Origin: an uncultured Desulfobacter sp.
GTDB lineage: Bacteria > Desulfobacterota > Desulfobacteria > Desulfobacterales > Desulfobacteraceae
DNA length: 64,000 bases
Assembly (NCBI GenBank): GCA_963665095.1
Contig: OY762069.1
Span: forward strand, 1,056,001 to 1,120,000
Direction: 5' to 3'
The translations under genes and the position numbers were made by a program. This document shows positions 1-64,000 of the stretch, in pieces (position 1 is the first letter of the stretch; every line of letters starts with the position of its first letter). The notes below the pieces were generated by a model that was not told the DNA's origin, did not search any database, and saw nothing but the letters and a program-made list of their open reading frames with translations.

Positions 1-1
1 C

Positions 2-625
2 CCCACCCACCATGGCCTGTTTGATTATGCCTATCTTCGCGCCATGCCAAATATGACAATCATGGCGCCCATGGATGAGAATGAACTGGTCAGGATGATG
101 AAAACCGCCGTGGCCCACACCGGTCCCATTTCCCTTCGTTATCCCCGGGGAAACGGCCAGGGCGTATCCGTGGATTTCGATGCCCCGGCCGTTGATATCG
201 GAAAGGCAAAGACCATTCGCCAGGGGGAGGATCTTTTAATCATTGGTATCGGCAGGTCTGTCAATGATGCCGTTGAAGCAGCCGATGCCCTGTCTGTCAA
301 AGGTATTCACGCCACAGTGGTCAATGCCCGGTTTGTCAAACCCCTGGATAAAAATCTGATTGTATCACTGGCAGGCCGAATTAAAAAAGTTATCACTGTG
401 GAGGAGCATGTACTACCCGGCGGATTTGGTTCTGCGGTACTGGAGCTGATCAGTGATGCAAATATGGAACAGGATCTTGACGGAATCCGTACAATCCGTG
501 TGGGTATCAGGGATGAATTTGTGGAGCACGGAAGCCAGAAAGAGCTTCGCCGGGATTACGGTATTGACTCTAAAGCCATTGTGGATGCAGCATTAAAATT
601 GTGCCGTGAAAAACAACAGGATTAA
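2..625 (+). CDS. dxs: 1-deoxy-D-xylulose-5-phosphate synthase, C-terminal part (5' truncated by window edge)
   Basis: Frame open from base 2 (PTHHGLFDYAYLRAMPN...). Motifs LRYPRG, VVNARFVKPLD, TVEEH..GGFGSAV; followed by tlyA, a common gene order. Confidence 0.93.
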   Translation, partial: PTHHGLFDYAYLRAMPNMTIMAPMDENELVRMMKTAVAHTGPISLRYPRGNGQGVSVDFDAPAVDIGKAKTIRQGEDLLIIGIGRSVNDAVEAADALSVKGIHATVVNARFVKPLDKNLIVSLAGRIKKVITVEEHVLPGGFGSAVLELISDANMEQDLDGIRTIRVGIRDEFVEHGSQKELRRDYGIDSKAIVDAALKLCREKQQD

Positions 626-1358
626 AAAACGACTGGACCAGGCCCTTGTTGAAAAGGGGCTGGTACGTTCCAGGGACCGGGCCAAGGCCATGATTATGGC
701 CGGAAAGGTGACGGTGAACGGCATTAAAGCGGACAAGCCGGGTACCCAGGTGGGCCTGGATGCACAGCTTGCGGTCAAGACGCCGGATCATCCCTATGTG
801 AGCCGGGGCGGACTCAAGCTTGAAAAAGCCCTTAACACCTTTCCCGTATCTGTGGAAGGGGCCGTCTGCCTTGATATCGGGGCGTCCACAGGCGGGTTTA
901 CAGACTGCCTGCTTAAATCCGGGGCCCGGAGAGTGTATGCCGTTGATGTGGGGTATGGTCAGCTGGACTGGTCACTACGGCAGGATGAGCGGGTGTCGGT
1001 GATTGAACGTACCAATATCCGGCAGTTGCCCTATGACACCATTGGCTGTGCCGTTGATGTGGTGGTGGCTGACACATCATTTATATCATTAAAAACAGTG
1101 ATCCCGGCAGCTGAAAAATTCATGCGTCCGGGAACTGAAATCATCGCATTGATCAAGCCCCAGTTTGAAGCGGGGAAAGAATTTGTTGGCAAAGGAGGTG
1201 TTGTCAAGGACCCAGATATAAGGAAAAAGGTGACGCAGGATATTATTTCTTTTTTTCAGGAACGGGGATATCAGGTGAACGGTACCGTGACATCACCTGT
1301 GCTCGGGGCCAAGGGCAATGAGGAATACCTTATTTTTCTTGATTTTCAAAAAAAATAA
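606..1358 (+). CDS. tlyA: TlyA family RNA methyltransferase (S4 + FtsJ-like)
   Basis: KKRLDQALVEKGL, YVSRGGLKL, LDIGASTGGFTD, VDVGYGQL, LIKPQFE. Confidence 0.93.
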   Translation: MKNNRIKKRLDQALVEKGLVRSRDRAKAMIMAGKVTVNGIKADKPGTQVGLDAQLAVKTPDHPYVSRGGLKLEKALNTFPVSVEGAVCLDIGASTGGFTDCLLKSGARRVYAVDVGYGQLDWSLRQDERVSVIERTNIRQLPYDTIGCAVDVVVADTSFISLKTVIPAAEKFMRPGTEIIALIKPQFEAGKEFVGKGGVVKDPDIRKKVTQDIISFFQERGYQVNGTVTSPVLGAKGNEEYLIFLDFQKK

Positions 1359-1431
1359 AATATCACTGTCAATTTTATTTTTTTTTGATTATTAGAGTAT
1401 TGTTATTTTATTAATCATCAAAGGAGCTGTA

Positions 1432-3501
1432 ATGAGCGAAGAAATCAAATCCATGAGAAATGTGGCTCTTGCGGGCCATGGAGGTGCAGGCAAGACAACT
1501 CTTGCTGAGACTATGCTGTTTAAAGCCGGGGTGACCAACCGCCTTGGCAAGGTTGAGGAGGGAAATACCGTAATGGATTTCCAGCCCGAAGAGACCAAAA
1601 AACAGCAGAGTATCAATACATCATTTATTAAGTATACTCATCAGAAGCATACAATTACATTGATGGACACCCCCGGGGATCAGAATTTCTTCTCGGCTGC
1701 CAAAACATGCATTCCTGTCGCAGACAGTGTCGCCTTTGTCATTGACGGTGTTGGCGGGCCCTCCGCCATGACCGAAGAAGCAGCCGCATCCGCTCTGGAA
1801 TATAACCTTCCCGGTTTTGTCATTATTAACAAGCTTGACCGTGAGCGGGCTGATTTTGCCACGGCTGTGGCTGCCTGTGACACTGCTTTAAAAAAGAAAG
1901 TGATTCCCGTATGCTACCCCATTGGAAAAGAAGATGGGTTTAAGGGCCTTGTAAATATCATTTCCGGCGTAGCGTTTGAATATGATGCCGATGGAAAGGC
2001 CAACCGGGTCGATATCCCGGCGGACATGGCTGAAGAGATCGCAGCAGACAAAGAAGAGTTCATTGAAAATGTTGCCGAACTTGATGATGATCTGCTTGAA
2101 AAATATCTGGAAGGCGAGGAGCTCTCCGAAGACGAAATAAAAGGGGCATTTCGCAAAGGCATTCTGGATGCCGAATTTTATCCTGCAATCTGCGTCTCTG
2201 CCACCAAGATGATTGGTGTGGATGTGGTATCTGACATGATCAATGATTACATGCCCTCCCCCCTTGACCGTGGTGCCTGGATTGCCAAGGACGCTGACGG
2301 TAATGAAGTAGAGGTGGCACCGGATCCGGACGCAGAGTTCACAGGCTTTGTTTTTGCCACTATTGTGGATCCGTACGCCGGACGACTCTCCCTATTCCGC
2401 GTGATTTCCGGAACCCTGGGAAAAGAAGGCAATATTCTCAATGTCACAAAAGACACCAAGGAACGGTTCTCCCAGCTGCTTGAAATCGCCGGCAAAGAGC
2501 AGAAAACCATTACCGGTGCTGTGCCCGGCTCCATCGTGGCGGTGGCAAAACTTAAAAGTACACTGACCGGGGATACCCTGACCGTGGGCAAAGAAATCCA
2601 GATTCCTGCGCCCGCTCCCCTGCCCCCGTGCATCTCATTTGCCATCTCTCCCAAGGCCAAAAGTGATGAAGATAAAATCCATGAAGCCGTCCGCAAAATC
2701 CTTGAAGAGGATACAGGGCTTACCCTTCGGCGTGAAGAGGAGACCCGTCAGACCATTCTGTCTGGCCGGGGCCTGGTTCACATTGAAGTCACTGCGGATA
2801 AAATCCAGCGCAAATTCAATGTGGGTATGGACATCTCCACCCCCAAAGTTGCCTACCGTGAAACGTTCAAGAAAAAAGTCAGGGTTCAGGGCAAACATAA
2901 AAAGCAGTCCGGCGGCCATGGCCAGTACGGTGACTGCTGGATTGAAATGGAACCCCTGCCCAAGGGGTCCGGCTACGAATTTGTGGATAAAATCGTGGGG
3001 GGTGTTATTCCCAGAAATTATATTCCTGCTGTTGAGGCCGGTATTCGTGACGCCATGAAGAAAGGCATTCTCGCCGGCTTCCCCTGCGTTGATTTCCGTA
3101 CCACGCTGGACTTTGGCTCCTTCCATGCGGTTGACTCATCGGAGATGGCGTTTAAAACAGCCGGTTCCCTGGCATTTAAGAATGCCGCAGCCCAGGCCGG
3201 GGCCGTTTTGCTTGAGCCCATCATGAAAGTTTCCGTAAAAGCGCCGGATGATGCCACCGGCGATATCATGGGTGATTTGAACTCAAGACGCGGCAGGGTT
3301 CTCGGTATGGATTCCGACGGTGACAAACAGATCATCAACGCCCTTGTTCCCATGTCTGAGATGCTTCGGTATGCCCCGGATTTAAGCTCCATGACCGGCG
3401 GCCGCGGTACCTTCACCATGGAATTTGAACAATATGATGAAGTGCCGGGTGATCTGGCCAAGAAGATCATTGAACAGGTGAATGCAGAAAAAGAAGCCTG
3501 A
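1432..3501 (+). CDS. fusA: Elongation factor G paralogue (EF-G2-like)
   Basis: GHGGAGKTT, DTPG, NKLD, HKKQSGGHGQYG, DSSEMAFK; outside the rpsL-rpsG-fusA-tuf operon; divergent switch I. Confidence 0.9.
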   Translation: MSEEIKSMRNVALAGHGGAGKTTLAETMLFKAGVTNRLGKVEEGNTVMDFQPEETKKQQSINTSFIKYTHQKHTITLMDTPGDQNFFSAAKTCIPVADSVAFVIDGVGGPSAMTEEAAASALEYNLPGFVIINKLDRERADFATAVAACDTALKKKVIPVCYPIGKEDGFKGLVNIISGVAFEYDADGKANRVDIPADMAEEIAADKEEFIENVAELDDDLLEKYLEGEELSEDEIKGAFRKGILDAEFYPAICVSATKMIGVDVVSDMINDYMPSPLDRGAWIAKDADGNEVEVAPDPDAEFTGFVFATIVDPYAGRLSLFRVISGTLGKEGNILNVTKDTKERFSQLLEIAGKEQKTITGAVPGSIVAVAKLKSTLTGDTLTVGKEIQIPAPAPLPPCISFAISPKAKSDEDKIHEAVRKILEEDTGLTLRREEETRQTILSGRGLVHIEVTADKIQRKFNVGMDISTPKVAYRETFKKKVRVQGKHKKQSGGHGQYGDCWIEMEPLPKGSGYEFVDKIVGGVIPRNYIPAVEAGIRDAMKKGILAGFPCVDFRTTLDFGSFHAVDSSEMAFKTAGSLAFKNAAAQAGAVLLEPIMKVSVKAPDDATGDIMGDLNSRRGRVLGMDSDGDKQIINALVPMSEMLRYAPDLSSMTGGRGTFTMEFEQYDEVPGDLAKKIIEQVNAEKEA

Positions 3502-3564
3502 TAGTAAATAAAACCGGTGGGCACAGGCTATAGGGCCTGTTTCCACAGAATGGTATGCAATGGG

Positions 3565-3607
3565 AAACCGCCTGAAGGCAGACAAGCTTTCAGGCGGTTT
3601 TAGTTTT
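3565..3607 (+). terminator. Rho-independent terminator after EF-G paralogue
   Basis: AAACCGCCTGAAG...TTTCAGGCGGTTT stem followed by T-rich tail. Confidence 0.8.
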
Positions 3608-3699
3608 GCCTGAAACATTAACAAATTGTAATAAAATGGCTATACATATCAAATAATTGGTTGTGATATATTACCTCCTTGTTTTGAATGGGAGGTATT

Positions 3700-4980
3700 A
3701 TGCATACATTATTAATTATTGTTTTTGTTCTGGCCTACACGGCCATTGCTTTTGAGCATCCACTCAGGGTGAACAAGTCAGCGTCTGCACTGCTCGGCGC
3801 AGGCCTTATGTGGACTATTTACGCTGTGGCCACCGGTAACCATCAGATGGTGACAACGCAGCTTAACGAAAATCTTTCGGCAACAGCCCAGATTATCTTT
3901 TTTCTGCTCGGGGCCATGACAATTGTTGAGCTGGTGGATGCCCATGACGGTTTTGAGGTGATCACCTCACGGATAACCACCACCAGCCAGAGTGTATTAA
4001 TTGTACTCATCGGCCTGGTGACTTTTTTCCTGAGCGCCATGCTTGACAACCTGACCACCACCATTGTCATGGTCTCATTGACAAAAAAGCTGCTTGACGA
4101 CCATGAGGACCGGTTGATGTTTGCCGGTATCATTGTTATTGCCGCCAATGCCGGCGGGGCCTGGTCCCCCATTGGGGATGTCACCACGACTATGTTGTGG
4201 ATCGGTGGACAGATCAGTTCAACCGGGGTGCTTGAATCTGTTTTTCTGGCTTCTGTGGCAGACTTTATTATCCCGCTGATCGTTGCCTGTTTTCTTTTAC
4301 GTGGCAAGACGGTGGGAAAAAAGAAGGTGGCGACAAGTGCCAAAACCACCACCAGCTTTGAGCGTAACCTGATGTTCTTTGTTGGACTGGGGTCCCTGGT
4401 GATGGTCCCTGTTTTCAAAGAGATCACCCATCTGCCGCCGTTCATGGGAATTCTTGGCGGACTCGGGGTGTTGTGGCTGGTCGGCGAAGTGATACACCGG
4501 CATAAGTCTGATGAGGAAAAACATCCTTTGACCATGGTTCATGCCCTGACCCGCATCGACATGGCATCCATTGTCTTTTTTATCGGTATCCTGCTGGCAG
4601 TCGCCACCCTTGAAGATGCACATATCCTGGAAACCCTGGCAGTCTGGCTTGACAAGGCCATTGGCCAGCAGAGTATCATTGTCGCGGTCATAGGGGCTGT
4701 CAGTTCAATTATCGATAATGTGCCGCTGGTAGCTGCGTCAATGGGGATGTATGACATCCATCAATTTGGTACGGACAGTTTTTTGTGGACGTTTCTGGCA
4801 TTTTGTGCAGGGACCGGGGGTTCTTTGCTGATCATCGGTTCGGCTGCAGGTGTTGCGGCCATGGGTCTGGAAAAAATAAACTTCTTCTGGTACATGAAAA
4901 AAATCAGCGGACTGGCAATTATAGGGTATGTTGCCGGGATTCTGGTTTTTTTGGCTCAGTTCAAGTTCCTTCACGGCTGA
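3700..4980 (+). CDS. nhaD: Na+/H+ antiporter, NhaD family
   Basis: Polytopic membrane protein with LDNLTTTIV, AANAGGAWSPIGDVTTTMLW, DNVPLVA, GSLLIIGSAAGV; GGAGG RBS before ATG 3700. Confidence 0.9.
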   Translation: MHTLLIIVFVLAYTAIAFEHPLRVNKSASALLGAGLMWTIYAVATGNHQMVTTQLNENLSATAQIIFFLLGAMTIVELVDAHDGFEVITSRITTTSQSVLIVLIGLVTFFLSAMLDNLTTTIVMVSLTKKLLDDHEDRLMFAGIIVIAANAGGAWSPIGDVTTTMLWIGGQISSTGVLESVFLASVADFIIPLIVACFLLRGKTVGKKKVATSAKTTTSFERNLMFFVGLGSLVMVPVFKEITHLPPFMGILGGLGVLWLVGEVIHRHKSDEEKHPLTMVHALTRIDMASIVFFIGILLAVATLEDAHILETLAVWLDKAIGQQSIIVAVIGAVSSIIDNVPLVAASMGMYDIHQFGTDSFLWTFLAFCAGTGGSLLIIGSAAGVAAMGLEKINFFWYMKKISGLAIIGYVAGILVFLAQFKFLHG

Positions 4981-5285
4981 TCGTGCCATATAATTTTTTC
5001 CTTACAGCATGCCAGGCAATTTAACCTGGCCTGCTGGTTTTTCTTAACGTTATTGCGTTCAGCAGTAACGTTACGTAACGGGCAGAAAACAACTGGGCAT
5101 ATCATCCACGTTAAATTCTTTTAAACAAAATACATCCATTTTTTGACAAGATTCCAAGTAGATAAATAGTAGGCCGGGTCTGCATTCCCAAAAAGGATCA
5201 GGCTGTGGCACGCAGTGTGATATAGATACGTCACTTAGCTGAAACACAGTTGAAATCTGAAAACACATACGATGAAGGAGCTGAA

Positions 5286-6983
5286 ATGGAAAAAAAGAAA
5301 GTTCTTGTTATTGGCGGGGTCGCCTGTGGTCCCAAAGCAGCGGCCCGGATCAAAAGACTTGACCCGAATGCTGAGGTGACCATACTTGAAAAAGGAGAAC
5401 TGCTTTCCTATGCCGGATGCGGCCTGCCCTATTACATATCCGGCCAGGTTCAAAACTATAATGAACTGATGGCCACGCCCACAGGCGTTGTCAGGGATAC
5501 TAACTTTTTCAATATGGTTAAGGACATCCATATTAAAAATCATACCCTGGCAGAAACCATTGACCGGGAGAAAAAAACGGTTAAGGCGGTTGATCTTAAG
5601 ACAGGCTATGCTACCGAATATGAATATGATGCCCTGATTCTTTCTGTTGGCAGTCAGTTCAGGATACCGCCTTTCCCCGGCACTGATCTCAACGGGGTTC
5701 ATTTTCTGCAGACTGTTGCAGATGCCAGAAAAATCAGAAATGAAAGTGGTCCCTTGGAAGGAAAAAAGGCCGTCATCATTGGTGCAGGCCTCATTGGTCT
5801 TGAGGTAACGGAAGCCTTGAGAAACCAGGGCATGGACATTACCATCGTTGAAATGATGGATCAGGCCATGGGTAACCTTTTTGACCATGAGATGATTTTC
5901 CATCTGCACAATGAACTTAAAAACAACGGTGTGGCACTTAAAACCAGTGAAACAGTCAAAGAGATACAGGGCGATGACCAGTTTGCCGTTAAAACCGTTG
6001 TTACGGATAAGGGCGAATACCCGGCCGACCTGGTACTTATTGCAGTTGGGGTTAATCCCAACACCCGGCTGGCACAGGAATCAGGTCTTGAAATTGGCGA
6101 AACCGGTGCCATCCGGGTTGATGCAAACATGCGGACCTCCGACCCAAGTATTTATGCAGGTGGAGACTGCGTTGAAAACAGAAGTCTTGTAACTGGCAAG
6201 CCGTTATATACCCCCATGGGGTCCACGGCAAATAAACACGGCAGGGTCATTGCTGACAATATCTGCGGTATCCCTTCCCAATTCACAGGGGTCTGCGGAA
6301 CAGCCATCTGCCGGGTGTTCAATATCAATGTATGCAGAACCGGGTTAACTGAAAAACAGGCCCGGCAGATGGGATATGACTGTGTTAGCGTATTGAGCCC
6401 CTCCCCTGACAAACCGCATTTCCTGAGTGAGGCCAAGCTGATCATCATTAAGCTGGTGGTGGACAAAGTCACCCAAAAGCTTTTAGGTGCCCAGATCGTT
6501 GGTCCCGGGGATGTTGCCAAACGAATGGAAGTGGTGGTCTCCAACATCTCTTCAGGGGGCAAAGTGACCGATATTGCCCAGTATGACCTGGCCTATGCAC
6601 CGCCCTTCTCTCCAGCCATGGACAACATCATCACTGCCGCCAATATTGCAGAAAATAAGCTGTATAACCGGGGCTGTTCCCTGTCGCCTGTGGCGGTAAA
6701 AGCCAAGATTGATAACGGGGATGACTTTATCTTCCTGGATGTTCGCTCTCCCCAGGAGTATGAGCAGATGCGTATCGAAGATCCCCGGATCAAACTGATT
6801 CCTTTAGGCAAACTGCGCAGCGCCCTTTCCGAACTGCCAAAGGACAAGGAGATTATTGCCTTCTGCAAGATATCTTTGCGCGGTTATGAGGCGGAACGTA
6901 TCCTGGCTGGTGAAGGATACGAGAATGTGAAGTTCATGGATGGCGGTGTGGTATGCTGGCCCTATGAAAAAGTAGTTGCCTGA
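5286..6983 (+). CDS. CoA-disulfide/persulfide reductase with C-terminal rhodanese domain (CoADR-RHD/Npsr type)
   Basis: IGGVACG FAD site, SYAGCGLPYY redox Cys, GAGLIGLE, DLAYAPPFS, C-terminal LDVR...FCKISLRG...MDGG; AAGGAG RBS before ATG 5286. Confidence 0.85.
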   Translation: MEKKKVLVIGGVACGPKAAARIKRLDPNAEVTILEKGELLSYAGCGLPYYISGQVQNYNELMATPTGVVRDTNFFNMVKDIHIKNHTLAETIDREKKTVKAVDLKTGYATEYEYDALILSVGSQFRIPPFPGTDLNGVHFLQTVADARKIRNESGPLEGKKAVIIGAGLIGLEVTEALRNQGMDITIVEMMDQAMGNLFDHEMIFHLHNELKNNGVALKTSETVKEIQGDDQFAVKTVVTDKGEYPADLVLIAVGVNPNTRLAQESGLEIGETGAIRVDANMRTSDPSIYAGGDCVENRSLVTGKPLYTPMGSTANKHGRVIADNICGIPSQFTGVCGTAICRVFNINVCRTGLTEKQARQMGYDCVSVLSPSPDKPHFLSEAKLIIIKLVVDKVTQKLLGAQIVGPGDVAKRMEVVVSNISSGGKVTDIAQYDLAYAPPFSPAMDNIITAANIAENKLYNRGCSLSPVAVKAKIDNGDDFIFLDVRSPQEYEQMRIEDPRIKLIPLGKLRSALSELPKDKEIIAFCKISLRGYEAERILAGEGYENVKFMDGGVVCWPYEKVVA

Positions 6984-7014
6984 TAAAAGACTATCCGATT
7001 TGAAATATCAACCA

Positions 7015-7057
7015 GGGGCTGCTTTCGTCAGAATCAGAGAGCAGCCCTTTACTTTTT
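7015..7057 (+). terminator. Rho-independent terminator
   Basis: GGGCTGCTTTC...GAGAGCAGCCC stem then TTTACTTTTT. Confidence 0.75.
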
Positions 7058-7308
7058 AGCGCCCTGCCCTTCCTCTATTTTTGCCCCTCCGGACTTTATT
7101 TTTTTTGAGTCTGAAAAATTACAAATTGGGGTTTGATTTTTCATTCCCCTTTCTATGCAAACCCATGGCAATATAGCCTCGGTCTTGATTTCTTCAAACA
7201 CTATTTATAGAAACTGGTTCAGAAAACAGCACTGTTTTGACAATATTGTTATTAACGCCGTATGAAATTGTAGGTATGGGCCGGAATAGGTATGATTCAA
7301 CCCGTTGT

Positions 7309-7328
7309 AATGTCTTTATAATGACATT
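7309..7328. promoter_or_regulatory. Palindromic upstream activator site (TGT-N10-ACA type) for a sigma-54 activator
   Basis: AATGTC-TTTATAAT-GACATT, containing TGT-N10-ACA at 7311-7326, about 90 bp upstream of a sigma-54 promoter. Confidence 0.55.
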
Positions 7329-7350
7329 GAACGTCTGACCTGATTATATG

Positions 7351-7363
7351 TAACTATATGATT
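7351..7363. promoter_or_regulatory. Possible IHF site
   Basis: TAACTATATGATT is one mismatch from YAANNNNTTGATW and lies between the activator site and the sigma-54 promoter. Confidence 0.4.
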
Positions 7364-7416
7364 TTATAAGTAAAATCCTGGAATTTCTGAAGTTTAATTC
7401 TACCCGGATTTAACAC

Positions 7417-7432
7417 TGGCACCGGAATTGCT
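7417..7432 (+). promoter_or_regulatory. Sigma-54 (-24/-12) promoter
   Basis: TGGCAC-CGGAA-TTGCT matches the TGGCAC-N5-TTGCW consensus, 48 bp before ATG 7481. Confidence 0.85.
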
Positions 7433-7480
7433 CTTACCCACTGGTCAAGAGTAACTATTGCCAGAGGACAAATAACAGCC

Positions 7481-8560
7481 ATGTCAGATACCTTTTGCAT
7501 TCATGCAGATCTTAAACTCGAAGAAATCATTGAGCGTTACCCGGAAACCGAGGCGGTGTTTACGGCCAACGGCCTGGAAGAGCTTGTAAGCGTTGAGGCC
7601 ATGCGGGTGCTGGCTCCTTTTTAAACCCTGGCACAGCCCTTCGCAGCCGGTCCATTGACATTGACGGATTTATCAGTCTGCTTGAAGCCGCCCTTGAGAA
7701 GCCGATACCCATTGACAGCCCAGGTCTTGCGTCCATGGCCGCTCAAAAAGATATAACCTTTCTGGGATTGATGCCCTGCGGGCTCAAAATGCCAGAAAGG
7801 CGCGCGTTTACCCAGTTTATCAACAATCTTCAGGCCCGGAAAAATGTTAACATACAGTGGGCAGTTGAGGGCAACGTCAACCAGGAATTATCCTATTATT
7901 CCTACATTGATACCATCCGTTCCAGAGATGAATTGCCTGATATTATTTTATCCGCAGATTCCAATGTGTTCCTTGGCCGGCGGTTTCATGAGCAGTTTGT
8001 TGCCGGCGGCGGCTTAACAGGCTACGGCGGTTTTCCTGCAGGCACCAATTTTTTAAATGCAGGCATTCCGGATCCTGAAAATGAATATACCATTCTTTGC
8101 GTCAATCCCCTGGTAATTGTGGCCAATCTTGATCAGCTCAACAACCGAAAACTACCGTCAACCTGGGCAGACATTCTGGACCCTTCATGGGAAAAAAGCG
8201 TGATTATCAGGGGAGGAGACGGATTCTTCTGCCATGCGGTGCTGCTGCCGACCTATAAGCAATTCAGAGCAGACGGGTTGAAGGCGCTTGCCGGAAATGT
8301 GCTGGCCGGCATTCATCCTGCCCAGATGGTCAACCGTATAGATGGCAACGAACCAGGTGCCCTGTATGTCATGCCAGCATTTTTGCAGACCGCATCCGGC
8401 ATAAAGAAAGAATCCGGCTTATCTGGCCGGAAGACGGGGCTCTGGCAAGCCCGGTAATTTTACAGGTCAAGCCGGAAAAAATACAAGCACTCAAACCCGT
8501 CCTTGATTATCTTGTGGACCGGGAACTGGCCGAAACCCTGGCTGGATCGGGATTTTCCAT
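7481..8560 (+). pseudogene. Disrupted DUF1858-like + substrate-binding-fold protein
   Basis: MSDTFCIHADLKLEEIIERYPETEAVF... stops at TAA 7622-7624 and resumes in the -1 frame. Second shift at T-run 8380-8384 (MPAF/FADRIRHK...WPEDGALASP). 3' end fused to next gene. Confidence 0.75.
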
Positions 8561-8957
8561 TGGCGTGATCAAGTTTGACTGCCTTACCGGAGACGATCAT
8601 ACCCAGTATGCACGTGCCTGCCCGCCCGTTAAAAAAGGGGTGGCCGGCGGACTTTGTCCGGACCATTTTTTTGTTGCCAATTTTGTTGCCAATATTGAAG
8701 GTGTCCTGCAGTGGGGCATCCGGGGAAATTTTGATATTCTGATCAGCGAAAGTGCCGGCCTTTGCAACAGGTGTTCCCCCCATATAAAAGGGGTATTGGC
8801 TGTATGTGTGATTGACCATTTAAGCGGGGTGAATACACCGCGAAAAATCGGCCCCGACAGCCAGATTGGTAATGTAAAACCATGGAATTTTAAACACGTT
8901 CACCTCAAAGAAATGCCTGAATCATATTTTAGCAATGGACACAAAAACCAATACTGA
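8560..8957 (+). pseudogene. Internal fragment of a HypB/UreG-like GTP-binding protein
   Basis: GVIKFDCL, GLCPDHFF, SESAGLCNRCSP, DHLSGVNTPRKIGP present; P-loop N-terminus absent; no TKxD region after KIGP. Confidence 0.7.
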
Positions 8958-10036
8958 CAGATGCATCAATAACAGAAACGCCCCATGCGGACAGGCCGTT
9001 AATCAAGAATCCAATCCGTTGGAATACCCGGTCCCTGCCCTGCTTAAAGCGCATCCCTATCTGCATGATTTTTTTGATGCCCTTTCGATTCCTGTGGATG
9101 GTCTGTTAAATGATGCCCAGGCGCCCACACTGAAGATCTTGATTGATGGACTGGATGAACACCAGCTGGCCCCATTTGGCCTGAACCGATCAGGTCTGAC
9201 CACTCAAATTTTGGACTTCATGGCTTAGATGGACAGGGTGCAGCAAAAGGCTGACAACTGCCTTGAACATCTGGTCATCAAAGCTGGGGTCGATAAAGAC
9301 GGCCGCCCTGAATCCCGAAGCATCACACTGTGCTGTGGCGAAGTGATCAGTGTTGTCGGCCCCACCGGGTCGGGGAAAAGCCAGCTTCTTGCTGACATTG
9401 AGTGTCTGGCCCAAAGGGATACGCCGTCAAAACGTGTGGTGCTGCCCAATGGCCGTGTGCCGGATGATACTGTCCGGTTTTCCGGGGAGTACCGCCTTGT
9501 GGCACAGATTTCCCAGAACATGAATTTTGTCATGAATCTCAGTGTCAAAGAGTTTTTAACCATGCATGCCCAAAGCCGCCTGGTGGAAAATGCCTCACAA
9601 AAGGTGGATGACATATATAAATCGGCCGTGATGCTGGCAGGGGAGCCCTTTTCTTTGAACACCCCCATTACCTCTTTGTCAGGGGGGCAGTCCCGGGCAT
9701 TAATGACAGCGGATGTCGCCTATTTAAGCGACTCCCCCATCCTGCTGATTGATGAAATTGAAAATGCCGGGGTTGACCGGCAAAAGGCCGTCTCCCTGCT
9801 TCTGAACAGGGATAAAATGGTGCTGATTGCCACCCATGACCCGTTGCTGGCTCTTTCCAAAGATCGGCGCATCATTATCAAAAACGGCGGCATGGCTGAT
9901 GTGCTTGAGACCACGGACCAGGAGAAAGCAAGTGTGGCCTGCCTGGCTGTTCTTGATAAAAAAACTGGGGCAGATCAGGGAGATGGTCCAAAACGGAGAA
10001 CAGCTGATTTTTGATCACCACTATTTTTTTAAGTAA
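8935..10036 (+). pseudogene. Disrupted soluble ABC-type ATPase with N-terminal DUF1858-like region
   Basis: In-frame TAG at 9226-9228 splits the ORF; GPTGSGKS, LSGGQ, LLIDEIEN, ATHD; A7 run at 9958-9964 shifts off a plausible C-terminus (KKLGQIREMVQNGE). Confidence 0.72.
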
Positions 10037-10067
10037 CGCCTGACTTGGCGGGTGCATGGAAACAGGC

Positions 10068-10871
10068 TTAAGAGCCATGCCGACGGGCAATCTTTTCAAA
10101 CATGAGAGCAATCCCTTCATTCATTGTGTAGTTGGATTCTATGTCAAGATTGTGATCTGATACTGAATCAAAATAGATGTGAAGGCTCGACTCAATCCCG
10201 TCCTCCGGTTGCCAGTAGCAGACCATGATGGGGAAATTGGGCAATGGGTAGAGCACAATTGAGATATCCGAATCAATATTACTTTTAATTTTTTTGCCGT
10301 CAAAAATTTCCAGCATGTCCTTGAACAGGTCTGTATACGTATCCGCCAGACGTTTCAACGGTTTTTCACACCGCTGCTGGAAATGGGCATACCTTTCAGG
10401 GCCGCCTTTCAGCTCCCTGAATGTGATCCAGTTCCCTTCAGGGGGTCGACCTTCACCCTTTAAAATGTAATTAAGAGCCGGTACAACCATATACGCATTA
10501 ATATGCACTTCGGACGATAGATTTCCCTGGGTGTCCACACCAAATTTTTTGCCAAAAATTCTAATGGTGAGCTGGTCATTGGAAAACCGGGCACCCAGGC
10601 GCCTGGCAGCACCGGCAAGATCACACTGTGCCACCTGTTGTTTTAAGGCATCAATGGCCTCAGCCTTGTATTCATCAACGGTATTGGGTTTTTCAACTGC
10701 TCCCGCATACAGATCAAGCACGGCCTGGTCCAGGTGAGGGCATGCGGTAATCGGTTTTTTCTCCTTGAATACCGCCACGGCAAATGCCAGACAGCCTTGT
10801 TCTTTACAGTCCCTGCAGTTGGACCCGTTCAGCAGCTTGAAAATTTCCATGGGGTTATTAATATGTGCCAT
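10068..10871 (-). CDS. Fe-S cluster domain + DUF3786 protein
   Basis: N-terminal LLNGSNCRDCKEQGCLAFA...CPHL Fe-S motif; WITFRELKGG; LYPLPNFPIMVCYW. Confidence 0.8.
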   Translation of the reverse strand: MAHINNPMEIFKLLNGSNCRDCKEQGCLAFAVAVFKEKKPITACPHLDQAVLDLYAGAVEKPNTVDEYKAEAIDALKQQVAQCDLAGAARRLGARFSNDQLTIRIFGKKFGVDTQGNLSSEVHINAYMVVPALNYILKGEGRPPEGNWITFRELKGGPERYAHFQQRCEKPLKRLADTYTDLFKDMLEIFDGKKIKSNIDSDISIVLYPLPNFPIMVCYWQPEDGIESSLHIYFDSVSDHNLDIESNYTMNEGIALMFEKIARRHGS

Positions 10872-11234
10872 TAAGAACTCTTTGTGTTATGTCAGTTTTA
10901 CCTTGCTTGCAGGTTCAGAATTGAGTAACAGGTTTTCAATACCAATGCAATACAGATCCTCAGAAACAACTGTGCCAGTTGTACTCTTTTATCCCACCAC
11001 CCTCCGGGGCAATACCTGCAAGGGGTGTTTTTTTCACAGTTCTTGACAAAAAGCATATTCCTGACTTATTACTTAATTATTATATTTTACAGATCTGCCA
11101 AGGGCATTGTCATTCCACCCGGTTGAAAATTAGCTGATATCATTTTCCATTTCGCATGCTGACCGGTTTCGGTTCGCATCGAAAATGTAACGCCATTTTT
11201 AGTACTATCACGAATAAGAGCACAAAAGGCTGCG

Positions 11235-14200
11235 ATGATGACCATAAAATCGTCTATCCAAAAATTAACTGCACCTTTATGGGTCAAAACAGCGCTGCCC
11301 ATTGTCCTTTCCATTCTGTTGTTTTCTGCAGCCATCTTTTGCGTCCACCTGCCAGGTATTTACAACTCTTTGCTGGACCAGAGGAAAAAAGCCCTTAAGG
11401 ACATGACCCGGATCGTTCTTGACATAACCCGGTATTACCATGCCTTTGAAACAAAGGGAATCATGACCCGGGAGGAGGCGCAGAAAAATGTTATAGATGC
11501 CGTTTCCCCCATGCGGTACGGAGAGAAGAACAAGGACTATTTCTGGATCAACGATATCTCCTATCATATGGTTATGCATCCCACCATGCCGCATTTAGAG
11601 GGTCAGGATCTAAAAAATTATCAGGGTCCAACCGGCATATTTCTGTTCAGGCTGATGGTGCAAAAAAGCCAAAAAACCCAAGATGCCTTTATTTCCTACA
11701 GATGGCAGATGGATGGCAAAGACAGCCCCATGTTGCCGAAGGTCTCCTATGTGAAACGTTTTGAACCCTGGGGATGGATCATTGGAACCGGTGCCTATAT
11801 CCAGGATATCAGGGCTGCGGCCCAGCGGCAGGCAGAAGGTATTTTGTTTATCAGCATGGGTGTTTTGCTCATTGTCATGCTGCTTGCCTATTTTGCCATC
11901 AGACAGGGCATACGGGCCTCACAGATTATCCGCAACCGGGAGGCAACCCTTCAGGGAATCTTTGACCAGACCAGAGAGTTTATGGGGATTCTGGATATGG
12001 AGGGCCGTGTTCTCAGGGTGAACAAAACCGCATTGGCACTGGTCAATGTCACAGATGCGGCAGTTACCGGCAGGTTTTTCTGGGAGACGCCCTGGTGGCA
12101 GGACCAGCCGGAAGGCATAAAAACAGTCCGCCATGCTGTTGAAAAGGCAAAAAACGGTGGCACCACTGTATTTGAGGCAACACACACCGCCCATGACAAA
12201 AGAAAAGTTCATGTGGAGGTTGCCATCCAGCCCATCCTGGATGAAAAAATGACGCCGGTTTTCATCTTTGCCGACGGCATAGACATTACCGAACGAAAAC
12301 TTTCCCAGGAACGGTTGATACGCCAGAAATCCCGATTAAACAGTATTCTGAAAACGTCTCCTGTGGGAATCGGCATGGTTAAAGAGTGGATCGTCACCCA
12401 CGCCAACGACGAATTTGAAAACATCCTGGGCTATAAGGGCGAGGAGCTTTTGAACCAGGATGCCAGAAAATTCTTCCCCAGCAAAGAGATTTTTAAAAGC
12501 GTGAGCAAAGAGTATGTAACACAGGTGAAACAAAAGGGGAAAGCATCCATTGAGACCCAGTTCAAACACAGGGACAAAACGCTTAAGGATGTCCTTTTCA
12601 ACGCGATTCCGGTAAATCCCAATGATCTTTCCCAGGGGTTTACCTGTGTTTTCATGGATATAACCAAACGAAAGACCTTTGAAAAGGAGATGCTCACCCG
12701 GCAGGCGGAAATGGACAGCATCTTCCGGGCATCCAGTGTGGGCATCGGCATGGTACGGGACCAGATAATCGTCCACGCCAATCAGAAACTCGCAGGCATC
12801 GTCGGCAGTACCCCGGAGGAACTTTTAGGAGAAAACACCAGCATTTTTTACCCCAGTGATGCATCGTTCATGGCTGCGGGTGATACGGTTTATACCCAGC
12901 TTGATGAGCAGGGATATGCCTGTCTTGAGTCTGTATTTGAAAGCAAAGACGGGACCCCGGTAAATGTCTACATCACCCTGTCTCCGCTGGACCAACAGGA
13001 CCATACCCAGGGGTTCTCATTCACGGTCATGGATATCACGGAACGAAAACAAAACGAACAGCAGCTGCTGCGCAGGCAGGCAGAAATGAACAGTATTTTC
13101 AGGGCTGCCACGGTGGGCATAGGTATGATAAAAGACCGCGTCATTACCCACTCCAACGAAGAACTATCCCGAATCACCGGCCGCCCGTTAGAAGAACTGC
13201 TTGAGAAAAGCACCAGGATTCTTTACCCCGATGAAAAGACCTTCCTTTCGGTCGGCGAAAATTACTATCGGCAGGTTGAAGAGCAGGGGCATGGCGTGCT
13301 GGAGACGATTTTTCAAAGCAAGGACGGTACCCTTAAAAACATTCATTTAAATCTGTTTCCATTAGATGAAAATGACCTCAGCCAGGGTTTCTGCTTCACA
13401 GCCATGGATATTACGGAACGTAAAAAATACCAGGAGGGCCTGGAAGATCTGGTAAAAGAACGTACCGAACAACTCTTTCATGCCATGAGGGACGCAGAGC
13501 GGGCCAACCATGCCAAAAGCGGATTTCTGGCCAATATGAGCCATGAAATCCGTACACCCATGAACGCGATTCTTGGAATGACACATCTGGTTTTGAAAAC
13601 TGAGCTGACCCCCAAACAGGAGGATTATATATTTAAAATCGACAGCTCAGCCAAAGCGCTTTTAGGGCTTATTAATGATATACTGGATTTCTCCAAAATT
13701 GAGGCTGGCCAGCTCGATATTGAGAATATAAATTTTAACATCGAGCAGGTGTTTGACAATCTGTCTGCGGTTATTTCACAAAAGGCCCAGGAAAAAGAGG
13801 TTGAGTTTATCATCCACCAGGATATGAAAATCCCTGGCGAACTGGTGGGCGACCCCTTCCGGCTGGGCCAGGTTCTGCTTAATTTTGCCAGTAACGCGGT
13901 GAAGTTTACAGACCAGGGCGAAGTGGTAGTCAAGTCGGAAATCGTTAAACAGTCCAAGGATGACCTGCTTGTCAAATTCAGTGTAAAAGATTCAGGCATC
14001 GGGTTGACCAGGGAGCAACGTGAGAAACTGTTCCAGCCCTTTACCCAGGCAGATACATCCACTACACGCAAGTATGGCGGTACCGGATTAGGGCTTTCCA
14101 TCTGCAAGAGCCTTGTGGAACTAATGGGGGGAGAAATCGGCCTGGATAGTGTTTATGGCCATGGCAGCACCTTCTGGTTCACCTGCCTGTTTAAAATTCC

Positions 14201-15734
14201 GGCGGTACGGAAAAAATCCGTGCAGGACTACACCATTCTTGCCGACGATCTTAAAGGGCAGCATGTACTGGTGGTGGATGACAGTGAGGCATCTTTGCTC
14301 ATCCTGCAGTCGCTGTTGGAAACCCTTAATCTTGAACCGGCTCTGGTGAATTCAGGAGCCAGGGCATTGCGTCTTCTTGAAGAGACGCCCGATGAGGACC
14401 TTTTTTCCCTGGTGCTGATGGATTATAAAATGCCGGAGATGAACGGTGCCCAGGTTACCCGGCTAATTAAACAGAACCCAAGGTTAAAAGACAGGGTATC
14501 TGTTATCATGGTATCGGCGTTTGGCAGAGAAGAGGTGATGAAGCACTCCATGGATGCCGGTGCGGATGCCTTTCTTGTTAAGCCGGTTAATATATCAACT
14601 CTGCTTGATACCATCCTTGAAGTCAGAGGGCTTAAATCTGTAGGACATGAAAAAAGAATCCTCGGAGACGCAGAGAATGTACCGGGCCTTGACGCCATAC
14701 GGGGTGCCCGGGTGCTTTTGGCCGAAGACAATGACATCAACAAACAGATAGCCGTTGAACTGCTGGAAAATGCAGGCCTTGTGGTGGATGTGGCAGACAC
14801 CGGCGTTAAGGTGCTCGATGCACTGGCCAACGGTCGACACAAAAATTATGATCTGATTTTCATGGACATTCAGATGCCGGAAATGGACGGGATTGAGGCA
14901 ACAATGGCCATCCGGGATCAGGGGATTTTAGACCTGCCCATTGTGGCCATGACAGCCCATGCCATGAGTTCCGACCGGGAGAAAAGTATCCATGCGGGCA
15001 TGAATGACCATATTACCAAGCCCATAAATCCTGTCCAGTTGAACAAAACACTGGTTCAATGGATCAAGCCCGGTCCAAGGGACATCCCTGAAATGACTCT
15101 GTCGCGTCTCCCCTGTGCTCCGGAAACCCAGGCCGATGATAGTCTGCCCATGAAGGGTGTTCCCGGTATATCCATTCGTGACGGACTGGCATCAGTCTCT
15201 GGAAATGAGAAACTTTATAAATCACTTCTGCGCCGGTTAAGGGATAACTACGCATCCATTGCATCGGAAATACTTGCGGCTCTTTTAAAGGAGGACCATG
15301 AAGAGGCCTCACGACTGACTCACACCATCAAAGGTGTGGCCGCAAATCTTGGGGCAAAAAAACTGGCGGCCTCGGCCGGCAGGCTGGAACTTGCCCTGAG
15401 GGAAACGCCGGACAGTTCAACGCACATGGTGGGTGCAATAGAAAAAGACATGGAGGAAGTATTGCACTCCTTGTCTGAGCTTGGAAAAATTATTGAGGCG
15501 CCTGTGCACTCTCAATCCCCCGGGGATCTCACCTGCGCCCCTGACCTGATTGATGAAATTATCTCCCTGATCACCACCAATATATCAAAGGCCATTGATA
15601 AATCAGAAGAGCTTGCCGGTATGATGGGCTCACCCCCCTATAAAACAGACATCCAAAATATATGCACGCTTTTGGATGACTTTGATACAGATGAGGCCAT
15701 CGATGCGTTAAAACACCTAAAGGATAGCCTGTAG
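11235..15734 (+). CDS. Hybrid sensor histidine kinase (Cache-2, 4 PAS, HisKA/HATPase, 2 REC, HPt)
   Basis: YFWIND..MVMHP Cache; [13 protein letters not shown]-box; GGTGLGL; LMDYKMP and FMDIQMP receivers; [12 protein letters not shown]t. Confidence 0.93.
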
Positions 15735-15825
15735 GATGACTGAAATAAAACTCTGTCAAAACGCTTTTTGAAAAATCAACGCTGCTATTGAAGACATTTA
15801 CAGTCAACCAATAAAGGAGACATTC

Positions 15826-16935
15826 ATGTCACCCCTGCCCCAAGAACCGCTAAAACCTGTTGTACTAGCAGTGGACGACGCACCTGAAAATCTTCATGCG
15901 CTCATTGAAGTGTTAAAAGGTGACTATAATATAATCGCAGCCAAGACCGGTGAAAAGGCAATGGCAATCTGCAGTAAAACGCCAAAACCGGACATCATCC
16001 TGCTTGACGTGGTTATGCCCGAAATGGACGGCTATGAGGTCTGCAGGCAGCTCAAGGCCAATTCAAAGACTGAAACCATTCCGGTGATTTTTGTCACGTC
16101 TCTTACTGAAGCCGGCCAGGAGGCCCAGGGGCTTTCATTGGGAGCGGTGGACTACATCACCAAACCCATTATTCCCGAAATTGTTAAAGCCCGGGTGGGC
16201 AATCATCTAGATCTCAAACGCCACCGGGACCATCTTGAGATACTGGTGGCGGAGCGCACCCGGGAAATTGCCCTGATCAAAGAGGTGACCATCGAAAGCC
16301 TGGCCACGCTGACCGAATGCCGTGACCCTGAAACCGGCGGGCATATCATGCGTACAAAAAATTATGTTAAGGCTCTGGCCACCCGGGCGTCGCTGGATTA
16401 TCACTTCACAGGGCAGCTGGATCCCAACACCATTGATCTGCTATACCTGTCAGCCCCGGTCCACGATATCGGCAAGGTCGGGGTGCCTGACACCATCATG
16501 CTCAAACCCGGCAAACTCACCCCGGAAGAGTTTGAGCTAATGAAAAAACACACCATCTATGGCAGGGACAGCCTTAGAAAGGCCGAACGAAAACTTGGGG
16601 GCAACAGTTTTCTGCATATTGCCCAGGAGATCGCTTGCAGCCACCATGAAAAATGGGATGGTTCCGGATATCCGTTCGGGCTTAGTGGCCAGGATATCCC
16701 TTTGTCCGCACGAATTATGGCTGTGGCGGATGTGTACGATGCCCTGATCAGCCGGCGTGTTTACAAGGCACCCATACCGCATATCGATGCGGTAAAAATT
16801 ATTGCCGAGGGTAAGGGCAAGCACTTTGATCCGGTGCTTGTGGACAAATTCCTCGAAATTCAGGATGAATTTCGCAGCATTGCCCTTGAGTTTGCTGATT
16901 TTGATGAAGAACGTGAAGCGCTTACGTTAGAATAA
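15826..16935 (+). CDS. Response regulator with HD-GYP c-di-GMP phosphodiesterase domain (RpfG type)
   Basis: REC (VDD, LLDVVMPEMDG, KP) plus RDPETGGH, HDIGK, HHEKWDGSGYP. Confidence 0.92.
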   Translation: MSPLPQEPLKPVVLAVDDAPENLHALIEVLKGDYNIIAAKTGEKAMAICSKTPKPDIILLDVVMPEMDGYEVCRQLKANSKTETIPVIFVTSLTEAGQEAQGLSLGAVDYITKPIIPEIVKARVGNHLDLKRHRDHLEILVAERTREIALIKEVTIESLATLTECRDPETGGHIMRTKNYVKALATRASLDYHFTGQLDPNTIDLLYLSAPVHDIGKVGVPDTIMLKPGKLTPEEFELMKKHTIYGRDSLRKAERKLGGNSFLHIAQEIACSHHEKWDGSGYPFGLSGQDIPLSARIMAVADVYDALISRRVYKAPIPHIDAVKIIAEGKGKHFDPVLVDKFLEIQDEFRSIALEFADFDEEREALTLE

Positions 16936-17138
16936 AGGCCGGATCGTTATAAGTTCATACCATCCTTCATTCATCCTTGCTTTCCAGTGCCGTGTATGTT
17001 TAATCTACTATTATTACATTTGCGATGCATAATAAGAAAGCAAACCCATACAAGGATTTTTTCATCTAATTTAATTTACTGTTCTACTAAAATCCGTGTA
17101 TAAAGATTTAACATCACAGTTTTATAAGGGGACCCGCA

Positions 17139-17531
17139 ATGACAAAAGAGGAACTTGAGCTGTCCGAAAGCCTTGAAGATTATCTTGAAACAATCCTTGA
17201 GCTTCAGATTACCAACACGGTTGCCAGATCTAAGGATATTGCAGAACGTCTGGATATCAAACGGGGATCAGTGACCGGCATGCTTAAAAAACTGGCTGCC
17301 CAGCAGCTTATCAATTACGAACCATACGGATATGTTACCCTGACACCCAAGGGAGAAAAAATCGCCAAGGAGATAACCACCCGGCATAATGTTTTCCGGC
17401 ATTTTTTATTCAAGCATGTGGGACTTGATGAACAGACGGCAGAAGAAACCGCATGCCGTATGGAACATGCCATGAACCGTGCCAGCTTTGCGAAATTCAA
17501 GGGTTTTGTATCAAAAATAGATGCATCATGA
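17139..17531 (+). CDS. DtxR/MntR family metal-dependent regulator
   Basis: SLEDYLETI, SVTGMLKKL, LTPKG, RH..F..FL, ACRMEH. Confidence 0.9.
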   Translation: MTKEELELSESLEDYLETILELQITNTVARSKDIAERLDIKRGSVTGMLKKLAAQQLINYEPYGYVTLTPKGEKIAKEITTRHNVFRHFLFKHVGLDEQTAEETACRMEHAMNRASFAKFKGFVSKIDAS

Positions 17532-17550
17532 CAGCCGGGAGCCAGGCGGT

Positions 17551-18819
17551 TCACGCCTGTGGCAATCGATGTTGACGGTGCTCGTGCCGGAACAGATACA
17601 AAAGAATACCTACGCCTGCCAGCATTATTAAGGCGGATGCCAGAAAGGATGCCTGGTAGGCAAAGAGAGCGGGCCTGCCATAGCGGATAAGACCGTCTGT
17701 CAAAGGGCCTGTTATCAGGGTACCGGATACGCCCCAGGATAAAAACAGGGCGGCATTAAAAACAGAAAACAGTTCCCCCCTGCGGTGGGCCGGAATGTAA
17801 ACAGAGGCCAGTTCATAAGAGGCTGCCATGATAATTACCTCTGTAAATCCCATTAAGAATGAACTGACGCAGATTGCGGATATATTGTCAAATACAGCCA
17901 GAAGCAATAACGCGACCCCGCCAAGAAAAGAAGAGACTGCCAGCATGGGTCTGTCTCCAAGTTCCCTGCACAGGTATCCTGTAAACATGCCGGTAATGAT
18001 CAGCCCTAAAGAGCGGATGTTAACCACATGGCTTAGTGCCAGTGCAGACAGGTTCAGGCCGGATTCAAGGGAGAGATATTGTGGAAGCGTCACAACCACT
18101 GAATTACGCCCGAAGTGGATAAACCCCATGGCAATGGTGAAAATATAAAAAATTAGAGTGCTCTTTGGACCGGCATCTTTGGCAGCATTGAATTCACAGC
18201 TTTTGTTTTTGATGCCGCCTTCAGGGACAAAGAGCATGGGAATGAGCGACACGAACATAATCACCCCGGAGACCCAGAACAGGGCACCGTCATAAAATCC
18301 CCAGCCTTCATAGGCATGCCCCATTTTATCATAGAGCAACCCACCGGATAGCACGCCGACAATCCGGCCGACGCCGCCTAAGCTTTCAAGGCGTCCCATG
18401 ACACCGCTTCTGTCTCCGGAATCATACAGATCTGATATCAATGCGCTCCAGCCTATATTGGACATGGACCAGAAAACCTCAATGACTGTCAGGCCCCAGA
18501 TCACCACCCAGCCGGCCGCTATTCCAGCCTCCGGTATTCGATGGATGTACCACAGTAAAATGGTGCCAATGCCTGCCAGCACTTCCCCCCAGATAATCAG
18601 GGAGCGTCTTTTCTGGTAACGATCGGATAAAATTCCCCAAAGATACCGCTGGGCCAGCACATTAACAATCATGGGCAGAGTGGCGAACAGCGTGGTCGCT
18701 GTCACGGAAAGCCCCATAAAATGGCACAGGTAGATGGCAAGAAAGTTGTAAAACAGCCCCCGCCGAAACATGGCCAGTATCTGAAAAGAGGATATGCAAA
18801 GAAAAATTTTCATGGGCAC
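17551..18819 (-). CDS. MFS transporter
   Basis: About 12 hydrophobic segments, WGILSDRYQKRR motif A. Confidence 0.85.
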   Translation of the reverse strand: MPMKIFLCISSFQILAMFRRGLFYNFLAIYLCHFMGLSVTATTLFATLPMIVNVLAQRYLWGILSDRYQKRRSLIIWGEVLAGIGTILLWYIHRIPEAGIAAGWVVIWGLTVIEVFWSMSNIGWSALISDLYDSGDRSGVMGRLESLGGVGRIVGVLSGGLLYDKMGHAYEGWGFYDGALFWVSGVIMFVSLIPMLFVPEGGIKNKSCEFNAAKDAGPKSTLIFYIFTIAMGFIHFGRNSVVVTLPQYLSLESGLNLSALALSHVVNIRSLGLIITGMFTGYLCRELGDRPMLAVSSFLGGVALLLLAVFDNISAICVSSFLMGFTEVIIMAASYELASVYIPAHRRGELFSVFNAALFLSWGVSGTLITGPLTDGLIRYGRPALFAYQASFLASALIMLAGVGILLYLFRHEHRQHRLPQA

Positions 18820-19013
18820 AAAGATCTACCAGCACCCAAGGCAAAGATCAATATGAATTTTATATCCCCTTACCTGCAGTCCTGATTTTATGTATCAGTA
18901 AAAAAAGCGGTCAGGTTTCCTTAGGCTTATTGATTCCTTTTGTTGCATCCGGTATAATTCCTGTCGTTTCTATCGTGTAACCTTTTATCAAAAGTTTTCC
19001 AGGTGATCTGTCA

Positions 19014-19409
19014 ATGTATGATAAAGACCAGTTAAACGCTATAGACACAGCCATTCAGACCCGTCTGATTGCTGCAGGCATTGATCATGTAATTTTCATG
19101 GATTTAAGCGGTAATGCCATCGCCAAACACAGTAACGGCAGAACAGATCTTGACGCCACCGCTTTTACAGCCCTGGCTGCAGGTAATTTTGCCGCAGTGG
19201 ATGCCATGGCCCAGCTTGTCGGCGAATCTGAATTCTCCCTGTTATTTCATAAAGGGGAGAATTTAAGTATTCATTTCAATAAAGTCACAAGCGATACCCT
19301 GCTGATTTCAATGTTTGGTAAAGAGATTTCCCTTGGGATGGTGCGTCTGAAAGTCGCTGAAACCATAGAAGAAATCATCCAGACACTCTCTGGACAGCCA
19401 ATAAATTAA
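19014..19409 (+). CDS. mglB: MglB-type roadblock/LC7 protein (GAP)
   Basis: ALAAGNFAA..AMAQLVGESEFSLLFHKG signature; directly upstream of mglA. Confidence 0.85.
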   Translation: MYDKDQLNAIDTAIQTRLIAAGIDHVIFMDLSGNAIAKHSNGRTDLDATAFTALAAGNFAAVDAMAQLVGESEFSLLFHKGENLSIHFNKVTSDTLLISMFGKEISLGMVRLKVAETIEEIIQTLSGQPIN

Positions 19410-19458
19410 CCTTCGCAAAAAACCGGATGTTAACCCTTCAGGAAAAGGAACATTTCAT

Positions 19459-20064
19459 TTGGCGCTCATCAATGTAAAAACCAGGGAAGTCCAGATCAAG
19501 ATCGTATACTACGGTCCTGGTCGAGGTGGGAAAACAACCAATCTGGAGTACATTAACCGCACATACAGGGAACAGATAAAAACGGAAATGGTCAGCCTGA
19601 AAACCAATGATGACCGAACACTGTTTTTTGATTTCCTTCCCTTTGATGTGGGGCAGATCAAAGGCTTTGATGTCACGATTCAGTTATATACCGTTCCCGG
19701 TCAGGTAAAGTATAACGCCACACGAAAGCTTGTACTGCGTGGTGTAGACGGTATTGTTTTTGTTGCAGACGTCCAGAAAAGCCAGAGGAAAAAAAACATC
19801 GATTCTTTAAACCAGCTGTACGAAAATCTTAAGACCTATCAGCTCGATTTATTTAAAATACCTCTGGTGATGCAGTACAATAAAGTGGATTTACGCGGGT
19901 CTGATATTGGAACCCTGGATTCAAAAACACTTCAAAAGGATCTTAACAGCCGCCTTCGGGTGCCGGCCTATGAGGCCAGTGCCGCAAACGGTGGCAATGT
20001 CATTGTTACATTGAAAAAAATTATATCCACGACACTTTCGTCCATCCAGGACCAGATATTTTAA
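19459..20064 (+). CDS. mglA: MglA-type small Ras-like GTPase (TTG start)
   Basis: KIVYYGPGRGGKTTNL, DRTLFFDFLP, LYTVPGQV, LRGVDGIVFVAD, QYNKVDL. Confidence 0.92.
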   Translation: MALINVKTREVQIKIVYYGPGRGGKTTNLEYINRTYREQIKTEMVSLKTNDDRTLFFDFLPFDVGQIKGFDVTIQLYTVPGQVKYNATRKLVLRGVDGIVFVADVQKSQRKKNIDSLNQLYENLKTYQLDLFKIPLVMQYNKVDLRGSDIGTLDSKTLQKDLNSRLRVPAYEASAANGGNVIVTLKKIISTTLSSIQDQIF

Positions 20065-20074
20065 GGAGAGGGAT

Positions 20075-22132
20075 TTGGATTCAGCAGATCAGATACACCA
20101 AGTCATTGAGAAGATAGGCACCGGGGTGGACAGTGCCCGGATAAAAGAGCTGGAAAGTGGCCTGGAAGCATTGAAAAAAGAAACAGGAGGCGAAAAAAAT
20201 GCCTTGTCTGTCATCAAAATGATGCTTTCTTTAACAAAATATTTAGGCGCACGTAAAGGCAAAGCCTATCCTGGAACATTACCGGCCATTGAATCTCTGG
20301 CAGGTGACGTGAATGCCATTTTGCTTGCATCACTGGCAAAGGACAAAACAAGAATCTACGCCAGGGCGTTGACGACCTTCAAATCAGTCAAATCCGACAT
20401 AGAGAGCGGAAAGGTACTATCGGATGCGGATCTTGAAGCACTTAAAGCTGTGATTCTTTCAGTGGACTGGGAGATTTCAAACATCACAATGCAGGGGTTT
20501 GATCTTGTGCTTACCCGCCTTGAAACCCAGCTAAAGGCCCGGAAAGCACATCATGCATTTTTGCGCATTATGCACCAGACAGGTACCCATATCGCCCGGC
20601 ATAAAGCCAACGCTCACAAAGATTCGATATCCTTTCTCAGATGGGTATTTCAACAGTATGAACAGCTTGTCAAACAGCCTGACATGCCGCTGGAAAACCA
20701 AAAAAAACTGGCTCAGGAGACCATCCAGGCATTCCAGGCGTTTAAACGTAAAATAGATGCAAACTGTGATCTGGGACAAGCACCGTCACCTCCGGAAAAA
20801 ACACCGCCCTTAAATGCGCCACCGCCAGGCCGGGCGCCTGAACTGCCCATTGAGAGTCTGGAATATGAAACGGAAGAGTCCTTTATCCCTGCGCTTTCAG
20901 ATACAGGCCCGGATACCGGCACCCAGGATGAGGCGACTCTGGTTACGCTGGATGATCCTTATTCCGACCCGGCTTCAGGGGCTGCTGTCGGGGGCGGCGT
21001 TTCCGCCGTTAAACCCCCTGATTCCCCGCCCAAAGACGTTATGGGGGACCTCTTCTCTCTAAAAGAGTCTCCGGCAGATGAGCTTCTTGATGCCATCCAT
21101 CTGGCAAATGTGCACGGCCCTGGCCAGGAAAACGCCGCTGCCATCCCTGGAATGATGGGTGCAAAGGAAAAACAGGCTGGAATGCAGGAGTTTATCCCAC
21201 AACGACAGGGCAGTGACCCCATACCTGAAATTGAACAGCGGCTGGATGATTTTTTCAACTTAAATGTATCGGACATGACACCGGCGCAAGGGGATGCTTT
21301 GACAGAAGATGAAGGGATTAATGATCAGACAGATCCCTTTAAAACAGACGCAGAACCGGACTTCGTCCCACTGACCGTGGATAGTGATCTGTCTGAAGAT
21401 GATGAACTGCCCACCGAGCCACTTGATTTTTCAAACGATCTGATTCCGGATGCAGGCGACGGATATCCGGCTGATGATATTGCTTTGGATGCGGCCCCAG
21501 ACAGTTCGGAAAATACTTTATTGCCAGGATCTTCCTTAAAACCGGCTTTGGAAGAGCAGATAACCGGTGAAGAACAAAGCTTTATTTTTGAAGACCTTCT
21601 TGGCCTGCTAAACCATCTTGAAGACCTCTCCAGTCCGTCAATTCTGGCTGACATCCAGGATAAAATTGCCCGGCTTAAAGATTTGTGGATAGACATAGAG
21701 GATAAAACACAGCTTTTGGACGCTATGTCCGCCATGGCGGATTTCATACACCAGCAGCGCCGTTTGGATGCCGGCGTTGAAAATAGACTGCCGTATGCAT
21801 CTGATTGTGCGGATGACAATTTTTTCGGCACAAAAACTGCAGACACAAAACCTGAGATGAAAATTAACGAAACGTCCGGAACAGAACCGATTGATGAAAT
21901 TTTGGTCTCTGATTATTTTGAAGAACAGAATCCTGACGCAGACCCAGCTTTTACCGCCCCCAAAAAACAAGATGTTCCGTCGGGCATGAAAACCGATGCG
22001 GGGCAAGCAGACAACATGTCCCAGGAGAATACCAGTTCTTTTAATGAATCAGAAAAGCCCCATGGACTTGAATCCCCCCCCCGGAGGAAAAAAGGCTTTT
22101 TTGCCCGGCTAAGAGACAAATTCCGGGGATAG
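20075..22132 (+). CDS. Hypothetical protein: helical N-terminal region, long acidic/Pro-rich linker, amphipathic C-terminal tail
   Basis: 685-aa ORF, AAGGAG RBS before TTG; LKAVILSVDWEI motif; ends KKGFFARLRDKFRG. Confidence 0.75.
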   Translation: MDSADQIHQVIEKIGTGVDSARIKELESGLEALKKETGGEKNALSVIKMMLSLTKYLGARKGKAYPGTLPAIESLAGDVNAILLASLAKDKTRIYARALTTFKSVKSDIESGKVLSDADLEALKAVILSVDWEISNITMQGFDLVLTRLETQLKARKAHHAFLRIMHQTGTHIARHKANAHKDSISFLRWVFQQYEQLVKQPDMPLENQKKLAQETIQAFQAFKRKIDANCDLGQAPSPPEKTPPLNAPPPGRAPELPIESLEYETEESFIPALSDTGPDTGTQDEATLVTLDDPYSDPASGAAVGGGVSAVKPPDSPPKDVMGDLFSLKESPADELLDAIHLANVHGPGQENAAAIPGMMGAKEKQAGMQEFIPQRQGSDPIPEIEQRLDDFFNLNVSDMTPAQGDALTEDEGINDQTDPFKTDAEPDFVPLTVDSDLSEDDELPTEPLDFSNDLIPDAGDGYPADDIALDAAPDSSENTLLPGSSLKPALEEQITGEEQSFIFEDLLGLLNHLEDLSSPSILADIQDKIARLKDLWIDIEDKTQLLDAMSAMADFIHQQRRLDAGVENRLPYASDCADDNFFGTKTADTKPEMKINETSGTEPIDEILVSDYFEEQNPDADPAFTAPKKQDVPSGMKTDAGQADNMSQENTSSFNESEKPHGLESPPRRKKGFFARLRDKFRG

Positions 22133-22133
22133 A

Positions 22134-22610
22134 ATGATTTTATTCTGTGAAGAGTGCGGGGCAAAAAACGACACCGGCATTGATGCGATCATCCAGGAAC
22201 GGGCTGTTTTTACTTGCACAGTATGCGGATATCAAAATGATTATCGGTTGCCTGAATATCGGACCCCAGGAAAAATAAAAAATAAAGAGCGCTTATTTAA
22301 GGCCGTCAAGAAGGACCCGCGGATAATCGGGGCCTTTATTTATGATATAAGGAAAGGGATCACCCGCACGTGCATGCCGGAGCTGCTCATGCCTGAAGAC
22401 ATTCACAGCTTAGGATGGCGGCTTGCACGGGGATTTGACAAAGGGCTCTCATCCATGCCCGATATCTGCAGCATGCAAGTGGTGATAGCAGATAAATATT
22501 TTTTTATGAGTAAAAAAGAGGGTGGAAAATACCTGGTGCTGGTGACTGTGACCCCGAGCCTGCCGGCATCGGTTTCCAGATTTTTCTGCCAGTGGACACA
22601 GGAACTTTGA
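22134..22610 (+). CDS. Zn-ribbon + roadblock-like domain protein
   Basis: CEECG...CTVCG, then IIGAFIYD...YLVLVT alpha/beta pattern like roadblock domains. Confidence 0.6.
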   Translation: MILFCEECGAKNDTGIDAIIQERAVFTCTVCGYQNDYRLPEYRTPGKIKNKERLFKAVKKDPRIIGAFIYDIRKGITRTCMPELLMPEDIHSLGWRLARGFDKGLSSMPDICSMQVVIADKYFFMSKKEGGKYLVLVTVTPSLPASVSRFFCQWTQEL

Positions 22611-22951
22611 ATTTTGATATGGATACTCTTTTGTCAGACATTGGCCGGCTGGATGGGGTAAATGGCGGCCTGATTACAGACCAGAACGGAACCGCACTTT
22701 TTAAAAGCATTGAAGCTGGAAATCAATTATCCAGAAGTATTGCTGCCTGCGCAAATACGTTTTTATCAATTAGCGCCAGACAATTCAAATATGCCGTTTT
22801 TTCAAGAAAAAACAATACACAGGTGCTGATTTTCCCTTTTGGTTCCAACTACTTTCTGGCGGTCTTCAGACACGCTGCCGGAAGACATCAGGAGACAGAC
22901 CTGATCGCAGGAAGAATTATTGCCATGCTGGCACAAAGTAAAATTCAATAA
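22592..22951 (+). CDS. Roadblock/LC7-like protein
   Basis: LLSDIGRLDGVNGGLITDQNGTALF pattern; about 110 aa; start may be ATG 22619. Confidence 0.6.
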   Translation: MDTGTLNFDMDTLLSDIGRLDGVNGGLITDQNGTALFKSIEAGNQLSRSIAACANTFLSISARQFKYAVFSRKNNTQVLIFPFGSNYFLAVFRHAAGRHQETDLIAGRIIAMLAQSKIQ

Positions 22952-22963
22952 CTGGGAGATAAT

Positions 22964-23239
22964 ATGGCCACACAAATGATCATATCGGTTTTTACACTTT
23001 TAATTTATTTGATTATTATTTTCGTATTCAACAAGGCCCGGAAAAAATATTCCGGCGGCAGGGTTGGCAAGGTTATTACGCTGATTCTTGTAACGGTCTG
23101 CCTGTTGTTCATCGCAGATTATGTTGTTATTCTAAGCAGCTTTATAGATCGTGATATTCTTGAGACGATCAGGGCTCTCTTCAGAACAGCAGCCCTGTCT
23201 TTCCTGGCCTATGGGGGATCAAAGGTGGCAGACTCCTGA
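22964..23239 (+). CDS. Small three-helix membrane protein
   Basis: GGGAG RBS; three hydrophobic segments; last gene of the mgl run. Confidence 0.7.
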   Translation: MATQMIISVFTLLIYLIIIFVFNKARKKYSGGRVGKVITLILVTVCLLFIADYVVILSSFIDRDILETIRALFRTAALSFLAYGGSKVADS

Positions 23240-23308
23240 AGACGTTATTCAGGCACCTTTTGTATTGACCTGTGACCTGCTGTCACCAGGGCCTGAAAAA
23301 CATAAGGA

Positions 23309-24541
23309 TCAGGAAAAAAATGGAAACAGGCCTTTTTTCTGTTTTTCCGGTGTTGCGCTGATATTTAAATCTGACCGTATCTGGCTGATCAGCGACCGAA
23401 TATCATTGACAAGCCGGTCCTTTTCTTCAGAACCGCTTTGATACTGATTAATATACCCCACTATTTTTTCAATATCTGCCAGGGTATTGTTCAGGGGTTG
23501 CCCGCCAAGTATGCTCCCTGCTTTTATTAATATAAGCCTGCACCAGGAAATAAATCCGGAAATTATAAATCCCTTTGCATCCTCCGGCATGGGATCAAGT
23601 TCAGACATAATGGATTCCACAGCGTGCAGATTATTATTTTTAGTATTTGATATGTCAAATTTTGAAAAAACCTTGTGAAAATCTCCGGGCAGTTCTGTTT
23701 TGGTTTCACTGAATATTTCCAAAGCCCTGTCCCCGATCTCTGCGGAAAGATTTTTGGCCACAGCGTTAAGAATATCATTGAACACGGTAAGAGCCCCGGA
23801 AAGACTGGAGTCATCTTCCCCACTGGCAAGAATCACCTCATCCTTCTGCTCAATGAGTCCAGAGGAGATCACTGAAAATAAAATTTTGTATACTGCAAAT
23901 TCATCATAGCCGCTCTCCCTGATAACTTCACGCACGGACCGGGCACCGTCAATAAGGGAAAGAACCCGCCATTCGTTGGCGTTGAGTTTGATTTCCTCTT
24001 TACTGTGGACCTTACCGGACATTTTAAAAACCAGCTTATCTGATGGAATCACCTTTCGAAGCACAGAGAGTTCATCAATACGACGGGAGGCCTCTAAAAT
24101 CAGTTTCATGGGATTGAGCTGGGTGACGATCATATTGCTCAGATTCAGCCTGGCATCTTTATACTCAAACTGTCCCTTTTCCCAGAGCAGAAGATCATAA
24201 AGTATCACTTCAACCTGTTTGTTATAGTACTTTTTCAAGGTGTCGTGGGAAATATAGCCTTTCTGCACCAGAACCTTACCCAAATGCAATTTATTTTCCC
24301 GGGCAAAGGCAAGACACTTGGAGAGCTGCTGTCCGGATATAATCCCTGCATTTTGAAGTAAAAACCCTAACCGGGCCTGTTTTAAGGGAGAAGTTGCATA
24401 TACAATTGTACCCTGATCAAAAAACACCCGGCTGGTATCTTCACCGTTTGTCACGGTGAGAATACCAGTTTTTTGATCATTGCATAAAAGCTGGAGAATA
24501 CTTGCCAGTGTCAGACCTTCAAAGTCGCCTTGAAGATTCAT
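23309..24541 (-). CDS. DUF4388 (PatA_N-like) domain protein
   Basis: LQGDFEGLTLASILQLL...KTGIL, RLGFLL, LLLWEKGQFEY, LILEASRRIDE, WRVLSLIDG. Confidence 0.85.
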   Translation of the reverse strand: MNLQGDFEGLTLASILQLLCNDQKTGILTVTNGEDTSRVFFDQGTIVYATSPLKQARLGFLLQNAGIISGQQLSKCLAFARENKLHLGKVLVQKGYISHDTLKKYYNKQVEVILYDLLLWEKGQFEYKDARLNLSNMIVTQLNPMKLILEASRRIDELSVLRKVIPSDKLVFKMSGKVHSKEEIKLNANEWRVLSLIDGARSVREVIRESGYDEFAVYKILFSVISSGLIEQKDEVILASGEDDSSLSGALTVFNDILNAVAKNLSAEIGDRALEIFSETKTELPGDFHKVFSKFDISNTKNNNLHAVESIMSELDPMPEDAKGFIISGFISWCRLILIKAGSILGGQPLNNTLADIEKIVGYINQYQSGSEEKDRLVNDIRSLISQIRSDLNISATPEKQKKGLFPFFS

Positions 24542-24976
24542 GCGCCCCTATCCTTTTTTTGACCTGTTGAAAAGGCATACCTGACGATTAAATTCGGTCA
24601 TATCTTCAGGTAAAACCTTATAGAACAGTACTATGTCATAAACCCTTGGGTCAAATACAATCTGTTTGTATTTTATGAATTCAGCAAAGAAATCGCTGCA
24701 GATATCCTTCTTATGTCAATAGCCGGGATTAAATTCTGCCTGCAATGCGGCCAGATGTTACCAAGACCCTGTCGGATGAATTGATTCATGATTTGTGCCA
24801 GGACTGATTTGATATCCGGGGGATTGAAAATGGAAGAATCAGACACTATTGTTTATAATAGCAATGGCCGGATAACGACCAAATAGTGATATTTAATCAC
24901 TTCATAACTGAATATCACATATATTAATAAACGGTCACTATGAAATTTGTGGCCGTCAAATTTTTTAAGGATGATT

Positions 24977-25522
24977 ATGAACGGCGATTCCCATCACTTG
25001 ATTTTAGGGGAACTCGAGGATTTTTTAAGCGGAAAGACGGTTACGGACACCCATGATGAACGGTACCGTCAGAAAATCGCCCGCCATCTGGTGGTAACCC
25101 TGGGGTTCAATAAAAATGATATTGAAGCAGGCCGTGAACTGACAATTCAAACAGGCGGACGCACCGCAGATGTCAGGATTGATTTTCTGGTATATCAGAA
25201 CAATCGTGTTGTGATGATGATCAAATATGCGCCCGGCTCCCTGGTCACCCGCCGCCTGTCAACAAGGGCATTATCCAGACTGGTTTTTGATTACCAGATT
25301 CCTTTTGCAGTTATAACCAATGGCGAGGACGCCGAACTGATTTCAGCAAAAACAGGCGAGGTTGCGGGCCAGGGCCTTTCTGCCATTCCAGGCCCGGAAC
25401 ACCCGATGTTAAAAAAAGTGTCAGATATCCTGGATAAAGTCCCCCGAAAAATGGCAGATCAGGCTGCAAAAATAGTTATTGCCTGTGAGGTGGATGGGTC
25501 CTGCATGATGGAAAATCGTTGA
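24977..25522 (+). CDS. Stand-alone type I restriction HsdR N-terminal-like domain protein
   Basis: DTHDERYRQKIAR.L...GF, RIDFLV, FAVITNGEDAEL. Confidence 0.65.
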   Translation: MNGDSHHLILGELEDFLSGKTVTDTHDERYRQKIARHLVVTLGFNKNDIEAGRELTIQTGGRTADVRIDFLVYQNNRVVMMIKYAPGSLVTRRLSTRALSRLVFDYQIPFAVITNGEDAELISAKTGEVAGQGLSAIPGPEHPMLKKVSDILDKVPRKMADQAAKIVIACEVDGSCMMENR

Positions 25523-25632
25523 CTCTTGCATTGAATCTGGGAAGTCAAATATGTTAACGTCAGAAATGTCTTTGTATTTTATCACCAGCAAAATAAGCAA
25601 CGTTTTATTAAAAAAGCCTTAAGGACCCGATC

Positions 25633-26496
25633 ATGACGCAAAAGGCTGTATTGTCGAAACCATTTATTCTTTTGACCGCTGTAATGGTCATCCTGACTAC
25701 TGTATCACCGGCATCGGCCGGGAGTACATTTACCAATACACTTGGGATGAGATTTGTTCTAATTCCGGCAGGTTCTTTTACCATGGGAAGTCCGGAAGAG
25801 GAAATGGGGCGGCAAAAGGATGAAAAACAGCACCGGGTGGTCATTTCAAAAAGCTTTTACATGCTGGAAACCGAAGTGACTCAGGGACATTGGGACAGTC
25901 TTGCCACCCCCAACCCATCTGCTTTTAAACTAGGACCGTATTACCCTGTGGACACTGTGTCCTGGCATGAAGCAGTCACCTTTATCCAGTATCTGAATAA
26001 ATATGAAGAGACCACCAGATACAGACTTCCCACGGAAGCCGAATGGGAATATGCCTGCAGGGCCGGCAGCACAACGGCATTCAGTTCAGGACGCGTCACT
26101 ATATTTTCCTGCAAGGAGCCGGAGCCTGCACTTACCAATCATGCCTGGTACTGCTATAATTCCGGAGATATCTCTCCGGCCGGAAACTTTAAACCCCACC
26201 CGGTCAAACTGCTCAAACCCAACAGATGGGGACTGTATGACATGCACGGCAATGTCCAGGAGTGGGTGCAGGATGCCTGTGAATGGAAAAGCTTATGGAG
26301 TGCCGGCACAGGTACTTATACGGATACCTATGTTGACAATATTACAGATCCCCTGGAAACAAAGGGCTCACACCGGGTGGTCAGGGGTGGCGGATGGCAC
26401 CAGAACAGCAAGTATCAAAGATGTGCCTACCGTACCAACTATAAGCCCATGGCCAGACGAAACAGCTTGGGCTTCAGGATCGTCCGGATGCCGTAA
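25633..26496 (+). CDS. Secreted FGE-sulfatase (SUMF1) domain protein
   Basis: Signal peptide; IPAGSFTMGS, TEVTQ, YRLPTEAEWEYACRAG, GLYDMHGNVQEW, RGGGW, LGFRIV. Confidence 0.9.
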   Translation: MTQKAVLSKPFILLTAVMVILTTVSPASAGSTFTNTLGMRFVLIPAGSFTMGSPEEEMGRQKDEKQHRVVISKSFYMLETEVTQGHWDSLATPNPSAFKLGPYYPVDTVSWHEAVTFIQYLNKYEETTRYRLPTEAEWEYACRAGSTTAFSSGRVTIFSCKEPEPALTNHAWYCYNSGDISPAGNFKPHPVKLLKPNRWGLYDMHGNVQEWVQDACEWKSLWSAGTGTYTDTYVDNITDPLETKGSHRVVRGGGWHQNSKYQRCAYRTNYKPMARRNSLGFRIVRMP

Positions 26497-26497
26497 C

Positions 26498-27004
26498 TTA
26501 AGATCTTAATTTCCTGTTAAACAGCCGGAAAAGATATAAAGATGCGGCCAGCATGACCACATCTCTCACCAGTAGCCAGATGGAGGCCCAGGTTCCCCTG
26601 GTCTCCCCCAGTGAAAAACATCCACAGTCAAATTCATGGCCCCGAATCAGGTTAAATGCAATCAGAAGAATAAATCCGACCAGCATGGCCTCAATAAGGA
26701 TCAGCGCAGACCGCTTACAGATACCTGCAATTAGGCAGATACCGGTAATCAGTTCCACAAAAGGCATTACAATGGCCAGAATATTAATGACCTGATGGGG
26801 AAACACGGCATAGCCGTATAAAATTTTTGCAAACTGGTCAGGTGCCACAATTTTATGCCATGAGGCAAAAATAAAAGTAATCCCGAGAAACAGCCGAAGT
26901 GCCCATTCAACCATATTCATTTTAACCATGTTGCCATCATACGATTCAAACGGGACAGAAGTTTTCTGCCCCCGACCTTTTTGAAAAAAGTAGACCTCAC
27001 TCAT
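26498..27004 (-). CDS. MauE/DoxX family membrane protein
   Basis: LRLFLG.TFIFASWHKI, PFVELITG, RGHEFDCGCF, LLVRD; start uncertain, ATG 27004 overlaps the upstream stop. Confidence 0.8.
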   Translation of the reverse strand: MSEVYFFQKGRGQKTSVPFESYDGNMVKMNMVEWALRLFLGITFIFASWHKIVAPDQFAKILYGYAVFPHQVINILAIVMPFVELITGICLIAGICKRSALILIEAMLVGFILLIAFNLIRGHEFDCGCFSLGETRGTWASIWLLVRDVVMLAASLYLFRLFNRKLRS

Positions 27005-27524
27005 TAGCCTGCCCTCCGCCTGTTGCAACGTCAAAGCTCATCTCCTGCCACTCAGAAAACCCGCCGGCATACACTGACACATGAAGAAATCCCATCTCCA
27101 TAAGGTGTTCGGCAAACGTATGGGAGTCGGAGCAGGTCACCCCGGCACAATAGGCCAGAATATTGTCTTCCGGTTTAACAAGCTTCAGTACAGACTGTTC
27201 ATCATTCCACAGATCGTCCAAAGGGAAATTAACAGCCCCGGGGATATGTCCTTCGACATAAGCTTCCTGCCAGCGGACATCAACTACCACATAATCGCCT
27301 GATTCCACCATACGTTTGGCCCTGAGGGGATCATTGATCTGAATGACTTCCCGGTCTACAGGTATATTTGAGCCGGCCATTATTACCCCCTGTTCAGGAT
27401 CCCACTGACCAAAGAGAGGGATACCGTTAGGAGAAACGGCATTAACGCTGAAACTGATAACAAGACTGACGGCCAGAAGCAAAAGGGACAGCCCAACATC
27501 TTTTTTTAAAATCATCATCTTCAT
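26997..27524 (-). CDS. Membrane-anchored rhodanese-domain protein
   Basis: N-terminal TM helix; VDVR, GHIPGAVNFP, YCAGVTCSDS, YAGGFSEW. Confidence 0.85.
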   Translation of the reverse strand: MKMMILKKDVGLSLLLLAVSLVISFSVNAVSPNGIPLFGQWDPEQGVIMAGSNIPVDREVIQINDPLRAKRMVESGDYVVVDVRWQEAYVEGHIPGAVNFPLDDLWNDEQSVLKLVKPEDNILAYCAGVTCSDSHTFAEHLMEMGFLHVSVYAGGFSEWQEMSFDVATGGGQANE

Positions 27525-27535
27525 TCTTTTTAAAA

Positions 27536-27925
27536 CTATAGCCTTGATTTAATGTTTTTAAATACATCCACGCGCTTCTGCATAATCAGGAGCATGAGCC
27601 ACTTTTCAAGCAGTGCTGCTACACGGACCTCTTTGGAGCTGTCTGACAAATCCGGCATGATGACATCCGTCCGGCCCTGATTTAATTCAGAAGATGCCGT
27701 TTCATGTTCAACGCGCCCGGTGATTGAATTTGTTTTTTCCTGTTCAATCACCGACAACGGCATTTGCGCTACACTGGCTTGCAATCGGGACACGGCATCT
27801 GATATGTCATTTGTATCCGGATACCTTGAGGTATCAAGCGCCCTGTACATATCAAGCGCATCCTTAACATATCCCTGCTTTTCATAAAGCCGGGCCAGGG
27901 CCAGGCTTGCAAAATTACGGGTCAT
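27536..27925 (-). CDS. Hypothetical protein with N-terminal TPR-like motif
   Basis: SLALARLYEKQGYVKDALDMY; overlaps ftsB stop by 4 nt. Confidence 0.65.
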   Translation of the reverse strand: MTRNFASLALARLYEKQGYVKDALDMYRALDTSRYPDTNDISDAVSRLQASVAQMPLSVIEQEKTNSITGRVEHETASSELNQGRTDVIMPDLSDSSKEVRVAALLEKWLMLLIMQKRVDVFKNIKSRL

Positions 27926-28224
27926 TTTTCAGATCCTTGATTTTTTGTTTTCTCTTTAAACACCAGTTCATCCGGACCGACCATGTCATGTTCATGTCTG
28001 GCCAGGTGTTTGATATATTCGATGTCAGATTTCAGTTTACTGATCTCTTTTTCCAAATTCCTGTTCTGATGGGCTGCTAGTGTCGCCTGTCTTTCAAGCT
28101 GCTCCTGCTTAGTTTTGAGCCGGGAGTAATCCATAACCCCTCTGGTGGAGAAAAAAAACATACCCAAAAGAAACACTGCCCCCGCCAGGGCCAGGTACAG
28201 ACATATTTTTTCTATTCTGGTCAT
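27922..28224 (-). CDS. ftsB: Septum formation initiator FtsB/DivIC
   Basis: One TM helix, coiled coil, YIKHLARHEHDMVGPDELVF. Confidence 0.8.
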   Translation of the reverse strand: MTRIEKICLYLALAGAVFLLGMFFFSTRGVMDYSRLKTKQEQLERQATLAAHQNRNLEKEISKLKSDIEYIKHLARHEHDMVGPDELVFKEKTKNQGSEK

Positions 28225-28238
28225 CTGTTTTTATCGGG

Positions 28239-29831
28239 TCACTTACGTTTTAGGAACAACGCTGTCAGCATTGTCATCTCCGGATTTGCAGTTAAAAAGG
28301 CACCCAAAAAATACCCCCCTGCCCCGATACCGACACTGACGGCAAGACCTACAGCCTGAAGCATACCAGACCCTGCTGAAAAAAAATGCCAGATCCCCCG
28401 GACAAGAAGAGACATTATAACAGACATAAAAACCGCCCGGCAAGCGCAAACCAACAAACCGCCCATGCGAATACCAGAAGGGCCGGCCAGAACAAGATAG
28501 GCAAATCCGGTCATGCCAGCCAGGGATATGGCAAGCCCTAAACCAGTGACGCCCATAGCCCGCACAAGTCCCTGGGAAAAGATAATATTGCTGCCGATGG
28601 ATATAAGTCCGGCTATAAACGGCAGCCGGGTCATAGAAAGCGCATAAAAAAAGGAGACAAAGAGCCGTGTGCCAGCCACTGCCCATAACCCTGAAACCAT
28701 AAACAACAGGCACTGGCCGGTCTGTTCAGTTGCGGCAGCGTCAAACGCACCCCGCTGAAATAATAAAGAGACAATGGGCCGATTCAATACCATGATGCCA
28801 GCCATGGCAGGGATAGTAAGAAAAAACACCATACGCAACCCGGCGTCAAACAACGGGTCTTGGATATCCGGTCGCTCTCCTTGCCCCCCCTTAAAATCGC
28901 AAACAGTATCTGATTCATTTCCCTTTTCAGTACCTGCTGTGGCGTATTTGCCGGCTAGCATGGGCAACAGCACGGCAGCCACAGGTGATGCAATCAACGC
29001 CAGGGGAAACTGAACCAGGCGTTCAGCGTAGTTAAGAAATGAGACAGCACCGGCATCGAGCGTTGATGCCGTCAATCCTGCTGTCAGTACATTGATCTGG
29101 AATGCGGCAGCCCCGATGATTGAAGGGCCTAAGGCGGTAAATGCTTTGTTTATACCCGGATGGCTCCAAACAAATTGTCTGAAATCGAACAAGCCACACC
29201 TCTTAAGACTTGGAAGCTGAAATACCAGTTGAGCAATGCCTCCAATGGTTACCCCGAAAGCCAGCACGGCAACCTGAGGTGAAAACCGGTCTGCAAGCAG
29301 CCATGCTGCTGTAATAATACTTAAATTTAAAAGGATTGGTGTGGCTGCAGGCACATGGAAATTGCCATTTGCATGAAGCGCACTCATGGAAAGTGCTACG
29401 AAAAAGATAATCCCCATATATGGCATCATAATTCGAAACAGAAGGCTGGCCAGAATATTGCTGTATGAATTTTGTTCATAGCCGGGGACACAAAGCTGTA
29501 TGATGACCGGGGCAAAATAAAGCCCAATACTTATCAGGAGAGCAGCAATGACAGATATCCAGAACAGGGCATTTAGAAACATGGCAGCGGCCTGGCCTGT
29601 TCTGTTTCTTGCATAAGATTCTGAAAATAAAGGGATAAAGGAGATGCTCAAAATACCGTCTGACATTATTTTCCGAACCAGATCAAAGGGCCTGAACGCA
29701 ATAAAAAAGGCATCTGAAACAGTTCCGGCCCCGAAGATGAAGGCAATAAATCCATCCCTTATTACCCCGAACACCCTTGAAACCAGAGTGATGCTGCTTA
29801 CAGTCGCTGCTTTTTTAAAAAAATCGAACAT
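28239..29831 (-). CDS. murJ: Lipid II flippase MurJ
   Basis: TLVSRVFGVIRD, DAFFIAFR, SFIPLF, LNYAERLVQFPL, LFQRGAF. Confidence 0.92.
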   Translation of the reverse strand: MFDFFKKAATVSSITLVSRVFGVIRDGFIAFIFGAGTVSDAFFIAFRPFDLVRKIMSDGILSISFIPLFSESYARNRTGQAAAMFLNALFWISVIAALLISIGLYFAPVIIQLCVPGYEQNSYSNILASLLFRIMMPYMGIIFFVALSMSALHANGNFHVPAATPILLNLSIITAAWLLADRFSPQVAVLAFGVTIGGIAQLVFQLPSLKRCGLFDFRQFVWSHPGINKAFTALGPSIIGAAAFQINVLTAGLTASTLDAGAVSFLNYAERLVQFPLALIASPVAAVLLPMLAGKYATAGTEKGNESDTVCDFKGGQGERPDIQDPLFDAGLRMVFFLTIPAMAGIMVLNRPIVSLLFQRGAFDAAATEQTGQCLLFMVSGLWAVAGTRLFVSFFYALSMTRLPFIAGLISIGSNIIFSQGLVRAMGVTGLGLAISLAGMTGFAYLVLAGPSGIRMGGLLVCACRAVFMSVIMSLLVRGIWHFFSAGSGMLQAVGLAVSVGIGAGGYFLGAFLTANPEMTMLTALFLKRK

Positions 29832-29843
29832 AGGAAGTTTTCC

Positions 29844-29872
29844 TTGACAGAATCGGGGCATTTATATATGTT
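29844..29872 (+). promoter_or_regulatory. Sigma-70 promoter of rpsT
   Basis: TTGACA-17 nt-TATGTT. Confidence 0.6.
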
Positions 29873-29937
29873 ACCGAATTTGATAAATGCTTATTATTTT
29901 ACTTTAATTCAATTTTTTACGAAGGAGCTAGACCAAG

Positions 29938-30189
29938 TTGGCGAACCATAAATCAGCAAAAAAACGCGCAAAACAAAACCAGGTAAGACGGATGAGAAAC
30001 AGATCCGTAAAAACGTCCCTCAAAACCCTTGAAAAAAAACTTCGTGCCGCAAAGGAATCCGGTGAGAGCACCGAGGAGCTGATGAAACAAACTCAGTCCG
30101 CCATTCACAAAGCAGCCAAAAAAGGTATTGTTCACAAGAAAACCGCTTCAAGGAAAATTTCACGGCTGTTCAAGTTTGTGAACGCCTGA
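29938..30189 (+). CDS. rpsT: 30S ribosomal protein S20 (TTG start)
   Basis: ANHKSAKKRAKQ...KAAKKGIVHKKTASRKISRL. Confidence 0.96.
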   Translation: MANHKSAKKRAKQNQVRRMRNRSVKTSLKTLEKKLRAAKESGESTEELMKQTQSAIHKAAKKGIVHKKTASRKISRLFKFVNA

Positions 30190-30253
30190 TATGCGCACAT
30201 TTGCACTACTTTTGTACCGCTGTTGGTCCGGATCATTAGCCGTTAGATAATCA

Positions 30254-30285
30254 AAGCCCGGCCCCTTTAATCAGGGGCCAGGCTT
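30254..30285. terminator. Hairpin between convergent rpsT and lptE
   Basis: AAGCCCGGCCCCT...AGGGGCCAGGCTT. Confidence 0.6.
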
Positions 30286-30304
30286 AGGTTTCTATTTCAT
30301 ACCA

Positions 30305-30817
30305 CTAAAAATTGCTCATCATCTGACTGACAAGCCGTTCGGCAACCCGTTCGGCAATGAGATCAACTGCCTCATCTTTACTGGCTTCATCACTTACGGA
30401 ATCGTTCGATACTGTGTAAGATTCTGTGGCGGATAAATTTTTAACCGACCACATGATTCCACCATCCCCGCCAATCAGGCTTGCATCAATAACGGCCTTC
30501 ACTTCCCTTTCTGTTACATTTTCCGTGGAAGACCTGGACAATGTGGTAAAGGTGACGGATTTCACCGTACCGATAACTTTACGGGTAGATTTGTCCGCAT
30601 CAACAACTATGGTATTGGACTTTTCAGTAATTTCCCGGATCAGTTCATTGGCAAAAGAGATTCCGGCCCTGATTTGGGCACTTTTATTCTCAAACACAGA
30701 CACCGATACCCTTGTCACGCCATCTTGAATGTAACCGCCCCCGGTCAGATGATACCCGCACCCTGCCCCGGTAATTAATAAAGACACAATCAGCAGCCAT
30801 GAATAAATTATCTTCAT
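30305..30817 (-). CDS. lptE: LPS assembly lipoprotein LptE
   Basis: Lipobox GAGCGYH; FENKS; directly downstream of leuS. Confidence 0.82.
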   Translation of the reverse strand: MKIIYSWLLIVSLLITGAGCGYHLTGGGYIQDGVTRVSVSVFENKSAQIRAGISFANELIREITEKSNTIVVDADKSTRKVIGTVKSVTFTTLSRSSTENVTEREVKAVIDASLIGGDGGIMWSVKNLSATESYTVSNDSVSDEASKDEAVDLIAERVAERLVSQMMSNF

Positions 30818-30820
30818 CTG

Positions 30821-33421
30821 TTACACCACAATATTGACAAGGATCTGTTTTTTGCGGATTACAATAATTTTTCGAATCTCCTTATCTTCCACATATTTCA
30901 CAATCCGGGAATCTGAAAGTGCCGTTGTTTTGATCTCCTCTTCTCCGGCATCCGCACCTGTGGAAAATTTTGCACGAAGTTTCCCATTCACCTGAACCAC
31001 CACCAGCACCTCATCGGTTTGAAGGGAATCGTTTCTGTATTCAGGCCAGGGCTGTTCCAGTATGGACTCTTTGTGGCCCATATGCTTGAACAGCTCTTCG
31101 CAAAAATGAGGAATGATGGGGCTGAGTAAAAGCAATACGTTTTCAAGGCAGAACCAGACAACAGATTTAAGCTCAGAATCAGCCTTGTCAAGCTCAACAC
31201 CGTACATGGCGTTAACCAGCTCCATCACCGCTGCGATGGCTGTATTAAAATGAAAGCTGGCATCAATGTCATCCGTAACTTTCTGGATGGTCTGATTTGC
31301 TTTGATATATAACTCTTTGGCCTGGGCAGACTGAAGAGAGGACGCCGGGCCATTAAAAGAATCAATTCCCTGAATGGTCTCCATGCAGGACAATGCCAGA
31401 CGCCAGACGCGGTTGACAAACCGGTTGCTGCCTTCCACACCATCCTCACTCCATTCCAGATCTCTTTCCGGAGGGGCGGCAAACAGACAGAAAAGCCGGG
31501 TGACATCAGCGCCGTATTTTTCCAGAAGTTCATTGGGATTGACTACGTTTTTCTTGGATTTGGACATTTTGATTACACGGCCCACCTCCACATCATTCCC
31601 GCACATGGTACAGACCAGTGCCCCATCTTTTTTCTCGGTCTGTTCCGGAAACAGATACCCGTGTTCAGGGCAGGTCATGGTCTCCTTGCACACCATGCCC
31701 TGGGTTAAAAGCCGGGTAAAGGGCTCCTTAAAAGGTACCAGGCCAAGGGTGTTAAGTACCCGCAAAAAATACCGTGAATAAAGGAGATGGAGTACCGCAT
31801 GTTCCACACCGCCGATATATTGATCCACAGGCATCCAGTATTCCACGGCCTTGGGATCAAACATGCCTTTTTCATATCTGGGGGAACAGTATCTTAAATA
31901 ATACCAGGAGGACTCCACAAAGGTATCCATGGTATCGGTATCTCTTCTGGCGTCATCCCTGCCGCAGACAGGACAAGTGGTTTTCGCAAAATAATCCAGA
32001 GTGGGCAGAGGAGAGCCACCCTGTTCCAGCAGATTGGCATCTTCAGGTAAAGTAATGGGCAGGTCGGATTCCGGTACCGGAACCACCCCGCATGAGGGGC
32101 AGTGAATTACAGGGATAGGCGTGCCCCAGTATCTCTGACGTGAAATTCCCCAGTCACGAAGCCTAAAAGATACCGCCCGTTTACCGATCCTCTCTTTTTC
32201 CAGCCAGTCAGACATTTTTTCAATGGCATCCCTGCTGTCCATACCGTCAAATGCCCCTGAATTCGTCATGATGCCGCGACCGGCATAGGCCTCGGTCATG
32301 GTGGCACCATCAAGTACTTCACCTTCAGGTTGAACAACCACCCGGATTTCCAAGCCGTATTTCCTGGCAAAATCAAAATCGCGCTGGTCACCGGAGGGAA
32401 CAGACATGATGGCCCCGGTACCATAGCCCATCAAAACAAAATTGGCTGTGTAGACAGGTATTTTTTCTTTGGTGGCCGGATTGATGCAGTAAGCACCGGT
32501 GAACACCCCTTCTTTTTCATATTTTTCAATGCCCTCGGCTGAACGCTCCTGCCTGGAGACCTTATCTACAAATGCAGCAACGGCTGCCTCCTGGTCCGTA
32601 CCTTTAGATAAGGTTTCCACCAGAGGGTGCTCCGGGGCCAGACACATAAAAGTGGCACCAAAAATGGTATCCGGCCGGGTAGTGAACACATTGATCACCT
32701 CATCCTTGCCGTCAACTTTAAAATTGAGTTCTGCCCCTAAACTTTTGCCGATCCAGTTTTTCTGCATGGTGGTAACATTGTCCGGCCAGCCCGGCAGCTT
32801 GTCACAGTAAACCAGAAGGTCTTCCGCATAATCGGTAATTTTAAAAAACCACTGCCACAATTTTTTCTGCTGGACCACCTGGGAGCAGCGCCAGCACCTG
32901 TCCTGTTCCACCTGCTCATTTGCAAGCACGGTCTGACATTTCTCACACCAGTTGACATAGGACTCCTTGCGGTAGGCCATGCCCTTTTCAAGCATTTTCA
33001 GAAACAGCCACTGCTCCCAGCGGTAATACTCAGGCCGGCAGGTGGCAATCTCCCTGTCCCAGTCATAGGAAAACCCCATTTTTTTCAGCTGGGCCCGCAT
33101 GGTCCGGATATTTTCATAGGTCCAGGCCGCCGGATGGGTGTTGTTGTCAATGGCTGCATTTTCCGCAGGCATGCCAAAAGCATCCCAGCCCATGGGGTGG
33201 ATGACGTTAAAGCCTTTCATCCGTTTGTAACGGACCACCACATCACCAATGGTGTAATTGCGCACATGGCCGATATGAATTTTCCCTGACGGGTAGGGAA
33301 ACATCTCCAGAAGATAGTATTTTTCTTTGGACGGATCTTCCTCAACCTTGAACAGCTGATTTTTTTTCCAGTATTCCTGCCACTTGGGTTCAACCTGTGA
33401 AGGGATGTACCGTTCCTCCAT
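30821..33421 (-). CDS. leuS: Leucine--tRNA ligase
   Basis: [37 protein letters not shown]. Confidence 0.98.
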
Positions 33422-33778
33422 TATTTTTATCCTTTCGAAAAAGCATCTTTAATTTGTATTTGAACCTTTTTAGATGCCATAAGATGGGGTAAATAGTAAA
33501 GATATTTTTAAAAATTTAAGAAGGAACAATACTATTACATATTATCTGACGTCGTATCCAGGTGCTATCATACAGATCCCGTCCGTTACTTCGTTGTTTT
33601 GAAGGAAGATAAAAATCTTTAACGTCGATTACCGATTATGTCAGAAAAGAGAGTCGCTTTTTGTCAAGTGAAACCATATATTTACCTTGACCTTATTGGG
33701 TCTGAATGATATAGAAAGTGGTTTTTTAATTATCCGTTCTGATTTTCTGATTTCTGAACGGATAAAAATTTATATTTT

Positions 33779-33853
33779 ATCCTTGCTCCGGGCAACAGGC
33801 CGTCAGTGAATGACATAATATGGTTTGTCCGGGGCTTTACATCCACAAGGAGG
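33779..33853 (+). promoter_or_regulatory. Candidate S6:S18 autogenous leader RNA
   Basis: TCCTTG...CAAGGA stem sequesters the rpsF RBS; inner stem GCTCCGGGCAA/TTGTCCGGGGC. Confidence 0.65.
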
Positions 33854-33857
33854 CAAA

Positions 33858-34370
33858 ATGAGAAAGTATGAAACTGTGTTCATTTCTGATCCAGACCTGC
33901 AGGATCAGGCCCGTGAAGAATTTTTTGAAAGGGTCAGGAACATCATAGAAAGAGAAAATGGTATCATCCTGAACGTTGATGAATGGGGGTTAAAAAAACT
34001 ATCCTATGAAATCAAAAAGAAACTACGCGGGTATTATGTCTGTCTAACCTACGGCGGAACCGGCGAACTTGTAACAGAGCTTGAAAGAAATTTCCGGCTC
34101 AGCGACAATATCATGAAGTTCATGACCATCCTTATCGACGAACACGCCACTGAAGAATCCCTTAAAGAAGAAGCTGAGCAGACACGCATTGCCGCTGAGG
34201 AAGCCGCCAACGCTCCGGCCCCGGAAGACAAGGCTGTTGCCGAAGAACCGTCTGAAACAGAATCTGATGACGCCGCCCAAGACGATGATGCTCCTGAAGA
34301 GGACCAAGCCGGCCAGGATTCAGCCGAATCAGAAGAATCATCAGACCCTGCTGAAGAGTCCAAAGAATAA
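33858..34370 (+). CDS. rpsF: 30S ribosomal protein S6 with long acidic tail
   Basis: MRKYETVFI, EWGLKKLSYEIKK, ELERNFRL; AAGGAGG RBS before ATG 33858. Confidence 0.96.
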   Translation: MRKYETVFISDPDLQDQAREEFFERVRNIIERENGIILNVDEWGLKKLSYEIKKKLRGYYVCLTYGGTGELVTELERNFRLSDNIMKFMTILIDEHATEESLKEEAEQTRIAAEEAANAPAPEDKAVAEEPSETESDDAAQDDDAPEEDQAGQDSAESEESSDPAEESKE

Positions 34371-34394
34371 TTAACGTACAAAAGGAGATCACAT

Positions 34395-34652
34395 ATGTAT
34401 AAAGGTCAAAGAGGCGGCGGAAAGAACAGATTCTATCAGCGCCGGAAAATCTGCAGATTCTGCGTGGACAGCACAATGGAAATTGATTATAAAAACCCCA
34501 AAGCACTCAAGCAGTTCATCACTGAAAGGGGTAAAATTATCCCCCGCCGGATTACCGGGACCTGCGCCAAACACCAGCGCAAGCTTTGTCTGGCCATCAA
34601 GAGATCACGGCAGATTGCACTTCTGCCTTTTGTCGGACGCCCGTTACAGTAA
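34395..34652 (+). CDS. rpsR: 30S ribosomal protein S18 (Cys-containing form)
   Basis: [29 protein letters not shown]. Confidence 0.97.
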
Positions 34653-34680
34653 AATCGTAAATTTTTAAGGGTTTGAACCA

Positions 34681-35613
34681 TTGCCGCTGTCCATCACACA
34701 CCCGGTATTTATCAAGGAGACCTTGACCGGCACTCTTTTGTGCCTGTTGATATACGGTGTTGTGTTTGCATTTCCACTGTTAGGTGTATTTGTTCTGCTG
34801 TTTCTGCCGCTGCCGGTGCTGTTTTACCGTCTTAAACTTGGCAGAAAAGGCGGGAGTCTCGTGGCCGCAGCCAGTTTCCTTATTTTGGTATTGATGGCTA
34901 AGGGCGTGGCATTTGATACACTTTACTTTGGCGTACTATTGATGACCGGCATATTTTTAGGAGAATGTCTTGAACGGCATTTAAACATTCAAAAAACCAT
35001 GAGCCTGACCGCACTAATGGCAGCAGGTTCTATTTTTGTCGTGTTTTCAGGCTATACCCTTTCCCAGGATCAGACATTTTCGGAAATAGGCAAGGCATAT
35101 ATGAACCAGTCTTTGCAGATTGCCGAACAGATTTCTCCTGAAATCGGCATGGACAAGGATATGGCCGGCAAACTGGTATCATCGATGATGATTGTTCTGC
35201 CCGGCATGTTCATTGTCTCCTTTATGACAACTATCTGGCTCAATATCCTGCTTATCAAAGGGTTACTCAAACGCAAAGGCGTTGCCCTGAAAAGCATTGA
35301 AGGATTGAACCTGTATAAAACTCCGGACAGACTGGTCTGGGGGGTCATTGCATCAGGGGCAGCCTTAATCGTCCCTTTAGACCCTGTAAAAATTATCGGC
35401 ATCAACTGCCTGATCGTTTTATTGCTAATTTATTTTTTCCAAGGAATTGCGGTCATTTCCTTTTTTTTTCAGGCAAGAAATACCCCTATGGCCTTGAAGG
35501 TATTCTGTTATTTTTTGATTGCCATACAGGCGTACGTTTTAATCATGGTCATTGGACTGGGTTTTTTTGACAACTGGATAAATTTCAGGAAATTTGCTGC
35601 AACAGGAAAATAA
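34681..35613 (+). CDS. YybS/DUF2232 membrane protein
   Basis: Polytopic; YFFQGIAVI, GLGFFDNWINFR; usual position between rpsR and rplI. Confidence 0.85.
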   Translation: MPLSITHPVFIKETLTGTLLCLLIYGVVFAFPLLGVFVLLFLPLPVLFYRLKLGRKGGSLVAAASFLILVLMAKGVAFDTLYFGVLLMTGIFLGECLERHLNIQKTMSLTALMAAGSIFVVFSGYTLSQDQTFSEIGKAYMNQSLQIAEQISPEIGMDKDMAGKLVSSMMIVLPGMFIVSFMTTIWLNILLIKGLLKRKGVALKSIEGLNLYKTPDRLVWGVIASGAALIVPLDPVKIIGINCLIVLLLIYFFQGIAVISFFFQARNTPMALKVFCYFLIAIQAYVLIMVIGLGFFDNWINFRKFAATGK

Positions 35614-35660
35614 AATATCAGCCGGTTTGTCTCACATGACAACCGGATTGGAGGTTTACA

Positions 35661-36116
35661 ATGAAAGTTATACTGAAAGAAACCATTGATACACTGGGTA
35701 TTGCCGGCTCTGAGTGCAAGGTTGCTGAAGGCTACGGCCGCAACTACCTGCTTCCCCAGGGAAAGGCTGTTCTGGCAACGCCTGCCAACCGAAAGGTTAT
35801 GGAACAGGCAAGAGCCAAACTTGAGCTGCAGATTGCCAAGGAAAGAAAAATTGCCGAAGAGATGGCTGCCAAAGTCAGAGAAGTGTCCATCACTATCAAG
35901 GCAAAGGTGCGAGAAGAAATCTACCTTTATGGGTCTGTCACTACCCATGATATCAAAGATGCCCTGGATACCCAGAAGGTTGAAGTTGAACGCCGCTGTA
36001 TTCTTCTGGCTGAACCCATTAAGGAAACCGGTGAATATAAAGTGCCTATCCGTCTTTACAAAGATGTTGAACCGGAAATCACCGTACTCGTTGAAGCTGA
36101 AGAAAAACAGGACTAA
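35661..36116 (+). CDS. rplI: 50S ribosomal protein L9
   Basis: MKVILKE, GYGRNYLLPQGKA, LYGSVT. Confidence 0.96.
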   Translation: MKVILKETIDTLGIAGSECKVAEGYGRNYLLPQGKAVLATPANRKVMEQARAKLELQIAKERKIAEEMAAKVREVSITIKAKVREEIYLYGSVTTHDIKDALDTQKVEVERRCILLAEPIKETGEYKVPIRLYKDVEPEITVLVEAEEKQD

Positions 36117-36130
36117 TAGCCTGATCTTAC

Positions 36131-36164
36131 GCCTGCCGCTTTTGCCCAATCAAGGGCGGCAGGC
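36131..36164 (+). terminator. Hairpin after rplI (attenuator/terminator-like)
   Basis: GCCTGCCGC...GCGGCAGGC; weak U-tail. Confidence 0.45.
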
Positions 36165-36203
36165 AGTATCTTTCAAAAGTATATCGAAATTGAATACATA
36201 TAG

Positions 36204-37583
36204 ATGGCAAAAAAAGAATCTTTGAAAACGGACCATCTGCTGAACCGCACCCCTCCCCATGACAGTGATGCGGAAGCGTCGCTTCTGTCTGCCATATTTA
36301 TCAGCAATGATACGCTGCTTGATATTATTGAAATTCTTAAGCCTGATGATTTTTATAAAGGGGCGCACAAAAAAATTTTCAGGGTTATTATGGAGCTGTC
36401 TGCCAGAGAAGAACCGGCAGATCTCGTTACTGTGGCCAATGCACTGAATGCAAAGGATGAGCTGGAAGCCGTGGGCGGACCGGCTTTTCTTGTCGGGATA
36501 GCCGATGCAGCGCCTGTGGCGATCAATGCCGTGCATTATGCCAGAATCGTCCGGGAAAAATCCACCCTGCGTCAGTTGATCAATGCATCTTCCCAGACCA
36601 TTGAACGCTGCCTTGAGGATCGTGGTGACTTTAAGGAAATTCTTGATGAAGCCCAGGCCGCTGTCATCAAAATTGCAGATCGCCAGTCCGGAGGCGCCTT
36701 CAAAGCCCTATCCGATTTAATTGAATACAATATTGACCAGCTTGAAGAACTCCAGGGAAAGGAAGGAGGACTTGCCGGTCTTTCCACCGGATATTCACGG
36801 CTCGACCGGATCACCTCAGGCCTGCAGCGCTCGGATCTGATTATCCTGGCAGCACGGCCCAGTATGGGTAAAACTGCCTTTGCGCTGAACATTGCCAGGA
36901 ATGTTGCCTTTTCAAACCGGAAACCTGTGGCGGTATTTTCACTTGAGATGTCCAAAGAACAACTCTCCATGCGTCTTTTGACCTCTGAGGCACGGGTAGA
37001 TGCCAACAAGCTTCGAAGTGGTGTGTTTGCCCCTGAAGACTGGCAGAATTTCACAGATGCGGCAGGTATATTAAATGAGATGCCTATCTTTATAGATGAT
37101 ACACCCGCCATATCTGTTATGGATCTAAGGGCCAAGGTCAGAAAACTGTATCAGCTTAATGGCGCGCTCGGGCTTGTGGTCATAGACTACCTGCAGTTAA
37201 TGAAAGCCTCTTTCAGATCCGATCGCAGAGATTTAGAAATTGCCGATATTTCAAGATCTTTAAAATCTATTGCCAAGGAACTGGATGTGCCTGTGCTTGC
37301 ATTGTCCCAGTTGAACCGTGCTTTAGAGCAGCGTTCGGACAAGCGTCCCATGATGTCTGATTTAAGGGAGTCAGGCGCCATTGAACAAGATGCAGATATC
37401 ATCGCCTTCATCTATCGGGATGAGGTATACAATAAGGAGCCGGACAACCCAAGAAAGGGCACGGCTGAAATTATTGTCGCAAAAAACCGTAACGGCAGTA
37501 TTGGTACTGCACTTATGATGTTCAACGGCCAGTATACCCGTTTTGAGGAACTGGCACCTGAAGCCTTCCAGGGTTTTAAATGA
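36204..37583 (+). CDS. dnaB: Replicative DNA helicase
   Basis: AARPSMGKT, FSLEMS, IDYLQL, LSQLNR, DLRESGAIEQDAD, KNRNG; no intein. Confidence 0.97.
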   Translation: MAKKESLKTDHLLNRTPPHDSDAEASLLSAIFISNDTLLDIIEILKPDDFYKGAHKKIFRVIMELSAREEPADLVTVANALNAKDELEAVGGPAFLVGIADAAPVAINAVHYARIVREKSTLRQLINASSQTIERCLEDRGDFKEILDEAQAAVIKIADRQSGGAFKALSDLIEYNIDQLEELQGKEGGLAGLSTGYSRLDRITSGLQRSDLIILAARPSMGKTAFALNIARNVAFSNRKPVAVFSLEMSKEQLSMRLLTSEARVDANKLRSGVFAPEDWQNFTDAAGILNEMPIFIDDTPAISVMDLRAKVRKLYQLNGALGLVVIDYLQLMKASFRSDRRDLEIADISRSLKSIAKELDVPVLALSQLNRALEQRSDKRPMMSDLRESGAIEQDADIIAFIYRDEVYNKEPDNPRKGTAEIIVAKNRNGSIGTALMMFNGQYTRFEELAPEAFQGFK

Positions 37584-39196
37584 AACGAATCATCTACGGC
37601 ACCACTGACGGCCTGAATAAATCCCAGCTCAACCGGATTGAAAACCTTTACAACTTTAAATCCTCGCCTGAATTTATTCTTTCGTCTCAGGCAGCACATG
37701 AACTTTGTGATATCAGCAGGGAGATCCGCCGTCAGATCGGTCTGCTTATAGACCGTAATGGAAAGGTTATCGGTGTCATTGCCGGAGAGCCTCAAAGGAT
37801 TGTCATCCCGGTAACTCCTGATTTCCGACCCGGGCCGGGGCGGCTTAAGGGCCTTCGCTGCATTCACACCCATTTATCTGACGAAGCCCTGACACAGGAC
37901 GATCTTACAGATCTTGCCCTGCTGCGTCTGGATTTTATTACGGCGATCTGCATCACCCAGGACACAGAGCCGGGACCGGTGTATTCAGCCCATATTCTTC
38001 CGAATCCCGATGCCGATCCCTATCGTGTTTTACCCAAAGGATCCATTGAAGATCTCGAAAATGACTGTCAGACGAGAATCTTTGAACTGGAGTCCGAACT
38101 TGCCAGGCATGACCGTCTGCACAGGCCCGATACCGATCAGGAAAATGCGTTTCTAATCAACGCCACAACCCAAAAGCCCAACGATTCTCACATATCCATG
38201 GATGAGCTAAAGGAGCTGTGCAAAACAAGCCATATCAAAGTGGTGGGCACGGCCATTCAGCAAAGAAAAAAAATTGATCCTAAATTTGTGGTGGGTAAAG
38301 GGAAATTAGCCTCCCTTATAATCAAGGCCATTCAGAACTATGCCACCCTGCTGGTATTTGACCGGGAGTTGAGCCCGTCCCAGATCCGCTCCATCACAGA
38401 TTTTGTAGAGATGAAGGTCATTGACCGCACCCAGCTGATTCTGGACATTTTTGCCAAACAGGCAAAATCCAGGGAGGGCAAATACCAGGTTGAGCTGGCG
38501 CAACTGGAGTATATGCTTCCCCGTCTGATTGCCAAAAATACAGCCATGTCAAGGCTGACAGGGGGCATTGGCGGCAGAGGCCCGGGTGAGACCAAGCTTG
38601 AAGTAAACAGACGCCGCGCCAGGGAGCGTATTACCCGCCTGAAAAAAGAGATTGAAAAAATAAGAAAGCAACGCCGGCAGCAGAAAGCCCGGCGCCAGCG
38701 AAAAGACCTGCCGGTTATCTCTATTGTAGGATACACCAATGCCGGTAAATCAACGCTGCTCAACACCCTGACCCAGAGCAGCATCATAGCGGCCAACCGC
38801 CTTTTTGCCACATTAGACCCCTCTTCCCGGCGTCTGCGGTTCCCCAGAGATAAAGAGGTGATTATCACAGACACAGTGGGATTTATTCAGAACCTGCCAA
38901 AGGAACTTTTAGAAGCATTTCATGCCACGCTTGAAGAATTGGAACAGGCCGATGTCATTTTACATGTCATTGATATCTCCAATCCCAGGTATATGCAGCA
39001 GAAAGAAACGGTTGATCAGCTTTTAAAATCAATGAACTTAAGCGGCATTCCCACCCTGTACGTATTCAATAAAATGGATCAGGCAGATCTTAATAATTTT
39101 GATTCACCCTGGCTGTTAAACCAGGGAATTCTTGTTTCCGCACTTCAAAAAGCAAGCCTGACTTCACTTGTTGAAAAACTTGAGTCTATGGTATAG
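37580..39196 (+). CDS. hflX: Ribosome-associated GTPase HflX (long N-terminal form)
   Basis: DRTQLILDIFA, GIGGRGPGETKLE, GYTNAGKST, LFATLDP, DTVGFI, NKMD. Confidence 0.95.
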   Translation: MKRIIYGTTDGLNKSQLNRIENLYNFKSSPEFILSSQAAHELCDISREIRRQIGLLIDRNGKVIGVIAGEPQRIVIPVTPDFRPGPGRLKGLRCIHTHLSDEALTQDDLTDLALLRLDFITAICITQDTEPGPVYSAHILPNPDADPYRVLPKGSIEDLENDCQTRIFELESELARHDRLHRPDTDQENAFLINATTQKPNDSHISMDELKELCKTSHIKVVGTAIQQRKKIDPKFVVGKGKLASLIIKAIQNYATLLVFDRELSPSQIRSITDFVEMKVIDRTQLILDIFAKQAKSREGKYQVELAQLEYMLPRLIAKNTAMSRLTGGIGGRGPGETKLEVNRRRARERITRLKKEIEKIRKQRRQQKARRQRKDLPVISIVGYTNAGKSTLLNTLTQSSIIAANRLFATLDPSSRRLRFPRDKEVIITDTVGFIQNLPKELLEAFHATLEELEQADVILHVIDISNPRYMQQKETVDQLLKSMNLSGIPTLYVFNKMDQADLNNFDSPWLLNQGILVSALQKASLTSLVEKLESMV

Positions 39197-39276
39197 GCGT
39201 ATAATCAAAACTTTGTTGAAAAACAAAGTCATTTATTTTAAAACAAAAATATTATTTACAGATTTTGGAATTATAC

Positions 39277-39495
39277 ATGGATTTACGACTGGACCGGCAG
39301 ATAGGCGAAAAAGATGTTACAGAAGATTCAATGGATATCCCTGACTGTTTTGGAGAATTTGATAAAAACAACCGGGTCTGTTTTGACTATTGTGCCATTT
39401 CAATTAAATGTGCTGTCATGCAGCTGCACCACCCTAAAATAGATATTCTGGAAAAACTTCTCAACTACGATGATTTTTTCGTAAAACCGAACTGA
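39277..39495 (+). CDS. Small Cys-motif hypothetical protein
   Basis: PDCFGEFD...VCFDYCAISIKC; start uncertain. Confidence 0.55.
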   Translation: MDLRLDRQIGEKDVTEDSMDIPDCFGEFDKNNRVCFDYCAISIKCAVMQLHHPKIDILEKLLNYDDFFVKPN

Positions 39496-39589
39496 TCCAT
39501 AATTTCCCAAGCACAAAATTTTAAATTCAACCGGTAAGGCATTCTATAGCCTTCTTCCTATCATCCCAATATACCATTTACCGATCAAG

Positions 39590-40477
39590 CTAAAAGGTAA
39601 GGGCAATAGCCGCAATATCGTCATGGCATTTAAACCGGGGATATAGGAGACAGTCAGGATCTGTTTTTTCAATTTTCCGAATCTGTTCTTTCAGTCCGTC
39701 CAGCCCCATTGACAGAAAGGCCGAAACCAGGTCGGAGAAATCCTTTCGTTGTTCCGGAGCCCGGCAAGGCAGATTCAACCCGTCTGTGAACAGCAGAATA
39801 TGCCTGACGTGTTCCAGAGGCTCAACTCCCTGGTTCAATAAATTCAAAGACTGTTTCTCCCCGTTAAGAACCCCGTAAGAGATATTCATCTGCAGCCGTA
39901 CGTTTCTGATTTGCTCTGCCAGCTTTTTTCTGGCTGCCACAAGGTTGGAATGTTCATCACCCCTGGTACCTTGGGATAAATTGTTTTTAGATCTATCTGT
40001 TCGCTTACTCAGGGTTAGGTCACGCCACAGACACATGGTGTCATAGTCATGATTCTCCCGCTCCACCAATACTTTATGTGAACCGTCCTCACAGATGGCA
40101 ATTATCATTGCATCACCGGTTTGAATCCACTCAATATTTTTTTCCCTGATCCGAATAACTGCGGCACTGGTGCTCCACAGGTTTTCCTTTTGAGAAATAT
40201 CCACACCATTATCAAGCATTTGATTCATAATCTCAAAGTTGGCAAGATCCGCCAGTTCAGGAAGGGGGAAATGGTTTTTACGGAAAACAATTTTGGCTGC
40301 ATTTGCAGCAAGCTGTCCGCCGGTCCTGCCATTTTCAAATCTTTTTTTGTTTAGGCTTGTAGCGCCATCAAATACCCCGAAGATATTATCCTGGATAACC
40401 AGGCAGTCTTCGTTTACCCGCGAGCTTCCCTGTTCAAGGATAGACTGAACTATGATATTTTTTGTTTCAGCGTGCAT
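39590..40477 (-). CDS. PP2C-like phosphatase domain protein
   Basis: VNED, FGVFDGAT, QTGD, LLFTDG, HDD. Confidence 0.75.
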   Translation of the reverse strand: MHAETKNIIVQSILEQGSSRVNEDCLVIQDNIFGVFDGATSLNKKRFENGRTGGQLAANAAKIVFRKNHFPLPELADLANFEIMNQMLDNGVDISQKENLWSTSAAVIRIREKNIEWIQTGDAMIIAICEDGSHKVLVERENHDYDTMCLWRDLTLSKRTDRSKNNLSQGTRGDEHSNLVAARKKLAEQIRNVRLQMNISYGVLNGEKQSLNLLNQGVEPLEHVRHILLFTDGLNLPCRAPEQRKDFSDLVSAFLSMGLDGLKEQIRKIEKTDPDCLLYPRFKCHDDIAAIALTF

Positions 40478-40738
40478 AGCTTGAAAATATAAAACCAACG
40501 GTTTTGAAGTCAAAAATAAAAAAACAATAGATTCCAGGATTAAAATTGGAAATATCTATACAACTATCAATAATCATAAATTCATATTCTTAATACAGCT
40601 CATAGAATAAAATAAAGATAATCAATTTGCCAAATCTTATGATTTTTTATAGGTCTATGAATCATCTATAGTGGATTAATATTGCCGTAAATAAGGGATC
40701 CTGAGCATGTCCCCAATATAAAAGGAAAGACAGACAAA

Positions 40739-41050
40739 ATGATCAATGTTACCCCGCCTGCTCAAAAGCAGGTTAAAATGTATTTTGAAGGCAAAGAAAT
40801 TTCTCCAATAAGAATTTTCCTTAACAGTGCAGGATGTGGCGGCCCCAGTCTTGCCATGGCCCTGGATGAAAAAAAAGAGAGTGATGCTGTTTATACCCAT
40901 GACGGCATAGACTACATTATGGATAAAGATCTGCTGGAAAAAGCGTCTCCCATTCAGGTAAACTTTTCCGGCACCGGGTTTGTTCTTGAGTCCAGTCTTA
41001 AACCAGCCCCAGGGTGCACAGGTTGCGCCGGATCCTGTTGCGGGGATTAA
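40739..41050 (+). CDS. HesB/IscA-like protein (Cys form)
   Basis: INVTPPA, IRIFL..GCGGPSLAMALDE, C-terminal CTGCAGSCC. Confidence 0.85.
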   Translation: MINVTPPAQKQVKMYFEGKEISPIRIFLNSAGCGGPSLAMALDEKKESDAVYTHDGIDYIMDKDLLEKASPIQVNFSGTGFVLESSLKPAPGCTGCAGSCCGD

Positions 41051-41065
41051 TACAAAGGACCCGTC

Positions 41066-41563
41066 ATGCCGGAACAGGTTCATATTCATCCCAAAGTGGA
41101 ACGTCAGTTGTGTACGATGGAAAGCAGTACAAATGCACCGTCCATCGCTGCAGACAGAGCCAGAAAAATAATCTTAGCCCTGATAGAAGGTCAACGGACC
41201 GAATCCAGCGGTCGGTTGCAGGCAAAAGCTGACACGCGGGTAAAAAACAGCTGCAAGTTTAATCTTGGGGCAGGATACCGGCTAATCTGCATCAGAACTA
41301 AAAAAATTTTTTATGTCATGCATGTGGGGGACCATGAAAGCTGCGATGTCTGGCTGAATAACCATTCTAAAAAAAGTCCCCACAAAACTGAAATACCAAT
41401 GAAAACATTTTCCGTCCAATGCTGTCGGAAAAAAACAAACTGCACCATGGACGGGCCCGTGCAAAGGTTCAGGGAAACTGCCTTTGATAATGATGATCCC
41501 TGCCTGCAGCCGATTCCCCAGGAATACTTAAGAAAGGTATTTAAGGGCCTTGTTGCCGGATAG
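41066..41563 (+). CDS. Hypothetical protein, possible RelE/ParE-like fold
   Basis: KFNLGAGYRLICI...YVMHVGDHESCDVWL. Confidence 0.5.
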   Translation: MPEQVHIHPKVERQLCTMESSTNAPSIAADRARKIILALIEGQRTESSGRLQAKADTRVKNSCKFNLGAGYRLICIRTKKIFYVMHVGDHESCDVWLNNHSKKSPHKTEIPMKTFSVQCCRKKTNCTMDGPVQRFRETAFDNDDPCLQPIPQEYLRKVFKGLVAG

Positions 41564-41593
41564 TCGCTCTTTGTTCAGTGGTAATTTTTTATG

Positions 41594-41627
41594 AAAGAAT
41601 CCGGTAATTCATCGGATTCTTTTTTTT
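41594..41627 (+). terminator. Rho-independent terminator
   Basis: AAAGAATCCGG...TCGGATTCTTTTTTTT. Confidence 0.8.
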
Positions 41628-41676
41628 CAGGTTATAGCTGTTAACCAATTTCCAACAACAGACAAAGGAGATAAAA

Positions 41677-42957
41677 GTGAGCGAAAATTATGCCCCCATG
41701 TGGGAAAGTTTAGGAATGGACCTTGGGGCGCATGACGCCCTGTTGAGCGTTTTGGGACAAGGTTATCAGGACATTTATCTGTCACAGAAGAATCGTCCAG
41801 AGGGTATGGGGTATTTTGATTTTGTCATGAGCGAGGTGCATGGTCTGCGCATTAAAGAACTTTTAGATGAAAAAAAGGAAAACCGTAAAATCGTTGGCTC
41901 CTATTGTGTGTTTGTTCCTGAAGAGCTTGTCCTGGCCAGCGGTGCGACTCTGGTTGGACTATGCTCCGGAGCGGACTTTGCCGTTGAAGAAGTGGAAAAA
42001 TTTCTGCCGCGAAACACCTGTTCATTAATTAAATCATCCTTTGGTTTTAAACTTGGAAAAGTCTGTCCATACCTTGAAAGTGCGGATATGATTGTAGGTG
42101 AAAACACCTGTGACGGAAAGAAAAAAGCCTATGAAACTATGGACACCATGGTGGATAACCTCTATGTCATGGATCTTCCCCAGGTAAAATCCGAACAGGG
42201 GCGGCAACTGCTCAAGGCAGAATATGAGCGGTTCAAAACAGCTGTGGAAGCACTGACCGGCAATAAAATCACTGTACCAGCGCTTAAAGAGGGAATTGCC
42301 GTGGTCAATGCCAAGAGGGCTGCCCTTCATCGGCTCGCGACACTGAGAAAGGCGGATCCGTCCCCCATCTCTGGCTTAGACGCGCTTCTTGCCAACCAGG
42401 TATTCTTTTATGACAATCCTGCCAGATTTACGGCGTCTGTTAATAAAATATGTGATGAACTTGAGGTACGCATCAAGGAAAATCAGGGCGTTGCCGCCGC
42501 AAAAACACCCAGAGTTCTTATTTCCGGCTGCCCCATGGCCGTTCCTAACTGGAAACTGCCTTTTATTGTCGAGACATCCGGTGCCGTGATTGTGGGTGAG
42601 GAGTCCTGTGTGGGCGAACGTGGCACCAGGCATCTGGTAGACGACTCAGGACAAACCATTGAAGCTATGATAGACGCTATTACTGATCGATATTTCAAAG
42701 TGGACTGCGCTATTTTCACACCGAATCCGGACCGGTGCGCCCACATTGTTGAAATGGTAAAAGCCTACAAAGCGGACGGTGTCATTCATTATGGTTTACA
42801 GTTTTGCCAGCCCTATATTATGGAATCCATGCCTGTGGAAAAGCAACTTGAAAAATTAGGTATTCCCTGTTTGAGGATTGAAACTGATTATGGTATGGAA
42901 GATGCCGGACAGCTTAAAACAAGAGTTGACGCATTTGTGGAACAAATTAGCGATTAG
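41677..42957 (+). CDS. Double-cubane-cluster reductase (DCCP-like; 2-hydroxyacyl-CoA dehydratase family)
   Basis: MWESLGMDL..HD, YFDFVMSEVHG, YCVFVPEE, NTCSLIKS, TCDGKKK, SGCP, EESCVG, QFCQPY; single subunit with Cys sets in both halves. Confidence 0.8.
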   Translation: MSENYAPMWESLGMDLGAHDALLSVLGQGYQDIYLSQKNRPEGMGYFDFVMSEVHGLRIKELLDEKKENRKIVGSYCVFVPEELVLASGATLVGLCSGADFAVEEVEKFLPRNTCSLIKSSFGFKLGKVCPYLESADMIVGENTCDGKKKAYETMDTMVDNLYVMDLPQVKSEQGRQLLKAEYERFKTAVEALTGNKITVPALKEGIAVVNAKRAALHRLATLRKADPSPISGLDALLANQVFFYDNPARFTASVNKICDELEVRIKENQGVAAAKTPRVLISGCPMAVPNWKLPFIVETSGAVIVGEESCVGERGTRHLVDDSGQTIEAMIDAITDRYFKVDCAIFTPNPDRCAHIVEMVKAYKADGVIHYGLQFCQPYIMESMPVEKQLEKLGIPCLRIETDYGMEDAGQLKTRVDAFVEQISD

Positions 42958-42966
42958 GCGGCATCT

Positions 42967-43719
42967 ATGATTTGTGCAGGTATTGATATTGGATCCAGAT
43001 CTATTGAGCTGGTATTGGTTGAAAATAGAAAGGTAATTGATACCAGACAGACTGATACCGGCTTTGATCCGATTTCCCAGGCAAAAACCATTTTAAAGGA
43101 CGTGGGCTATGATAAAATAATGGCCACGGGATATGGGCGCAACCTTTTTGAGATAGCGTTTGACCATACAGCGACTGTTACTGAAATAAAAGCTCATGCT
43201 GCCGGGGTCAGACTTCAATTCCCAGAGGTTCAGGCCATTCTGGATATTGGTGGCCAGGACAGTAAGGCCATCCGCCTGAATGACAAAGGTCGGGTCACGA
43301 AATTTGAGATGAATGACCGATGCGCTGCCGGGACCGGCAAATTTCTTGAAATCATGGCCCAGAACTTAGGCTTTTCCCTGAAAGAATTTGGACCGGCCGC
43401 AATGGCAGCGGAAAAAGACCTGCAGATTAACAGTATGTGCACTGTGTTTGCAGAATCGGAAGTGACTTCTCTGATTGCCAAGGGCCAGGATCGGCAGGAA
43501 ATTGCCAGAGGACTTCATTTAAGTGTGGTCAAAAGGGCCGTGGGAATGCTCAACCGTGTAGGCGGAGAAGGACCCATTGCCTTTTCAGGCGGGGTGGCTC
43601 AGAATCCGTGCATGGTCCAGATGGTGGCAAATGCTTTGGGCAGGGAGGTGCTGGTCCCTCTCAATCCACAAATGATGGGCGCCTTAGGAGCGGCCATGAT
43701 TATGTCTGAAAATCTGTGA
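42967..43719 (+). CDS. ATP-dependent activator (HgdC/BcrAD ASKHA; DCCP reductase-like)
   Basis: GIDIGS, ATGYGR, LDIGGQDSK, MNDRCAAGTG, SMCTVFAESE. Confidence 0.9.
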   Translation: MICAGIDIGSRSIELVLVENRKVIDTRQTDTGFDPISQAKTILKDVGYDKIMATGYGRNLFEIAFDHTATVTEIKAHAAGVRLQFPEVQAILDIGGQDSKAIRLNDKGRVTKFEMNDRCAAGTGKFLEIMAQNLGFSLKEFGPAAMAAEKDLQINSMCTVFAESEVTSLIAKGQDRQEIARGLHLSVVKRAVGMLNRVGGEGPIAFSGGVAQNPCMVQMVANALGREVLVPLNPQMMGALGAAMIMSENL

Positions 43720-43749
43720 ACCACACATAATTTCCCTTCTATGAAAATA

Positions 43750-43794
43750 GGGCAAAGTTTAGGCCAGGCATCCAAAAACGTCTAAACTTTGCTC
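43750..43794. terminator. Hairpin between convergent genes
   Basis: GGGCAAAGTTTAG...CTAAACTTTGCTC. Confidence 0.55.
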
Positions 43795-43820
43795 CCACTT
43801 CTCACTGCGTGTAAAAAAAG

Positions 43821-44582
43821 TCAGACTTGGCACCAGGTCCCCACCCGGGTGGAAAAAAACATTGCCTCATCGCAAAAAGAGAAGTAGCCCCAGATAAAGG
43901 GCTGATCCTTGGCATTGAAAAACAGATGCTCCAGTCGAAAGGTGGGAGTGCCTTCCAGGGTTTGAAAACAGGCGGCTTCTTCCTTTCCCATGGCCGCTAC
44001 TTTCAGTTTTAAAAGGCCCTTTTTGATGTTGCCTTTGCTATGTTCAAGTCCGCCTTTGCCGATACAGTCCAGAAAACCGCTGAAAGAGGCAATTGTCAGA
44101 TCCTCTCTTTCAATATGCTGTGTCGCGTCATACCGCAGAAACTGATGATGATAAATCAAAGGGGTTTTGCCCTGGGTCACCATCCGCTGTAGATGGATCA
44201 CCTTGTCCCCCTTACTGATGTGCAACTTTTTAATGACATATTCAGGGGCCGGCATAATCTCAAGATAGAGCAGTTTGACCTTGGCATCATCGGGATCTTT
44301 GAAAATGTCATGGATCTTGGCCAGATCAAAGCTGACCGTATCAAAATTAAAGGGTTTGACAATTGTTCCCTTGCCCTTGGTGGTCTCAACGACACCTTGT
44401 TCCACCAGAATACGGATGGCCCGCCGGATGGTAACGGAAGAGACATCATAGCGCTCTTTGAGCTTTGCCTCAGAGGGCAGCCAGCTCCCGGGTGGATATT
44501 TTCCGTCATCAATCTGGTGCCTTAAAATGTCTACCAGTTGAGAGTAAACCGGTTGATATGCTTTTTTATCAATTTCCCACAT
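43821..44582 (-). CDS. GntR family regulator, HutC/UTRA type
   Basis: PVYSQL, LPSE..L...YDVS..TIRRAI..LV..G; C-terminal UTRA-like domain. Confidence 0.88.
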   Translation of the reverse strand: MWEIDKKAYQPVYSQLVDILRHQIDDGKYPPGSWLPSEAKLKERYDVSSVTIRRAIRILVEQGVVETTKGKGTIVKPFNFDTVSFDLAKIHDIFKDPDDAKVKLLYLEIMPAPEYVIKKLHISKGDKVIHLQRMVTQGKTPLIYHHQFLRYDATQHIEREDLTIASFSGFLDCIGKGGLEHSKGNIKKGLLKLKVAAMGKEEAACFQTLEGTPTFRLEHLFFNAKDQPFIWGYFSFCDEAMFFSTRVGTWCQV

Positions 44583-44764
44583 AGGCAACAATTTTGGCAG
44601 TTATTTTTCCATTCACATTACTGTTTCAAATTCAAAGAGCCCTTCAAAACGAGCAAACTATAGTCAGGGCCGATGACGAAGTCAATGTTTTATTACCCTT
44701 AAACATCATGCTCAAACCACTTTAAAAAAGTTTCGCGAATACTAAAAAATACAATTGACAATAT

Positions 44765-44784
44765 AAACTTATTATAATAGGTTT
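44765..44784. promoter_or_regulatory. Near-perfect palindrome in the promoter of the cytochrome-metVF operon
   Basis: AAACTTATTA|TAATAGGTTT (9/10 symmetric) just downstream of TTGACA at 44755-44760. Confidence 0.55.
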
Positions 44785-44895
44785 TCAACTCTGTTTTTGT
44801 TCCCTGATTTGAACAAAAAAACGGTTTGAACTTAAAACCGGCACCAGTATCCGTGCCCCCTGAGCCATCCTGAATTTTTTCTAGGAGTGAATTGA

Positions 44896-45534
44896 ATGCC
44901 GTTGTATGATTTTTTAACCGGCCCTGTGATGTGGGTTACAGTTGCACTTTTTGTTTCAGGCATGGTTTATAAAGCCATTCGCTTAAGACAGCTTGCATCT
45001 TTAGTACGGCCGGCAAATGATTTTTTTAACCCCAATGCCAGCTTTAAAAGGTCCTTTAAGACCTCTCTTCCCGGGCGGTATCCTGTCACCACCATTGTCT
45101 CCATTGTATTTCATCTCATCCTTTTTGTGGTTCCCCTTTTCCTGAAAGGACATAACATCCTTCTGGATGCTTCTCTTGGCATCAGCCTTCCCATGATGCC
45201 GGATCACACCGCAGACAACCTGACCATGATATGCATTTGCTGCTGCCTGTTTTTTCTTTTAAGGCGCCTGCTGGTACGGCGGGTACGGGCTATCTCGTTT
45301 TTCAGCGACTACCTGATCCTTGCCATTGTTATCCTGCCTTTTTTAACTGGATTTATCGCCTATCACCGTCTTCTGCCCTATGATACCGTGTTGAATCTGC
45401 ACATCATCACAGGCCAGCTGATGCTGGTGGCAATGCCCTATACACGACTGGCTCATATGATTGTCTTTTTTATCATGCGGATGCCCCGCCCGACAGCACG
45501 GCTCAAATTGAAAGAAAGCAGAGGGACGGTTTAA
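44896..45534 (+). CDS. NarI/TmcC/HmcE-like di-heme b membrane subunit
   Basis: About five TM segments with His pairs FH...GH and LH...TRLAH. Confidence 0.8.
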   Translation: MPLYDFLTGPVMWVTVALFVSGMVYKAIRLRQLASLVRPANDFFNPNASFKRSFKTSLPGRYPVTTIVSIVFHLILFVVPLFLKGHNILLDASLGISLPMMPDHTADNLTMICICCCLFFLLRRLLVRRVRAISFFSDYLILAIVILPFLTGFIAYHRLLPYDTVLNLHIITGQLMLVAMPYTRLAHMIVFFIMRMPRPTARLKLKESRGTV

Positions 45535-45536
45535 TT

Positions 45537-46016
45537 ATGTGGTTTATCAACAACAAAATATCCGGGAATATCGCAGCGTATACACCGGAATCGATGACAG
45601 TGCCGAAAACGTCACCGAACCCTTCCGAAATCAAGGAGATGCTTAAACAAAACGCACCGCAGATCAAACTGTTTTTTTCTGCCTGTGCCCACTGTACCTA
45701 TTGTGCAGACACCTGTTTTCTGCAGAAAAACCACGAAGATGATCCAAGCTATATGCCCTCTTTTAAGGTGATTCACTCTGTGGGCAAGCTGTATAAGAAG
45801 AGAGGAAAGGTAACCAGAGAAGAGCTTGAAGAGATCCGGGATATTTTATGGGACAAATGTGCCTTGTGCACCCGGTGCGTGTGCCCGATCCAGCTCAATA
45901 TACCGGGATTGATAGCCCTTGGCAGGAATATCTGCCGGTCCCAGGGCGCAGCGCCAAAATTTGACGGTCCGGTTCCGTCAGTTGCATTGCCTTCCAGGAA
46001 AAGTGAGGTGGCCTGA
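45537..46016 (+). CDS. 2x[4Fe-4S] helical ferredoxin (HdrC / TmcB-HmcF N-terminal-like)
   Basis: CAHCTYCADTC and CALCTRCVCP; no CCG domain. Confidence 0.8.
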   Translation: MWFINNKISGNIAAYTPESMTVPKTSPNPSEIKEMLKQNAPQIKLFFSACAHCTYCADTCFLQKNHEDDPSYMPSFKVIHSVGKLYKKRGKVTREELEEIRDILWDKCALCTRCVCPIQLNIPGLIALGRNICRSQGAAPKFDGPVPSVALPSRKSEVA

Positions 46017-46432
46017 TGGATAAAAAAAGCAAAATTTCTGTTTTCAGACCGGGCTGGTCTATGACAAAGCGCATCATCCTTGCAGGCCTGACCGCAGGAA
46101 TTCTCCTGATCGCCGTTTGCGGTTACGGTAAGGATTTTTTCCCCAATCTTCTGGTGTCTAAAAATTCCAGTCTGCCATCAGCCCATTTCCCCCATGAAGA
46201 GCACATGGGTTTTCTGGATTGTCTGGACTGCCATCATGATTATAAAAACGGCAGCAACGAACTGGATGAAGAGGATCTTTATGAAGGCAATCCGGATATT
46301 CAATGCGGCTCCTGCCATAACGGGAAAAAATCGTTTTCTTTACTTCGTGCTTTTCACCGGCAGTGTATTCAGTGCCATGCAGCTGAAAAGCAGGGTCCTG
46401 TCGTATGTGGCGAATGCCATACCAAATCCTGA
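46016..46432 (+). CDS. Tetraheme cytochrome c3 (class III, TmcA-like)
   Basis: Signal/anchor segment; FPHEEH; CLDCH, CGSCH, CIQCH, CGECH. Confidence 0.9.
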   Translation: MDKKSKISVFRPGWSMTKRIILAGLTAGILLIAVCGYGKDFFPNLLVSKNSSLPSAHFPHEEHMGFLDCLDCHHDYKNGSNELDEEDLYEGNPDIQCGSCHNGKKSFSLLRAFHRQCIQCHAAEKQGPVVCGECHTKS

Positions 46433-46492
46433 CACCGCTTTGAGCCGACCCATTAAATAAATACTATCTGTTAAAAGGAAATAGACGTTTCA

Positions 46493-47161
46493 ATGATTAA
46501 AGCAAAACTAAAACCCATTGAAGAGATCCTGGCCCGAATCGCAGGATATAAACGGGTGCTGGTCGTCGGTTGCGGCGGCTGCGTATCCGTGTGTCTGGCA
46601 GGTGGCCAGCAGGAAGTTGAACAGTTGACCAATGCCCTGGATGAACAGTCCAGAAAAGAGTTATTGGGTCATGAAATCAGCGGCTGCACAGTGGAACGTC
46701 AGTGCAATGCCCAGTTTTTAAACGAACTGGATCTCATATATAAGGATTACCACTGTCTGCTTTCCATGGCCTGCGGGGCCGGCAACCAGCTGCTGGCGGA
46801 AAGATACCCTTTTATGCCGGTATTTCCGGCAGTCAACACCATGTTCATCGGCATTGACCGCGGGCCTGGATGGTATGAAGAAAAATGTCGGGCCTGCGGG
46901 TCCTGTGTTTTAGGGTACAGCGGCGGCATCTGCCCTGTGACCCGGTGTGCCAAAGGGCTTTATAACGGGCCCTGCGGCGGCACAGACAACGGCAAATGCG
47001 AAGTGGATAAAAATGTCCCCTGTGCCTGGTATGAGATTTATCACCGCTTAAAACAGCAGGACCGGCTGGCTGATATGCTTGACATCAAGCCCCCGCCACA
47101 ATGGAAGAACACGGTACAACAGACATTGGTTCAGCCCGGATGTGCTGGACCATCTTATTAA
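46493..47161 (+). CDS. metV: Methylenetetrahydrofolate reductase Fe-S subunit MetV
   Basis: GCGGCVSVC, ERQC, MACGAG, CRACGSC..GGICPVTRCAKGLYNGPCGG. Confidence 0.9.
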   Translation: MIKAKLKPIEEILARIAGYKRVLVVGCGGCVSVCLAGGQQEVEQLTNALDEQSRKELLGHEISGCTVERQCNAQFLNELDLIYKDYHCLLSMACGAGNQLLAERYPFMPVFPAVNTMFIGIDRGPGWYEEKCRACGSCVLGYSGGICPVTRCAKGLYNGPCGGTDNGKCEVDKNVPCAWYEIYHRLKQQDRLADMLDIKPPPQWKNTVQQTLVQPGCAGPSY

Positions 47162-47280
47162 CCCGGCAGTCTGCAGGACAGGGTTTCTTTCAAAAGCCAT
47201 GCGGTTGAATACCATCTTACCCTGAGAACCGAATATACTGTAATGTCCATATTTTTTATTTTGAAAGTTAAAGAAGCATC

Positions 47281-48186
47281 ATGTCTAACACCTTAAAAGA
47301 GAAACTTGACTCCGGCCAGTTTGCAGTTACCGCGGAATTAGGTCCGCCCCAGGGCACGGATGTTGAACATATCAGAGAACGGGCATCCCATCTGAAAGGC
47401 ATTGTGGACGGGGTCAACATCACGGATAATCCGTCGGGTACCGTCAGGATGTCCAGCCTGTCCACCGCATTGATTGCTGCCCAGGAAGGCCTTGAACCCA
47501 TCTGGCAGATGACCTGCCGGGACCGCAACCGCATTGCCATGCAAAGTGAAATTTTGGGTGCCAGTGCCCTTGGCATTAAAAACCTGCTCTGTCTGTCCGG
47601 GGATCACACCACCTCGGGGAACCAGCCGGGTGCCAAAGCGGTTTACGATATTGACTCCATCCAGATGGTGGGTATGGCCGTTCGCATGCGGGATCAGCAC
47701 CTTTTTTTAACCAATGAAAAGCCTTTTACCGGCAATGTGGACCTCTTTGTGGGAGCTGCTGCCAACCCCTTTGCAGAACCTTTGGAGTTCAGGCCCTGGC
47801 GGTTGAAAAAAAAGGTGGATGCTGGAGCAGACTTTATCCAGACCCAGTGCATTTATGATATGGATCTGTTTAAAAAATGGCTGAAACAGGTCCGGGATTT
47901 AGGCGCGGATCAGTCCTGCCATATCCTTGCCGGTATTATCCCCTTAAAATCCTTAGGCATGGCAAAATTTATGGCCGGCAAGGTGGCAGGGGTTGTCATT
48001 CCCGATGCAGTCGTCAAACGAATGGCAGGGGTTCCCAAAAAGGACGGGGCCAAAGAGGGCATTAAAATCTGCTGTGAACAGATCCAGGAGTTAAAGGAGA
48101 TGAAAGGGATTCACGGGCTGCATCTCATGGCCATTGGATGGGAACACCGGGTTGAAGAAATTCTTGTCCAGGCCGGTCTTCGCTGA
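47281..48186 (+). CDS. metF: Methylenetetrahydrofolate reductase MetF
   Basis: VTAELGPP, NITDN, QMTCRDRNR, LSGD, KKVDAGADFIQTQ, HLM. Confidence 0.92.
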   Translation: MSNTLKEKLDSGQFAVTAELGPPQGTDVEHIRERASHLKGIVDGVNITDNPSGTVRMSSLSTALIAAQEGLEPIWQMTCRDRNRIAMQSEILGASALGIKNLLCLSGDHTTSGNQPGAKAVYDIDSIQMVGMAVRMRDQHLFLTNEKPFTGNVDLFVGAAANPFAEPLEFRPWRLKKKVDAGADFIQTQCIYDMDLFKKWLKQVRDLGADQSCHILAGIIPLKSLGMAKFMAGKVAGVVIPDAVVKRMAGVPKKDGAKEGIKICCEQIQELKEMKGIHGLHLMAIGWEHRVEEILVQAGLR

Positions 48187-48203
48187 TAAAACTTAATAAA
48201 GCC

Positions 48204-48253
48204 TACAAAAAAGCCTTCCGGAGTTAAATATAACTTTGGAAGGCTTTTTTGTA
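48204..48253. terminator. Bidirectional terminator
   Basis: TACAAAAAAGCCTTCC...GGAAGGCTTTTTTGTA between convergent metF and MFS. Confidence 0.85.
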
Positions 48254-48280
48254 TTAACAGTGCTGATATGTCTGTCTGAA

Positions 48281-49444
48281 TCAGGACTGCTGCACCGGTT
48301 CTGGAGACGGTTTGATTCTTAAGACGGCAATAACCACTGCCGTTGCAAGGCCGATGACCAGTCCCGCCATCAGCGGGAACCGGACATCAGGGTTCCCGGA
48401 CATCTTTGCCAGAAACGCCATATAATAAGGAGACGCAAACAGCCCGATATTGGATGTTGCCATGAAAATACCCGTGGCCATGGCTACACCTGCCGGCGAT
48501 ACTTTCATACCCAGTTCCATTATACAAGCAGGAAAAAGGGTAAACAGTCCAATGCCGCACACCCCGATGCCGCAACCCAGCATAACCAGACTGCCGGCAA
48601 AATTTGCAATGCCAAGCCCAAGGCCGATGCCAGCCATTCCAAGCGCAATGGTAAACCGCCCTGCTGTTTTAAAAACTATACCGAAAACAGCACCACCTAC
48701 CATTCCTCCAACTGTAAACATGGCAAGTACGGCACCGGTACTGGCTGCGGTCCCCAGTTTGGCATTAATAATGATGGTGGACATATTTAAAAGAACCGGC
48801 CCGTTTACCATCTGTGCAAAAGCAGATAATATTGCCAGAATAAAAACGATCATGGGCATTTTTGCCTTTTCACCGGATTCTGCAACCGGAGCTTTTTCAG
48901 GTTCCGGCAGAAAGAATATCAAAAAAACCAAAGCGATAATCCCCACAAGATGCGCCAGAAAGGAATACTGCCAGGCAATGGCACACAAAAAAGCGCCCAG
49001 CATCTGCAGAGAGATACCGCCGATATTCGCTGCGACATTGGCAACCCCCATCATATTAGCGCGTTTCTGTCCTTCATAAAATTTCAGCACCAGGGCGTTT
49101 CCCATGGGAAAAAGGATACCGAAACCAACGCCTACGAACATCCTTGTCACAAGAATCATGGTGAAGTTATCCATGAAATAGGGCATGGCCCCCCCGATGG
49201 TGAAAAACAACATACCAATAATAAGAACTGGCCGGTATCCGAATTTTTCAGCAATGGGGCCTACCACAAAGGAACTCGGGATCATGGCCAGAGAGGGCAT
49301 CGTGGAAATCATCATGATCGTGGTAAAAGGGACATCGGGAAACGCCTGGGCAAGGTTCTGAATCGCCGGCGTCATAATGCCCATACCCATCTGAATAAAA
49401 AATATCGATAGTACGGAAATAGTTGCAAAAATATTTAAACCCAT
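48281..49444 (-). CDS. MFS transporter
   Basis: 12 hydrophobic segments, GPIAEKFGYR motif A; AAGGAG RBS. Confidence 0.88.
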   Translation of the reverse strand: MGLNIFATISVLSIFFIQMGMGIMTPAIQNLAQAFPDVPFTTIMMISTMPSLAMIPSSFVVGPIAEKFGYRPVLIIGMLFFTIGGAMPYFMDNFTMILVTRMFVGVGFGILFPMGNALVLKFYEGQKRANMMGVANVAANIGGISLQMLGAFLCAIAWQYSFLAHLVGIIALVFLIFFLPEPEKAPVAESGEKAKMPMIVFILAILSAFAQMVNGPVLLNMSTIIINAKLGTAASTGAVLAMFTVGGMVGGAVFGIVFKTAGRFTIALGMAGIGLGLGIANFAGSLVMLGCGIGVCGIGLFTLFPACIMELGMKVSPAGVAMATGIFMATSNIGLFASPYYMAFLAKMSGNPDVRFPLMAGLVIGLATAVVIAVLRIKPSPEPVQQS

Positions 49445-49486
49445 TGTCTCTCTCCTTTTGTGTTACGTGATTTGATTAACAGATAT

Positions 49487-49502
49487 ATTCCTATAGAGGA
49501 CT
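49487..49502. promoter_or_regulatory. Operator copy upstream of MFS gene
   Basis: ATTCCTATAGAGGACT, 14/16 match to the palindrome at 51172. Confidence 0.6.
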
Positions 49503-49564
49503 AACTGTAAGGGTCTTTACCCCGAGGATAGTGGAAAGTCAAGCATATTTACTCAACACGATTA

Positions 49565-49597
49565 AGATGGCAGGATTTTAAAGCGATTCTGCCATCT
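49565..49597 (-). terminator. Hairpin downstream of UroD-like gene
   Basis: AGATGGCAGGAT...ATTCTGCCATCT. Confidence 0.5.
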
Positions 49598-49621
49598 ACA
49601 ATGAATGGGTTTTAAGATGTT

Positions 49622-51019
49622 TTAGTAGGTTCCGAATTTCCGGGCACTATTAAGAAAGGTATGGATATTTTCCGGATTTGCCTGGTCTATAACGGCACCG
49701 GGGAAAAGAAAAAATCCGCCGCCAGGCGCGCAGGTTTCAATCAGATCTTTACAGTACGATTCCAGCATCTCCTGGCTGCCCTGTTTGAATAAGGAGGCTG
49801 GAACATTCCCGGCAATACAGGCCCAGGGACCGATGAGAGCTTTGGCCACGGCCATGTCAATCTGGCTGAATATCCAAATTGAGCGCCCTTTTGGCAAAGG
49901 ATCAGCCGCGATTATCTCCAGGCGCTTGTCATGGGCGCCTTCCAGAAACAGCATGGGGATACATCCCTGGTCAATCAATCCCTGAAGCGTGGCTCTGAGA
50001 GAGGGCCAGTAAAAAGTTTTAAACTGGTCCCGGGATAAAAAAATATCCGCGCCCTTATGCAGGGGCATATAAATAAAAGGATTCCCTGTTGTCTCAGCCG
50101 CCTGGACACCGATCTGTACCGCCATGGGAACAAGGGACTCCATGGCAGCCAGCACCTTTTCCGGACACCGGTAGAGGTCTTTCATAATTCCCATGGTACA
50201 GCGCATGGTATCCCCTATAAAATCAAACGGGGCAAAAGAGTATCCTTTAAAAATTGAGGGCACACCAAACGTCTCAACAAGCCTGGAAGAGGCTGAGTCG
50301 ACCAACGATGCAGTCTCATGGGCCTTGTCGGCAGCATCTAAAAGGGTATCAATGGCTTTTCTGGCCAGGGTACCCTTTCCAAGAGCGGCAAGGGTCCCTG
50401 TATACCCCACAAGCTCTTTAAAATTAAAAATATTCGGCAGCGTTTTTAACCCTGCAATCTCCGGAAAAATCCGGGGCAGATATTTACGAAGCAAAAACCC
50501 CTCCGGCTGCCAGATCAGCTCATCATATTCATCCTGCCTCATGTATTCATCTTCTATATACTGATAGGAGATACTGTCGGGAAGTGCCTGCCCGGACCTG
50601 CGGGAGCCGGGCCAGCGAACAAGTCTCGACCCTAAAATATCCAGCATGGGGCCTGAATACAGCCCCGGCAGTACAAAGTAATCAAGCTCAAACTCCTGGT
50701 GAAGCCGGGTGGTGGCAACAAGCACCTTGTCAGGATCATAAAATGCATCCCTGGGCTGAACGCCGCCATAGCCAAGGATATAGCCAATGGTCATCAGATG
50801 CACCGGCACCTGATCCGGCTCTTTCAAGGCCAACACATCAAGGACACGCCCGGCTCTTTTTCTGTATCTGCCAACGACTTTCTGATCAGCGCAATGATCA
50901 ATCAGGCCAAGCCATCGCTTGCTGTAAAAATCAAATCTCTCCTCTCCTGTCATACCCTTCCAGTTGTCAGGAAGAGGATGCGTGCCGGATAAAGATCCAT
51001 TTTTATTTTCATCTCTCAT
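49622..51019 (-). CDS. UroD/MtaA-fold putative substrate:corrinoid methyltransferase (long form)
   Basis: LKEPDQVP, EYMRQDEYDEL, APFDFIGDTMR, MPLHKG, ACIAGNVP, CAPGGGF. Confidence 0.75.
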   Translation of the reverse strand: MRDENKNGSLSGTHPLPDNWKGMTGEERFDFYSKRWLGLIDHCADQKVVGRYRKRAGRVLDVLALKEPDQVPVHLMTIGYILGYGGVQPRDAFYDPDKVLVATTRLHQEFELDYFVLPGLYSGPMLDILGSRLVRWPGSRRSGQALPDSISYQYIEDEYMRQDEYDELIWQPEGFLLRKYLPRIFPEIAGLKTLPNIFNFKELVGYTGTLAALGKGTLARKAIDTLLDAADKAHETASLVDSASSRLVETFGVPSIFKGYSFAPFDFIGDTMRCTMGIMKDLYRCPEKVLAAMESLVPMAVQIGVQAAETTGNPFIYMPLHKGADIFLSRDQFKTFYWPSLRATLQGLIDQGCIPMLFLEGAHDKRLEIIAADPLPKGRSIWIFSQIDMAVAKALIGPWACIAGNVPASLFKQGSQEMLESYCKDLIETCAPGGGFFLFPGAVIDQANPENIHTFLNSARKFGTY

Positions 51020-51171
51020 TGGGGTTGTCCTAGCGGATAAAGAGTCAACTGCTTTTTTGCTACTGGCTTCAGGTACTGGATCAATATCATATTATAAATT
51101 CGGGTCAATATCTTTCAAATAAAAACAAAAAATTTATTGACTTTTGATTCGAAATGGTAATATTTTATTCA

Positions 51172-51187
51172 AGTCCTATATAGGACT
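51172..51187. promoter_or_regulatory. Perfect 16-bp palindromic operator (HutC/GntR-like GT-N4-TA-N4-AC)
   Basis: AGTCCTATATAGGACT in a divergent intergenic region, downstream of a TTGACT -35 element. Confidence 0.7.
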
Positions 51188-51268
51188 ATAATTATTAACC
51201 TGGCTTTAAGGCAGCTGAAAAAACGTCCTTAAAGGAACTTGATTAGTATAACAACTAAAGAGGTGGTC

Positions 51269-52072
51269 ATGATTATTATTGGTGAAAAAATTAACGGTGC
51301 CATCCCCTCTGTGGCCGAAGCCATTGCCAAAAAAGATGCTGATTTTATCAAAAACCTTGCCGTCACCCAGACAGAAGCGGGAGCTGCTTTCATTGATGTA
51401 TGTGCCTCCACAGATGTCTCCATTGAACTTGAAACAATGAAATGGCTGATTGATATTGTCCAGGATGCCACAGACACCCCCATTGCCGTGGACAGTCCCG
51501 ATGCCGGCATCTGCGCTGCGGCCATCGCATTCTGCAACAAACCGGGCCTGATCAACTCTGTTTCCCTGGAAGGGGACAAAATTGATGTAGTATTTCCCGT
51601 GATTGCAGACACCAAATGGGAGTGTGCCGCGCTTTTGTGCGACGACACAGGCATCCCCAAAACCGCTGAAAAGCGCCTTGAGGTGTTTACCGGCATCATG
51701 GCCCGGGCCAAAGAATTTAAAATTGATCCCTCCCGACTGCACATCGACCCCCTGGTTGAAATGCTGTGTACAGCAGAGGACGGCATCAACGCCATCGTTG
51801 AGGTGATGCGGGAAATCAAACGGCAGTACCCCACCATCCACGTCACTGGCGGCGCATCCAATATTTCATTTAACCTTCCGGCCAGAAAATTTGTCAACCA
51901 GGCATTTCTGATTCTGGCCATGGGCGCAGGCATGGACAGTGCCATTATCAACCCCCTTCACAAACATATGATGGGGCTGATTTACGCCACCGAGGCGCTT
52001 TTAGGCAACGATGAATACTGTATGGAATATATCGAAGGATACAGAGAAGGACTTTTCGGCCCTGTAAAGTAA
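51269..52072 (+). CDS. Methyl-corrinoid:tetrahydrofolate methyltransferase (AcsE/MT2 pterin-binding)
   Basis: MIIIGEKING, IAVDSP, LINSVS, IDPLV, GASNISFNLP, GMDSAI. Confidence 0.9.
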   Translation: MIIIGEKINGAIPSVAEAIAKKDADFIKNLAVTQTEAGAAFIDVCASTDVSIELETMKWLIDIVQDATDTPIAVDSPDAGICAAAIAFCNKPGLINSVSLEGDKIDVVFPVIADTKWECAALLCDDTGIPKTAEKRLEVFTGIMARAKEFKIDPSRLHIDPLVEMLCTAEDGINAIVEVMREIKRQYPTIHVTGGASNISFNLPARKFVNQAFLILAMGAGMDSAIINPLHKHMMGLIYATEALLGNDEYCMEYIEGYREGLFGPVK

Positions 52073-52113
52073 CATCGGGGGCAAAAACTTACTTTTTAAA
52101 AAGGAGTGTAAAC

Positions 52114-52749
52114 ATGGCAAAAATTGAAGAAGTAAAAGCAAACGTCGAAAAAGGCAAACGTAAACTTGTTCCCGGTCTGGTCCAGGAAGCCCTTGATGAG
52201 GGCAGTTCTGCCCAACAGATTCTTGATGTCATGGTTGATGCCATGGGTGTTGTGGGAGAAAAATTTTCCTCTGGACAGATCTTTGTACCTGAAATGCTGA
52301 TGGCAGCCAAGGCCATGGGCGCAGGAGTCGACATTATCAAACCGCTGATGGCTGGCGACGCAGGCTCCTCTCTGGGTACCTGTGTGATCGGTACAGTCCA
52401 GGGCGACCTTCATGACATTGGTAAAAACCTGGTCTGCATGATGATTGAAAGTGTGGGCTTCAATATGATTGACCTGGGCGTTGACGTTGCCCCTGAGCAG
52501 TTCATCCAGGCGGTAAAAGACAATGAAAACGTCAAACTGGTTGCCTGCTCCGGTCTTCTTTCCACCACCATGCCTGCCTTAAAACAGACAGTTGAAACAT
52601 TAAAATCCTGCGGCCTGAACGGTTTTAAAGTCATTGTTGGCGGAGCCCCTGTCACCAAGGAATTTGCTGAAGAGATCGGTGCGGACGGATACGCATCAGA
52701 TGCCGGCGGCGCGGCCACTAAAGCCAAAGAGCTGGTTACCGCAGCTTAA
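52114..52749 (+). CDS. Corrinoid (B12-binding) methyl carrier protein
   Basis: Cap domain FVPEMLMAAKAM; GDLHDIGKNLV (DxHxxG), DLGVDV, SGLL, VGGA. Confidence 0.93.
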   Translation: MAKIEEVKANVEKGKRKLVPGLVQEALDEGSSAQQILDVMVDAMGVVGEKFSSGQIFVPEMLMAAKAMGAGVDIIKPLMAGDAGSSLGTCVIGTVQGDLHDIGKNLVCMMIESVGFNMIDLGVDVAPEQFIQAVKDNENVKLVACSGLLSTTMPALKQTVETLKSCGLNGFKVIVGGAPVTKEFAEEIGADGYASDAGGAATKAKELVTAA

Positions 52750-52788
52750 AATCAGATAACATTTACTCGGCACAGGAGGAGGATACTT

Positions 52789-53766
52789 ATGCTGACGATA
52801 AAACAAAACCTGCTTGAAACCATGAAAGGGGGAAACCCTGACCGGTTTGTCAAGCAGTACGAATTTTTTGAAATCATCCTTGAGGCACCGGGCGCAAAGT
52901 TTGCCACACCGGGCCAGACCATTGTAAACGAATGGGGCGTCACCTTTTCATGGCCTGAAGACCAGATCGGCGCATTCCCGGTCCATGATGACGAGCATAT
53001 TCTGCTGAAAGATATCACCCAATGGAAAGATATCGTAAAAGCCCCTTCCCTTGAGTTTTCCGATGAAGACTGGGCCCCGGCTGTCGCACATGCCAACTCT
53101 GTTGATCGCAATGAAAAATATGTGGCACCTTTCTTTGCTCCGGGTCTGTTTGAAATGACCCACCACATGATGGGTATGGAAAATGCCATGATGAATCTGT
53201 ATGAAGAACCGGAACTCATGCATGAACTCATCGACTACATCGCCGATTATGAGATCAGAAAAGCCAAAGTCTTCATCGACCGCCTGAAACCCGATGCCCT
53301 GTTCCACCATGATGACTGGGGCGGACAGATCTCCACCTTCATGTCTCCGGATATGTTCAAGGAATTTTATCTTGAACCATATAAGAGGATCTATAAATTC
53401 TGGAAAGATAACGGGGTTGAAGTTGTTGTCCATCACAGTGACTCCTATGCTGCCACACTGGTTCCGTTTATGATTGAAATGGGCATCGATATCTGGCAGG
53501 GCGTGATGACCACCAACGACACACCGGAACTGATTAAAAAATACGGCGATAAAATCACCTTTATGGGCGATGTGGACAGCGGCCCTCTGGATCACCAGAA
53601 CTGGGATGCAAAAGTGATTGCCGAGCATGTGGAAAAAGCGTGCAAAAGATGTGGCAAGCACTACTTCATCCCCTGCCTTACCCAGGGGCTGGGATTCAGT
53701 TCCTTTCCCGGTGTTTACGATGCGGCCAGTGAGGCCATTGAAAAAATGAGCAAAGAGATGTTTTAA
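52789..53766 (+). CDS. UroD-fold substrate:corrinoid methyltransferase (O-demethylase MT1-like)
   Basis: NEWGVTF, GLFE...MMGMENA, HHDDWG, HHSDS, FMGD; in operon with MT2 and corrinoid protein. Confidence 0.8.
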   Translation: MLTIKQNLLETMKGGNPDRFVKQYEFFEIILEAPGAKFATPGQTIVNEWGVTFSWPEDQIGAFPVHDDEHILLKDITQWKDIVKAPSLEFSDEDWAPAVAHANSVDRNEKYVAPFFAPGLFEMTHHMMGMENAMMNLYEEPELMHELIDYIADYEIRKAKVFIDRLKPDALFHHDDWGGQISTFMSPDMFKEFYLEPYKRIYKFWKDNGVEVVVHHSDSYAATLVPFMIEMGIDIWQGVMTTNDTPELIKKYGDKITFMGDVDSGPLDHQNWDAKVIAEHVEKACKRCGKHYFIPCLTQGLGFSSFPGVYDAASEAIEKMSKEMF

Positions 53767-53873
53767 AAATCATTGCGACTTTTCTCCCTCTTAAAAGGGT
53801 AACATGGCCAGGGTTGTTTATGCAGTACCGTTGAACACCGTTTCAACCTGGCTATTGCCCTTTCCCTCACAAC

Positions 53874-53908
53874 TCGGGGACACGATGCGTGATTATCGTG
53901 TCCCCCGA
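53874..53908. repeat. GC-rich inverted repeat (REP-like/terminator)
   Basis: TCGGGGACACGAT-N8-ATCGTGTCCCCCGA. Confidence 0.55.
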
Positions 53909-53943
53909 ATTATTTAGCTTGATTTTGATTTCGAGCCTCAATC

Positions 53944-54633
53944 CTAGGTCAAGGAGGAAAGATCTCGCTTGGAAGTCATGGCCATCTTAAAATAATCAAC
54001 GGCTTTGGCCGCGTCAGAAAACCAGATATCGGCTTTTACCTGTTTATTGACCAGTTCATCCATACAATACCCGCCAACAATGATAAGATGCTTGTTGGTT
54101 GTTTCAGTCTTGCGTATCTCGCTCACCGCCTCCGTAAGATTATCCAGGCAGTTTGTCAGAAGGCAGCTGATGGCAATAAAATCGGGCTCAAGTGTTTTGG
54201 TTCTTTCCACAAAGGTATATGCAGGGACATCCACACCAAGGTCAGTCACCTTAAAGCCGTTACAGATCAGCATATCCTTGATAATATTTTTTCCAAGATC
54301 ATGGATATCGCCTTTGATTGTGCCTAAAAGGACATGCCCCAGCGTGCCTTGGCTATCAGTTTCAACCATCTCGAAGGCTGTCAGAAAATCGGCAGCCTGG
54401 CGCATGATCTCTCCTGCCATAATGAGTGCGGAGATATAAAATTCGCCCTTTTCAAACCCCAGACCGACGTTTTTGACCCCTTCCATGCAAAAAGAGAGCA
54501 GCTCCGCCGTGCTGCACCCTTTTCCGTACATTTTTTTAAGCTGAATCAGGCTCTCTTTTTCCTTAAGCGAAGAAATCAGGTCAATCAGTTTTTCTTTTTC
54601 AGCCATAAGCTCATTATCACTGAACTCACTCAT
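53944..54633 (-). CDS. Second corrinoid-binding protein, coupled to GntR
   Basis: FYISALIMAGEI cap; GDIHDLGKNII, DLGVDV, SCLL, VGG; start overlaps GntR stop. Confidence 0.88.
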   Translation of the reverse strand: MSEFSDNELMAEKEKLIDLISSLKEKESLIQLKKMYGKGCSTAELLSFCMEGVKNVGLGFEKGEFYISALIMAGEIMRQAADFLTAFEMVETDSQGTLGHVLLGTIKGDIHDLGKNIIKDMLICNGFKVTDLGVDVPAYTFVERTKTLEPDFIAISCLLTNCLDNLTEAVSEIRKTETTNKHLIIVGGYCMDELVNKQVKADIWFSDAAKAVDYFKMAMTSKRDLSSLT

Positions 54634-55378
54634 TCCACACTCCCACCCGGCTTATCATGGGCATCTGCTGTGTTGGAACTATAAACCAACCATAAGCACA
54701 GGGTTTATCCTTAAAATCGTAATAACAATACTCCAGCCTGAAAACCAGTTCCCCCTCCTGGATTTCAAGCAGTTCAGCCTCCTGCTTATTCACTGCAGCC
54801 GGCAAAAGTTTCAATGTCCCCTTTTTATAGCCGCAGTTCTCATTACTGAAAAACAGGTCTGACAACCCTGTTGTTTCCAGCATACTCTCCACCACCGGTG
54901 ATCTGGGATCAAAGGGCAGGTAGGCGATCTGAAAACAAAACGGGGTTTCATCATTTAAAATAAGCCGCTCAACCAGAATCACAGGGCTGTTCTCACTGAG
55001 CTCAAGCAGCTTACCCTCACTGCCCTGAACCCGGACAATACTCGACTTAAACACCTTAGCCTTCAAGGTTTCAGTATTAGACAGTACTTTATCAAGTGCC
55101 TCAAGGTCAAAGGTGGTGGCACCCACTTCGATTTTTTTAACAAAGGTGCCGCTGCCGTGAATCCGTTCAACAAGCCCCTCTTCCACAAGAACCCCTACGG
55201 CCTGGCGTACGGTCATGGGACTTACATTATATTCCTGGGCAAGATTTGCCTCAGACGGGATTCGGAGCCCCGGACGAAGACGGCCGGAGGCAATATCTTC
55301 CTTGATAATAAATGCAAGCTGGGTATAAACGGGCAGAGAACCTCTTTTCTTTTCCACAACCTTACCCAATTTATTCAA
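54626..55378 (-). CDS. GntR family regulator, HutC/UTRA type (TTG start)
   Basis: PVYTQL, IPSEANLAQEYNVSPMTVRQAV, GSGTFV; AAGGAG RBS. Confidence 0.9.
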   Translation of the reverse strand: MNKLGKVVEKKRGSLPVYTQLAFIIKEDIASGRLRPGLRIPSEANLAQEYNVSPMTVRQAVGVLVEEGLVERIHGSGTFVKKIEVGATTFDLEALDKVLSNTETLKAKVFKSSIVRVQGSEGKLLELSENSPVILVERLILNDETPFCFQIAYLPFDPRSPVVESMLETTGLSDLFFSNENCGYKKGTLKLLPAAVNKQEAELLEIQEGELVFRLEYCYYDFKDKPCAYGWFIVPTQQMPMISRVGVWNE

Positions 55379-55525
55379 TTCTCCTTGTATTATTGGCAGA
55401 CTGCCTCATGACTGAATAGTACATAACACAGGAAAAGGGTCAAGTAAAATTGATATTCATATGCTTATATACAGGAATATGATACAGTCATGCCGCATGA
55501 ATGGTGTTTAACGCTTTGAGGTACA

Positions 55526-56194
55526 ATGGGAAAAGTAAGAAAGAAAAGAAAACTGATCTGCTGCCGCGCACTTTCTCATCTGATTGAACCCATGGTTGAC
55601 AGGATTGATCCGCACATGGAGCGGGTCATTCTGCCGATACGGCTTCATTTGAATCAACACAACCTGAACCAAAGCCTTCAGGAGGAGATTACCAGAATTG
55701 AAGAAACCGGGGGTGATATCCTCCTTGGATACGGTTTGTGCGGCAGGGGTGTTGAAGGGGTTAGCTCCGGTAAAAGCCGGCTGATTATCCCCAAAGTGGA
55801 TGACTGCGTCGGTGCCATTTTAGGTTCCAAGGCGCGGCATAAGCGCATTCTTGATCAGAATGCCGGCACTTTTTTTCTGGAACCTTCATGGATTGATACG
55901 GACGTGGATGTCTTTGCCCAGTGTCTCAAAGGGCTTGACAAAATTCCTGAGGAGTACCAGCAGGACATTGTGGACCTGGCATTAAAACACTATTCACGGC
56001 TTGTGCTGATTCATCACAAAGAAGACAAAACAGCCATGGCAGCTGACAGATGCCGCAGCCTTGCAAAACAGTACGGCCTTGAATTTGAACAACTTCAGTC
56101 TGATTTAACGCTGCTTGAAGACTTTTCAAAAGGCAACATTGATTCAGACAGATTTATTATCGTTGAACCGGGAGATAAGGTCCCCTATTTTTAA
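55526..56194 (+). CDS. DUF1638 domain protein
   Basis: LICC, LH, ILLGYGLCG, PKVDDC..AILGS, GTFFL..SW. Confidence 0.85.
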   Translation: MGKVRKKRKLICCRALSHLIEPMVDRIDPHMERVILPIRLHLNQHNLNQSLQEEITRIEETGGDILLGYGLCGRGVEGVSSGKSRLIIPKVDDCVGAILGSKARHKRILDQNAGTFFLEPSWIDTDVDVFAQCLKGLDKIPEEYQQDIVDLALKHYSRLVLIHHKEDKTAMAADRCRSLAKQYGLEFEQLQSDLTLLEDFSKGNIDSDRFIIVEPGDKVPYF

Positions 56195-56215
56195 TGAAGA
56201 CACCAATTTGAGTTT

Positions 56216-56767
56216 ATGAAAACAGAACAGATAACAGCCATTACAGAGAAATTTTTTGATCACACAAAGGACATCACCTCCTCATCAGTGCCATTTGATG
56301 AACAGGTCCGCGTCATGTGCGAACAGAATATGTGCGGCCAGCTTGGAAAATGCTGGACATGTCCGCCTGCGGTCGGTTCCCTTGAAACCCTGCACGCAGG
56401 ATTATCCCTTTTCACCCGCTTCATGATCTTTGACAAGGTCTACCAGCTTGAAGACAGTTATGACTGGGAGGGCATGGTGGAAAGCCAGAAAGATTTTACA
56501 GCCAGAGTGGTTGCTGCCAAAAAAGAGATCCGCCCACTGCTTGAAGAATCTGACCCTGATTTTCTTATTTTAGGAGCCGGGTCCTGTTCCCTGTGCAAGA
56601 CCTGCAGCTATCTTTCCCAGGAGCCCTGCCGAAATCCGGATGATGCGGTGACTTCTGTGGAGGCCTTTGGCATAGATGCCATGACCATGATGGGGCAAAA
56701 CAATTTGAAATATAACAATGGCGCGAATACCGTGACTTACATCGGCGGCATTTTTTACAAAGGGTAA
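56216..56767 (+). CDS. DUF2284 Cys-rich metal-binding protein
   Basis: CEQNMCG..GKCWTCPP, GAGSCSLCKTC...PCRNP, SVEAFGID. Confidence 0.85.
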   Translation: MKTEQITAITEKFFDHTKDITSSSVPFDEQVRVMCEQNMCGQLGKCWTCPPAVGSLETLHAGLSLFTRFMIFDKVYQLEDSYDWEGMVESQKDFTARVVAAKKEIRPLLEESDPDFLILGAGSCSLCKTCSYLSQEPCRNPDDAVTSVEAFGIDAMTMMGQNNLKYNNGANTVTYIGGIFYKG

Positions 56768-56812
56768 GCCCCAATATGGAGCAGGTCCCCAAAAACGGAC
56801 AAAAAAAACCGA

Positions 56813-57697
56813 CTATTTTTCGGCAAGTTCGTATATCTGTTCCAGCCTGCCTATAAAATCGGCGCTGTAAAGACCGCAGCTGGTCCCAAACACCAGACTG
56901 GTCATTTCAGTATTCCGGATCAGGGCGGTGAAACGGTCCATGCTGTCAGTAGCCAGGGTATCCGCCTGGAGGTCCTCCACCTCGATTCCGCCTAAGAGAA
57001 CTATGTCGGTATCAAACCTGGGGCCCAGGGAGGAGAAATCATTGATCCGACTCTGGATAGCAGCCAGCCCGTCCAGCTGCCAGGCGGCGAGCATGGGGAC
57101 CAGGGCATCAAGCCGGCCACAGGAGTGGAGAAGAACTGCTTTTTGTTTTTCCCTGAATCCAGCCACAATCTTTGAATAAAAAGGCGTGCACAGGGCATCA
57201 AGATCTTTGGGATTGACCAGGGGACCGCCCTCCCCTGCCAGATCATCGGTGAAGACCACTCCGTCAACAGGCAGGTCCGCCACCTTTTGGGCAAGGTCCC
57301 GGGCCACGGTCAGAAAGGTGTGGTACTGCTCCTTGACCGCCTCGAAGCCTTGGGTCCACAGACTTAAGGTCTCAAACATGCCAAGGGTATTGACCATCTC
57401 CTGGAACGGGCCGTCAATGACGGCAAGAACGGGTCCGTCCCAGGTGAGGGCGGCGGTTTCAAGGTCTGACAGGCTGAAATACCGGTAACCAAGATCGGGC
57501 TTGACCGACCCCTGCGCCAGAACCGGCAGGCAGACCAGACTGTGGCCCAACTGATCGGCCAGGTGCAGGTGGCCCGCGACAGTATCATGGTCCAGGTCCT
57601 TGAACAGACCTGTGCCCATCCATACCTCGCCTTTGGCAATATTTTTTCCGGTGCGGGCCTGAATCCGGGCTTTAAGATGTTCCATTGGCGTGGTCAT
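56813..57697 (-). CDS. Divergent UroD-fold protein
   Basis: DGPFQ, VFTDDLAG, LLHSCG, LLGGI, FGTSCGL. Confidence 0.7.
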   Translation of the reverse strand: MTTPMEHLKARIQARTGKNIAKGEVWMGTGLFKDLDHDTVAGHLHLADQLGHSLVCLPVLAQGSVKPDLGYRYFSLSDLETAALTWDGPVLAVIDGPFQEMVNTLGMFETLSLWTQGFEAVKEQYHTFLTVARDLAQKVADLPVDGVVFTDDLAGEGGPLVNPKDLDALCTPFYSKIVAGFREKQKAVLLHSCGRLDALVPMLAAWQLDGLAAIQSRINDFSSLGPRFDTDIVLLGGIEVEDLQADTLATDSMDRFTALIRNTEMTSLVFGTSCGLYSADFIGRLEQIYELAEK

Positions 57698-57894
57698 GGT
57701 CGGGACCTCCTTAAATATTTAAACTTTAACCTGGCAGGTCGGATACGTTCAACGCCTGTCAACCGCAACAGGATACGAAAGGTAACCCCTCAGCAGTATG
57801 ATTACAAGACAGACAGCTTAAGGTCCCTGACCGGCCTTGTCAAATATTTGAACTGATTTTTTATTTTAGAGACAGCAGCAGAAAGGAAACACCC

Positions 57895-59457
57895 ATGCAG
57901 AACAACCAGGCAACCATCACCATATTACCCCATAAAAGAACCATCCTTGCCACCAGAGGCACCACCCTTTTAGAGGCCCTGATACATAAAAGCATATTTT
58001 TGCGAACCGACTGCGGGGGCAAGGGAGTATGCGGCAAATGCCTGGTGGAGGTCATCGGTCCGGACAACAGTGTGGAACCTGTTTTATCCTGCAGCCACCG
58101 CATTGAATCCGACCTTTGCATCCGAATCCCTGAAACCTCCATGCTCTCCTCCCACATCATGAGCAAGGCCCAGATCTTTTTCCCTGAAAGCTTTAATGAA
58201 AAATTTAAACACTCTCAGGGTCCAGACACCTTTGGTATTGCCGTTGATCTTGGCACCACCACCATTGCGGTCTACCTTTGCAACATGGCCAAAGGAGAGG
58301 TGATCTCCTCTCTGGCCGTAAAAAACCCCCAGGCCATATACGGAGACGATGTCATGAGCCGCATCGGGGTGATTGACCAGGATCCTGACAATCTTAAAAA
58401 GCTTCAGGGCTTAGTGGTGAAAAGTATTGAATGGGGAGCAGGCCAGCTGATCTCAAAAGAAAAGGACCCGTCCATCACCATCTGCGGAATGGCAGTGGTA
58501 GGCAATCCTACCATGATCCATATCCTGGCCGGCGTCAACCCCACATCCATTGGAATTGCCCCTTACCAGCCGGCCTTCCATGAATCCAGACAGTTTGACT
58601 CAGCATCTTTGGGATTTGAATCCCTGAACTGCGAATTGCAGGTTCTTCCCCAGGTCTCCGGCTTTCTTGGCGGTGATATACTGGCCGCCGCCATTGCCGT
58701 GGATCTTGACAACCTTGCCCCGGGAACTTTGCTGGTGGACCTTGGCACCAACGGAGAGCTGATCCTTAAGGGTCATGACCGGCTATTCGCCACCTCCTGC
58801 GCCACAGGTCCAGCCTTTGAAGGGGCCAGTCTTGCCTGCGGCATGCAGGCCATTCCCGGCTCCATAAACTCCGTTTCCATTGGCCCGGATCAAAAAGTAA
58901 AAGAACTGACCACTATCCAGGCGGAAAAAGGCCCTGGGGTGCCGGCATCAGGTATTTGCGGCGCCGGTGTCCTCCAGGCTGCAGCCCAGCTGTGCGAACA
59001 CGGCATTATTAAACCTGCCGGACAGTTTATCAACGAAGAAAAAGAGTATGTACTTGTACCCGAAGACCATTCTGCAGGCCAATCCCGGATCTATATCAGC
59101 CAGAAAGATATCCGTTCCATCCAGCTTGGTAAATCAGCGCTTATTTCAGGCATTGAATTCTTATGTGACCGGGCAGGGTTTGACATTCCGAAATCCATTC
59201 TAATTGCAGGGGCATTCGGATCCCATCTGAGCAAGGAGGTACTTTTGCGACTGGGTATCCTGCCCGATATGGAGATATCAAAACTGATCACCATGGGCAA
59301 TGCAGCAGGTTCCGGAGCCGTGATGGTACTCTGTGATCCGGCGTATGTCGGGTTGGCCCAGAAAATGGCAGATAAAATTGAGGTAGTCAGTCTGGAAACC
59401 AACATGGCATTCCAGGAGCGGTTCATCGAAAACTTAAGCTTTCCAGACCCTGAATAA
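57895..59457 (+). CDS. ASKHA-type reductive activator of corrinoid proteins (RACo/RamA-like, DUF4445)
   Basis: N-terminal 2Fe-2S CGGKGVCGKC; DLGTTT, NPQ..YGDDVMSRI, DLGTNGE, CATGPAFEG, AGAFG, GNAAG. Confidence 0.9.
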   Translation: MQNNQATITILPHKRTILATRGTTLLEALIHKSIFLRTDCGGKGVCGKCLVEVIGPDNSVEPVLSCSHRIESDLCIRIPETSMLSSHIMSKAQIFFPESFNEKFKHSQGPDTFGIAVDLGTTTIAVYLCNMAKGEVISSLAVKNPQAIYGDDVMSRIGVIDQDPDNLKKLQGLVVKSIEWGAGQLISKEKDPSITICGMAVVGNPTMIHILAGVNPTSIGIAPYQPAFHESRQFDSASLGFESLNCELQVLPQVSGFLGGDILAAAIAVDLDNLAPGTLLVDLGTNGELILKGHDRLFATSCATGPAFEGASLACGMQAIPGSINSVSIGPDQKVKELTTIQAEKGPGVPASGICGAGVLQAAAQLCEHGIIKPAGQFINEEKEYVLVPEDHSAGQSRIYISQKDIRSIQLGKSALISGIEFLCDRAGFDIPKSILIAGAFGSHLSKEVLLRLGILPDMEISKLITMGNAAGSGAVMVLCDPAYVGLAQKMADKIEVVSLETNMAFQERFIENLSFPDPE

Positions 59458-59792
59458 CATCCCCGTAAGCAGATACTTCAATTCTTGCTCTGTCTTATGA
59501 CGCTACGCATCTGGCCTGTGATCTTTCCAGGCAGATGCGTGGCGGTGTGATTTATCAGACATTGTAACCTCTCAGGCCGATGACTCCGGCCAACACCCTT
59601 TAAGAGGTGGCTCAACCTTTCCCGGGAAGGCCTCCTGGCATTCGCCGATTTATAATCATTCACAAATCAACCTCTAAACAAATCATTACATAGGCCTGCC
59701 ATACCTCACATTAGAGTTTTAAATGTAATTTTACTCTATCAATGCCATGTCAGGCGTACTCTTAGGATTTTTTAAAAAAAAGGGGAAGATCC

Positions 59793-61928
59793 ATGTTTAC
59801 ACAAGCCGCAACAAGGAACTGGTTCGGGGAATGGACAGATTATTTGGTTGATACCACCCAGCGCAGTATCCTTTTCTGGGATGTTATGCACAAAAGGGGG
59901 AATAACTATCTGTCCCATGTCAGGGAAGGGCAGCCGCCGGTGCTGGCCTTTGATTATGAGATTGTTATGGACGGCAGAACCATGGAGAAGCCGGTGAACT
60001 ATGCACTGGCAGAAATTAAGCCCCCGGAAGGCGTGACCATTGATCCCACCAAACGGCCGGTGGTGGTGATTGATCCCCGGGCAGGGCACGGCCCCGGCAT
60101 TGGCGGTTCCAAACGGGACTCTGAAATCGGCAAGGCCTTTGACAGCGGACACCCGGTCTATTTTATTCTTTTTTATCCCAACCCTGAAGCCGGCCAGACC
60201 CTGTCTGATGTTGAAAAAACAGAAGCCAGGTTTATTGAAATCGTCAGAGAGCGCCATCCCAATGTCCAGGAACCTGCTGTAATCGGCAACTGCCAGGCTG
60301 GCTGGGCCGTGGCCATGCTTGGCGCGGACCGGCCAGACCTTACCGGTCCCATGGTGATCAACGGTTCACCTTTGTCCTACTGGTCCGGTGTTGAGGGCGC
60401 CAATGCCATGCGATACAAAGGCGGGCTTACCGGTGGTGCCTGGGTTGCTCTTTTTATGAGTGATATTGGCGGCGGAATTTTTGACGGCGCGCACCTGGTT
60501 TCCAATTTCGAGGACCTGAACCCTGCCAACACCATCTGGACCAAGCAGTACAGCCTCTACAACAAAATCGACACAGAAGAGAAACGTTACCTTGATTTTG
60601 AAAAGTGGTGGGGTGGTTTTTTCACCATGACCGATGAGGAGATGTCCTTTATCGTAGAAAATCTCTTTGTGGGCAACCGGCTTCAAAATGATGAGGTGAA
60701 CCTTGAGAAGGACAAGACCATTTCCCTTAAAAACCTGGAAGATCCCATGGTGGTATTTGCCTCCAAAGGAGATAACATTACCCCACCCCAGCAGGCCCTG
60801 AACTGGATTGCAGGGGTATACGGGTCTGTGGATGAAATCCGCCGGCTTAAACAGGTCATTGTCTACAGAGTACATGAGAAAATTGGTCACCTGGGCATTT
60901 TTGTATCCGCCTCCGTAGCCAATAAAGAACACCAGGAAATCATCGGTGGCCTTGACATGCTTGAATTCCTGCAGCCTGGCCTTTATGAGATGATCATTGA
61001 GGAGAAAGAAGGTGAGGCCGGCATCACTGACTATAATGTCCGGTACGAAGAGCGGGAGATGGAGGACATCCTGAACATGGACGACGGCCAGGAGGATGAA
61101 AAAGGGTTTGAAACCCTGGCACAGGTATCTGAAATAAATGTAAAAAACTATAAAACCTATGTTCGTCCGTTTGTTAAAATGATGGTCAACCCGTTTACCG
61201 CCGAGATGTCCCGTCAGCTTCACCCTTTACGGCTTCAGCGCACGCTGTTTTCCGATCTTAATCCCATGATGTGGGGGTTAACTCCTGTGGCAGACCTGGT
61301 AAAGGCCAACAGAAAACCACTCACCGGTGACAACTGGTTTAAAGACCAGGAGACAAAGGTCAGCAAAAAAATTGTGGGGGGCCTTGAAAACTTTCGTGAA
61401 AAACGGGATCTGGGCCAGGAAAAGATCTTCTACATGATCTATGACAATCCCTATATCCGTTCCATGTTCGGAAAAACCAAAGAGACAACCCAGAAAAATT
61501 CTGAAGCGCAGGCCGCAGCCCAAGCTAAGACCCAGGCAGAGATCAAGGCAGACACAGCCCAGTGGATGAATAAAATCGAGGACGGCGGTTTCCAGGAAGC
61601 AGCCATCCGGGTGATGCTGGCCATGGCAGGTGCAGACCAGTCCTTTGACAAGCGCGAATACCAGGCGGCTGAGAAACTGACCAAGCAGAATATGCGCTTA
61701 CGCTTCCTCAAGGTGGAGGAGTTCAGGGAAAAGGTAAAAGAGCAGTCCAGAATCCTGCAAACCGATTCTAATAAAGCCATTGACGCCCTGGCAACCATGC
61801 TGCCTGATGAAAAAGACAGGCAGGAGGTACTGGAAATTGCCCGGGCCATTGCCAATGCTGATGATATTATCCATGACAAGGAACAAACACTTCTCAGCGA
61901 AATTGAATCCGTACTTGCTGACTCATAA
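59793..61928 (+). CDS. DUF3141 alpha/beta hydrolase (PHA synthase/depolymerase-like) with C-terminal TerB-like domain
   Basis: DPRAGHGPGIGG, GNCQAGW, GDNITPP, GHLGIF; C-terminal LAMAGAD...E / AIANAD...E pattern. Confidence 0.8.
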   Translation: MFTQAATRNWFGEWTDYLVDTTQRSILFWDVMHKRGNNYLSHVREGQPPVLAFDYEIVMDGRTMEKPVNYALAEIKPPEGVTIDPTKRPVVVIDPRAGHGPGIGGSKRDSEIGKAFDSGHPVYFILFYPNPEAGQTLSDVEKTEARFIEIVRERHPNVQEPAVIGNCQAGWAVAMLGADRPDLTGPMVINGSPLSYWSGVEGANAMRYKGGLTGGAWVALFMSDIGGGIFDGAHLVSNFEDLNPANTIWTKQYSLYNKIDTEEKRYLDFEKWWGGFFTMTDEEMSFIVENLFVGNRLQNDEVNLEKDKTISLKNLEDPMVVFASKGDNITPPQQALNWIAGVYGSVDEIRRLKQVIVYRVHEKIGHLGIFVSASVANKEHQEIIGGLDMLEFLQPGLYEMIIEEKEGEAGITDYNVRYEEREMEDILNMDDGQEDEKGFETLAQVSEINVKNYKTYVRPFVKMMVNPFTAEMSRQLHPLRLQRTLFSDLNPMMWGLTPVADLVKANRKPLTGDNWFKDQETKVSKKIVGGLENFREKRDLGQEKIFYMIYDNPYIRSMFGKTKETTQKNSEAQAAAQAKTQAEIKADTAQWMNKIEDGGFQEAAIRVMLAMAGADQSFDKREYQAAEKLTKQNMRLRFLKVEEFREKVKEQSRILQTDSNKAIDALATMLPDEKDRQEVLEIARAIANADDIIHDKEQTLLSEIESVLADS

Positions 61929-61940
61929 GCCGCAGAAAAG

Positions 61941-61981
61941 ATACCCCATGGCACCTTTTTGCCTGTTGCCATGGGGGGTAT
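61941..61981 (+). other. Intergenic hairpin
   Basis: ATACCCCATGGCA...TGCCATGGGGGGTAT; no strong U-tail. Confidence 0.5.
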
Positions 61982-62020
61982 TCGCCCTTTAAGCGTAAAG
62001 GATATTTGAAAGGAACATAT

Positions 62021-64000
62021 ATGAATGCCCAGCAGGTTGCCTCGTACCTGAAAAACGAGGTGACACTTTTTCAGATGTTTAGGGAAGACGAAATCCAGGC
62101 CTTAGTGAATGGATCGCGTCTTGCCGCCTATGAACCCAATGAATTTATATTTGAATTCGGTGAAGACCAGTCCCATTTAGGCATTATGCTCGAAGGGGAT
62201 GCAGAATTTTCCATCACCCGGAACAATGGAGACAGGCAGGTGATCGGCGGGGTCAAGGCAGGTGAATTTTTTGGAGAGGCTGCCATGATGACGGGCGATC
62301 CCTGTGTGGCCGACTGTATCTGCACATCTGCCAGCCGGGCCCTGCTCATCCCAAGGGAACTGTGCGCAGTAAGGATTATGACCAACCCAGCAGCCCTGGT
62401 CCATCTGTCCAGAAACCTTGTCTCAAGCCTGAAACAGGGTACCAGCCAGGAAAACACAGGACTGGCCTCCATCCCGAGCCCCAGTGATGACCCGTATGGT
62501 CTGACATTGCGCACTGAACAGCCCATGAAGTTGTTAATCATCAACTGCGGCTCATCCTCTCTAAAGTTCACCCTCTTTGACACCATGGACACCCAGAGTT
62601 TTGCCAGGGGACAGGTTGAACGCATCGGCCTTCCCGATGCCCTTTTAACCCTTGACTCATCCAACGGCAATACGGAGATGCCTCTGCCGGATAACAGCCA
62701 TTCAAGCGCGTTTTCCGCCATGCTTACGTCACTGAAAGGTGCGGGAATAATCACAAACCTTGCGGAGATCACCGCCGTGGCCCATAGGAACTCCCTGGGA
62801 GGCGAAAAACACAGAGGCGCCGTGCTGGTCACCGAAGAGATAATTAAAGAGATGGAGGGGTATACCCCCATCTTTCCTTTGCACAACCCCCATATTATCA
62901 ACGGTATTCGGGTAGCTCAGACGCTTTTGCCAGACGCCATCCATGTCACGGTGTTTGACAGCTCCTTTCACAATACGATCCCTTCATTTGCCTATCTCTA
63001 TGCCCTGCCCTACGAATACTATAAGGAGAAAGGCCTGCGGCGATTCGGTTACCACGGCAGTTCCCACAAGTATGCCTCTTTAAAAGCGGCCCAGTTTCTA
63101 AAAAAGCCGTTTAACAAGCTTGAAACCATTGTCTGCCATTTGGGCAGCGGTTCCTCCATCTGCGGTATTGACCATGGCAGGTCCGTGGATACCACCATGG
63201 GTTTTTCCCCCCTGGAAGGGCTGATCATGGGTACACGGTGCGGAGATCTTGATCCGGGGCTTCTTCTCTACCTGATGAAATACGAGGGCATGGGGTATGA
63301 CGATTTAGACGACCTGCTCAACCGTAAAAGCGGACTTTTAGGGCTTTCCGGAGTATCCAGCGACATGCGCGAGATTCAGGCGGCAGCGGATGAGGGTAAC
63401 AACCGGGCTATGCTGGCGATAAAGACGTATGCGTATCGGGTACGAAAATACATTGGGGCCTATGTGGCAGCCATGGAAGGCTTAGACGTGCTGGTATTCA
63501 CCGGTGGCATCGGCCAGGGCAGCGTACTGATCCGAAGTCTTGCCTGCCAGGGTCTGGCCAGAATGGGCATCTGTCTTGATGAAGAGAAAAATCGTAAAGC
63601 CGATGGGTTTAATACCATTACAGACATTGCAGCCAAAGACGCCCTTGTCCGGATTCTGGTGATTCCGGCGGATGAGGAACGCATGATCGCCAGAGACACT
63701 CTGGCCACCCTGGAGCGGCAAAAGGTGATTGGCCTGCAGAACACCCTTGCCCCCATGCCTGTGACCATTGAAGTATCCGCCCACCATATCCATTTAAGCC
63801 AGGAACATGTAGAAGCCTTGTTTGGCACCGGTCACAAACTTACCCGCATGCGTGATCTCAACATCCCATCCGCCTTTGCCTGTGAAGAAAAAGTCAACCT
63901 CATCGGCCCCAAGGGCCAGGTAAAAAATGTCCGGATTCTCGGGCCTGAACGCCCTGAAACCCAGGTGGAGATCTCCATGACCGAGCAGTACAAACTGGGT
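62021..64000 (+). CDS. ackA: cNMP-binding domain / acetate kinase / PduL phosphotransacylase fusion (3' truncated by window edge)
   Basis: Open from ATG 62021 (AAAGGA RBS) to window end. GEFFGEAAMM (cNMP); INCGSSSLK, PLHN, FDSSFH, HLGSGSS, MGTRCGD, FTGGIG, DEE (Ack); IEVSAHHIHLS, VRILGPERPETQVEIS (PduL). Confidence 0.9.
   Translation, partial: MNAQQVASYLKNEVTLFQMFREDEIQALVNGSRLAAYEPNEFIFEFGEDQSHLGIMLEGDAEFSITRNNGDRQVIGGVKAGEFFGEAAMMTGDPCVADCICTSASRALLIPRELCAVRIMTNPAALVHLSRNLVSSLKQGTSQENTGLASIPSPSDDPYGLTLRTEQPMKLLIINCGSSSLKFTLFDTMDTQSFARGQVERIGLPDALLTLDSSNGNTEMPLPDNSHSSAFSAMLTSLKGAGIITNLAEITAVAHRNSLGGEKHRGAVLVTEEIIKEMEGYTPIFPLHNPHIINGIRVAQTLLPDAIHVTVFDSSFHNTIPSFAYLYALPYEYYKEKGLRRFGYHGSSHKYASLKAAQFLKKPFNKLETIVCHLGSGSSICGIDHGRSVDTTMGFSPLEGLIMGTRCGDLDPGLLLYLMKYEGMGYDDLDDLLNRKSGLLGLSGVSSDMREIQAAADEGNNRAMLAIKTYAYRVRKYIGAYVAAMEGLDVLVFTGGIGQGSVLIRSLACQGLARMGICLDEEKNRKADGFNTITDIAAKDALVRILVIPADEERMIARDTLATLERQKVIGLQNTLAPMPVTIEVSAHHIHLSQEHVEALFGTGHKLTRMRDLNIPSAFACEEKVNLIGPKGQVKNVRILGPERPETQVEISMTEQYKLG

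Follow-up and report, generated by a model that had tools for sequence, protein, structure and literature searches.

A conserved gene cluster in Desulfobacter predicted to encode a membrane-anchored, cytochrome-linked methylene-THF reductase

The analysed window, a stretch of 64,000 nucleotides from the genome of an uncultured Desulfobacter sp., contains five adjacent genes, here called the module, that end in metV and metF of a methylene-THF reductase (MTHFR) (Table 1). As described in a first-pass annotation of this DNA, the genes are co-oriented and separated by gaps of 2, -1, 60 and 119 bp, in agreement with the coordinates of the reading frames on the + strand. The 2-bp gap and the 1-bp overlap of genes 1-3 fit translational coupling. 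The largest gap and a weak hairpin (47127-47152) precede metF, which may therefore be transcribed separately. A strong terminator was also found after metF, where one had been proposed, as a 16-bp stem (48210-48225/48232-48247) with the loop AAATAT, an A-run before the stem and a T-run after it; it was read by eye from the sequence and is absent from the output of the automated scan. The single promoter that the annotation had placed ahead of the cluster was not recovered, as a consensus scan found no promoter-like site on the + strand upstream of ORF1. A perfect TTGACA (44755-44760) and TATAAT (44773-44778) are present upstream of ORF1 with a spacing of just 12 nt. An orthologue of the divergent GntR regulator (61% identity) was found at the equivalent upstream position of the Desulfospira module and is absent there in four Desulfobacter relatives. 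An Rfam scan of positions 40000-60000 gave 0 matches at E values up to 0.1, that is, no known riboswitch or leader.

Table 1. Features of the module and its surroundings (positions in the window).
Feature	Position	Strand	Length	Description
GntR/UTRA regulator	43821-44591	-		Divergent; PF00392 and PF07702; possible regulator of the module
ORF1, cytochrome b	44896-45534	+	212 aa	TmcC/HmcE/NarI-type, predicted di-haem
ORF2, short ferredoxin	45537-46016	+	159 aa	2x[4Fe-4S]
ORF3, tetrahaem cytochrome c3	46016-46432	+	138 aa	TmcA-like, N-terminal signal or anchor segment
ORF4, MetV	46493-47161	+	222 aa	Fe-S small subunit of MetVF-type methylene-THF reductase
ORF5, MetF	47281-48186	+	301 aa	Catalytic flavoprotein subunit of methylene-THF reductase
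Intrinsic terminator	48210-48251			Two-way; metF and the MFS transporter gene converge on it
Corrinoid methyl-transfer island	48281-59457			Next to the module, from Pfam and NCBIfam matches: MFS transporter, two URO-D-type methyltransferases, methyl-THF:corrinoid methyltransferase, two corrinoid proteins, second GntR regulator, DUF1638 protein, DUF2284 protein, RACo activase

The cytochrome b matched PF02665, the NarI/DsrM/HmcE family, with 23.3 bits, barely above the cut-off of 22.9, and the NCBIfam model of TmcC (NF045723) with 170.5 bits, which is under the equivalog cut-off of 240. It has about five hydrophobic segments, and the histidines H73, H86, H169 and H187 are invariant in an alignment of 32 sequences that includes two true TmcC proteins. 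The cytochrome c3 matched PF02085 and PF14522, and its score against the NCBIfam model of TmcA (NF045722) was 80.6 bits, under the cut-off of 114. One hydrophobic segment spans residues 16-39 and four CxxCH motifs lie at residues 69, 97, 117 and 131; four such motifs were found in all 57 orthologues. No hydrophobic segments were found in MetV, MetF or the short ferredoxin.

ORF2 (PF13534, 28.3 bits) is the counterpart of the N-terminal 2x[4Fe-4S] domain of TmcB, HmcF and DsrK. The observation that this subunit consists of the ferredoxin part only was confirmed: its match to the NCBIfam model of TmcB (NF045724) is confined to positions 24-137 of 430 and reaches 76.6 bits (cut-off 735), so that ORF2 does not qualify as a TmcB, and a Pfam search for the CCG domain (PF02754) gave no match. 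Weaker NCBIfam matches were obtained to DsrK (27.8 bits) and an RnfC model (17.5 bits). Across 65 sequences C50, C53, C56, C60, C108, C111, C114 and C116 are invariant and C133 is present in 90% or more of them; the second motif, CxxCxxCxCP, is two residues shorter than in TmcB. All 65 aligned proteins stop about where TmcB runs on into the CCG part, and a tree separated them from 17 full-length TmcB/HmcF/DsrK proteins by one split (SH-aLRT 100). Of 61 related genomes 15 have the short ferredoxin, and a species-level genome collection yielded it in 382 stretches. Because it is conserved across genomes and set apart by a single split in the tree, the CCG-less ferredoxin is not the product of a local deletion; the simple loss of a CCG gene at this locus, a case raised by the annotation against its own reading, was rejected in favour of a conserved, monophyletic family. 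Sequence searches of the PDB with the short ferredoxin gave marginal matches only, to the Fe-S subunit of fumarate reductase (E 0.04), with HdrC (5odc_C) as a weak profile match (E 0.46).

ORF4 matched PF12225 with 122.3 bits (cut-off 23) and ORF5 matched PF02219 with 159 bits (cut-off 24); lying side by side, 119 bp apart, they form a MetVF-type (type II) core. The MetVF-type enzyme of C. ljungdahlii is known to contain FMN and, in its MetV, two [4Fe-4S] clusters (available text of PMC8760232). The host genome carries a second metVF at 2.06 Mb of contig C1, preceded by genes for HdrA (1005 aa) and MvhD. Module MetV is 49% identical to the paralogous MetV (C1:2064742-2065344), and for module MetF the identity is 54% to the paralogous MetF of the host genome and 87% to its counterpart in the module of Desulfobacter curvatus. 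A true tmcDCBA cluster adjoins this canonical hdrA-mvhD-metVF locus, with every Tmc subunit above its cut-off; the true TmcD of the host (496 bits, cut-off 440) was found only there. Ten cysteines are invariant across 65 MetV sequences. No protein of solved structure related to MetV came up in a sequence search of the PDB (best E 0.19). When an AF2 model of module MetV (mean pLDDT 82) was compared with 48,161 PDB chains, generic Rossmann-like alpha/beta folds only were matched (best Z 9.0), and there was no CCG/HdrB-like fold among the 50 matches listed. A search for longer natural MetV fusions, which in itself is weak evidence, gave four proteins (three MetV-MetF, one RnfC-like), none of which joins MetV to a cytochrome b or short ferredoxin. 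A 489-aa MetV-cytochrome b frame in a Desulfotignum MAG (L087) was rejected as evidence of fusion, because MetV diverges at its C-terminus shortly ahead of the junction, a pattern expected from a frameshift error.

The first-pass annotation had suggested searching other genomes for metVF next to NarI-like and c3 genes, and the gene set was found to recur widely, with permuted gene order. In each of the 14 related genomes the gene of the short ferredoxin neighbours those of cytochrome b and MetV, and no fewer than five gene orders occur. Among the best 80 of the 382 public stretches, the short ferredoxin has an adjacent gene for cytochrome b in 78, MetV in 77, c3 in 65 (some of the 15 contigs with no adjacent c3 gene are cut) and MetF in 38. 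These best 80 loci and the 14 relatives span several families. MetF is adjacent in nine of the 14 relatives and missing near the module in four (L041, L042, L043 and L046). As the linkage to MetV is kept while the gene order is permuted, the module appears to be kept together by function and not by inherited synteny. Its conserved core, however, is cytochrome b, ferredoxin and MetV and not the whole enzyme, given the lower frequency of MetF. The recurrence of the gene set in many sulfate reducers suggests that it is likely a membrane-bound version of MetVF.

As a control, 20 MetV genes outside the module were sampled. All 20 are metV-metF pairs, and 18 to 19 of them clearly have MvhD and/or HdrA in the fetched stretch; the doubtful cases are L143, which has no MvhD or HdrA match, and L136, with one weak match 2 kb off. 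No cytochrome b or short ferredoxin was found near any of the 20. In a tree, 74 module MetVs were separated from 20 Hdr-linked MetVs by one split (UFboot 100, SH-aLRT 94), and in a quick tree the cytochrome-b-linked MetVs, including that of the host, likewise formed a clade of their own. The MetVs of the module are thus a clade apart from those linked to HdrA/MvhD. The module copies of MetF, in contrast, were not separated from the Hdr-linked copies in the MetF tree (4 changes).

The first three genes resemble known transmembrane redox complexes. TmcABCD of Desulfovibrio vulgaris and other sulfate reducers has the same layout, with a tetrahaem c3 in the periplasm, a di-haem cytochrome b that serves as membrane anchor and an Fe-S protein in the cytoplasm; TmcC, TmcB and TmcA are the best NCBIfam matches of genes 1-3, and the four histidine ligands of the module cytochrome b are those of true TmcC. 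However, all three module proteins stay under the equivalog cut-offs, and the module has neither a CCG domain nor a TmcD, with MetV and MetF following instead. No TmcD-like reading frame was found in 44591-48281, and tblastn with the TmcD of the host gave no match in the module loci of the 14 relatives or in the 80 public loci. HmcE and HmcF of HmcABCDEF (D. vulgaris) are the second-best NCBIfam matches of genes 1 and 2, and in one relative (G034, locus L041) HmcA-, HmcB- and HmcC-like genes precede cytochrome b, the short ferredoxin and MetV. In contrast to Hmc, the window has no HmcA, HmcB, HmcC or HmcD, and its HmcF-like protein lacks the CCG half. The DsrMK core of DsrMKJOP also pairs a NarI-type cytochrome b with a cytoplasmic ferredoxin-domain protein, but DsrK has a CCG domain, whereas the module has none and is attached to a folate enzyme. 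The catalytic CCG domain of DsrK acts on DsrC. Tmc and Hmc are seen as conduits across the membrane and not as quinone reductases, and for this reason the electron acceptor of the module is uncertain.

Among the MTHFRs, the type IV enzymes (MetVF-HdrCBA-MvhD) of Moorella thermoacetica and Sporomusa ovata share with the module additional Fe-S partners and a MetVF core that by itself lacks an NAD(P)H site, as far as the accessible text of PMC8760232 and PMC9430772 goes; the short ferredoxin and HdrC are domains of one kind. The S. ovata complex is described in the latter as loosely attached to the membrane via MvhD-HdrCBA and as working in both directions. Unlike type IV, the module metVF has no HdrA, HdrB, HdrC or MvhD genes beside it; what would tie it to the membrane is an integral cytochrome b together with a periplasmic cytochrome c, both specified by the operon itself. 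It also differs from type III (RnfC2-MetVF), since no RnfC-like reading frame was found in the module or its flanks.

Taken together, the five genes probably encode one membrane-anchored MTHFR complex that oxidises methyl-THF, a reading drawn from gene content and conservation. In the cytoplasm, MetF and MetV would bind to the two-cluster ferredoxin seated on the di-haem cytochrome b, with the tetrahaem c3 on the periplasmic side. MetV may sit where TmcB, HmcF and DsrK have their CCG domain; as the fold search with MetV gave no CCG/HdrB fold among the matches listed, this placement has had no structural support so far. The flavin of MetF would oxidise methyl-THF (about -200 mV), and electrons would pass from the [4Fe-4S] clusters of MetV to those of the ferredoxin and on to the haems b. 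Their acceptor would be menaquinone (about -74 mV) or, via c3, the pool of periplasmic cytochromes from which sulfate respiration is fed. The methylene-THF formed would be converted to CO2 via FolD and Fhs, both of which are encoded in the host genome, as is ACS. This route to the membrane would avoid the reduction of NAD+ by methyl-THF, which is unfavourable according to the available part of PMC6895022, in line with the argument of the first-pass annotation. The same source reports a quinone-analogue-dependent MTHFR activity in membranes of Thermacetogenium phaeum.

The oxidative direction is suggested by the methyl-transfer island next to the module in the host, whose corrinoid methyltransferases would turn methyl groups of substrates into methyl-THF. 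Its pterin-binding protein scored 359 bits against the methyltetrahydrofolate:corrinoid methyltransferase model (cut-off 259), and judging from this gene content the island is a likely source of methyl-THF for the module. As a conserved neighbour of the module it was rejected, since it does not flank the module in any of the four genomes whose flanks were annotated, those of the same-genus relatives D. curvatus, G021 and G022 and of Desulfospira. The evidence for direction therefore lies solely in the context of the host genome.

The same complex might instead run reductively, as the 'methylene-THF respiration' proposed for S. ovata, and serve CO2 fixation or acetogenesis. [quoted passage not shown] We nevertheless consider a reductive role rather unlikely, since the host module adjoins an island that should make methyl-THF and since the second, HdrA/MvhD-linked MetVF is kept in the host genome for other duties. 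The loci with no adjacent c3 gene also count against it, with the reservation that some of them lie on cut contigs.

It is distinctly improbable that MetV is a general redox adaptor that replaces CCG for a substrate other than folate, with MetF as an occasional neighbour and the core unit serving another cytoplasmic partner. This would account for the 42 of the best 80 loci and the four of 14 relatives in which MetF is missing near the module, and a MetV-like domain is also fused to RnfC-type proteins, as seen in our fusion search and in the accessible part of PMC8760232. In that part, however, MetV is known solely as the partner of MetF. Moreover, genomes with a MetF-less module hold several metF copies elsewhere, and MetF, when present, lies inside or directly flanks the module on the same strand.

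That the adjacency is meaningless and genes 1-3 are a degenerate Tmc-like remnant upstream of an ordinary soluble MetVF would fit their scores under the equivalog cut-offs and the promoter scan, which found no site upstream of gene 1, but is hardly credible in view of a linkage that survives permutation across families, cofactor ligands that are all invariant, the single clades of short ferredoxin and module MetV, and the close spacing of the first three genes.

We thus favour the methyl-THF-oxidising membrane complex. The annotation had not recognised this type of coupling as described, and our results agree: the module falls outside the published MTHFR types I-IV, which in the available text of PMC8760232 do not include the partner set of cytochrome b, short ferredoxin and c3, and no description of the module was found in our searches of the literature. 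A 2021 review draws a membrane-integral partner of MetFV as hypothetical (PMC8578096, as far as available). We regard as evenly balanced the broader proposal, again derived from sequence, that the module represents a fifth MTHFR type: a respiratory, membrane-integral methyl-THF:menaquinone/cytochrome c3 oxidoreductase with MetV in the place of CCG, which would be the long-postulated membrane link for the Wood-Ljungdahl pathway's methyl branch, widespread in marine Desulfobacterales and a main entry of methyl and acetate electrons into sulfate respiration.

Membrane coupling and energy conservation at the methylene-THF step are a long-running question of the Wood-Ljungdahl pathway. The module is a concrete, gene-encoded candidate, in which MetV is genetically tied, in hundreds of species, to a cytochrome b integral to the membrane, an adaptor with Fe-S clusters and a periplasmic cytochrome c. 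As cultured strains carry it, among them Desulfobacter curvatus DSM 3379 and Desulfocicer vacuolatum DSM 3385, the candidate is open to testing. If the proposed function is true, it would provide a route for methyl-THF electrons at -200 mV into the respiratory chain of sulfate reducers without NADH, and in the host it would connect sulfate respiration with the removal of methyl groups from methylated compounds.

Our ORF coordinates reproduced the five co-oriented genes of the module and the gaps of 2, -1, 60 and 119 bp between them, as reported in the first-pass annotation. The profile matches likewise agree with its reading of the Fe-S subunit as the ferredoxin part only, followed by MetV and MetF, and no CCG domain was found in gene 2 in Pfam and NCBIfam profile searches. 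Because gene 3 starts at the stop of gene 2, there is no space for a decayed CCG remnant. Apart from cytochrome b and the N-terminus of c3, the module proteins have no hydrophobic segments.

Features of the module, its surroundings and related loci (window positions unless a genome or locus is named; G000, the window's own genome)
Feature	Position	Strand	Size	Match or remark
2-Hydroxyacyl-CoA dehydratase D-component and BcrAD/BadFG-type activator ATPase	41677-43719			directly upstream of GntR; PF06050, 401 bits
TTGACA + TATAAT	44755-44778			between divergent GntR gene and gene 1
Two adjoining hairpins (CGGTTT...AAACCG; GGCAC...GTGCC)	44822-44857	minus (terminator scan)		40-75 nt upstream of gene 1 start
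Module, genes 1-5	44896-48186	+
Gene 1, NarI/TmcC/HmcE-type cytochrome b		+	212 aa	PF02665 23.3 bits; NCBIfam TmcC 170.5, HmcE 144.2 bits
Gene 2, N-terminal two-cluster ferredoxin part of TmcB, HmcF, DsrK		+	159 aa	model positions 24-137 of 430
Gene 3, TmcA-like cytochrome c3		+	138 aa	CxxCH at residues 69, 97, 117, 131; one N-terminal hydrophobic segment
Gene 4, MetV		+		PF12225, 122 bits
Gene 5, MetF		+		PF02219, 159 bits
Hairpin + T-run	48210-48251		16 bp	3' of metF, shared with convergent MFS gene
MFS transporter				downstream
URO-D-type methyltransferases			465 and 325 aa	downstream; 465-aa one without NCBIfam match
Methyl-THF:corrinoid methyltransferase				downstream; 359 bits, cut-off 259
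Two corrinoid proteins; second GntR regulator				downstream
DUF1638 protein, DUF2284 protein, RACo corrinoid activase	55526-59457			end of downstream island
Second Fhs and 86-aa frame	G000:C1:1816327-1818533
Paralogous MetVF-Tmc locus	G000:C1:2059266-2068895 (L001 5266-14895)	minus		outside the window
155-aa ferredoxin-like frame	G013:C1:3430305-3430613
Hmc-style module	L041 2652-8906 (G034:C1)			same family
MetV-cytochrome b frame	L087 4483-5949		489 aa	Desulfotignum MAG

When gene 2 was used as the query against 61 related genomes, the outcome was two-peaked. A short orthologue (frame of 131-169 aa, 49-78% identity, E <= 3e-39) was found in 15 genomes, the window's own included: 5 of the 25 genomes within Desulfobacter, 7 of the 12 elsewhere in the family and 3 of the 24 elsewhere in the order. 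With two exceptions, the remaining matches were TmcB/HmcF/DsrK proteins of 443-490 aa with 25-36% identity. One exception is a TmcB-like protein (locus L044, 455 aa, 46% identity) whose gene belongs to an ordinary TmcCBA cluster that lacks MetV. The other, from a genome of the same genus (G013), is a 155-aa frame with 27% identity to the ferredoxin domain (E 1e-10); it lies 3.5 kb from the sole MetV of that genome and could be a TmcB that was disrupted, or one shortened independently. Across 65 aligned short ferredoxins the eight cluster cysteines are invariant, and the second Cys motif is CxxCxxCxCP, the TmcB version being two residues longer. In a quick IQ-TREE analysis of the domain common to short and full-length forms (148 columns), one branch parts these 65 from 17 of full length (SH-aLRT 100). 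When a collection of one genome for each species was scanned with a profile, 410 pattern matches resulted, with a relative encoded in 382. Given this distribution and the separate branch, we reject simple deletion of a CCG gene in this genome, and the CCG-less short ferredoxin is, as judged from these sequences, a family and no accident.

Cytochrome b and MetV adjoin the short ferredoxin in all 14 relatives that carry it, although the order varies. The window, four Desulfobacter and Desulfospira share cytb-fer-c3-metV-metF; metF-cytb-fer-c3-metV, c3-metV-cytb-fer-metF, cytb-fer-metV and metV-cytb-fer also occur among the relatives. At L041, the trio comes directly after genes that resemble hmcA (for a 555-aa multihaem cytochrome), hmcB (a Fer4_11 protein) and hmcC (an NrfD protein), and no metF adjoins this module. 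The arrangement of metVF beside NarI-like and c3 genes recurs in public genomes: counting same-strand neighbours up to 3.5 kb away, the best 80 of 382 loci included cytochrome b in 78, MetV in 77, c3 in 65 and MetF in 38; the three that lack MetV lie on contigs 3.0, 3.6 and 5.1 kb long. The control set was 20 MetV genes from these genomes that do not adjoin a short ferredoxin. All 20 form a metV-metF pair, none has cytochrome b or a short ferredoxin nearby, and most have clear MvhD and/or HdrA neighbours; the exceptions are L143, with neither match, and L136, with only a weak MvhD match 2 kb off. That the linkage survives repeated rearrangement, and that MetV commonly sits between c3 and cytochrome b, is the chief argument that these genes form one functional unit. 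No natural MetV fusion to cytochrome b or ferredoxin was found among the longer proteins. The single frame spanning MetV and cytochrome b at L087 is more likely a frameshift error, as the MetV C-terminus diverges just ahead of the junction; a second copy in that MAG (L109) has the two as separate genes.

The MetV tree showed a single split between 74 module MetVs and 20 Hdr-linked ones, the latter sampled from 14 genomes of one order (UFboot 100, SH-aLRT 94). This tree omits L143 and L138, whose rows are very long; with all 96 rows, a quick tree recovered that split too (SH-aLRT 92). The MetF tree, unlike that of MetV, needed four label changes, and the window's MetF falls in a four-row Desulfobacter/Desulfospira clade. 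The sequences thus point to MetV, rather than MetF, as the partner that specialised and was inherited together with the membrane module. A fold search with the predicted MetV model offered no structural backing for the idea that MetV replaces the CCG domain.

Searching the window's genome (6.9 Mb, single contig, of which the window covers C1:1056001-1120000) with all five module proteins by tblastn revealed a paralogous locus at ~2.06 Mb, with the order HdrA-like (1005 aa), MvhD, MetV, MetF, NifU-like, TmcD, TmcC, TmcB, TmcA. Its TmcB has 453 aa and a CCG domain. All its Tmc subunits exceed the NCBIfam equivalog cut-offs (TmcD 496/440, TmcC 293/240, TmcB 812/735, TmcA 151/114 bits), whereas the module's three Tmc-like proteins all fall below them. 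Two MetVF systems thus coexist in the genome: a canonical Hdr/Mvh-linked one next to a true Tmc complex, and the one in the compact module that lacks CCG. In six more Desulfobacter genomes (D. curvatus, G005, G016, G021, G022 and G024) the coordinates place MetV and TmcB 4-5 kb apart, and Hdr-type MetVF in Desulfobacter may also be tied to the Tmc complex.

The text available of PMC8760232 distinguishes MTHFR types I (MetF), II (MetVF), III (with RnfC2) and IV (with HdrCBA-MvhD); the latter two match the partners named in the first-pass annotation, and none of the four includes the module's partner set. In the parts consulted, membrane association is proposed or demonstrated only via Hdr/Mvh proteins and unlinked cytochromes, in S. 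ovata (PMC9430772) and T. phaeum (PMC6895022), whereas the module has its own cytochrome b and c3 genes; a review shows a membrane-integral partner as hypothetical (PMC8578096). Tmc and MetF are listed, unconnected, in the sections available for Desulfobacterium autotrophicum (PMC2702500), Desulfococcus multivorans (PMC5109826), syntrophic SRB (PMC10553843) and Desulfobacteraceae (PMC11887813). We found no description of the module in the literature text available, though a figure or supplementary table may mention it.

The terminator at the module end was recovered by reading the sequence. The single promoter proposed for the five genes was not confirmed, as the promoter scan gave no + strand site for gene 1. 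With a spacing of just 12 nt, the perfect TTGACA and TATAAT hexamers lie closer together than a standard sigma-70 promoter allows, and the site may serve as an operator. The upstream hairpin pair matched no Rfam family and likely lies in the 5' leader of gene 1.

By analogy with Tmc/Hmc/DsrMK and MetVF enzymes, MetF would oxidise methyl-THF and electrons would pass from the MetV clusters via the ferredoxin clusters to haems b, then to menaquinone or through c3 to the periplasmic cytochrome pool. With the potentials given in the passages available of PMC6895022 and PMC8578096 (-200 mV versus -74 mV for menaquinone), electron transfer to menaquinone would be energetically favourable. The main rival, equally possible, is that the same machine runs in reverse, from H2 or formate via c3 to methylene-THF.

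As for methyl-THF oxidation, the genes downstream of the module are the usual parts list for methyl transfer from substrate to THF. As the genome also encodes two Fhs, FolD and ACS, methyl-THF from this island could be oxidised to CO2. Similarity in the frame after the second Fhs is limited to positions 1-59 of the FolD C-terminal domain, and the frame may be a truncated folD. The island context is not conserved: unrelated genes flank the module in D. curvatus, G021, G022 and Desulfospira, the last being the only one of the four with the upstream GntR gene. We saw no gene for a second dehydratase subunit beside the PF06050 gene. According to the sections available of a 2025 paper (PMC11887813), Desulfobacter species oxidise acetyl-CoA via the TCA cycle, not the Wood-Ljungdahl pathway, which makes methyl-group oxidation the more likely role of the module here than acetate oxidation.
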